Source: Bispira polyomma (taxonomy: Eukaryota). Taken from it: DNA of 64,000 bases. Below the pieces are notes generated by a model that saw only the letters and a program-made list of their open reading frames with translations, made no database searches and was not told the DNA's origin. This document shows positions 1 through 64,000 of the stretch, piece by piece. Position numbers and translations under genes: made by a program. Each line of letters begins with the position of its first letter. Position 1 is the first letter of the stretch. Where the stretch lies: positions 68,944,001 to 69,008,000 of the forward strand of contig OZ287748.1 of NCBI GenBank assembly GCA_965649765.1. The letters are read 5' to 3'.

Positions 1-230
1 AAACTCTACTTTTAACCTACTTTTACTTGTAAATAACATTCTAACATGTACAGAAATAAATATCTCAAACTAGAAGCATTATATTTGGACCACTGAACAC
101 ATTACCTCACATACTTACCCCTGACTTATCTTACCAACTTGGGCAAACTGTAAAGCATTTAATTAAGAACAAATGACACTCTTCAAAGTAAATGATTCAG
201 AAGGAAAATTAATATATACATCAATTGTAG

Positions 231-3200
231 ATGTCACATGTCCAGGCTTACCAGAGGTCCAGCATGCAAAAACTATACAACAAGTCCACCAGAGGGATTA
301 TGGGAGCAGAGTTGATATTATTTGTGACTCGGGCTATGATTTTACTGATGGGGTGACTCAATATGTGAGCTTCTGTGACCAAGATGGATCATGGACCACA
401 AACTACACCAGTTGCCAGCGTATGTAAACGATTTAACATTGTTCTCTAACTAATTTCTTTGTAATTGAAAGTAAAAATATGAATTGTTTAATGAACAAGT
501 TTTGGGAACGAGATGTAATAATGTAATATATATATCTGCATTGTGTAAAATATGTTTGCACCCTCAGGTGTAAACTGTGGAATTCCTCCTGTTTTGTCGA
601 ACGGGTCTGTTGTTTACATATCCACTCTGTATGGGGATACTGCCACCACATTCTGTCAAGAGAATCATTGGGTGAAAGAACAGAAGCAGCCATCACAGGA
701 GTCTATCTGTTCTAAGAACAAAGTTTGGCATCCTGAAATTACAGACTGTGTGGGTGAGTTGACAAAAACAGAAATAAACTGTATATTTTAAGCAGTTATT
801 TATATTCTGTACTTTACAAAAACATATGGATTCCATGCACAAATAAGTGTGATTGTAATAGGAGTTAACTTTAAGGATATTATAAAGAGGTTTGGCATTA
901 ACTTGTATATAACTGTGGCCACAAAATGTTCAGAAAATAATACTAATACTTACTTAATGGGCAAGTATATCCTGAAATATTGTTGGGTTTGTCAAATTAT
1001 GCACTAAGATAAATTAAATCAGCAGTTCATTAATAGAATATCACCTACATTTGGATAAATTTTACTTGTTACGTTATAGTCTGTTTACTCCAGAGCCTAT
1101 ACTCGGATATAGTGTGTTAATTCATTCGAATACTATGCCATAAATAAACCCCCTCAAAAACAATAACCCTCAAGTCATAAATGATTTGGCCAGAACTTGT
1201 CAACAACATCAAACAATTTACAAACATGGAGTTGTGTATTCAAATTATTTTTACAGTGGAATATCTAATCTAGCTTGGCTTAAAGATACAATACAATTTC
1301 ATGATGACATTATTATTAAGTTTCTATATCCTTCCAGAAGTGGAATGCCCACCTCTATCCACCTGGCTTGGCCTAAACCTGAATACCTCACAGAAAACAG
1401 TGGGCACCTATGTGTTGGTCACTTGTACACTGGGGCTTTATATGGGCACCAGGGAAAATATCACTTTGAAATGTCTAACAGATGGAACCTGGTCTGAAGA
1501 TGTAGTGTGTAAAGGTAGAGATATACATTTCATATATATTTAAAGATTTGTACCAGAGTTCACAAACTGTTTTTCACCCTCAACAATAAGACTAAGTTCA
1601 TTTTTACCTTTCCATTTCCTTTGGTCCGAGATTTATTCAACTGATAATGAAAATCCCACATTACAGTAAAAGTTTTTCGAGTTAGTTTCACTTAATAACT
1701 TATTTAAAAATCTCCACAATTCTTCATTTTTATTTTAAAATTTGTGTGATCAATATACCACTGACCTGAGATAATTTATTGACAAGCAAGCCGCCCTTCT
1801 AATCAAATTTAACTTGTAAAGCGCTTATCTCTGTGCTAGCAGATTCTAAGGCACATGAGATTGATTCTGTTGCACTTAAACTAAAAAAAAATACTTGTCT
1901 AACCATATGGGAAACCCACACCAAACAAATTACAGAAAATTCTATTCAACTAAGGCAGCAGCACTACTGAAAATTAGCAATGATATCAACATGATCTTGG
2001 ATAGAAATTGTGTGGTTGCCCTAATCTGTCACGTTTGATACAATCGATCAGAAGATAACCCATGGATCTCTAAATTCTTTGATTGGTCTATCAGACTTAG
2101 TTATTCAATAGGTTCAATGTTATCTAGACATCAAGATCACACCATGAGTGCCACCGGAACCAAGTCTTCCCCCTCTTATGCCTTTCGGTGTCCAGCAAGG
2201 TTATGTTCTTGGAGTCTTTCTTTTTCACTGTACACAACTCCACTTTGAAGACTGACAAACACACACCACAATATCAACTTTCACTTTCATGCAGACAATA
2301 CACAAACATACTGCTCCCTCACCCCCAAAAATGTTCCCAGTTCCTTGATCGGCTCCCTGGATGCCGCACATCAATTGAACCTTAGATCAATCACTCTCAA
2401 TTAAAATTGAACCCCTTCAAAACAATCTATGTAGAATTGTAAGTCATGCTAGTCACTCAGACACAATATCTGAGTTCTGTATTAAATTACTGTAATAGTC
2501 CTCATTTTAAAGACAGTCCATGTGCAGCGACATGCCTCCTTTTTGTCATTTATGTTGTCTGTCAGCAATTTTACCAGAGGAAATTGTCTCTCCACCTCTG
2601 ACTTCTTGTCTCCCAAAACTGGCTCTTTCAACATCTTTAAGTTGTAGCATCTGTGGATTGAAAGGGTCTCTGTATTAGTCTTTCCAGTGGGACAAGGATT
2701 ACAGGTTCTAGGAAAAAAATCAAAACACATCTGTATCAACTTGCTTTTCCGCCTTAAAATTTCGTCTGCTGATCACGACTGAACTCTAGTTTATGGCACT
2801 ACAATAGTGGTTTGAGAGTTTTCAGTATTTTGAGGGGAATGCTATCACAACACCTCTCCTACAGAAACCATTTATCTGGCCTCAGATAAATGGTAAGTTT
2901 GTATTTGTTTAGTCAGGCTTATGTTATCTGCCAGATTTATAAAGTCCCTGTAGAAGATGATAAATCACTGCTCCAATCAACTATTCAATGTTGAAATATT
3001 CAGTCACAATGATGCCAGACTGCCTAAATCGTATTTTGTTTAACCTTGTAATAAAAAAACTAGTATTATTTTCCTGAGTATCACGTTGAATATCAATTAG
3101 TTAAGCACTAATGCCATGATTTGGACATCTATACAAATAACCATAGATGTACAATCTTCCCAAGGAGAAGAGCCATCATTTTGTTTCTTATGATATGGAA

Positions 3201-4333
3201 CATTCTTGTGTGGGATGATTTGCTTTCCAAATTAAGCATCATTTAGTCTGGCTCACTACATCTATATCAAATATACTGCATGTACTGCTGAGCAAACTGC
3301 TCTTTCTTTCCAGTGAATTATCGTTCTCAATAAGTTGCTTTAACTCTTTATCTAATTTTCCTTATGTAACCTCTGAAGTTTGTTTTACCTGGTCTAACTC
3401 TGAGGTTAATGGTTTTCGTTCTTCTTTAAACAGTATACACTTACAGTATACTTCCACAAGTGACAGGTGGATATGGCGAAGTTGGTGATACAGATGACCC
3501 CATTGTAGAAACCAAAATAAAAAGAAATACAATCAATTGCATGCTGATCAAACTTGTCTCAAATCATGTGACTAAAGTTATATTACTGCTGCTGTACCTG
3601 GATGTTTCAATTACATTTAACTTTTTTTAGTTTAATTGTGTTTTTAAACTGGTTATGGTAGCCCTTTTTCATGAAGTCCAACCTTGTCAGAAATGTTCTT
3701 AAACATTACAGATTAGTGTCCTTATATATAGGAGGCTGCAGTATCCACATCCACAAGCAACATACGGATAGTGTTACTGTGCCTGCTTACAGAAAATACC
3801 ATTCAACTGCTGTTCTGAACATCTGTAATAGCCATAGTTGTTCAGGATAAAGGTTAAGCCACTGCTCATGGATTTATCAGTAGCTTTTGGCACTGTTGAA
3901 ACATGATTTGGGCTTAAAGTCTTCAACATAAACGTGATCCATATGTATTTGACTGATAAAAATGACAGATGAAATTTTATAATTAGCTGTCTCAATCCCA
4001 AGGCACTATGCTTGTGTTTTAGACGTGTCTCAAGCGATATATGTATAAATTATACTTCTGTATTCTTATAAAATGTTGTCTATATGGTATGTACTAAATT
4101 GTCTGTGCTTTCATTACATTCAGTATTTTAGCACTTGAAGAGTGTAGTCTGTCGTCACAAGTGGTTATGTTTTCTGTATTAAAGCGAACCATTTGCCAGA
4201 CATTGAAGTCACAAGTCCTACAGAAGGTGCAAGCGGGCCACTGATTGGACTAGTCTCCCTTGTCATAGTTCTACTCATCATAATAATGGTTTTCATTAGT
4301 GACCTGCCACATCTAGTGAAACTCTTTAAATAA
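231..4333 (+). CDS. 3' part of a multi-exon sushi/CCP-repeat single-pass membrane protein. Exons 231-419, 568-753, 1338-1514, terminal TM exon 4185-4333
   Basis: Three phase-1/1 AG..GT exons each encode one CCP module (e.g. VNCGIPP..NG..TFC..C..NKVW..C). The terminal exon, in matching phase, reads ANHLPDIEVTSPTEGASGPLIGLVSLVIVLLIIIMVFISDLPHLVKLFK* (hydrophobic TM). AATAAA at 4631. The 5' end lies outside the window. Confidence 0.85.
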
Positions 4334-6859
4334 CTGCTAAGTAGCAACAAAAAACTAGTATGAACTGATCAAAATTGGGTACAAACTTATTGTGATTGGT
4401 AATTTGACTGATGTGTTGAACATTTGATGGTTAATATATATATTTTAAGTACAATGTTTATGATTATTTTTTTTTGTTTTTTTTTAATTTTGTTTTTAAC
4501 ATTTTTATAAATGTTCTAGTTATATTGTTAAAAAGATGTCATGCATCAGGCAAATATATATAGAAACTTTGCATTTGTGGCACATTTTTCTTTGATTAAA
4601 TATTTTTTTTAATATATCGTAAATACAGTAAATAAAAAGCTTGATTCTTTGCTCTGGCTTCCGGTTGTATATACTGATTTCACACATGATTTCCAGCGAT
4701 ATCTATATATAAAGTAGAGAATTCCTCAGTGCACATAACACTGTAGCAATCAATAGACTTCCAGTCTAAATATAGCACACAGCTTGAGGCATTTTCTTTT
4801 TTTGCTGGAATTTTCTGATTCTTTCTTTGTTGAGGTCATATGATGCGGGTTAATGAAATACATTAATAGTATTCTAATTACATAGAAGTCCAGTTGTTTT
4901 AGTTCTCAGGAAAAAACTATTGCTCAATATTTCCCAGGGGCAATATAAGGTCAGAAATATCCAACAAATCAATTCATTTTTTGTAGCAAAACGTTCATTG
5001 GAGATGGCTTATCAGAAAAAAAACATGGAATCGTTAGAATCACTTTAATAAACATTATATAATTCAAAACACACACATTTTATATGACAATATCATTTTA
5101 GTTTAAATTTAGTGTGGTTTTAAATTAATAGTTGAAAAAACACTGTAAAGCACCGACCATCAGGGAAGTACCCACAAACTTTCCCACATGAAGGAACAAA
5201 ATGGATTCAAACTCACATTGCTGAAAGGCCGGTGACTGTGAAGCATGATCTTCAAACCACTAAGACACCCCGGCCCTACAGATTACAATGCAAGTGGTCA
5301 TCTTAATTCCCCTTACTGTGTATTTGGTATTTATGCAAACTTGTAAAATATGGTATTGCTCGCCTTGTTGATGCGAGGCATGTTCTGAAAAATCAGTTAA
5401 CCAATAGAGAAGTCCAAAAACAGAATATACATGAACAAATAAAAAAAAAAGATAGAATGAAATATTGGAACACCATACTGAGTAACATATACCAGGTCAC
5501 AAATACACAAAGTTAATAGTTTTTTTGCACTGAAATGATGGAACTTCTTTTAAAGAAAAGGTGTGTAACCTAACTCAATAAATGAGTCTTATTAAGTACA
5601 AGTAATAATAATAATACCAATGGAATCATTGCAAACACATTTGCGTAACTGTGATCTGGTGGCTTTTGATTAATCATACTCACTAGTTGACTGAATATTT
5701 GTCTGAATACTGCATCAGATACTGGGTGTTGTTGCATCGCATGGATTTTTAATTATAATATAGTATTTGTTAATTATTTATATTGTTTATCAGGTATTGT
5801 ATATACAATACAGTCATATAACATTATGTGTATTGTTTATCACATATTGTTATTGTTTGAACTTAAAAGCTATAACACTATTTGTATTGTTTATTAGATT
5901 TTGTTATTGTTTGTGCATTATAATTTGTGTTAAAAATGTTATGTTGACAGTTTAAAGTAACCTTTTGTAGAAATATAAATCTAGCTAGCCCTAGCAAATA
6001 TGGAAAGCATCCTACGGCTTAAGCTGTATCGGTACAGTGTCTATATTATATTGTATTTTATTGGTTACTATATTAGGGCATCTGAGGTCTACTGTATTTC
6101 TCGCCTTTTCCCATGTTGTTTAAATTTCCAGGAGTAACAAGTTCATTTTCAAGGCATACTATACGGAAAAGGCACGACCGAGTTCAGCTCTAACTGTTCT
6201 ATATCCATTACAAACTCAAACATATGTAAACAGGGGTTAATTATGCAAGATGTTTGAACTACAACATAAACTCTATTGTTGACAATACAATCAACAAATG
6301 CTTGAACTGTTTGGCCAGACAATATTTACTTGTTCCTGCTAATGATGTTTTTCCATTGGGCCTCGCTGCAGTCTTTGCCTTAATATTGATGTACTACCTG
6401 TGACAGCAGATGGACATTTCTCGTGAACTACAGTTTGATACTTGGGCCCATTTGAAAGATCAAACAAATGGCTCCTATGTACTACAAACAATTAATAAAA
6501 TTTATTAAAAACAAATTCTAGAAATGTTTTGTTAACAACAAGGAACCATAAATATATATATATAAAATGAAAAAAAAATAATTTCAGCAATTTTTATGAA
6601 AGCAAAAGTTGTTTTAGCAATTATTATGAAATGAAAAGTTTTTTTAAGTATACTTTTGACCTACTCGATGATATATTTTCAGGGTCATATGTTACATTTG
6701 ACAGGGTTATAAGTTGGTGGCCAGTGGCATGTAGATATTTGTTACAAAGCAAATCAGGACACTAGTTCAGCATTCTGTGGGTGTGCGGTCATATGTTCTA
6801 CTATTGACAGTGTGGATCTTTGTGTGAACCCACAAGTCACGTGTCATATCATTACATAT

Positions 6860-6860
6860 C

Positions 6861-6920
<60 letters not shown>
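6860..6920. repeat. (CA)n(TA)n microsatellite
   Basis: Direct reading. Confidence 0.95.
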
Positions 6921-6922
<2 letters not shown>

Positions 6923-7574
6923 AAACCCATTGGTCTGCCATTCTGTTGGATACAATAGATGACTTGCCTGAAGTATAAGTGGTAAGATGTTGCTTGGCAC
7001 TGTGACTGTAATACTCTGCTTTACAATTGGTGAGTATATATATATATATGTGTGTGTGTGTGTATAGACAATATTATCATAGTTATTGTTTACATAAATA
7101 TGTTTGTATGGTAATAATCAATCATTTAAATTACATGTTTTTCAGTTTTAAAATTATTATTGAAGTATTTATATAGCCCCTTATTGATATATATAATTCT
7201 GAGGCACGCATTTGGTGCAAAGATTGCTCCGTAACATACATTGGTCATCATTAGTAGGCAATGTCATGTTCACATCTTGCCCAATGATGTTATCCCACCA
7301 TCCGATCAGCAAACCAACATCCAACAATGGTTGTCAAATCAGGGACCTGCTGAACCACAGACCAACCAACTTCTAACCACTAGTGACTACTTAGCTTTAT
7401 GTCTCATTGGATATCAATAAAAGAATGAAATCATCTCTATTTGACATTAGATAAAACCCTGTATTCAAAACTTCATATATCTTAGACATATAAAGAGATA
7501 TTTACCTGATTAAACCATTGTCTCTATAAATTCGCCATTATTCAAAGCTGTTTTTGATGCAGACAGCTGTTGAT

Positions 7575-7920
7575 TAAATGTATCTACAGGTTGGCTGATC
7601 TGTCAAATATATTAGCTTATCTACAGGTAGAAGTATCTTCAAAAACATCAAGTTATCAATAGGCAGGTTTATCTGCAAAAAATCAGTTTATGTACAGGTT
7701 GGCTTATATTTGCAAATATATCGGCTTATGTACAGGTTGGCGTAAATTTGCAAATATATCAGCTTATGTACAGGTTGGCTTACATCTGCAAATAAATCAG
7801 CTTATGTACAAGTTGCCTTATATTTACAAATATATTGACTCATCTACAGGTAGGTCAATCTTTAAATATATCAGGTTATCTACTTATATTCTTATCTGCC
7901 AAAAAATATCAGCTTATCTC
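7575..7920. repeat. Degenerate 38-bp minisatellite, ~9 units
   Basis: TGTACAGG recurs at 7691, 7729, 7767; unit ~ATCAGCTTATGTACAGGTTGGCTTATATTTGCAAATAT. Confidence 0.85.
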
Positions 7921-8120
7921 TAATTGGTAGGAGACTCTACATCTAACATTGTTGGTTTGAATCCCAGTTCTAGTATTAATGTGGTAAATTTGCTTTAGAT
8001 TTTCTGAAGACCAGTGATTTGCAGATCAGAAAAACCTTGATTAAATACTCAGCTCTAGTTTCCTTTACTAGTGAGATTGCCATTATGATATCACAGAAAA
8101 CATTCATAAAGTGATGCTTA

Positions 8121-8746
8121 TAGCCTGGTCACACCTACAGGTGCTGGAGCTACGTGTGTGTGACGTTTTCAATTGTTTAGAAACTTAGTACAGACGTAGT
8201 AGAAGGTACTGAAAAAGTGCTGAGTTTGTTCCCGGATGTTGCTTAACAGATGATATCATTCTGGAAAAACGTCTCCGTTTGGTCTGCTACCACAATTATT
8301 TCAAACTGTTTGAAACAATCGTGTCACAGCTCCTGTTTATCCACGTTTCTTTGTTCGTCACAAAAGGGTTTCCGAAAGTAGTATAGACGTATCAGTAAGT
8401 AGCTCCACATATTAGTAAGTAGCAAAGAAGTCCCAGTAAGTAGTGAGATCGTCTCCACTAGTTTCTGTTAGTTAAAAACGTTTCACTAAGTAGCAGAAGG
8501 CAATAGAACACAGTATAGTACATCTACGTAGTAGTAGATAGTGATATCCTACCAGTAAAGTGTTAGATGTTTTCCCCTGCTTCGTGTGTATAAAGTACCA
8601 ACATTCTCACAAAACATCACAAAAATGGCACAATCGACTCCCTCTTTATAAAAATGACGTCACTATGACACAAAACTACCACGCTTTCAGTGTATATTGC
8701 TTAGGTACATAGGGGAACGTTAACACGTGTAGGTGTGACCAGGCCA
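8121..8746. mobile_element. Non-autonomous DNA transposon (MITE)
   Basis: TIRs GCCTGGTCACACCTACA (8123) / TGTAGGTGTGACCAGGC (ends 8744); no coding capacity. Confidence 0.8.
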
Positions 8747-9080
8747 TAAACAGACTATCTATGGTTATGGCCATATATTGAGGGGGAAGTTATTGGAAGC
8801 TGTATTTTGAAAAATTTAAAGCAGTAAAACAATATATCCAATGCTGCTTTACAGTAACATCTAATCATGGTGGAATTGGCTTTCATTACATCATGAAACT
8901 GATCAGTGAATTTCTGAAAATAGCAAAACTACAGGCTTAATATAACTAAACATCATTCTTATGGTAATAAACACCAGAATACATGTCTTAATTGAAAGCG
9001 ACAGCCAAAGCACATATATTAAAACCTGACAGCCGAAAGAGGAAACCTACTTTTTCGACTACTTTTTTGTTCAATTATGG

Positions 9081-9299
9081 TACACGGGCGGTCACAATAG
9101 TGTCCAGGTCACAATATTAGTTGACACACTTTTGAAAGTATAGAACGTAGATTTCTCAAAAAAGAAATATATAGTATTCTGTAATTTAGTTCATATGCCT
9201 AAAGTCGCCTGTATTATCAATTTTAATTTCTGTCAGTAAGTTTATCAAAAATGCAACAGACACTATTATGACCCGGACACTATTGTGAACGCCCGTTTA
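9081..9299. mobile_element. MITE with ~35-bp TIRs
   Basis: ACGGGCGGTCACAATAGTGTCCAGGTCACAATA versus TATTATGACCCGGACACTATTGTGAACGCCCGT; a related element lies at 35988-36203. Confidence 0.8.
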
Positions 9300-9862
9300 G
9301 TACACTCATAAAATATATTGTGAACATTATGTTCACATTTGGTTGATATCCTCATGTTTTCTGCAGCTTTAAAATTATTTACAAAGGGGAGGGAGGCCGT
9401 ACAAGCGGATCAGGTCCTTGGAATCTACTTGGAGGCTTCCTCACATGCTTGCTGGTTTTCCTGTCCATCATTTACCTATGGGTTATGAGTAAACAGTAAA
9501 CATCAATGTGGAAACATATATAGTTTTATACATATAAGTGCACTAATTGCACTTGATAAGTTTATAATAGATTCAATGCAAGATTTACCAATATTCACTA
9601 TACAAAACTACGATATTGTATTTGTAAAGCCAATATGTGAGTATATTTGGTGGGCTGACACCACGGTGGCAGCCCCCTCAGTTCTGGTACCAGGCTACTG
9701 GGGGACAATTAGGCCACCTGGGGTCACGAGGGCACATATAAAAGGCTTTGGCGCCTATACAGCGCCATCATTAAAACTTTAACTTGTCACAATAACAGTG
9801 TTTTTTACAATTGGGCGTTTACTACCCTATTTACGTGTTTTAAGCCATTTTAGTCATTGATC

Positions 9863-10867
9863 ATGCCTTCTAGAAGGGAATATCAGTGTAGTGCGTGCAT
9901 GACAAGACATACACGGCCTGTTGGTAAAAACTGTCGGTTTGTGGAGGGCAGCGTCGCTGATGATGTGTCCACGGTTGGTTCCACCGCTGGTGAGATTTCT
10001 GCTTCAGTTTCTGAAGTAATACTTCAGCAGCTTAACTCATTGAATAGCAAGATGGACAGCATGGACCAATGCGTGAAGGTCACGGAGGCGGCGCTGTGCC
10101 CACCCAGCGCACATCAGGCATGTAGTACTTTACCTACTAAAACTGTTGATATTAATCCTACTGTGGTAATCCCTCGCATTGTAGAGCCAGTAGCAGAGGC
10201 GTTAGCCCCTTCACTAGATTATTTGCGTTCTAATGAGAATTTACAAACACAGGTGGATCAACGGTTACTGCAGCTCCAACAGCTTAATCAGTTAACGGGA
10301 GCAGGTAAATTAAAGTCCCAACGAGGGGGTTCTGATGCCCCCATAAAAAGGTCTGTAGATTGGCCCCAAAATTTCGTTCTTTCTGGAACCAGAAAGGTTA
10401 GGCCTACTTACGATGATTTGACATTAGTTCAGTTTATAGCTGGTTTTGTGAGATGTGTACAGGAACAAAAAACCTCTGAGATTAAGGAAGCTATGCTTGA
10501 GTACCTTGCAAATTTAATGGACGACGCCCACGACTTTTCGTGGGAAGCCGCCAAAGCCTCCCATGCGATATTACTCACCAATATGGAATTAGACCGACTT
10601 AAATGGACGGATGTGGATAAAGTGGATCGCATTCGCCGGGCCCATGCACAGCGTCATGGTTTGAGTAGTGCTGGTGTTGGTTCAAAGACTAATGTTAGTA
10701 GTAAGCAAAGAACTCAGGTTAAAACCCAGGGGGTGTACTGTAGATTTTTCCAGGAAGGTACCTGTAAGTTTAATACCACTCACCGAACTTCTGGTCAGCT
10801 TTTTAAACACTGCTGTGAGACATGTGATGGCTCTCACCAAACCAAATTATGTCAAAAAAGGGGTTAA
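9863..10867 (+). CDS. Gag-like ORF1 of element 1
   Basis: N-terminal CxxC..H..C motif, coiled-coil segment, WPQNF..RPTYDDLT motif shared with elements 2/3, C-terminal Cys/His fingers (CRFFQEGTC..H..C..C..H..C). Confidence 0.85.
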   Translation: MPSRREYQCSACMTRHTRPVGKNCRFVEGSVADDVSTVGSTAGEISASVSEVILQQLNSLNSKMDSMDQCVKVTEAALCPPSAHQACSTLPTKTVDINPTVVIPRIVEPVAEALAPSLDYLRSNENLQTQVDQRLLQLQQLNQLTGAGKLKSQRGGSDAPIKRSVDWPQNFVLSGTRKVRPTYDDLTLVQFIAGFVRCVQEQKTSEIKEAMLEYLANLMDDAHDFSWEAAKASHAILLTNMELDRLKWTDVDKVDRIRRAHAQRHGLSSAGVGSKTNVSSKQRTQVKTQGVYCRFFQEGTCKFNTTHRTSGQLFKHCCETCDGSHQTKLCQKRG

Positions 10868-13229
10868 AAAAACTGCACTGGTCGAACCCAAAGTGATTGG
10901 CAACACCCCTCGAGGAAGTACTACTGTGGGCGAAATTGGGGGAAGTAGATTGGGTAGCGTGTTAAGTCAGGGCAAAAACAAGTTTAATACTAGAAACGGC
11001 TCTGTATTTGACCAAAGAACAGCGAGAGTTATAACCCCTCCGGTCAATTGTTCCCGGCCTCGACTTCAGCCCAAAACGTGTCAACGTGATATTCAACACA
11101 ACTATCCTCGAGGTGTCAAACGTCACTCAGCGAAAAGTTCCACCCCTAGTAATCCCATAATGAAGTGTCAATGTGCTAGCAGAACAAAGGGAAACAGTGC
11201 AGGGTTTCAATTAACACTTTCCAATCAATATGGGATTTTAGACAATGCCTTTGGGGAGGGGGAAAGTGACATTACTGTGAGTGATTGTGTGGCGTCCCCC
11301 TCTGTTGAAGTGGGGGAGTCAACAAAGAGAACAATGAGTGGAAATAAAAAGGTGTTAGCCCCTAACAAGAACCCAACCAAAACAAACAATGATTTAAAGG
11401 ATGATCAGTATGTTCTTGACATGTGTCGCTCACTTGACAAGCGCAAGAGACTTGGTGAGGCTAAAGAGTGTGATACGTTCAAGTTATGGGATGTCCAAAA
11501 CAATGGGAAATTTGGGTTTATCCCCCTCTCGTCCTGGGGTAAAAAAGTACCAGATAATGCACAGAGAACAAATTGTACAAATGTTTTTGCCCTTCACCAG
11601 TCTTTGCGGGAAGACGGCCGTCCCAATTACAGGGGGCTGCGGATCCCTGTCGCCTCTCAATTAAATGCTCCAGTGTGGGCGGCTTATTTGGGGGACTACT
11701 GGGATTGGGAGCTCCCCTTGCTGATTAAGTACGGCTTTCCTCTTGACTGTAAGGCCAGGGGCGACTTTAAGTCGGAACTTAAAAATCATTCCTCTGCTAA
11801 TCAGTACCCCGACCATGTTACACATTATTTAAAGGAAGAGTGTAAATTAGGGGCCATGTATGGTCCCTTTGATGTGCCACCAATCTTAAATTTACATACT
11901 TCCCCTTTCATGACTCGCGACAAGTCTAGCTCCTCCAACCGTCGTGTTATAATTGACCTAAGCTGGCCTGAAGGCCGCTCTGTAAATTCTGCGGTGTGTC
12001 CAAATTCTTATTTGGACAAACAATTCTTGTTAACCTACCCGTCCATAGACACTATAACAGCTCAGGTACTTGCTATGGGTAGAAGTTCACTCATATTTAA
12101 AGCGGACATCAGTCGGGCGTTCCGACACGTCCCTATGGACCCAAGAGAGCTAAATTTACTGGGGTTATATTGGGATGGGTACTACGTAGACGGGTCCCTC
12201 CCCTTTGGCTACAAGCACGGCTCGGCCATATTCCAGAGAATTTCGGACGGCATCAGGTATATCATGAAAGGTGAAGGTCACCATATTATCAACTACATCG
12301 ACGATCTCCTTTGTTGTTCAGTTCCATCTAACATATATACCACATACCAGCGTTTGCAGGGGTTTCTGGCTGAACTGGGTCTCACCCTGAGTGACAAAAA
12401 GTTAGTCCCTCCTGCCACGCGTGTCACTTGTCTTGGTATAGTCATAGATACGGTCGATTTCACTACGTCTATACCTGTGGAAAAATTAACTACTATCCAA
12501 GCCTTGTGTGATAAGTGGGCTGGGAAGAAACATTGTACGAGGAGAGAACTCCAGTGTTTATTGGGTTCCCTCCTCTACATCTCAAAATGTGTTAAATATT
12601 CAAGATTTTTCTTGAATCGCATGTTGCATCTCTTGAGAAGTAATTATAAGGTACAAAATTTCAAAATCTCTACTGAATTCATGAAAGATTTAAATTGGTT
12701 TTGTACCTTTCTGAAAAAATTCAATGGTGTCTCCTTTTTCCACCATAATCCCATTACGGCCACTGTAGAATTGGATGCTTGTCTCACAGGCATGGGGGGG
12801 GGGGGGGGGGGGGGGGGGTTTGGTAATAAAGTCTACGCCTTAACTGTACCTCATGAATTCCAAAACCTTAATATTGCCTCCCTGGAGATGCTGAACATAG
12901 TCGTTGCCCTAAAACTGTGGGGTATCCTTTGGCAAGGCCAGAAAGTCCTCATTAAATGTGACAACCAGGCTGTAGTTAGTGTACTTACCAATGGTCGTAC
13001 CAGGGACAGTATACTGGCTTTGTACTCACGTAATATCTTTATGCTGGCTAGCCATCATGATATTGACTTACAAGTTATACACATATTAGGTGAACACAAC
13101 ACGACTGCAGACTTGCTGTCTAGATGGGAAAATTCCACACAGAACCATGCTAGATTACATACACTTGTAGGTGCAGTGCAGTGGTGTCCTGTCACGGACC
13201 AACACTTAATACTGGATAACACAATATAA
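10668..13229 (+). CDS. Pol (reverse transcriptase + RNase H) of element 1
   Basis: RT motifs RVIIDLS, KADISRAFR, LPFG, YIDD, CLGIVID; RNase H D(AC), E(MLN), (C)D(N), ADLLSR. True start unknown; ORF overlaps the gag end. Confidence 0.95.
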   Translation: MLVLVQRLMLVVSKELRLKPRGCTVDFSRKVPVSLIPLTELLVSFLNTAVRHVMALTKPNYVKKGVKKTALVEPKVIGNTPRGSTTVGEIGGSRLGSVLSQGKNKFNTRNGSVFDQRTARVITPPVNCSRPRLQPKTCQRDIQHNYPRGVKRHSAKSSTPSNPIMKCQCASRTKGNSAGFQLTLSNQYGILDNAFGEGESDITVSDCVASPSVEVGESTKRTMSGNKKVLAPNKNPTKTNNDLKDDQYVLDMCRSLDKRKRLGEAKECDTFKLWDVQNNGKFGFIPLSSWGKKVPDNAQRTNCTNVFALHQSLREDGRPNYRGLRIPVASQLNAPVWAAYLGDYWDWELPLLIKYGFPLDCKARGDFKSELKNHSSANQYPDHVTHYLKEECKLGAMYGPFDVPPILNLHTSPFMTRDKSSSSNRRVIIDLSWPEGRSVNSAVCPNSYLDKQFLLTYPSIDTITAQVLAMGRSSLIFKADISRAFRHVPMDPRELNLLGLYWDGYYVDGSLPFGYKHGSAIFQRISDGIRYIMKGEGHHIINYIDDLLCCSVPSNIYTTYQRLQGFLAELGLTLSDKKLVPPATRVTCLGIVIDTVDFTTSIPVEKLTTIQALCDKWAGKKHCTRRELQCLLGSLLYISKCVKYSRFFLNRMLHLLRSNYKVQNFKISTEFMKDLNWFCTFLKKFNGVSFFHHNPITATVELDACLTGMGGGGGGGGFGNKVYALTVPHEFQNLNIASLEMLNIVVALKLWGILWQGQKVLIKCDNQAVVSVLTNGRTRDSILALYSRNIFMLASHHDIDLQVIHILGEHNTTADLLSRWENSTQNHARLHTLVGAVQWCPVTDQHLILDNTI

Positions 13230-13273
13230 TGTCAGTTTGTGAGTCGCCTTCCCTGTACCAACCTGTATTTCAG

Positions 13274-14261
13274 ATAGAACTCCGTTGCAAAAACAACTGT
13301 ATGACAATGCTACTAAAAAGCTGCACCTGGCCTTCTGCAGGTCCACTGCCAGGTCTTACAGAGCCATGTTTAGAGTGTACTTGGCTTTTATGATCTTCAT
13401 GGAGTGGCCTACTTGTCAGGTGACTGCGTTTCACATACTATGTTTTTTGGAAGTTCTACACTTTAATGTAGTCAAACCGGCTCAGATGGCGAATTATCTG
13501 TCTGCTATCAAGGCCGAATTAATAGTACATAATGTTCCCATTCAGGCCTTCAGTGATCCGCGTATAGCTATTATCAGAAGGCTGTACAACTTACCACTCC
13601 CTTGCAAGTCAAACTTAAAAAAATTATAGATATTCCAACCTTAAAGAATATTGTCTCTGTGTCACACTCAACCTACATGGGTGTAGTTTTCAAAGCAGTA
13701 TACTTGCTTAGTTTCTTTTCTTTTCTTAGACTTTCAAACCTGGTCCCTCATTCGCTGTCACTTTTCTCTCCTCTTAAACATCTAGCCAGGGGGGATGTTA
13801 TGTTTCACCCTGATAAGGCCGTCTTACTTATCAAGTGGTCAAAAATCATGCAGAGCAATAACCAAATTAAATTACTTACAGTTCCCCGGTTACCTGGCTC
13901 ACTTTTGTGCCCTGTGGATTCACTGAAGGCGTTAATGAGACTCACTCCTTTGGGACCTAATTCTCCATTGTTCCAAATTAAGGTTAACAATGCTTGGATT
14001 CCACTCACAGACACCAGAGTGCGACGTCATTTTAAAAGTGTTTTGCTTAAACTTAAACTCCAACATTCTGCCCTTACCCTCCACGCCTTCCGTCGTTCAG
14101 GTGCCACTTTTGCCTTTAACCGTAACGTAAGCATTCAGAATATCCAAAAACATGGGACCTGGACGTCGGACTGTGTTTGGAGATATGTTACTGACACCGC
14201 GGATGCTGGTAATCAGGTAGCTGATTCCTTTAAACTGCACTTACTCCCTCCAACCTTCTAG
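13274..14261 (+). pseudogene. Tyrosine recombinase of element 1 with one frameshift near 13570
   Basis: Catalytic R (FLRLSN), K (IKWSK), HxxR (HAFRRSGAT), H/W and Y (HGTW.S..VWRY). Split across ORFs 13285-13629 and 13602-14261. Confidence 0.92.
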
Positions 14262-14526
14262 CTCCTACTGTGTTGGGGTTTGGCTGCTTCAACTTTAAAA
14301 TTAACTCCTCTCTTATGTAATAATTAATGGTTATGTAAAACAGTTACGTAATTTTAGTTATCATTCATTTCACATATTACCTTTGTCGTAAAACTGAAGT
14401 TAATCCTTAAGCTTAACAGTATTATGTAATTATACCTTCTTAAACGGACTTCGGTCTGCTTTCTATTAAGTATCTCTATGTCAGGTCTAAATGATTATAC
14501 TGTAAATGGCTGTCATCACTTTATTT

Positions 14527-14700
14527 AGCTACAGTACAGTAGCTTCATACTTAAGCTAACTTTAAATACTTTTCTAGTTCAACTTAAACACTTGGGTACG
14601 CCCAGTCTTGCTACAGTACAGTAGCTCCATCTTTAAAATACTTTTGTAGTTGTAAATTAAACACTTGGGTACGCCCAGTTTTGCTACAGTACAGTAGCTA
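14527..14700. repeat. Three copies of GCTACAGTACAGTAGCT with duplicated TTAAACACTTGGGTACGCCCAGT linker in the element 1 3' region
   Basis: Copies at ~14528, ~14610 and ~14683. Confidence 0.9.
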
Positions 14701-15623
14701 CATTAAATGTTAAATTTTATCCAAACATTTTCTTATTCATGTAAGGTCACCTTATCTTCCAAATCTTTCGGGTTCGGGTATTACAACTTAAAGTACTCTA
14801 AGGTGACCTTTAGCTAATTTATTTATTATTCCTAATGATATTAATTTTATACTTACGTGACCTTAAGTCATCCTAAGTATCTTGTTTAACTTTACCAGGT
14901 GACTTTGAGTCACCATGTACATAGTAGATTCTAACATGTAGTCTAATAAATAAATTACCGCATTCTGTGTTTACTTACCTTGTCTTCGTGACCTCGGATC
15001 CTTTAGCCTGCTACCGGGGAACTGAAGCCATGTTTGTGACAATGAGACCGTTAAGTTTTGGTAATTAGTTATATATAGCTAGCAGCTGGCTACTGTTGAG
15101 ATTTTTAAAATTTGCTTTGGAGAGACTGTAATGTGTATCTCATATTTACAGTAACCACAACAATACTATTGTGTAGAGCTCATTACCGTGTACTACTGCA
15201 TCAGGACTGTAATGTATTAAATGATTACAAACGATTTTACGTCGAGCTCAAGAAATGTTTGTGTAAATCTTTATTAAAAGAATAAATTTAGCCTCACCAC
15301 TTGAAATCGTAAAAAACCTGTATAGTTCCATATGTACTTTTCATAACATATATTGTGCCCCATCAACATTAAGTGAAACTATGTTAAATAGTAAATATAT
15401 TATGAATTATATACCCCAGCGGCTAATCCAGGGATCCTATTGGTTAAAATGTAATCATGTTACATGACATAAAACTCGACATAACTCGGGAGTCGGGTGC
15501 CTATATCACTGCAGAGGGCCATATTATGTTGATAGACCTAACTATTTTATATTTTTTTTGTCAACAGAAATTTATTATTGTACGGTCGTGACTATTTTAT
15601 ATTATTTTTCCAACATAAATTTA

Positions 15624-16350
15624 AGGGGCCGCGGTGGCCTAGTGGTTAGCAAGCATTGTGCTTCACAATCACTGGTCTCTCACCTCTGGGCGGTGTGAGT
15701 TCGAATCCCGTCGATGCCTATTTGGGAAGGTGGTAGTTCCTTATACCCTGGTCTCACCAGCCGTCACGTTAGGAGTCGTTTGAAAATTAATTTGCGTAGG
15801 TTTTGCGTGGTATTTGCGGGAGCTGACATAATATACATAAGCATACATAACCTGGCATGAGAGTTGAGATGCAAGAAATTTTTAATTTTGAACCGTTTGA
15901 AATTTGGACACGCAAGAAATGCAAAAGTATGACGTCCTAAAATGTGGATATGCGTCACAGTGTGTAAATGTGCGTCATTATGACGTCATTTTACTTGTAT
16001 TGGCGTACTCATACATGTACTTGGACGTGAAGTTATGCATCCCCTGCGAGACTTTACAGCTTTTGACATACTAATACATGAATTTTAACGTCTGTTGATG
16101 TCTACAACGTGGAGAAAATCTCTAATTTCTAGTTTTGCATGACGTTTTGCATTAAATATTTTACAAGGCCATGCGTGGTTTACATATCCTAACGTAAATC
16201 CGGTGGGACCGGCCCATTACTGTGGGCTGCTGGTTTCAGTGCAGAACCTTGACCGACTGTATGCAGTGTTTCCTCCAGTGTTTCCAACTACCCGTCCCAA
16301 TATAACCTACTAAAAGGTACTAGAGTGGACGTTAAATATCCAAATTCAAA
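15624..16350 (+). mobile_element. tRNA-derived SINE interrupted by a MITE
   Basis: Pol III A box TGGCCTAGTGG and B box GTTCGAATCC; 15-bp TSD TCCAACATAAATTTA at 15609-15623 and 16351-16365. Confidence 0.85.
15744..16216. mobile_element. MITE nested in the SINE (TTA flanks, PIF/Harbinger-like)
   Basis: Imperfect TIRs CTGGTCTCACC..ACGTTAGGA / TCCTAACGT..GGTGGGACCGG; TTA on both sides. Confidence 0.7.
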
Positions 16351-17025
16351 TCCAACATAAATTTATTATTTTACCCACGTGACAGAGAGTAAAATTCTTT
16401 TGTTGTAAAGATGCTTTGGTATAATAAACAGAATATAAGCTGTTTGTGAGGGCCATATGGAGATATACGCACCCGAAGGCAGTCTAATATGGCTTAAGGG
16501 CCGTGAGGCCCAAAAACTCTATTGCACTGACTAATAAGACATCATTCAATAACACTACCCCCCTTTATTGTGTGTGGATGTCTTGTATATTGTGACGTAG
16601 ACACTAGGGCTGAGTATACAACATTTTCTTTGCTGTTTCACTAAAGTATTTGTTCCTGAGAATACACCAGTTGTAAGTGAACTTCGAACTGTTGTTTTGT
16701 ATTGATGTTATAGAAACATTCGCCCCCACCCCACCCCCCAAAAATGTCATATTTTACACATGTCACTTTGTAGGTAATCGTGGCTGACAACTCTACCGGT
16801 CGAATGTATCAGTTCAGTTGCACACCAACCTGCCTTATACAAAAGGATCAAAATATCTCCTTGGGCACTTACACTGGAACACAATTTGAAGGTGATGTAA
16901 TATATTTACAAGGGTCTTTAATGTATTGTTGCTTGTATTCATATTCTAGCCAAGCACTAGATCACACCGAAGATTTAAAACTCACATAAAGCAGGGAAGT
17001 TAATGTAAAGTCCATAATATATAGA

Positions 17026-17300
17026 AGGTGGTCTAGTGGTTAAAGTGTTGGTATGATAATCAGAAGGTTGTCGGTTCTATCCTCGGTCCCAGCTGCTACT
17101 TTCATTTGGTGGGATAACATCCAAGATTTGAACACAAGTTTGCCTCGTGGCTTGAATGACCACTTAAAATGGCGGTCCTCTGTCACTGAGTAATATCTCC
17201 AGTGGCAGGTTAAAGATCCTTGGGGACATTGATAAATGGTCATCCTCAAGCACCTCGGCGCCCATAGTGGCTGCCCATGTCCTCATAGAGTAATATATGT
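17026..17300 (+). mobile_element. tRNA-derived SINE, second family; related copies at ~36553-36850 and ~52533-52800
   Basis: A-box-like TGGTCTAGTGG and B-box-like GTTCTATCC; body (GAACACAAGTTT...CCCATAGTGGCTGCCCATG) shared with the other copies. Confidence 0.75.
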
Positions 17301-17599
17301 ATAAAGCACTATATAAATGTTGTATAATAATATTAATAGATGCCTCAGTTTGATATAATTTGTCCGAGCAACAAAATTTTCTAACTTTACCAACTTTCTT
17401 GTTCAGAAGTGAATAGATAAGTCCTGTGTGAACCATAAATTAAATTTTAGTCTGGCTTAGTTTGTATGCAAAAACTGCTTTACATGATCACAAACACAAC
17501 GTTATATTCTATTATTCTGTTCTTCTGATCTGGCATACATCGACACAGATACACTTTTTGAAAACCGGTGGTTATTATATAAAATGTACAGGATTATAA

Positions 17600-18170
17600 A
17601 TATCTTGAACGCAACATTTGCCTCAAAATTTGCTGGATAATGAAGACTTTATAAGACAGATCCAGTCTAACTATGTCAGGGGTAACATGTTGTGTCGATA
17701 TTCTAAGAAATGTACAAATAATGTTAAATATAAGTTGTTTAAGACATATATGTATACTGTGTATGCATCCTATTTATGGTGCAATTATAGTAACCCTCTG
17801 TACAGTTAATATGTGGTTTAAGTATCTGTTTTTGTACCCAGCTCTCTGCAGTGCTTCGGAAATGTTAGTTAAAAAATATAAGATTATTAAACAATGTATT
17901 CAGGGCTACCAGTAATAGTGTCTTACGTAGAATAAAATGTTGTAGAAATAGTCTTACTCACGCATACCTGAACAACCCTGCTGGAAAAAAGTCTAACACA
18001 ATTGCCAAATGGAAAAAATATGTTTATGTATGTTTAGTATGATTGTACAATTAATCATTTAGCTATAACCTATGTCTTTTCTTTTGCTTTTTGTTCTCAT
18101 TGGTATGGACGTATGTATTTTTATGTAATATATAATGTCTGTAATAAACATATAAATAAATAAAATAAAG
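17600..18170 (+). mobile_element. Decayed 3' fragment of a non-LTR retrotransposon
   Basis: Peptide RQIQSNYVRGNMLCRYSKKCTNNVKYKLFKTY..YASYLW resembles LINE ORF2 C-termini; ends in an AATAAA/(TAAA)n tail. Confidence 0.6.
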
Positions 18171-18489
18171 ATAACAATCATGTGAATATATTAGTATATA
18201 ATATGGAGGTATTGAGAGTAACATTAAACTCAAAATTAATCTAAAAAACTTACTTATTACTTGTTGAACTTTCAGACTGGTTCACTTGTGACCTGAGGCA
18301 CAAACAGAGGCATGGATGTTTCGGAGACACCTCCCAAGCTGCTGTGGAATCTTATCAGTTCTCTCAATTTGACTCTGACATTTCCACTGAACAGCCAATA
18401 GAGACATCCACAAGTGAGATAACAACTCAACAAATAACAACTACTGTACACTACTGCCCAGTCAACTGATAACATACACACCACCACGG

Positions 18490-18973
18490 TTAATGGTGTT
18501 GGATCTACTGATGGCACGCTAACCTTAGCCCCCATTACAGAACAGCTAACCACAGAACACACCCTAATTGATACACCCCCCACTGTTGAGGGAACACCTA
18601 CTGACCGTCCCATTACAACTGATGCTGTTACTCTAGATCACACAGACAGTGAGTACACAGGAGATTGGACTACTGGAGAAAGTCATACTGATGCTACTGG
18701 AAACACCCCACCACTTCAGGGTCTGACCACTGGTAATAGTGCTGGATCTACTGGTGATCCAATAGTCTTAAACCCCATTACAGAACATGTAACCACAGAA
18801 CACACCCTAATTGATACACTCTCCACTGCTGAGGAAACACTTACTGACAGTCCCCCTACAAGTGATGCTGTCATTCTAGATCACACAGACAGTGAGTACA
18901 CAGGAGACTGGACCACTGGAGAAAGTCATACTGAGGTTACTGGAAACCCCACACCACTTCAGGGTCTGACCAC
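18490..18973 (+). repeat. 243-bp (81-codon) tandem duplication inside the mucin-like exon
   Basis: GGATCTACTG at 18501 and 18744; repeated peptide PITE.TTEHTLIDT...LDHTDSEYTGDWTTGESHT...PLQGLTT. Confidence 0.9.
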
Positions 18974-19306
18974 AAAGACAACAACAAGTCATTCAGAAGC
19001 TCTGGGAGTTCACACAGAACCTACTGTAGTTACTGGCACATTTACAACAGCTCAAGACTTGGGCACAGATAGTGTAGGAACTCACATTGAGGTCACAGGG
19101 ATAGACACCACTTCCGTCCTCAATGGTTTTAGTGATACAGTAACTCCTGCCCTTACAACCCTAGATTCCTTCAGACAGTATACTACATCAGAACCAGACT
19201 GTACAGTGTTGCCCGTAGTACAGCATGCAGTGACCATCCACCAGGACACGGCCACAGTCATTGTCACATGTGAAGCAGGGTAAGACTGGAAACTCATTTT
19301 CTGTTA

Positions 19307-19618
19307 GGCTCAAAACTCACCTAACGTTTGCACTAACATCTGCGCCAGCGATTTTACTTGCGATTTTAGAAAACCAATTAATTCGTTTTATCTGCATTTT
19401 ATAGCTTTTTTAGAGTTTTGTATTGTGTTATTGATTTATTTTACTACCCTGCATTCAATATTAGACACATGTCTTGTGTGGTGAAAAAAATCCCGAAGTT
19501 GTTTTCTCGTAACACAACTCACACTATAAAATCGTAATGTGAAATTTAACCTTATATTTGATTTGTTACACATAATTTGGCAGAGTAGCACATCACAACG
19601 CTACGTGAGTTTTGAGCC
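19307..19618. mobile_element. PIF/Harbinger-type MITE; a partial second copy follows to ~19830
   Basis: TIR GGCTCAAAACTCAC / GTGAGTTTTGAGCC with TTA target duplication (19304-19306 and 19619-19621). Confidence 0.85.
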
Positions 19619-22600
19619 TTAGTGTTTCCGTCTGTGCTAACGCTTTTAATTGCGTTTGCGATTTTAGAAAACTAATTGATACAACCCATGTAGTTATTCA
19701 CAGTGCATCACATAATATAAAATCGTAACATACTCCTCCATATTCACAACACAATGTGAGTTTTAACCTAATATTTGCTTTGGGACCCTTTTTATCGAAT
19801 TGCAGCATAGCGCATCACAACGCAAGGTGAGTATTGGGCATTACAGCCCCATACCAAAAAATGTCTGTTACTGTTCCACATTCGCAAGTCACAAGGTGAC
19901 CCATTGTATTTTTGGACGCCATACAACTAGCCATAACCACAATCAGAACACCTGGAAATATACACAGTGTGTATATAAGTATCCATAATTCGTAAAGCAA
20001 TGTGACTGTAAAATAATAAACATTAAAAGACAAACAACAATTTATAAAGATATCTAAGTTATGTTACATATTTCCAAGTAAATGGGTATATATTACAAAC
20101 ATTCAGTGTTCTGACATTGTTAGAAAACCTATTGCCTTATATGTACTTTCACATACATAAAAGTTATTTTCTCATATTAGGTCAAATAATTCACATGCAA
20201 AAATAAACTATACCATTGGGTGTCGCAAAACACAGAATGAGAAAACTCTTTCTTGTTTCTACCATGAATGTCAACACGTTAATTGCTAAACAATGCACAA
20301 AACCAAAAAGCCTCTCTTTTTTAGTCCAATGATTTCTTTGATCCTATGTCTACTCCAGTTACATTGGTTTGTGTATCTCATTGAAAAAGAGACGCTTTTC
20401 TCTGCACTTCTTACTATTGTCTACGTGTTCTTCTGTGTACAAATTTAGGCTGATATTCCCCGATGGTAGCCATGAGCTCACTAGTACATGTACAGATGGA
20501 ATAGGGTAGAAGCCTGAACCTTGGCCTAGTTGTCATAATTGTAAGTGCTAAATGTACATGCTATACATTAGGACCATTGCTTTGTTATATCTGTAGAATT
20601 GCTTCAGGACAAATTTGCAGAATAGTTAAAACATACTAATTTTTCTTTCATTATTGCAACATTTCTACATATTTAAATCTGTCAAGATTTCATTTCTATT
20701 TGCACTGATCATTCAGTTCAAATATTCATCTAGTTTACACAATGCTTTGATAAATGTTCAGTCAGGTTAGTTCTTTATAACTTTAGACATTTGCTCGAGT
20801 CCTCCAGCTGTTCACAATACAGTTGTCTCTGTCCATGGAAGAGCTGATGGATATCAAGCTCAGTACAGTTGTGTAGACGGGCACATTTTTGATGATGGCA
20901 CAGAGGTCAAGTATGCTGTGTTCAGAAACATTGCATGGGCTGGAGTACCTAATGACTGTATAGGTAAAGAAAAATAACCATGTATATTTAGTATTTTCTA
21001 AAGGTATACAGAACAAATTCAGGAGTACTTAATGTGGTCTACTGTGAACTGGCCATTGCCTACTGATGACAAACAGTGTAATGCTATCCTTCATACATAT
21101 ATATATGCTAAAAATGCATAAAAATAATGTATCCCTTCTGGGTTTGTAATATGTAATACCTAGTAATGCTAGTTAATATAATTTGTAAGTTAATGTAACT
21201 GTTTTGTGTATCAATATGACGTGGAAACTCCATATCACAGTTTGATTTACACAACAGTGGTGCAATGCCCCCCTACCATCTCCACGAGAAATGCTTACAT
21301 TGAAATGGATGGTCACTTCTATAAATTGACAGCTGTAATAACGTGCTACCGTGTGTATGACGGTACCCAAACCCGAAGTGTTGTTTGTCAAAAATATGGT
21401 GACTGGAGCATCAATGAAGTACACTGTCATGGTAAGTAACTGCTCAAATATCATAGTATTCAAATATGTGTTATTCCTAAATCCACTGTTAATTTAAGTT
21501 TTTTTTTAGAAAATCCAGTCTCTACTGCATACAATATACACTTTTTATAATGCACTCTCAATAGTCAAACGGCGTTATAAAATAGATCATTGTAAGACAT
21601 TGTTCCGCTAACAAGTAAATTACTGTAGTTATATACATATTCATATTGCTATGGTCACATAATACAATCAGAATAATATTTTGTAATTTTGCATTATGTC
21701 ACTGCAACACAAATTATTCTGATCTGCTTTTTTAGTCTGTCTATGTTCTGTGGATGACAAAGGTGCAATGAATTACATTGATGATATTGCGGTGTTACTG
21801 TGTGAGAACATGCTTACCTTCAGTACCGGCTTAACTCACTATTCGTATCAGTGTTCAAAGTTTAGTAGGAGGCAATTATGTGCAGGTAAAGGATTTCACG
21901 ATATAATGATAATTTAATTTTCTAACACAGTTTAGTAGAAAAGCTGAACTGTATATTATAATGACAACCTGCAATATAAACTAACATATTTTTACATTAA
22001 GAGGACTAAAAAGATATGTGCCATCAATACTTATTCTTGCTTATAACAATTCAATTCAATTCTCAATTACAATGAGATGTTACTGGAAATATCAGTGATA
22101 AATGTTTTAATAGATTATGACTGCCTACCCACACAGTGGTTACCCAACAGCAGAGTTCATAGATAATGCCAACGTGTTGTTCACATGCAATGATGGACAT
22201 AGATTTCCTACCTGTCACAAACAAGTGATGTTGGAGTGTAATAACACAGAGCTAAGGTGTTTAGGTATGTCAAAATAGAAACCCAGTTATTTCAGGGGAA
22301 TGCATTATCATGTTATACCATTGGTTGTGGAGCATAGGCCCTACATATTCATATCAGAACAGCAAGTATATTTGTTGTATGTGTAACTTATTTCATTCTA
22401 CAGTTTATTTGTGTCTTAAAGCTGTATAGAGGTAAGATCTCTTTTAGGATTGCAAGGCGCATGCTCAAAATATCAAGTGATTGTTGTATGAATGGATGTG
22501 TCATACTATCTTGGTTAAACAATGCAAGTGGGGCAAGTATATTCTATTCGACAAATCAGGGAACTGCCCCCATATGGGTTCACAGTTCAAAGTACTCGCT

Positions 22601-23819
22601 ACACTACAGAATTTAGAAGATAAAATGGGGGAAGGTAAAAAGTATACATTTTATTAAATATCAAATATTTAATCGAATGTTACCTTAGATGTACACATAT
22701 AGTGACACTCGATGTTAAATTCGGCAGAATGTTCAATTTTTGCATAGTTTATATTTGCACGTATTTGATCTTGACAACAAAAAGTCAAAACGATTGAGAT
22801 TTGTCCAATAATATGTTTGTAAAAGTACTGTTTAAGGTAATATTTGACAACATAGTATCTTTCTTAAGCAAAAGAGAAAAAGCTAAAAGATACTACAGTA
22901 CCTTAACTAACGTTTATAGTTTTGGGGACGGTTCGCATGATAAAATTTGTCCACGTGTTGGAGGCACGTCAGCAGTAACTTGTTTTCTAGTGGGAAATTC
23001 GTTTTGGTATAATAAAATATGTAAGAATGAAGAAAATCAATGTATATTGGTGGTCGTAACAGAAAACCCCAGTTTATTATTGCACTAGGTATAATTATTA
23101 AATGTCCACGTTTTTATTTATTCACAGAGATCACATCTCCCCCATCTCCCCATGTAACAAATGGTACTGTGAACACATCGCTGGCTATATATGGTACAAT
23201 TGTTGGCTATGCTTGTTATCATGGATACCAGTTTCCTGATAAGTCAAAGACCCAAACCATCCAGTGTATGGATAATGGAAACTGGTCGGCAACAGTTGAC
23301 GATTGCCAAGGTATAAATATATACATACCTTTTAGAATAATTTCTATCAATGCAAACTTACTCTATTTATGAACAAGTTTCCCCATAAATTAAGGACATG
23401 ACTTTGTCTTCTAAATGGGTAAAATAAAGCAGCACGGCTATTTATACTATTTATCATCTTTTTATTTGCTGGCAAATCCATAGAGCACATACATATATGG
23501 TGGTGACAGAAATTATTATTATTATGAATATTTAACGCTTGAATTAAGGATAAATACAATAACTATAGAGTCATATGCTGAACAGGTTATAATACAGACA
23601 CCAATGTTACAAATCTTCTTGTCTTTTATACCTGAACCTTACCTTACCAGCAATTTGGATCACCTTGCCTGGGGAAGCTGAGAGTTCGGATATAAATTTA
23701 TTTTTATTTTTTTTAAACATTTTCAAGAAACATTACATAGAAGCACTTTTACGTACATGGATACATTATGTATAGAGTTTATTATACAATTTAATACAAT
23801 ATTTTACCAACATATATTT

Positions 23820-24090
23820 ATTTATTATTATTATTAATTTTATTGATGCTAGTCATCTTATGAAGCACACCAGTAGAATCATTGATCCAGTCGTAACATC
23901 CATGGGCATAGCAAGGTCGTAAGGAAAGAAGTGGGAGTGTGCACAATGGAAGCTAATTTGAGTAGGCAAGGTTAAATAAATAGGTTTTAAACTTTTTCAT
24001 AAAACCTATGAGTGTATCAACTGATCTGAGGTCAACTGGGAAACTGTTCCATAACAAAGGAGCTGCAATGGAGAATGCTCTTTATCCCGC
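23820..24090 (-). mobile_element. L2/CR1-type LINE 3' tail fragment
   Basis: Minus strand reads G*RAFSIAAPLLWNSFPVDLRSVDTLIGFMKKFKTYLF, typical of L2 ORF2 C-termini, followed by an (AAT)n tail. Confidence 0.75.
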
Positions 24091-25689
24091 CTTCCTGGGG
24101 AAATATGACCAACTTCCCTGGTTTTGCTTACTTAACACCTTGTATATGCATTTACCACCTGGCCCAAACACACACACCCCACCACAGTCCCCAGAATTAT
24201 GCTCTTAGTTGAAGTTAAAAGTTACAATTTAAAAATGGGAGTTTGACCAACTATTAGTTCAAGATGTAGCTGTGATGCAGCTTATTGATGTTTATGCGGG
24301 AAACAAGTGATTCTGTTTGGAGATAATTTATTTACATTTTTCTTTTGAAAATAATTTCGCAACTGTATATAAACTTTTAAAATTTAAGCACCATTTCAGG
24401 TCATTACATATTCATAAATTGTGGCTGGCAGCTTTGAACCTTCGCTTGACCTATCTGCATCCCCCCAGGACATTCAGTCGGGGATGTATAAAGGGTGAAA
24501 ATGGAGCATCTGATTTGACGGGAAATATGTACCCTATTAAATTGTTTCATCAAAGCCCCTAGACTGAGTTTTTTGTCTTTACCGATGCTTAGACTTTTAC
24601 TGATGGCAAGAACAGAGTTGTTTACTATAATAAATCGTTGTAAATGTGAAATGTCACCAATAACAGAAAAACTATCATTTTTCTAATTAGTTTGTGGATT
24701 TATCAAATAGCCGTACACAAAGTTTTAACTTATGACCAACCTAAAAGTACTTAAATTATTAAAAATCATTATTTGAAAATATTGCCATATATTTCCTATT
24801 GAAGAGAACATAATAAATTGCCATGGGGGCGGGCCGGTAGATTTACAATGATTTGATATAGTTAATGACTAAAAATGATATAGTAAAAATCAAAGCATTG
24901 TCGAAAACTCTGTCGACATATTCCCTTAATCTGGGCCATGAACCTTCAAAGTATGACAGCTATTATACCCTTATATATCCCACTATTATACAATTGTATG
25001 GAAGACTATGCTCTATTGTATCTCTTATAACAAAATCCCAAGAGATAGATTTTTATTGTACTCTCACCTGGTAAATATAAACACATAATACAATTTACAA
25101 AATGCCAGACCGAGCCAGCCACTTATGGCTTATGACAGAGTTTTCGTGTAAAAATAGGCTAAATGTACTAATACAGAGTTAATATAATATTAGCATTAAA
25201 TGTATAATATCATGTATATAAAATAACAACATCCTAGATCTGACTTCCGAGCATCTTTAGTCCGTTTGGTCTTTGCCGTGGGTTATCAGACCAAAAAAAG
25301 ACATTTTCAGCTTACTATTACTATATGAAAGGTAAAGGAACTTTGACTTGACACTAAAATTATATAATAGAAAGCAAAAGTTTTTGCTATCATAATGTAC
25401 CATATAATGTATCATATCATATAAATATATATATATATATATCATTACAATATACTAGATCCGACCTCTGGCCATCTTTAGTCCATTAGGTCTTTGCTGC
25501 GGGCTATCAGAGCCGAAAAGACGTTTCTAGTACAATAGTACTATATGGAAGGTAAAGAATATTTGACTTAACAATCAAGTTACAAAATAAAAACGTTTCT
25601 GGTAATATTATGTAACATACTATTCACTATAAAAATAAATTATGATAAAACCGAACAAATATTTTAATAACTAAACTTTAACTTAAACT

Positions 25690-26680
25690 GATTTTGTCTC
25701 ATTACGAATATGGCTTGTATATATTTACTTACTTTATAAATGTTTGTTTTCTATATAATCATTTGCCATTTTTCACAAATACCTTAATCATTAAAATTAA
25801 CCAAATTAATGTTCATACTATTGATAAAGTGTACTCTACTATCATAGAAGTCTTTACATTCAAAAACAAAATATCTCTCGTCTCTAATTTCATCACAAAA
25901 TTTACATAGTCTCTGTTAAACCTTATACATTTGTACAAATCTTATGGTTTTTTTTGAGAGGCAGAGTCCCACTCCTAAATTGAGCTATTAGTGATCGTTG
26001 GGATTCTGATAGGTTGGCCTCCACATAGAGTTCAAAAGCATGATGAGTTTTGAAAATTGTTTATGTTTAGATAGATTAGTGGCCCAGGGCCCGTATTCAC
26101 TAAAGTTCTTATACTTAGAATCATTCTTATACTTATAATAAAAATCATTCTTATACTTAGAATAAGAATCATTCTTATACTTAGAAAGTTTTCTATTCTA
26201 AGAATTTTGTTATACCTATTCCTAGAACAAGAATTTTTAAACTAAGAATTGTGAAAAAACAATACATGAGAATGCCAGGGGCAGTATTCACTAAAGTTTT
26301 TATACTCAGAATAAGAAGTTTGGGTATTCAATAAAGTTCTTATACTTAGAATAATTCTTATTTTTAAGTAACCTGTTTTTAACTTTTTGACAAATGAATG
26401 CAAAACTAATCCCTGCGAGTTCCCTCACTTGTTCCACCTAAAATGGAGCACACTGAATAACCCCAGGTTCTACCTTTTGTTCCCATTCCCATAAGAAGAC
26501 ACATTTTTTAAGTCTGCTTCTAACTGATGGTGGTCGCCAACCAGTGTCTCCCGTAATTGCCACGGTGGAGGCAAATCTGTGTAGTCTGAGAAATGATCTC
26601 CGGGCTCTGTTCTGTATCACTTGTGATTTGCTATAGTTGATATTACCATACCCCAGGACAATCATCATAACATAAATCCT
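25690..26680 (-). mobile_element. Decayed LINE ORF2 3' fragment interrupted by a TTCTTATACTTAGAAT-repeat element (~26085-26370)
   Basis: Minus-strand peptides VIQNRARRSFL..H.F...AITGDTGW and RSLIAQFRSGTLPL...RLCKFC..DERYFVFEC (C-terminal zinc-finger-like region). Confidence 0.65.
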
Positions 26681-27892
26681 CTAATTATCTCTTTTCCACA
26701 AGCAAATAAAATTGTGGGCACTAGTCATCTTGTGGGAATGCGGTATCAGAGAAGCTATATTGTACTGTATGGCAATAGTTTCATGTATATCAAAATAATT
26801 GACAAATATAGATTGCATATGGGACATTGTGTATCATCATGCTATATCTGCATTGTTATTACAATTACATATATGCTTGTTTACCTATTGTATCATATAA
26901 TTGTAACCAAAATGGAGAATAAAAAAATCTGTTTTAAAATTTAAAAAAAGTTAACTTCTGGGGGCACAAAATTTTTTAAAAGCAGGGGATAACAAAACTT
27001 GAGGTACTACCTTTTCCTAACGCTTACTTCCATTACTTCCATTCACTACGTTTTACCTCACGTTAGCCATTTTTCATGCGTAAGCGAAGGATAAGCTCAG
27101 TGTGACAATGGTTTTAGAAAATACACACCCGTATGTAAACGTTATGATGCTGTTGAGTGCATTATCATTGGGAAAACTAAATGGGCATTTATACAGTTAA
27201 GGTTCAGTGTGTAAATAATGGTAGGTTTAACACAGCTAAGACATGTATTAAGCCTGTTTATATACTATTGGGGCTGCCCTTTTTACCAAAACATGTGATC
27301 GAGTATGAACGATTTACCCTCTTACAGATTAAGAGGTGTGTACACAATTACAAATTTTAATCACAGAAAACTTTCCACAATTCCAACAGCTGAAGCATAG
27401 CATATTTATTCTCTCTGGTCATTGCAAAATTTTCCATTTAAACGTTTGTTTTATTAACAAATACGTAAATTTTGTGATAAATCCATTACAAATTACATAA
27501 ATAAGTAATTAATGACCTACAAGACTATGTCATCTATTATATTTAGATTGCTATATCTTCATTATATTTGGCATGTGGATCAAATGACACTATTATGTAG
27601 GGATTAGTGTCGTGGGTTTGTTTCTGTATGTGTGTAAACGTGGCTTAAAGTGGGGAATTAGTGACCGTATGTGACAGAAACGTGCACATGTCCCACTCGT
27701 GTGTGACGTCAACATGTGACGTCATGGCATTTGGATTTCCCTGAAACGTCAAAAAGTGACGTTTACATTCCAGATGTTGACAATGTGGGGGACAGAATAA
27801 CCATAGACATCTGATATTTTGGTTGGTGATTGTTCTTTTATATGAAGGTTGTTGTATGTACATGTATTTATATATGTACCCTTTTAGTAATT

Positions 27893-28104
27893 TACACAGC
27901 ACGACCCTAAAGGGGTATGCTTATTCAGTTCCCTTAGCAAATATATACCTTTACCTTAACCCCTAGGGGTCCATTCGAATACTGGTCAATGGCCTCTCTT
28001 TCGATTAACCAATGGGAGACATTTGAACCCCAAATTTTACCTCTCACATGGTCACCCTACCATATTGAATTTCGTTTTACGAGAGACAACATTAGAAATA
28101 TTTT
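27893..28104 (+). repeat. A1 split direct repeat of element 2
   Basis: Near-identical to 33501-33712; contains a CCAAT motif at ~28009. Confidence 0.95.
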
Positions 28105-28218
28105 TGTGCGACACTTAATGATAAAGTGTCTGAACTTTATAGTCTTTTAGTTTTTTACCTTGGAATGGTTTTTATCATATACATATTGTTTTAACTGTGA
28201 ATTATATACCGTGTACAC

Positions 28219-29531
28219 ATGGGACGAGCTAAGAAAACACCGACGAAAGCAGCACCCAAGTCGAAACGACAGAAGAAGTCTACTGTGAAGGGTACAAAGG
28301 GTAATGTAGCTTATAGCACTGACATGAATGAAAGTATAATAGGAGACCTACGGGTTCCGTCCGAGCAAGCTCTCTGCTCTCATCAAAATTCACCTCAAGC
28401 GGGATGTTCCACCTTCCCGATGGCGGGTTCGGTAGATTTACAACACCCAATGCCACAAGCGATGCAATCCGCTACTTCGGTCAATCCTACCAGTGATAAC
28501 GTAGCAATATTGACAATGTTGAATCGAATGGAGCAATCTAACGCTGCCATAGCCCGTCGGTTGGACCAGATAGAAGCTAGGGGGTTACACCTGTACAGAC
28601 AACTGCCGTGTCCACTACAGCGCTTCAACCGGCTTACGTACCTTCACCAGTGGTACAGCCTACCAGCGGTTATGGAAATATAACCGCTTCGACTGCTTCA
28701 GTCGTGCAGCCTGCGTCCGTATCCAGCACAGCGCTTCCACCAGTTTATGTTCAGCCTACCAGCGGTTATGGACATTTGGTCGGGCCCACTACTACAGCTT
28801 CAACCTCAGCTGAATACACACGTGACGGAATTGTTCCTAGGACGGACGTTTTGAGGTCGATGCCCGAGGTGCAAGCCTTAGTGAATCAGCGGCTGGCTGA
28901 GTATGAAGTCAGGGCACAAGCTATCTTTAACCAAGGTAAGGTTAATTCGCGACAGAAGTCGGGACGTTATAACAATACCGACACAGCGGCCACAGATCCG
29001 CGCATGAAATGGGCTAACGAAGGTTGGAGTGGGGGGTCTTCACATAAGCGTCCAACGTTTGATGAGCTTTCCCTTCCACATTGGGCTGCAGGGCAGTTGT
29101 GTAATGCTTTACTGATAAGTGACAACCAGTTGTTACGTGATATGATCCAGCAAGTAGTACTCTCGCTGAAGGATGCTTCGTCGCTCCCCTGGGAGGTCGT
29201 CCGCACGGTGTGGGCGACAAGCATGCAGGAGGTCGAGGAAGGGCGGCTGACCTGGGATAACACTACTCAGTGGTCGCTCAACCGAATTAGCGCGTCCCAG
29301 ACAGTGATGGCTAATTCATCTCACAGCACAGGTTCGGCTGGTGCATATACGGGGAGATCCACGATTTGCAAGTTGTTTAATTCAGGGAAATGTTCACAGA
29401 AGAATGATCATGGAAATTACAAGCATGCCTGCTGGCATTGTGCTACCGTTTTGAATAAAGATTCGCCTCATCCTGAGTTTAAGTGCTACAAGGCCAATGC
29501 CACAAAACAGTTGGAAAATAAGCATAGTTAG
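28219..29531 (+). CDS. Gag-like ORF1 of element 2 (single frameshift in the G-run at ~28580)
   Basis: Basic N-terminus, coiled coil, RPTFDELSLPHWAAGQL, C-terminal CKLFNSGKC..H..C..C..H..C. Colinear with element 3 gag, which is open across the G-run position. Confidence 0.85.
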
Positions 29532-32306
29532 GACCTTGACCGACTACCAGTGAAAGGAACATTAGCAGTGAGTTGTAGGGACAGAACTGTAGAAACTAAC
29601 GTATCTAAGTCAATAAATTTAAAAGATAATGGCATTGTAAGCTATAATGATGAAGACATTTTGCCTAACTATTTGGAAATTATTCATAATGATAAACAAT
29701 GCATGCATAATGTGATTGATATCAATGATACTGGCATTACTACACAGTTTGAGGGTAACCAAATGGAACATAATGAGCAAAAAAAGATTATAGATGGAAA
29801 TCGTACACATGTACACAGACCTTATGGTCATTCTGGGGATACAACCAATAAAAATAAAAAATTGGCAAGTATAACAGGTGAAGACAAGTTCCATTTGGGT
29901 ACCACAAATACTGTAATATATGTTTCTAATTTTCAATGTCAACAGGACAGGGAAAGTAGTGGGCACAATGTGTTAGATTCCACACAAGCATATGTGGAGA
30001 TTTCGAAAACAAATTGGGAATTTTGCACTGATATCGGGGGACCATTGTTCCCCGTGGTTTTCGTGAACTCTGTTCACTCAGAAATTAATGGTTTTTATAC
30101 CTGGAGGGATGGGGGTCACACAAAAGGGAGTGCATTGGTAAAATGTCTTGGCACTCCAATAGGTCCTATTTATATTTTAGGAAAATTCTATACACAGGTA
30201 ACCATCATGGAAAGTCATGAGGACATTATGGATGTTCATAAGGTATACATTCCTACGGATACTGATCACATGGTGGCTAGAAATACCTCCTATCATTATA
30301 AGAAAGACATTGAATGTCAACAACGGCATAATGTTAATTATACTACATATATAACTAACTTAATCGATAAGTTGATTGAAGCTGATGATATAGTCACACA
30401 GCCATTTGATCATTGTACAAACTTGGACATGCATGAAGGGAAGACAAAACTTCATCGCAAGGACAAGTCACTGGATGGAGGACAAGCAAATATCACAGTG
30501 TATGAATTTAAGGATCATGGTTCAGAGATAGATAGTCAGAATAAGGCAATTAAGGATTTTAACTTTCCAGATAAGGATAAGGGTTTCATTGCTTTAAGTC
30601 ATACAGAATTTGAATTCTGTGGCCCAGATAGGGCTCCAATTAAAATTACTACAGTGCAACAAATGGTGGATATAGCTCACACAATCAAGGATTCTGGTTG
30701 TGCCAATTATAAGGGCGCCAGAATACCAATAGCTTCTGGATTACAAATCCAGGCTTGGGAGAAGGTTTTGCTTGATTATCCGGATAAGTTGTTACTCCAA
30801 TATTTAACTTTTGGGTTTCCACTTTCTCTTGAGCGTTCTGAAAATCTAACAGTTAAGGAAGTTTCTAATCATAGTTCTGCCCTGCAACATGCAGAGGCAG
30901 TTAGTCAATATATCAGTAAGGAACAAGTCCATGGTGCCATGTTAGGTCCGGTTAAGAAAGTAGATAGCGAGTTGTTTCACTGTTCCCCCTTACTCACTCG
31001 TCCTAAAGACGGAAATAAACACAGAGTGATCCTTAACCTCTCTTATCCGGAAGGCAGTTCGGTTAACAGTAATGTAGATAAACAACGTTTCGATGGAGTC
31101 GAATTCGCTTTAAAGTTCCCGACCATAGATGACATTGTAGCAAAAATCAGGGATACCGATAATCCTAAGATATTCAAATTGGATATTTCGAGGGCATTTA
31201 GGAATTTAAGAATAGATCCGGTCGATGCCATGAAGCTAGGTATCTGTTTTAATGAATATAAGTACATTGATCCGGCTATGGCGTTCGGATGGATACACGG
31301 ATCCGGATCTTTTCAGAGATGCTCTGACGTCATAGCTTACACCATGCGCAAACGTAAACATACTATATTTTGCTACATTGATGACTACATCGGAATATCA
31401 CCTGCTCATGAGGCAGAAGGCGCTTTTAACGATCTTTATGAGTTAGTAACGTCCTTGGGTCTTCCCCTAAATCCGGACAAGATCTCACGTCCTAGTAGAA
31501 ATATAACTTGCCTGGGGATAGATATTGACATAGAGGAGGGCCTTATTAGTATTTCCAAGGAAAAATTGGAACAAACTTACGAATGTTGCCAACAAGCTTT
31601 TAATAAGAAGTGGATGTCTAGAAGAAATTTCCAATCTGTTTTAGGCAGGCTTCTATATGTTCATAAGTGTGTTAAGCCGGCTAGGATTTTTATAAATCGA
31701 TTATTAATGGCTTTCAGGAAGAATGCTCATGCAAAGCGATTTCATATTACTAATGATATAAAAGCAGATTTGCTTTGGTTTATACGTTTTCTTCCCTTGT
31801 ATAATGGCATAACTTATATCGATCCAATAATTCCTCCTCACCAGAATGAAGTATTCATTGATGCATGTTTAACTGGTTTAGGGGGGCTTTATACTGACCA
31901 AGTTTTTGCTTCTCCATTTTATAACATCTATAATCAGCAGCTGTCCATAGTGCATATTGAAATGCTTAATATATTAATTGCCTTGCGTGTGTGGGGGATA
32001 CAGTGGAAACATAAGAGAATAATTATTAACTGTGACAACATGGCTGTGGTACTGGTAGTTAGGTCTGATAAGACTAAGGACCAATTTTTAGCTTTATGTT
32101 TAAGGAATATGTGGCTGCTTACTGCAGCTTATGACATTACTTTGGTTATTCAGCATGTTAGGGGGAAGGACAATACTATAGCAGACATTTTATCAAGGTT
32201 ATACTCAGATCACCCACCAACTGGTCACCAGGTCGACATGTTAGAAACAGGATATAAATGGCATAGTATTCCTATTCAATACTTTAACTTGAATTTAAAT
32301 GTTTAA
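29532..32306 (+). CDS. Pol (long N-terminal extension + RT + RNase H) of element 2, in frame with gag after a single TAG
   Basis: KLDISRAFR, MAFG, YIDD, DAC, EMLN, CDN and ADILSR motifs; uninterrupted ORF. Confidence 0.95.
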   Translation, partial: DLDRLPVKGTLAVSCRDRTVETNVSKSINLKDNGIVSYNDEDILPNYLEIIHNDKQCMHNVIDINDTGITTQFEGNQMEHNEQKKIIDGNRTHVHRPYGHSGDTTNKNKKLASITGEDKFHLGTTNTVIYVSNFQCQQDRESSGHNVLDSTQAYVEISKTNWEFCTDIGGPLFPVVFVNSVHSEINGFYTWRDGGHTKGSALVKCLGTPIGPIYILGKFYTQVTIMESHEDIMDVHKVYIPTDTDHMVARNTSYHYKKDIECQQRHNVNYTTYITNLIDKLIEADDIVTQPFDHCTNLDMHEGKTKLHRKDKSLDGGQANITVYEFKDHGSEIDSQNKAIKDFNFPDKDKGFIALSHTEFEFCGPDRAPIKITTVQQMVDIAHTIKDSGCANYKGARIPIASGLQIQAWEKVLLDYPDKLLLQYLTFGFPLSLERSENLTVKEVSNHSSALQHAEAVSQYISKEQVHGAMLGPVKKVDSELFHCSPLLTRPKDGNKHRVILNLSYPEGSSVNSNVDKQRFDGVEFALKFPTIDDIVAKIRDTDNPKIFKLDISRAFRNLRIDPVDAMKLGICFNEYKYIDPAMAFGWIHGSGSFQRCSDVIAYTMRKRKHTIFCYIDDYIGISPAHEAEGAFNDLYELVTSLGLPLNPDKISRPSRNITCLGIDIDIEEGLISISKEKLEQTYECCQQAFNKKWMSRRNFQSVLGRLLYVHKCVKPARIFINRLLMAFRKNAHAKRFHITNDIKADLLWFIRFLPLYNGITYIDPIIPPHQNEVFIDACLTGLGGLYTDQVFASPFYNIYNQQLSIVHIEMLNILIALRVWGIQWKHKRIIINCDNMAVVLVVRSDKTKDQFLALCLRNMWLLTAAYDITLVIQHVRGKDNTIADILSRLYSDHPPTGHQVDMLETGYKWHSIPIQYFNLNLNV

Positions 32307-32312
32307 TTGTAG

Positions 32313-33289
32313 GAACCAACACCGTGACTCAACACCTTATGAATTCTGCATGGAAACGGGTCTCTTCAGCATTACGTCCAAAGACTACTGCTACATACAA
32401 CCAACAGTTTAGAACTTTCATTGCTTTTCTTATATTTGTTGGCATAGAGGACATTTCAACTAATTCTGTTATAGCATTTTTGGAGTACCTGGCGCAAAAC
32501 GGCTCTTCCCCTAATGTTTTAACCAACCATTTATCAGCTCTAAAGTTCACAGCTAACAAACTATATTGGAACCAAAATATTTTCGAAAATCCTTCAGTTT
32601 CCATGTTTATTAGGAGTTTGTCACATTCTTCTACTTTTAGACCTCAACCTAGGGGTATTTTTGATATTACACATTTACAACAGATATCTAAAGTATGTGA
32701 CATTCTGGGGGATCCCCCATTATATAGGGCAATATTTCTGGTGGCATACTTTGGATTCCTTAGAATCTCAAACATTGCTCCACATTCCAGAAATAAATTT
32801 GACCCAACGCGTCATTTCCTTAGAAAGGATGTGGTGTTTGGCCATCCTGGAGCCCATTTAATACTTAAATGGGCTAAGAACTTACAAAATAGATCAGAAC
32901 ATCATGTAATTCAATTACCCCAACTGCAGAATATACATTTGTGCCCAGTCAGGGCACTTCATAAATTGTTAGATTCAAGGGCTTTGCCTGTGGAGTGTCC
33001 ACTTTTTGTTACTGCAAGTTTTCCTCATGTTCCCATTGTGGAGACTCATGTCAGATATTCTTTAACTTCGGTTTTACAACATATAGGTATACCACACAAA
33101 GGTCATAGTTTCCACACATTTAGAAGGTCAGGAGCTACCTATGCTTTTAACAATAACGTTTCTCTCCAAAACATTATGTCTCACGGGTTATGGAGATCTT
33201 CAGCAGTCTGGGTTTATCTTCAGAAAACTCCTCAGGCTGCTGCAACTATTCCCCTTGCGTTTGCTTCCTCTATCCCTTCTTCCCTTTAG
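32313..33289 (+). CDS. Tyrosine recombinase of element 2, intact
   Basis: FLRISN, LKWAK, HTFRRSGAT, HGLWRSSAVWVY; preceded by the acceptor-like TTGTAG. Confidence 0.95.
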
Positions 33290-33296
33290 TTTGGCT

Positions 33297-33712
33297 TGGG
33301 ATATTTTAAAATTCTCTCTTTAAATTTTAAAAACTTGAAATTTTTTAACCTACCCTGTATATACCTTACTAATGTGTATATAAAATAAACCTCAAACTAC
33401 TATCTATTAATTTAATTTATTTCACCTTTAATTACTACAAGGTCACCTAATCTGCTTCTTAACTCTATATCTTTACCTCACTTTGCGAACAGGAGAACTG
33501 TACACAGCACGACCCTAAAGGGGTATGCTTATTCAGTTCCCTTAGCAAATATATACCTTTACCTTAACCCCTAGGGGTCCATTCGAATACTGGTCAATGG
33601 CCTCTCTTTCGATTAACCAATGGGAGACATTTGAACCCCAAATTTTACCTCTCACATGGTCACCCTACCATATTGAATTTCGTTTTACAAGAGACAACAT
33701 TAGAAATATTTT
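33297..33712 (+). repeat. Internal B1|A2 junction of element 2
   Basis: B1 33297-33500 abuts A2 33501-33712; AATAAA inside B. Confidence 0.95.
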
Positions 33713-34374
33713 CCCGCCTCCTCCCCTTACCACAGCTATTTTAAGAAAATTTTGATATATACAAGATATAATATGTATTATTTGTTACTCTTCCTACAAT
33801 CGGGCCCAAGACCGAGTGGAGGCCGGGTCCAGTCTACTTAAACCTCTCCCCTGAGCATCACGTTTAGGGAGCCAGGGTGGAATAAGAGCTCTGAGAGGCT
33901 GGACTTACCTCTGCCAGGCGGTGTTGTCCAAGGTCTTGGGTTCTAATGGCATTGCAGTGTACTTGCTGTAGGTGGAGAGCGTCCCCATTAGGGGTAATCA
34001 TATTTGAGCGTAGGACATTAGATTATGTTATTAGACTATATAAAGACATTCATTTAGATTTTATGTATTAGGAGTTACATATTGAACATATATGTACACA
34101 TAAGAGGCACAAATTATGATCTTAACGTATAGGGACTAACGTGAAATAGGTATTGCATAGCATGTAATCACTGGATTATGAGTTGTAGAGAGTGACGGCT
34201 TATTAGGACAATATAGACTTTATGGTTTACGTATATGAAGGGTGCTGTTAGTAGAGTGAAGGAGATTTAGTATATGTCTGTGTTTAACGACATACTTCAG
34301 TTATGGTATTTGCTATACACTGTTTAATTGTCTTATTGTGATTTGATTTATGTACTGATGAGTATTACTCATAG

Positions 34375-34578
34375 TGGGATATTTTAAAATTCTCTCTTTA
34401 AATTTTAAAAACTTGAAATTTTTTAAGCTACCCTGTATATACCTTACTAATGTGTATATAAAATAAACCTCAAACTACTATCTATTAATTTAATTTATTT
34501 CACCTTTAATTACTACAAGGTCACCTAATCTGCTTCTTAACTCTATATCTTTACCTCACTTTGCGAACAGGAGAACTG
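34375..34578 (+). repeat. B2 terminal repeat of element 2
   Basis: Near-identical to 33297-33500. Confidence 0.95.
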
Positions 34579-35470
34579 AACACAAATATATCACATTATA
34601 TCGTCACAAAGTTCAGGAGACACACAAATGGAACTTTAAAAATGAGTTGTCACTAATGTCTACTTTTTTACACGTGTCGGTATCTAAATGTCAAACCTTC
34701 ACAATAACAATCTGGTCAAAACACTGACCATTACCTTTATAGTTGTAATGATCATCAAAAATCATTTGAAGCAAGTTTCAGTCCAAACTTAATGCTGATG
34801 TTTTTGTACATTTTATGTAATATGTTAGTTTATTGGTTTCAGTTTTAATCAACACTGTCATGCACAATTGTTCCATTTATGCACTGGTATGTATTAGATT
34901 GTGAAGGAATTTTTTTGGTTTAATGTGACATAAGGAATTATTGGAGAAAATAAAAAAATGAAAGGTAGGGATCTTATACAGCCCATAAACGGCGCATTTC
35001 CATCACATAAATACTTAACAATTAACATTTACTTATTGGTCCATTCACAATAATAGTAAAATGTCATTTGTGTGACAATATTTATGGAAACTGCTCAGTT
35101 GAAATTTCTCTTAAACTCACATAATCCTAAAGTCAGTAAAGTCTTTCAAATGTAAGAATCTTATAATACTCCATTTACTATTATTATGTAAAATATAAAT
35201 CTATAACAAGTATATGTAGTTACATCCTTAAAGTAATCCCTCAAAGCTGTATTTTATGGGAGGAAAATAGATATTAATTAATTTGTTTCCACCAAAACAA
35301 AAACCGACAAAAATCAAATCTTAAAGTTTGACTTAAATTTTAGCACCTTTGTAAACCTGCAGTGTGTTATTATAATTACTAGAAGTGGGGTGTTTCATTG
35401 ATCTTTTAACACAACAAAAGCCAGAGAGGGTCATCTTTTAGGACTTGCTTTTCTATGCCCTTTAAATTAA

Positions 35471-35832
35471 GCTGTATATAAGGCCCTGTGGTTTCAACAG
35501 CAAACCACATTCAACTCCCAGGAGACTGACTGGACAAAGATTTTCTTCTATCAACAGGTAAATGACAATATTTTATTCATCATCTGACGTATTTATTAAA
35601 AAAAATTAAGCTAAAGTTAATCAATTTGGAATATAGCTAGATGACTATATATTAAACGAATATAACTAAGAATTTTATAACCTTCATATATGTGCTATCT
35701 ATTGATATGGGATATGTTGTATTTTTGGGTTATCTTTAGATATTAGTATTTATAATACCTGATTAATTAAGTTTTACTGTTAATATTATAATTTGGTTTT
35801 TAGATAGGTTATTTTAATAGTAAGGGACAATG
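35471..35832 (+). promoter_or_regulatory. TATA box and non-coding first exons of the secreted-protein gene (exon 1 to 35557; 12-nt micro-exon 35821-35832)
   Basis: GTATATAAGG at ~35475; CAG|GTAAAT donor; TAATAG|TAAGGGACAATG|GTAAGT; conserved in copy 2. Confidence 0.6.
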
Positions 35833-35987
35833 GTAAGTATTTTAGTGTGTTTCATTCTTTTTGATCCTATAGATTGTCCATATTCCAAAACTTACTTTAT
35901 TTAGTAATATATAGAATGCTAACAGAAATATAGTATAGAATATACATCATTCATTGTTTTCTTAACTTGGCAGGCATTATATAATGA

Positions 35988-36203
35988 TACACAGGCGTTC
36001 ATGATACCGGTTGGGTCACAATGCCGTCTGTTGCCTTTTAAAGACTTTACCGATGGAAAATATTACTACAAACACATGCTACTTCATGTCTATGAATTAA
36101 ATCACAGAATACTTTATTTCATTTTAAATAAATCTACGTTTTAAACATTCAAATGTACATCGACCGTTATTGTGACCCGACCGGTATTATGACAGCCTGT
36201 GTG
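35988..36203. mobile_element. MITE related to 9081-9299
   Basis: TIRs CACAGGCGTTCATGATACCGGTTGGGTCACAAT / ATTGTGACCCGACCGGTATTATGACAGCCTGTG; left TIR deleted in copy 2. Confidence 0.75.
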
Positions 36204-36318
36204 AGTCTAGATACTGTACTTTCACTATATGAATTGGCTTGATCTATAAAGAATAACATTAATTGTTTACAAATAATATAAGAAGATAAAACTTTGCCTT
36301 TGTAGCTAAGAATACATC

Positions 36319-48390: not shown

Positions 48391-51300
48391 AGTTGGATAA
48401 AGACAAGCAAATGCTAATCACTACAGATTCATAAAAGTACAAAATAGTTTACAAAAACAAGTATAGTGTTGATAGCACAGCATTCAGTAACTGTAATTAC
48501 ACACACAAATATGTTACAGAAACAGATGTGTCTGCTGAGAGTAGATAAAACAGACTGAATACAAGAAATGAATGTTGCTTCTCTGGTAAGTAAGGCTCCG
48601 CCTCCAAACACTGACAAGGTGATGAGTGACATACACCTAATGGGAAAACATCTGTCTTGACAGTATAAATGTGATGATATCTGTTGGATATAATTTTTAT
48701 ATATGCATAAATTTTAAAATGAATTAGAGCTAAAAACTTGACCTAAGCTCAAAGATTTTCCATTTGTTGTAAAGAGATACTAAAAAATTTGTAAAATGGA
48801 GTACATTTTTTTCAGATACACAGAGAACTTATCTTATTGAGAAAGGATGTCCCAGTCACAAACTCTAGCAGACATAAAATATTCTGGTACTAATAATTCA
48901 GTATTTGTATAAGAGGGTGATAATAGAGCCATTTGATTTAAAGGGATACATGTACTCTATCAAATTGTATCATCATACTCCCTTAATCTGGGCTATGTAC
49001 CTTCAAAGTATGACATCTATTAATTGTAGCCTCATATATCCCACTAGTCCAAGTTTCTGTCCTAGCTCGCAGATGCTTTGTTTACTGATGATTTACTTTG
49101 ATTTATTGATGTTTCTTATGCTAAATTGTTCTAAATGTGTGAAGGGAAGTTACTATATACTTTTCAACGGGAAATATACGTCAATATTTTTGAATAATAA
49201 TATGTAATTAATCAAGCACTTTTAGGTTGCCCATGAGTTATAATATGCAATACGGCTATTGTATTAATCCATATAACCACAAACTACATGGGACAATTCT
49301 GTCTGTTATATGTCCCGTTACACATTTACACCGATTCGGTATAGTGAAGAGCTCTGTACCTCACCAAGTGTACATCAGTAAATCAAACCATTGTCGAGGA
49401 CAGAAAACTTAACCTAATATCTCGGAAGTATACAATTGTATGGAAGATTATGCTCTATTGTTTCTCTTAAAACAAGATCATCTCGTTCTCACAACTTAAT
49501 TATCTTGTGATAATGAGATAAATCTTGTGATAATGAGATTATTACAATTTAATTATTTTGTGATAATGAGAAAATTAAATTGTGGGTATCACTTTGAGGT
49601 ATCAAATAAGCTATACTGTACTGTATAGAAATAGTTTCATGTATATCAAAATAATTGATAAATGTATACTGCACTTAAGACATTGTGTATTATTGCGATA
49701 TATCTTCATTGTAATTACAATATGTTTGTTTATCCATTTTATCATATAATTGTAATAAAAATGGGGAACAAAAAAAATCTGTTTCCAACTTTAAAAAAAA
49801 ATGACACTGTGGGGGCACGAGATTATTTTGTGGGAGCGAGATAATTAAATTGTGGCCGCAAGATTATATTGTGGAAATGCGATTATTAAATTTTTTGTAA
49901 TGTTTGTATGCCTCTTATGTATGACATTGGAAGGTGAAGACAGTAAAAAATCCCATAATGGAAAATGTTAATATTTTATTCTAAGTTAAAAGTGACATCT
50001 ATATACAAACTGAGCAATACGGCCACCTTCAACAATTTTAACTTAAGTGACTTAATATGAATTTAAATTATTGTTACTTTTAAAATTTAAGTTAAGCATA
50101 AGTTTGTGGTGACCTCAACTTAAGTTTACATCAGCACAAGTTAAGGTTGGATTCACTTGTGTTGAACTTAACTTATAAAAACAATTCAGTGAAAAACAAT
50201 TCAGTGAAATTTATGTGGTAATTTAAGGTAATCTTAAACAAATTTACCAGGAATTTAAAAAAACTTGTAGTCATCTGTGGTGACCTTATGCAAAAGTTAA
50301 GTATTGTTAACTTGCAAACTTTTCAGGTAACATTAACTTTAAGTACATGAAGCTAAGTTTAAGTATACACGATTTACGTGAAATATAAATATTATAAAAA
50401 AATATATTATACATTTACTTCAAATGTTAACTGATACATTATAGGCACTCGATTATTGCCGTAAACCTCGTCAAAGTACAGTGTGTAGTTAACCATTACA
50501 TTTGGTAAAATCATGCTATTGAAAATACTGTTGTTGTCTTTGAAGTAAATGTAATACCTTAATGGACTGGTTAAAAGCAACCGACATGTCCAAATAGGAG
50601 TGCCAGATTGGAGTATATAGTGGTCATATAAACGTTGGTGTATTTTACACTGTGTACCTGTGTTTCTTTAAAAAGACAATTCTTGCTTGGTTGTCCAGTG
50701 ATTCATATCCCCATGTTTATTTACCCTCCTCCCCCCCGCTCCCCACACACACACAAGCTACTAGCTTAGGTCCAAACTTAATGCTGATTTCTTATAAATT
50801 TTATGTAATGTAACATTTTAATTGGTTTCAGTTTCAATCAACATTGTCATGCACATTTGTTCCTTTTATGTACTGGTATGTATTAGCTTGTAAAAGTATT
50901 CTTGCTTGATTAATATGGCTTTAAGAAAATAAAAACTAAAAGCTAGGGATAAGTGTAGGGTCAACTAATGTTATATAGCCTCCTACCCTTCCCATGGGCG
51001 TATTCCCATCACGTAAATACTTAACAATTAACATTTACTTATTTGTCTCTTCACGATAATAGTAAAATGTCATTTGCTCTAGTCATTTGTGTGACGATAT
51101 TTATTAAAACTGCTTAATTGAAATTACTCTTAAACTTACATAATCCTAATGTCAGAAAAGTCTGGTAAATGTAAGAATCTTATAATACTTCATTTACTAT
51201 TATTATGTAAAATATAAATTCACAACAAGGATAAATAGTTTCATCTTTAAAGTAACCCCTTAAAGCTATAATTTTAGTTAGCTGTATTTTAGGGGTGGAA

Positions 51301-52298
51301 AATAGATAATAAATAATTTGTATCAACCAAAACAAAAACCAACAGAAAACAAATCTTTAAGTCTGACTTAAGTCTTACAACCTTTGTAAACCGCAGCATG
51401 TCATTATAGTAGAGGTGGGGTGGTTTAATGACCTTTTAACACAGCAAAAGCCACGGAGGGTCATCTTTTAGGACTTGCTTTTCTATGCCCTTTACATTAA
51501 GCTGTATATATATATATATATGGCTCTGTGGTTTCTACAGCAAACTATATTTAACTCCCAGGAGACTGACTGGACAAAGATTTTCTTCTATCAACAGGTA
51601 AATGACAATATTTTATTTGTCATTTGACGTATTTATTAAAAAAATTCAAGCTAAAGTTAATCAATTTGGAATATAGCTAGATGACTATATATTTTATGAA
51701 TATAACTAAGAATTTTATAGTAAATATAACCTTCATATATGTGCTATCTATTGATATGGGATATGTTGTATTTTTGGGTTATCTTTAGATATTAGTATTT
51801 ATAATACCTAATTAGGTTTTACTGTTAATATTATAATTTGGTTTTTAGTTTTTATTGCAATAGTAAGGGACAGTGGTAAGTATTTTAGTGTGTTTCATTC
51901 TTTATGATCCTATAGATTGTCCATATTTCAAAACTTACTTTAGTAATATATAAAATGCTAACAGAAATATAGTATAGAATGTACATTAATCATAGTTTTC
52001 TTAACTTGGCAGGCATTATATAATGAAGACTTTACCGATGGAAAATATTACTAAAAACACATGCTACTTCATGTCTATGAATTAAATCACAGAATACTTT
52101 ATTTCATTTTAAATAAATTTACGTTTTAAACATTCAAATGTACATCGACTAGTATTGTGACCCGTATAATGATGGCCTGTGTAAGTCTAGATACTGTACT
52201 TTCACTATATAAATTGGCTTGATCCATAAAGAATAACATTAATTGTTTACAAATAATATAAGAAGATAAAACTTTTCCTTTGTAGCCAAGATTACATC

Positions 52299-55200
52299 AT
52301 GACTATGACCTTAAGTGCCATACTTTGTGGGATTCTCTCTCTGGCCCTGGTTCAGAGTTGTAAGTCTATATCCAATGATTTATTTTGTAAGAGCTAATTT
52401 TATCTAACATGACAAGCTTGTGTCACTAATTCTGATTTGTTCAAATGTATGGTAAACTCTAGGACTACACTGTAGTAATGGTCAGGACAATTTCTCGACT
52501 TGGTGTTTCTTTCATTTAGCCCAAAGTAGTTGGCCCCGTGGTCTAGTAGTTAGTCGGTCTGATGATCAGAAAGTTTCATTTGGTGAGATAAAATAATTTG
52601 CCAAGATGTGAACACAAGTTTACCTGGTGGCTTAGATGACAACATTTAAAATAGTGGTCCTTTGACACAGAGTACTATCTCCAAGTGGCAAATTAAATAT
52701 CCTTTTTGGTGACGTTGATAAATGGTCATCTTCAAGCAACCCATAGTGGCTGCCCATGAGGGCTGCGCATTAAAAATTACCGTATGTTGTATAAGTGAGG
52801 CACTGTGACAAATCTGATAATTCATTTTATAGTTCTTAATAGCAATTTATTTTGTTTATCGCCCCTCTACTTAAATAGATCCATAGAAGTTAAGATTGCT
52901 TTCAGATTCAGTAAATAAAGCACCAGCAAAGCAGAAAAGACTATACACATGGCAAAAAAAAACTGTTTTTCTTCTCTTTTTTGTTGTTGTTTTGTGTTGA
53001 TATAAATATGTATATTCCCATAGTTAAAACAGATATATATATACCTCTACAACTTTACCAATGTTTCTTGGAGACATTATAAATCAGTTTTGGTCTATAA
53101 AAGATTTTTGATTTCAATACCACATCTATGTCAGTATAAAATTGGTAAACTGTGTCTGTAAACAGAATTGGTAACGATGTGAACATACATTGTGTTCTAA
53201 ATCAATTCATTTAAAAAAATGAATACAATCTACAAATTAAGTGAGAATAACTAGATTTTTCTGGGGGTTGAGTGCAATGTACTTTTGTAATGGACAGATA
53301 AACTATCCGAGCTGGAAAGAGAACTGGAAGCAGAAATAGAAGTGCTTAATGACCAGATTGGTAATCATGTCAACAATGAGCAATCCCTGCGTAGTGTCCC
53401 GGAAGACAATTGCATGCCATATGACGTCAATGAGTACCCTTACCCTATAAACCACCTAGCCTGTATTAAGGCCAGAACAGACTGTCCAGATGGCAAGGTT
53501 AGAATGAACCTGTGTGGTCCGGAGGAAGGGAAATTTTAACTCAGGGTCAAACCAAACAACAACGATGAGAGCTGCTACAATGCTCTGGACGAGGCGAAAG
53601 TATGCAAAGATAATGAGCAGGTATGTTATAAATTGTTGTTACTATTATTATTTATTTATTTTTTTTTTGTAGGGGGGGGGGGCGCTTAAAGTGATTCACA
53701 ATTCATGTAGGGGTGGGAGCTTGAAGTGATTCACAAGTCGTCACCATGAGTTAGTTGGGTTTCTTGCCTTCTGGCACCCAAGTATGCGGAGGATAAATTG
53801 CAGATAACACATAATTCAAAGTGGGCAAGTCAAAAAAGTTTGAACAGTGGACAAGTCAAATAACTTACAACATAAAGCAAGGCAGTGTATAAACTTCCTT
53901 AGGAACTCATCACCAAACAAATTTGATCAAGAAGTTAAATATTAAGGAAACATTTTCTTTCTAAATTAGGAAAATTTGGATTATACATTTCAAAAAGAAT
54001 GTGTCAGAAATTGTTTGGATTGTGATATACCTCTAGCTTTAAATATAGAAACTCAGAAAGTCATACCAATATAAATATGATTACAGTGTATATATCTTTC
54101 TATGTTAGGCATAAGTCGAAAGCTAGCAATAATGTAGTAAATTTGTTTATATTTCCAAAATATGGGTGTATTTCTAGGGTGGGTCATACAATTTATAGAA
54201 TTAACGTTTTTTTAACAAAGAATTTTTTATGTAAGTTAATTTTTACATAACACAATAATTTTTACATCAGGCACGTAAATACACTTGACGTTAAAATAGT
54301 TGTAGAATCCTCCATTTAGTATTTACATGTTGGAGTTGGTAAAATGTACTTGAGGTGACACTCAGATGTATAAGTAATTTTTGGTACAAGTTTATGGGTT
54401 ACCAAAAGTAATGGTAACATATATAGACAACCCATAGTAGATACATACATTTAGTATGCAATGATGTCCCAATTAATGTGCAGTTGTATAAAAGATTCAC
54501 CAAATTTATAAATACAATATTTACCAGTGATAACAATTGTGTAGAACTTGCTGGTAGACTGGCTGTTTATAGAAGTCATTCCAATGTGGGAAAAAATATT
54601 AATGTAATTTCAAAGTAACTCATTTGTAGCTATAATTGTGCTCTTAAAGCAACTCAAGAATTTAAAAATATAAGTGACAAACTTGATCACTCTCAGAATA
54701 ATATAGATGATGAAATTATATGTGGAAATATTAGAGATCTCATTAATATTAAAGAGAGAAATCATACTAAGTTTAATTGTACTGAGATTAGTTGTATGTG
54801 AGAATGTTTGTGACATCTTGAAGATTTGTATAAAATTTAATGTAATTGCCAAACTGTAAACAGTGTTTAATAACATTGTTCCTTGTCCTTGGTTATGAAA
54901 ACATTTATACATTTTTATTTGTAATATTATACCTTGTGTATGAATAAATAAATAAATAAATATACCTATATTTTACAATGCCCTTTAGTTTTGGGGTGAA
55001 AGGTCCATTCCAGAGTGTGAAAATATGGAGGATAAAAAAATGAATTTCTTCACTTTCTCAATAAATCTAGACTTTCCAATCTTTTTCTGAAACACTTGGT
55101 ATAACAGATTCCAGATTATTTGCAACTGTGACATAGTAGGTGGGTAACACACTCACTTGGGAACACAAAAGAGCTATGTGTCGATATCCCAGCCGGTCCA

Positions 55201-57220
55201 GGTCAAAATGTTAATTACCTAGTTGAAGTACCAGATAAAGGTATATAAATGTCAATTTGAATATTATTCTCACAGATTTAGGGTGGATGCAGGGAGTCTG
55301 TATTTACAAAAGGTCATCTAAGACTTAACTTAGTCCGAAGCTTAACATTTATTTTGTAATATATTTCAGACTGTCTACTGTTAAGTCTCAGAGTAAAGTT
55401 AACACAAAGCAAACATCTTTTCTCAATGTCGCTGGAGCTAAGACCAAAATTGTAACATTTACGACCAAATTCAAAGACTACAATCTTAACCGTCAGACTA
55501 AGTTAAGACCATGTCCTATGTGTAAATGGCCACTGCTCTCTCTACAATTTTTTCAGTTTTGCTTTCACAGCAATGCTAGTCTCAACATACATTTCTATTC
55601 TTTTTTACTACAGCCCCCACACTGCACTGGTGATGCCGCATTTGCCACTTTAAGGGATGATGATAAACTCATTATCTCACTAAAAGATGATACCCAAGTG
55701 ATGAGTGTGAGGCAGGTCTGTGCCTACTCATTCACTGTGAATAACATCGCAGTGTCATATGTACTACAGGGACGTTCAAACATTCCATAATATTGGGTAG
55801 GTTTATGATTAAAATGTAAAACCAGCTTAATATTGCTTTGTGAGACACATGAAAACCAAGAAGATGAATATATGTGAATACTATCCCATGCCCTGTGTTC
55901 TACAAATAAAAGCTAAATAACAGAATCAACTACAATGAAAACTATGTAATCATTCACTGTAATATAGCTATCAGCGCTGAATACATATGGGAAGTCAAAT
56001 TTGACTTAGTGTAACTCTGGCCAGAGGTAAACAGACTTGCAGTTTGCAGAGGGTGTGTTTGATTTAAGCTTGATATTTTTGGAGAATATAGCTAGAAGAA
56101 ATGATTTAGATGTACTAAATTTAAGGATGTGTGGTTATCGTCATATTATTATAGTAATACTTTTGTCAATTACCTTAGGTAGCTGTGAAATTTGTGTAAA
56201 GTGGCCATAGGGTGTTTTTAATATATTATATGTCATGACAATATATATAAGAAACAAAAAACGCTAACTAATAATATTGTAAACAGTATATTTTTATATC
56301 TTCATCTTTCATAATAAACTCCATTTTGCAAACTTTTTAGGATATATTTTATATGTTTTGTGAAATGTATTGTAAATGTCTTCTTGGCTCCGACAGCCTG
56401 TGGCTACGGGCCTAACAGACTAAAAACACTGAGAGGTTGGATATAGTATATCTCACATTCAAGATATTCTCTGATGTGCAGTTAAGACCATATTAATACA
56501 ATAATAGTTTGTCCATTATCTTATATATGTGTATAAGTTTTTGTAAAGTATAAATAGCATGTATTCAATATATAAAGTGTAAAACAAAGTGTTATGTCAC
56601 AATATAACATAGTATATGTTATAAAGTGCCTTATAAGCCCAAGTTATGTTGAACTGACTGTACAGTATTTCTGTTATTTTTTATATATATATGTAATCAA
56701 TGTGAAGCAGGTGGCACTAAAATAAAAAAAATTCTCTTTCTCTCTGTACCAGAGATTGAGAACTTGGTTGAACTATGTTAGCAGTGTTTTCACAATTGAA
56801 TCTTTTATGTCTATGATGATTTGCTAAAAATCTATGGGCTAGTGGGTAAATGCTTTGAGAATGTAATGAACTTAGGTGATTTCCAACAATTCGGTTGTGG
56901 CCTCAGTGAAGTATCAGCCACAGAGTTACCTCTCATATTGTGCAGTCGTGGGCTAGAATCTCAGCCCTGATGTGTTTTTGGTGGGAAACTTGTCAGTATA
57001 CCCACTGGAGGCCAGTTGTATGCATACTAAGTACCCTGCACTGTTTTCCTTCCACCCATGCACTGCTCTTCCTTATATGACACCACACAACAAGTGTTAA
57101 AAGTGACGTTTACCCTTCCGAACCCACCATATGCATGGGGTTTTAATATAGAAAGAGCATAGAAGACTACTTAAAATAGTTGTCTTCGGTCATTGTTTTA
57201 TACTTTCATATAATAGAGGT

Positions 57221-57266
<46 letters not shown>

Positions 57267-57496
57267 TATGTATATATTGTTTTACATTTACACTGAAATA
57301 TAAACATCTTCTTTAATTACCTGAAATGTTAATGTGTCCTGTTTTTTAGTGGACACCTGTGGCAAATTCAGAAGGCTGGTTTAGTTATGGATGTACCGAC
57401 AATGACTGGGTTGAGGCCAACAAGATTGTTATCAGAATGGATCATGAAGCTCCCAGCTTCATGGCCAAAAATATTTACGCTGAGATCTGTGTTTAA
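52299..57496 (+). pseudogene. Disabled duplicate of the secreted Cys-rich protein gene. Exons 52299-52359, 53298-53620, 55614-55796, 57350-57496
   Basis: Same exon structure as copy 1, with AAA->TAA at 53537-53539, CAA->TAA at 55788-55790 and Cys->Tyr at 55791. Confidence 0.88.
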
Positions 57497-58578
57497 AATG
57501 TAAACATAGCCTTTAAGTGTTAAACCTATAATATTTCTTCTGTTTCTTATTTTTTCGGTTTCCTGTTAAAACCTATTATAACTGGCATCTAATTTATTGT
57601 GATTATCCGTTAATCTTCATATACTGTCTATGAATATGTTTGGTGTTGATTATGATGCCATAGGATTAAATGCAGCACCCATTTCAACCCCAATATTTAT
57701 GTAATACTTAAGCACTTGATTATTGAAGTATATCTTTGTGAAATGAATAAATCTGCACAGTGTTATACTACTTGTTTCACTTTTTGGGTTTATTATGGCT
57801 GTCATTTCAAATTGTTTCCCTTGTCTTCAGCTTCAATAAAAATAGTTTAACTATTTAATTTGACAATTCAATTGCCCTTTTGGTACATGTCACCTTGTAT
57901 TCAAAGCATATCTGAGCTTGTATTAAAGTACACACATTGCTTGACCATGCATCATGATGAGTCTGAAGAAAACAGTCCACAGAAAGCTATAAAACGATCC
58001 TCTACTATAACCAGGCAAAAGTTAATATGTCCCACATATCAACATTTACACAGAGGGCCTTTTTGCATTACATTGCTGGTGCAAATCTGTGCTGGCTATT
58101 CAGTAAAGTCTCTACACATATACATCAAAACATCGACACTAAGAGAGTATTATGAAAATATCAAATTATTTTTCGCAAAAGAGAAGGGCACTCTACTGTT
58201 CTGTAAAGATTATATGACATAATTTATACCAAGACTCTATTCAGCACATAACTGTTATAATCAATATATGTCCAATGCAGTACATCTATATCCAGAAATT
58301 TTATTATTGTCTCACCAGTGGCACACCTATCCAGCATTAGTGGACATACGAAGGGTACAACACATAAATATAAATAACCGTACTTCCCCTATTCAGATAA
58401 AAATAATGTCCCGATCCCAGACATTTTCTTGAATTTTATTCTCAAACAAGGAAAGCTTCCCATTATCCAACAGCTGAAGTTCCAGCTGAAGATATTTGTC
58501 TCTGATACAAGAAGTAGTTCAATATGTGTGAACATTATGGATGGTTCTCAGGACGTCTGAGTGGCCAAATTATAGTAC

Positions 58579-61500
58579 ACTGCATAGCATGACCCAACAG
58601 GGGTCTGCTACTTCAGTTCTACCACAGAAAATTGAAAAGACTACCTTAACCCCTAGGGATTGATTTTATCACTACAAGTTGCTCATTCAACCGTGAATAA
58701 CATACTCTAGCCAATCAGAAGCTTTCCCTCTTAAAAGTGGCCACGTTTTCTGTAAAGACCTTCCATTTTGGAATCAGATTCAGCAGCATTAACACTGACG
58801 TTTTACAGCTTATGAAGGCTCTGCTGAATCTACGTTTTAGTATTTTGGTTTTTTACCTTTTAGTTTGTTTTTAAATATGTGTTACTTCTTTTACATGTTA
58901 TTGTATTCATTTATGTTATTATGGGGAGAACGGCAGAACGTCAGTGCAAACACCCTAAGAAAACTCTGGCAACAGAAGGAAGAAAACCAGCAAGAAAGAA
59001 TACAGTAAAAAAGGGAAGAGTCGGTAAGAACACTCGCATAGATGATAGTATTATCACGGACCCCAGTGGTCTGTTTGACCAGGTCGAATCTATTCACTCG
59101 TCTCCACCTACCCGTTTACCACAGTCGAGTCAGGCTGAATCATCCTGCCGAGACTCTGAAATGTTGTCAATATTAAGACGTTTAGAAGAATCAAACGCAT
59201 TATTAACACAGAGGTTAGATCGTGTAGAGGCCAGGGACTCCAGCATCCAGACAGGGTCTCCGTGCCTAAACCCTCCTCGTCCCTGTTCACAGGCCGCATC
59301 GGCAAGTAACACCATTGCTCAACCGAGTCTGGCAGCAGCCACCTCACTAGCGCGTTCAGACTACTCAACGGACGCCATTGTACCAAAGGTAGATGTCTTA
59401 AAAGCCCTGCCGGATGTCCAGGCTATGGTCAACGAAAGGCTGGTAGAGTATTACCTCCAGGCTTAGGCTGTGTTTACACAAGGTAAGGCTGCTCTTGGAC
59501 AGAAGTTGGGAAGATTTAACATGACAGACATACCTACTAGCAACCCTAAAGTAAGATGGGCAAACAAGGGCTGGACGGGCAGCTCTGCACGCAAACGATT
59601 ACCGTATGACGGCCTATCCCTCCCACAGTGGGCATCTGGCCAGTTGGCCAATGCACTACAGGTCACGGACCCGACTGTTTCCAGAGAAATCATCCAACAG
59701 GTGGTTTTGTCATTGTAGGACGCTGCCACACTACCATGGGAAGTCGTTCGAACGGCTTGGGCGTTAAACATGACAGAAGTGGAAGAGGGTAGACTGTCCT
59801 GGGGTGACACGACACAGTGGGCCCTTAATCGTCTTAGTGCTTCACAGCTGGCTATGGTGAATTCGAAAGCCAACCACTGTTCGTCTGCTCATAACGGAGC
59901 AACAGCTAAAGTTATTTATAAATTATATAATTCTGGAAAATGTGTACACAAAGCTGATCACAACCAATATAAGCACGTATACTGGCACTGCGCCACAGTA
60001 CTTCACAAAGACGTTTACCACCCGGAATTCAAGTGTTATAAGTCTCAGCTAAGCAAACAGAATCAGGATAACTTTCTAACCAATAGGACATTGACCAACT
60101 GCCAGTTCAAGGTATATTTTGTCAGAACAGTAGAAATAAAGTAAAATGTAAAAATTTTAAGAATCAGAGTAATACAGATGTAATTACACCGAGTTTGACT
60201 GGTAGTGCTTTAAATTTATTTAAGAAGACTAAAAATGTAAAAGTATTCTGTCAAGAAAGTATGAGGAAAATTAAAGATAGTAATTCTAAAAATCAAAGTC
60301 ACACAGATGTGAATATGTTAAATCTGGGTAATACTGATTTGAAGTCAATAAAAAACTTTGCAGATGTAAGGTTAGCAGAAACCAGGAATTCGGACATATG
60401 TAAACCCCCCTTGTCTACTTGTTATGACAAGCAGTATAATAGTCATGAACTTCAAAAGGATAACACTCAGCAATGTATTGGGGAAATCCAAAGTACACTG
60501 GCCTCGAGTACCAGTGGTGTTTTATACTCTCACAAACAAAGCAAGTTTTTTGGAAAATATTCAATGTTTGGAATGTATGGACTATAGTGATAATGAGAAC
60601 ACAAGAATCACTCTAAATTATGAGAATGTTAATTCTTTTGAAGGCAATTACATTGCTGGATGTTTACAAACGGGCAAGAAAATTGACTATTATGAAAAAG
60701 CACAGAATGTAATTCAGAACAATGTTATGTATGGTACCCCAGATGGGCCTATGGTGGAGGTCACTATTTCGACTACTAATTGGTTGTACTATATCCCAAA
60801 TTTAACACGGGAATCGCCTGTGGTATTTGTGCAGTGTAAGTTAACACACTATTCTGGTTTTTATACATTGTGGGATGGGGAATTTGGGCAAACATTGTAT
60901 AAATGTGGGCACCCACCAGCAGGTGCAATGTTGGTGACCAACACAGTCACTACTTTTATACCTTTGGCAAGTCTGAGAGACAATGCTCTCAACACGTACA
61001 TGATTGAACCTATTACTGCTATAAGCAAATTGGGAGCTAAACATGCATGGCAGGATTTCCAAAAAGATATATGTTACAAAAAGAGATGTGATGTTGACTA
61101 TACAAAGTATATGACTAACATAATTGATGAAATGTTATTAGACATTGATGTAAATAAAGATGTTCAGTCAGTAATGACAGACCAATAGAGGTCACAGCAG
61201 TTAAACCCTGCCACAAAGGTAAGACTGCGTCGCTCGATTTCTTCTTCAAAACTTTGTTAGATGATACCATTTGTGCTACCATAATAGATAGGGATATAAA
61301 TTTTCCTAATAAAACCAAAGGCTTTTTGGCAACTTCAGACACTAAATTTGAGTTTATAGGACCTGATAGAGCCCACACACATTACATCTATTGAACAAAT
61401 GACTAAAGTAGCAGATATCATTAGGGACACGGGATGTCCCAACTATAAAGGGGCTAGAATTCCCCTCACATCAGGCTTAAACATTAAGGCATGGGAAGAA

Positions 61501-63721
61501 GCACTCTATGATTACCCTGATCAATTGTTGCTTCAATACATCAAATTTGGATTCCCATTATCTCTAACGAATAATGAATAAAAACAGCCATAGCGTGTTC
61601 TGTTACATCGACGACTACGTCGGTATCTCCCCAGAAACAGAGGCCGACCAAGCCTTTAGTCAGTTATATGAATTGGTTACAAAACTCGGTTTTCCACTCA
61701 ATCCAGAAAAAATTTCTAAACCAAGCTCTAGATTAACCTGTCTTGGTATAGATATCGATATTCAAGAGGGCACGATAAGCATTACACAAGAAAAAATCCA
61801 GGAAACCCTCATGTTATGTCGTGAAGTAGTTGATAAGGCTTGGATTTCCAGGACAAAATTTCAATCAGTTTTGGGCAAATTGCTTCATATACAAAAATGC
61901 GTTAAGCCAGCACGTATATTTATAAACAGACTGTTGATGGCATTTCAAAATAACAGCCAGTCCAAAAGATTTAAAATTTTAGAACAAATTAAAGCCGACT
62001 TAACCTGGTTTGTAAATTTTTTGCCACGTTATAATGATATCACTTTTATTAACCCCATTGTGAGTAAGCACGAAGACAAAGTATTCATTGATGCTTGTTT
62101 AACCGGCTTGGGGGCCATCCATGCAGAGGAAGTGTACGCCACTCCATTATACAACATCTATGGGAGGGAGCTCTCCATAGTACATATAGAAATGTTAAAT
62201 ATTTTACTTGCCTTGAGGGTCTGGAGTGAGCAGTGGACTCATAAACGCATAACTATGCATTGTGACAACATGGCCGTTGTCCTGGTAGTTAGGTCAAACA
62301 AGACAAAAGACGAATTTCTGGCCTTATGCCTTCGAAATATTTGGCTGATTTCAGCTACATATGATATTACAATAGAAATACAGCATGTAAGGGGCAAAGA
62401 AAACACTATTGCTGACTTGCTTTCTAGATTATTCTCTGATCAGCCTCCTCACAGGGGGCAAGTGGACATATTAAAACATTCTTGCAGGTGCCATACTATC
62501 CCTATTCAGTATTTTAACCTGGATTTAAATATCTGATTTCAGGGTCAAACCACATCACACAGAGATTTACAGAGTCAGCATGGCAGAGGATCAACTGGGC
62601 CTTACGACCAAAGACCACCCAGACTTACAACAATCAATTTAAAACATTTATCGCATTTATTGTCTATGCTGGCGTAACAGACATTACTACACCTTCACTC
62701 ATAGCATTTTTGGAATATTTAATACAGACAGGAACTTCCCCAGACATGGTGAATAACTACCTTTCTGCCATCAAATATATGGCTAAGAAGCTGTATTGGG
62801 ACATAAAAATTTTGACAACAACACGGTCTCCATGTTTACTAGGAGCCTCACACATACATCACCATTTAGGCCCTCACCTAAGGGAATTTTTCACATTGAA
62901 CACCTTTCATTAATTTCCAAGGCATGCGACATCCTTAGTGATCCACCTTTGTATAGGGCAATATTTATGTCGGCCTTTTCGGTTTCCTCAGAATTTTTAA
63001 TATAGTCCCACATTCCGATTCAAAGTTTGATTCTACACGTCACTTTCTCAGGAAAGATACAATATTTGGCAATCCAGGGGCACATTTGATACTCAAATGG
63101 GCTAAAAACCTCCAAATTAGATCACAGGTCCACATCATACAGATACCACTATTTGGAGACTGCAACCTTATGTCCAGTTACAGCTTTGCAAGCATTACTA
63201 ACATCCAGTCCACTTTCTACACACTCACCCTTGTTTGTCAGTGCAACATTTACACACCATCCAATTGTGGAAACACATGTGCGTTCTGCACTTGCTTCAG
63301 TACTTACACATGTGGGAATTTCCACAAAATCACATAGCTTCCACACATTTAGGAGGTCAGGTGCTACATATGCCTTTAATAATAACGTCTCACTCCAGAA
63401 CATAATGGCACATGGCCTTTCGAGGTCATCTGCTGTTTGGTCATATCTTCACCAGAATTCTCAAGCTACCTCTGCTGTCCCACTCAACTTTGCCTCCTCC
63501 ATACCTAAACTTTCTTGGTTTGGCTTGGGTGTTTTAAAAATTGCTCTGTATTTTAAACTATAATGATATTTTACCCCTACCTGTAGATATACTGAACTAA
63601 CATGTACAGATCTAAATAAATTCCTCAAACTATGGTTTTACTGTCTTCAATATAAAACCACCAAAAACTGCCATTTGACCTTCAATACTGACCTTCCATT
63701 TTCACTCAGTAGAACAGACTG
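58579..63721 (+). mobile_element. Tyrosine-recombinase retrotransposon 3 (relative of element 2), degenerate; A-ORFs-B only
   Basis: Absent from the paralogous site at 42401-42410. gag ATG at 58921 with stops at 59464 and 59716. pol frameshifted and missing the RT core between GFPLSL (~61570) and CYIDD. YR 62543-~63510 frameshifted. Confidence 0.93.
62543..63510 (+). pseudogene. Tyrosine recombinase of element 3
   Basis: GSNHITQRFTESAWQRINWALRPKT aligns with element 2 GTNTVTQHLMNSAWKRVSSALRPKT; LKWAK, HTFRRSGAT, AVWSY motifs; several frameshifts. Confidence 0.9.
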
Positions 63722-64000
63722 AGAGATATCAACAGATCAGATTGTGTGATTGAAGGGTTTCTAGTTTAACTCTTGCTGAACGTAATGGCCACTGGGTCAT
63801 AACATATTAGCTTATGTTTTTAATGCACTTTTAGTTAGATGGTACATTGTAAATTTGGATCCTTTTAATACGTGTAATTGCAACATTTGAAAAATAAATC
63901 TGTATTAATGTCTTTAATTTATCTGGTCAGACTATGTTAAGAAAAATGATTGGCGAAGATTTGGAACATTATAAGATTAAGAATTTGTTTGAATGATAAG

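Follow-up and report, generated by a model that had tools for sequence, protein, structure and literature searches.

The Ngaro-like retrotransposons, elements of the order DIRS that carry a tyrosine recombinase (YR), have the gene order gag, RT/RNase H, YR and the repeat arrangement A1-ORFs-B1-A2-B2, with neither methyltransferase nor protease (PMC4157794, PMC9210276, PMC3783388, PMC8547959). The absence of the methyltransferase separates Ngaro from PAT-like and DIRS-like elements (PMC4157794). These papers present the elements with three separate or overlapping frames and no intron. Expression of YR by −1 ribosomal frameshifting was proposed by Poulter and Butler in 2015, as quoted in PMC13003380. 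In Cafeteria Ngaros, the insertion site changes where ORF1 has been lost (PMC8547959). Among retroviruses, the SD′ RNA of MLV is spliced from inside gag and gives a Gag-integrase fusion, and this spliced RNA can undergo reverse transcription and integration (PMC10496198).

The window analysed here, a stretch of 64,000 nucleotides of Bispira polyomma DNA, holds three Ngaro elements in which, unlike those in the papers cited, a conserved predicted intron joins gag to YR. Judged from the sequences, YR in Ngaro elements of the window type is probably made fused to the N-terminal half of Gag, via a spliced RNA; we put the probability at about 0.86. A literature search found no paper describing a gag-YR splice in Ngaro elements.

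Layout of the three window elements

The gag, RT/RNase H and YR ORFs follow in that order on one strand, the forward strand, and the three elements are Ngaro-type retrotransposons with split direct repeats. The order A1...B1-A2-B2, with the internal pair behind YR, is present in element 2: A1 at 27893..28104 (99.5% identical to A2), B1 at 33297..33506, A2 at 33501..33712, and B2 at 34375..34584, which is the 3′ end of the element. The internal repeats were not found for elements 1 and 3. Within the range fetched, 39 of 83 copies have both repeat pairs and 33 have neither internal repeat. Two pol frames, which end about 35 residues past RNase H, gave no methyltransferase Pfam match, and the element 2 pol gave no protease family match.

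Element 1 (9645..15028) has a gag of 334 residues (9863..10867), is about 146 nt shorter than its sister copies at the gag/pol junction, and has its pol stop 44 nt upstream of the acceptor with no −1 overlap with YR. Its predicted intron (10305..13273, 2969 nt) has the donor GCAG/GTAAAT, where the slash marks the exon border, and the acceptor TATTTCAG; the YR exon (13274..14261) carries a frameshift near 13560–13630 in the window copy. In element 2, gag (28219..29531, with a one-base frameshift near 28580) ends in a TAG stop, and the pol frame for RT/RNase H follows in frame (29532..32306, 924 codons), its stop ending 6 nt before the acceptor G. The predicted intron (28936..32312, 3377 nt; donor CAAG/GTAAGG, acceptor AATTGTAG) spans the 3′ half of gag and the whole of pol. 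The YR exon at 32313..33289, with 325 codons after the join, encodes SAM-like and catalytic domains, with the catalytic residues R, K, HxxR, H/W and Y present. Element 3 (58581..63715) is decayed, with about 90% identity to copy L042 and about 500 nt of pol gone near 61572; its predicted intron (59483..62542, 3060 nt) has the donor CAAG/GTAAGG and the acceptor GATTTCAG.

The first-pass annotation had placed six splice motifs here, and all are present: donor GTs at 10305, 28936 and 59483, and acceptor AGs ending at 13273, 32312 and 62542. As it also claimed, all three introns run from GT to AG and all three joins are in phase 1 into the YR frame. No window copy can encode the full fusion as it stands, because of the YR frameshift in element 1, the gag frameshift in element 2, and a stop directly before the donor (59464–59466) plus other breaks in element 3. 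The motif MAGGTAAR occurs 24 times on both strands of the window, against 14.0 ± 3.9 expected, and exactly once per gag gene on the coding strand, at the homologous glycine. The motif by itself is not rare; the weight rests on conservation.

Conservation of the donor and the acceptor

Of the 77 copies in which the column could be mapped (5 of 82 could not), 76 have the donor G/GTA at a single gag glycine, as do all 33 families (grouped at 80% YR identity); as the families are related, these counts are not independent events. It is kept in all groups at 70, 60 and 50% YR identity (13/13, 5/5 and 4/4). All 33 families encode this glycine by GGT, a codon used for 167 of 486 (34%) of the other gag glycines and for 13/31, 8/33 and 12/29 at three other conserved gag glycine columns. 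The residue after it varies (K, T, N), while the bases GTA are constant. The major class of 5′ splice sites has the consensus MAG/GTRAG. The gag site resembles it, with G at −1, G at +1, T at +2 and A at +3 in 33 of 33 families, A at +4 in 31 and G at +5 in 28.

The donor falls 135–259 codons into gag, within a low-confidence linker between two folded parts in the predicted Gag structure. For element 1 Gag, the predictions give an N-terminal Cys/His motif, a coiled-coil helix (residues 47–78), helices at 118–145, a helical domain (160–267) and a C-terminal Cys/His finger. The coiled coil has a heptad pattern as well as a predicted helix. A Gag fold search gave no match at E ≤ 0.001.

At the other end, 74 of 82 copies and 32 of 34 families have an in-phase YAG acceptor, at a distance of 57 or 54 nt from the downstream YR anchor codon, and it was seen, read by eye, in 20 of 20 further short loci. 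The YAG is constant across 10 different residue pairs. Positions −6, −5, −2 and −1 are invariant, and TTNYAG is present in all of the first 21 families, in keeping with the T-rich tract and YAG that close major-class introns. The AG is lost in two single-copy families (L107, L111) and the exon G in one copy (L055). Branch sites lie 18–40 nt before the AG. An A at −26 in a TTAAY/TTGAY setting occurs in 17 of 21 families, and in element 2 the candidate is TTAAC at 32284..32288; the same bases encode pol residues, so this candidate is inseparable from coding constraint. The TAG stop of gag was also considered as a second acceptor, for pol, and was rejected for its wrong phase and the lack of a T-rich tract.

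Conservation of donor, acceptor and phase in other family members had been set beforehand as the test of the annotated splice, and it was borne out, internal controls included. Elements of foreign origin, with 32–44% YR identity, keep both sites. Among foreign metagenome loci, the acceptor was present in 3 of 3 with a YR start and an in-phase donor in 2 of 2 with gag, where the L071 donor was assigned by eye to a position 8 codons upstream of the mapped column. Of 53 foreign proteins, 31 have the residue pair expected from an acceptor at the matching offset, and no other offset gives more than 15. No Gag-YR fusion protein was found in protein databases, where the matches are all single-frame products; spliced genes could thus hardly show there. 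A search of viral_contigs gave no relative, and an atlas look-up returned only clusters without names.

The claim that YR has no conserved ATG also stands: an upstream in-frame ATG occurs in 5 of 32 families, and the first Met lies anywhere from codon 2 to codon 229 past the acceptor. YR could instead come from its own internal promoter, or from a restart at an ATG overlapping the pol stop, with the splice-like motifs reflecting coding constraint. Such an overlapping ATG exists in some families, and many foreign predicted proteins begin with M-I-S-G/D here, where the first M may represent an alternative start codon. However, 27 of 32 families have no upstream in-frame ATG, synonymous sites do not change at the donor but do so at other glycine columns, and at the acceptor the residues vary while the bases do not. 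We regard a separate start of this kind as extremely unlikely.

A real splice might also serve chiefly to limit full-length RNA, or YR might start downstream on the spliced RNA. The fusion protein is predicted from DNA, and in 6 of 32 families the YR exon has a Met by codon 15. On the other hand, the phase is kept in every family and in the foreign elements. In 16 of 32 families the first Met comes no earlier than codon 37 and as late as codon 229, which places it within the SAM-like domain or past it, and initiation there would truncate the enzyme. We consider a main role other than making Gag(N)-YR highly improbable.

The standing proposal of a programmed −1 frameshift from pol, giving a Gag-Pol-YR or Pol-YR polyprotein, could also accompany splicing in some families. 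A short −1 pol/YR overlap occurs in 23 of 32 families (50 of 74 copies), but 9 families have none. In most families the pol stop is fixed 6 nt before the acceptor, whereas in the element 1 clade it lies 31–82 nt before it, in any of the three frames and mostly behind a stop of the YR frame. An XXXYYYZ heptamer is present in 19 of 74 copies, from 7 of 32 families. Window elements 2 and 3 count among these, a feature that the first-pass annotation does not mention; in element 2 it is TTTAAAT (32294..32300), in the short overlap and with no stable hairpin behind it. The other 25 families have no heptamer, the overlap shrinks to as little as 4 nt, and no stable structure followed the heptamer in 5 of 5 cases tested (z +1.6 to −1.6). 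By contrast, the gag/pol junction of the element 1 clade has AAAAAAC and a strong hairpin. Pol and YR share one frame in L034, L075 and L095, although not in their sisters. No conserved combination of overlap, heptamer and structure was found between pol and YR, and frameshifting leaves unexplained both the donor and the intron-less copy described below. As the main route to YR it is very unlikely; as a side route it is possible, given the heptamer in 7 of 32 families.

A genomic copy lacking the intron

One copy, L096 (G000:C1, join 95309325/95309326), is missing precisely the GT-AG intron, 3,383 nt long, that its 97–98% identical sisters contain. Compared with sister L098, it is 97% identical as far as the donor and 98% identical from the acceptor on, the join is in frame, and the element ends are exact. 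Both breakpoints of L096 coincide with the predicted sites, and the two sides share only AG. The rough chance that an in-frame deletion would match this join is 6e-5, and 9 long-frame copies were fetched. L096 comes from another family than all three window elements, and its gag is interrupted by a stop at codon 97. A chance deletion or an assembly error, which a separate start for YR would imply, finds a parallel in the internal deletions of other copies (L059, L076, L097), but the breaks at both predicted sites argue against it. Most likely, L096 is a retrotransposed spliced RNA.

L096 is the single joined copy found: out of 1,082 overlapping YR search rows, it is the one among the 9 long-frame copies fetched, and 20 further candidates gave none. 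One search showed only L096 itself among the best 40 and another only L096 itself among the best 150, and three more showed none among 150 each by frame length; broken joined copies would be missed. The other long frames are pol-YR joins or rearrangements (L034, L075, L076, L095, L097) or other extensions (L049, L077, L078). L096 has a single A and a single B repeat, which was rejected as a mark of early polyadenylation since 33 of the 83 copies also show neither internal repeat. A single-sequence fold of its frame was uninformative (mean pLDDT 35).

Three public runs behave as DNA, with even cover. Among the 24 of 64 pieces listed, their contigs do not bridge the L096 join, which is uninformative either way because rare variants are lost from contigs of this kind and the runs may come from different animals. 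The joint 28935/32313 is absent among the 15 of 41 joints listed in the DNA-like runs.

Conservation, the foreign elements and the intron-less copy together strongly support the gag-to-YR splice that was first noticed in the window. The conserved sites and a copy lacking exactly the piece between them make splicing, rather than the printed proposal of ribosome slippage, the likely route to YR.

Expression scheme and comparison with known systems

In the scheme that we propose, the host spliceosome would remove a single intron of 2.8–3.8 kb, comprising the rest of gag and all of pol. The unspliced RNA would serve as genome and as message for Gag and Gag-Pol, with Pol arising from stop readthrough or a −1 frameshift, depending on the clade. 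The spliced RNA would be the message for Gag(N)-YR, and would only rarely be copied back into the genome. Translation of this fusion is inferred. With no protease, the fusion is predicted to stay uncut, and the Gag coiled coil and helix pair could anchor the recombinase on Gag particles or on target chromatin; by way of its coiled coil, the fusion may assemble together with Gag. The splice offers a mechanism for packaging and for an ORF1-linked target preference. These would be retrotransposons that keep their RT gene inside an intron, and that must balance spliced and unspliced RNA as retroviruses do.

The splice bears on the expression, in elements of the DIRS order, of a recombinase that lacks a start codon. 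Being conserved, it allows a precise and cheap test, with one junction and one peptide. The annotation of Ngaro YR would change by gaining a Gag-derived N-terminus, which indicates the form of the enzyme to express. More tentatively, and with the odds slightly against it, Ngaros generally, across animals and perhaps beyond, may follow a two-message plan in which the integration enzyme is made only as spliced Gag(N)-YR, with the Gag portion serving to package the recombinase in the absence of a protease and to direct the choice of target. If so, Gag-steered targeting would explain why ORF1 loss accompanies a changed insertion site in the Cafeteria Ngaros.

The first-pass annotation had likened the splice to that of env. 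Errantivirus env is likewise made from a spliced subgenomic mRNA. In retroviruses such as MLV (PMC10496198), env, the third gene, lies behind pol and is expressed from a subgenomic spliced RNA that bypasses pol, as here. The likeness is loose, since env splices from a donor in the leader and begins at its own start or at a borrowed one that is very short, whereas here about 130–260 Gag codons are kept and the product is an integration enzyme. Neither a 5′ leader donor nor a conserved YR ATG was found in these elements, which work alike but are of a different type. The spliced short GAG RNA of plant Ty1/Copia (PMC5580714) also depends on a conserved intron, removed by the host spliceosome, that sets a protein ratio; in those elements the spliced message stops early and yields only Gag, while here the splice would make an enzyme fusion and remove RT. 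The SD′ RNA of MLV is a closer analogue than env. In the SD′ RNA (SDARE) and its product P50, a gag donor and an acceptor near the 3′ end of pol give an in-frame fusion of Gag(N) to an integration enzyme, as in the present elements (PMC10496198). P50, according to the same account, contains only the last 116 integrase residues and is accessory, integrase itself coming from Gag-Pol. In the Ngaro elements, unlike MLV P50, the whole recombinase lies behind the acceptor, without another conserved route.

Window elements and sampled copies

The window, which spans G000:C1:68944001-69008000, contains three retrotransposons, each with + strand frames for gag, pol (RT/RNase H) and a tyrosine recombinase (YR). 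The repeats of element 2 are arranged A1...B1-A2-B2, and a domain search of its frames gives no methyltransferase match. Such split repeats and the absence of methyltransferase are the structural marks of Ngaro in the accessible part of PMC4157794, and element 2 shows both. All six splice-like motifs claimed in the first-pass annotation are present in the window sequence, and its phase-1 joins hold: the introns, each GT..AG and each entering the YR frame, measure 2969 nt in element 1 (10305-13273), 3377 nt in element 2 (28936-32312) and 3060 nt in element 3 (59483-62542). Because every window copy carries frame breaks, the splice test was moved to the family level.

Five YR searches of the Bispira polyomma genome each scored the best 118-150 of 9,770-13,770 candidates (about 10,000-14,000). 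From these, 80 copies were hand-picked for diversity or unusually long open frames, and about 9 kb was fetched around each; together with the window elements the set counts 83 copies, which fall into 34 families at 80% YR identity; between the most distant clades identity drops to about 30%. Donor and acceptor positions were mapped by Gag and YR profiles, independent of splice motifs. The thousands of first-look YR candidates and the many near-identical copies in this genome, e.g. in the L064, L041 and L113 families, point to recent activity of these elements. The internal A2 and B pair are both unseen within about 1.8 kb of YR in 33 of 83 copies (L034, L043, L046, L050, L082, L085, L096 and most of the clade of element 1); some of these may have longer tails, while others look like A-ORFs-B forms.

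Elsewhere the window holds a stretch of about 6.7 kb duplicated locally (35475-42142 and 51515-58316, 16 kb apart, 88-98% identical), and ORF fragments (45342-46569) that we take to resemble LINE endonuclease, with a 57-nt tandem array (47753-48438) 3' of them. A Thr-rich 281-codon open frame (18438-19283), composed of a 243-nt tandem repeat and lacking ATG, is possibly a mucin-like host exon, and an inverted repeat with 55-nt arms (78%) about 350 nt upstream of element 1 (9081-9299) is possibly a small non-autonomous DNA element.

Donor in gag and acceptor at the YR start

With L096, a copy without the predicted intron, set aside, the gag column of the donor was located in 77 of 82 copies. 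G|GTA stands there in 76 of the 77, the sole exception being L055, and in 33/33 families, or 13/13, 5/5 and 4/4 once families are pooled at 70, 60 and 50% identity. The donor glycine codon is GGT in 33/33 family representatives, against 167/486 for the other gag glycines and 13/31, 8/33 and 12/29 at three other conserved glycine columns, a sequence comparison that controls for relatedness among families. Position +3 is A in 33/33 families while the residue varies among K, T and N. The bare donor motif is frequent in the window (24 matches vs 14 expected); what counts is the fixed place, not the bare motif.

At the other end, YAG lies 57 (or 54) nt upstream of the YR anchor codon in 74/82 copies and 32/34 families, its G opening a YR codon. 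The residue pair across it takes 10 different values. Of the eight exceptions, L059, L076 and L097 are deletions or rearrangements, L068, L077 and L086 have duplications or a frameshift that displace the anchor with YAG still there, and L107 and L111, with AG changed to AA, are the two failing families. Across the first 21 families -6 T, -5 T, -2 A and -1 G are invariant, and the runner-up YAG position reaches 13/21; the acceptor was also seen, judged by eye, in 20/20 further short loci. The earlier claim that YR has no conserved ATG is borne out, since an in-frame ATG upstream of the acceptor occurs in only 5/32 families and the first Met downstream falls anywhere from codon 2 to 229.

Four foreign loci on metagenome contigs, with 32-44% YR identity to element 2, have the acceptor in 3/3 containing the YR start and the donor in 2/2 containing gag, with exon lengths of 3n+1 (412 and 397 nt); the donor of L071 was set by eye, 8 codons upstream of the mapped column. 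Among the 53 database proteins of sufficient length, 31 have the acceptor-forced residue pair at the same offset (other offsets at most 15), just after an F/L/I/C-rich run typical of a translated T-rich tract.

A joined copy and the pol/YR junction

L096 (G000:C1:95302846-95312084, in the Bispira polyomma genome), reached through a 426-codon open frame in the YR search, is 97% identical to its intron-bearing sister L098 up to the donor (920 nt) and 98% identical from the acceptor on (970 nt), and lacks the 3,383-nt GT..AG piece of L098. In all sister loci checked (22 fetches, some overlapping), exon 1 is followed by GTAAG or exon 2 is preceded by TTTCAG. The join keeps the frame of the gag ATG (592 nt), with a single stop at codon 97, and the ends are exact, from the first base of repeat A to the last base of repeat B. 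An in-frame deletion would strike both sites with a chance of about 6e-5, by a rough count with 9 long-frame copies fetched, and the cut has only AG common to both sides. The simplest reading is that L096 would be a reverse-transcribed, inserted spliced RNA. It is the single joined copy in 1,082 search rows, which overlap and in which only intact frames are detectable, and its family differs from those of the window elements. Public contigs, which drop rare variants, do not bridge the join among the pieces listed, a result that weighs neither way.

YR could instead be reached by programmed -1 frameshifting from pol, which the review of Poulter and Butler 2015, as quoted in PMC13003380, considers probable, describing Ngaro YR as slightly overlapping pol in -1. 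A short -1 overlap does occur in 23/32 families and a slippery heptamer in 7/32, including window elements 2 and 3; yet the overlap can be as short as 4 nt, no structure lies behind the heptamer in 5/5 tested, and in the element-1 clade pol stops 31-82 nt upstream of the acceptor in all three frames. Pol and YR share one frame through small indels in single copies (L034, 1253 codons; L075, 517; L095, 816), and an internal deletion has joined pol to YR in database protein P0121. Fungal Ngaro YR is in frame with pol or shifted, in elements without protease, according to the portion of PMC3783388 available.

Unlike the pol/YR junction, that of gag and pol has clear recoding signals in both clades. 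The element-1 clade ends gag with AAAAAAC and an almost perfectly paired hairpin of 8-11 bp (z -1.8 to -4.0; L051, L060, L064, L103, L108), a candidate -1 frameshift site for pol; window element 1 is without about 146 nt at this place, near 10875. Gag genes of the element-2 clade stop at TAG with G as the next base (window 29529-29531; likewise L031, L041, L047, L083, L089, L102, L113), and pol runs on in frame for 900-1000 codons. This TAG is a candidate readthrough site, and no stable structure occurs in the 70 nt past it. L071, L074 and L095 have in-frame TGA in place of TAG.

Expression of YR and known systems

The DNA evidence comprises the sites, their phase and conservation, the absence of a conserved start and one joined copy. 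The first-pass observation is confirmed, and its splice interpretation is supported by the conserved sites and phase, the foreign loci and L096. We put the probability that splicing takes place at these sites at about 0.93; it is highly probable too, if slightly less so, that YR is made chiefly in this way, as a Gag(N) fusion. The unspliced RNA would be both the genome and the mRNA for Gag and Gag-Pol, and the spliced RNA, presumably a poor transposition template, would encode a Gag(N)-YR some 470-580 residues long.

In the Gag structure model, built on a 29-row alignment (mean pLDDT 72), helix 125-145 is followed by a low-confidence linker that contains the donor codon (residue 148) and leads to a helical domain. 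The portion upstream of this codon is predicted to hold a heptad-spaced helix of 32 residues and a conserved pair of helices, and in some clades only it has a Cys/His motif. Gag(N)-YR is predicted to co-assemble with Gag or to steer target choice. In Cafeteria Ngaros, ORF1 loss coincides with a changed insertion site (PMC8547959, accessible part), and a Gag-YR fusion, if true, would offer a direct link between the two.

The family is known, but this expression route was not found in the literature searched. No report of Ngaro/DIRS YR splicing was found in full-text literature, including the accessible parts of PMC9341512, PMC7192593, PMC4495291, PMC13003380, PMC6681497, PMC9210276, PMC4157794, PMC12477816 (with the DIRS rows of supplement 1), PMC8226300, PMC8547959 and PMC3783388; an earlier mention may stand in Goodwin and Poulter 2004 or Poulter and Butler 2015, both subscription papers, in Repbase entries or in bioRxiv supplements. 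Splicing in plant Copia elements yields Gag alone, as described in the available part of PMC5580714. The closest described system is the SD' RNA of MLV (PMC10496198, in the part accessible), whose donor also lies in gag and which joins Gag(N) to the C-terminal 116 residues of integrase; this RNA gets reverse transcribed and integrated.
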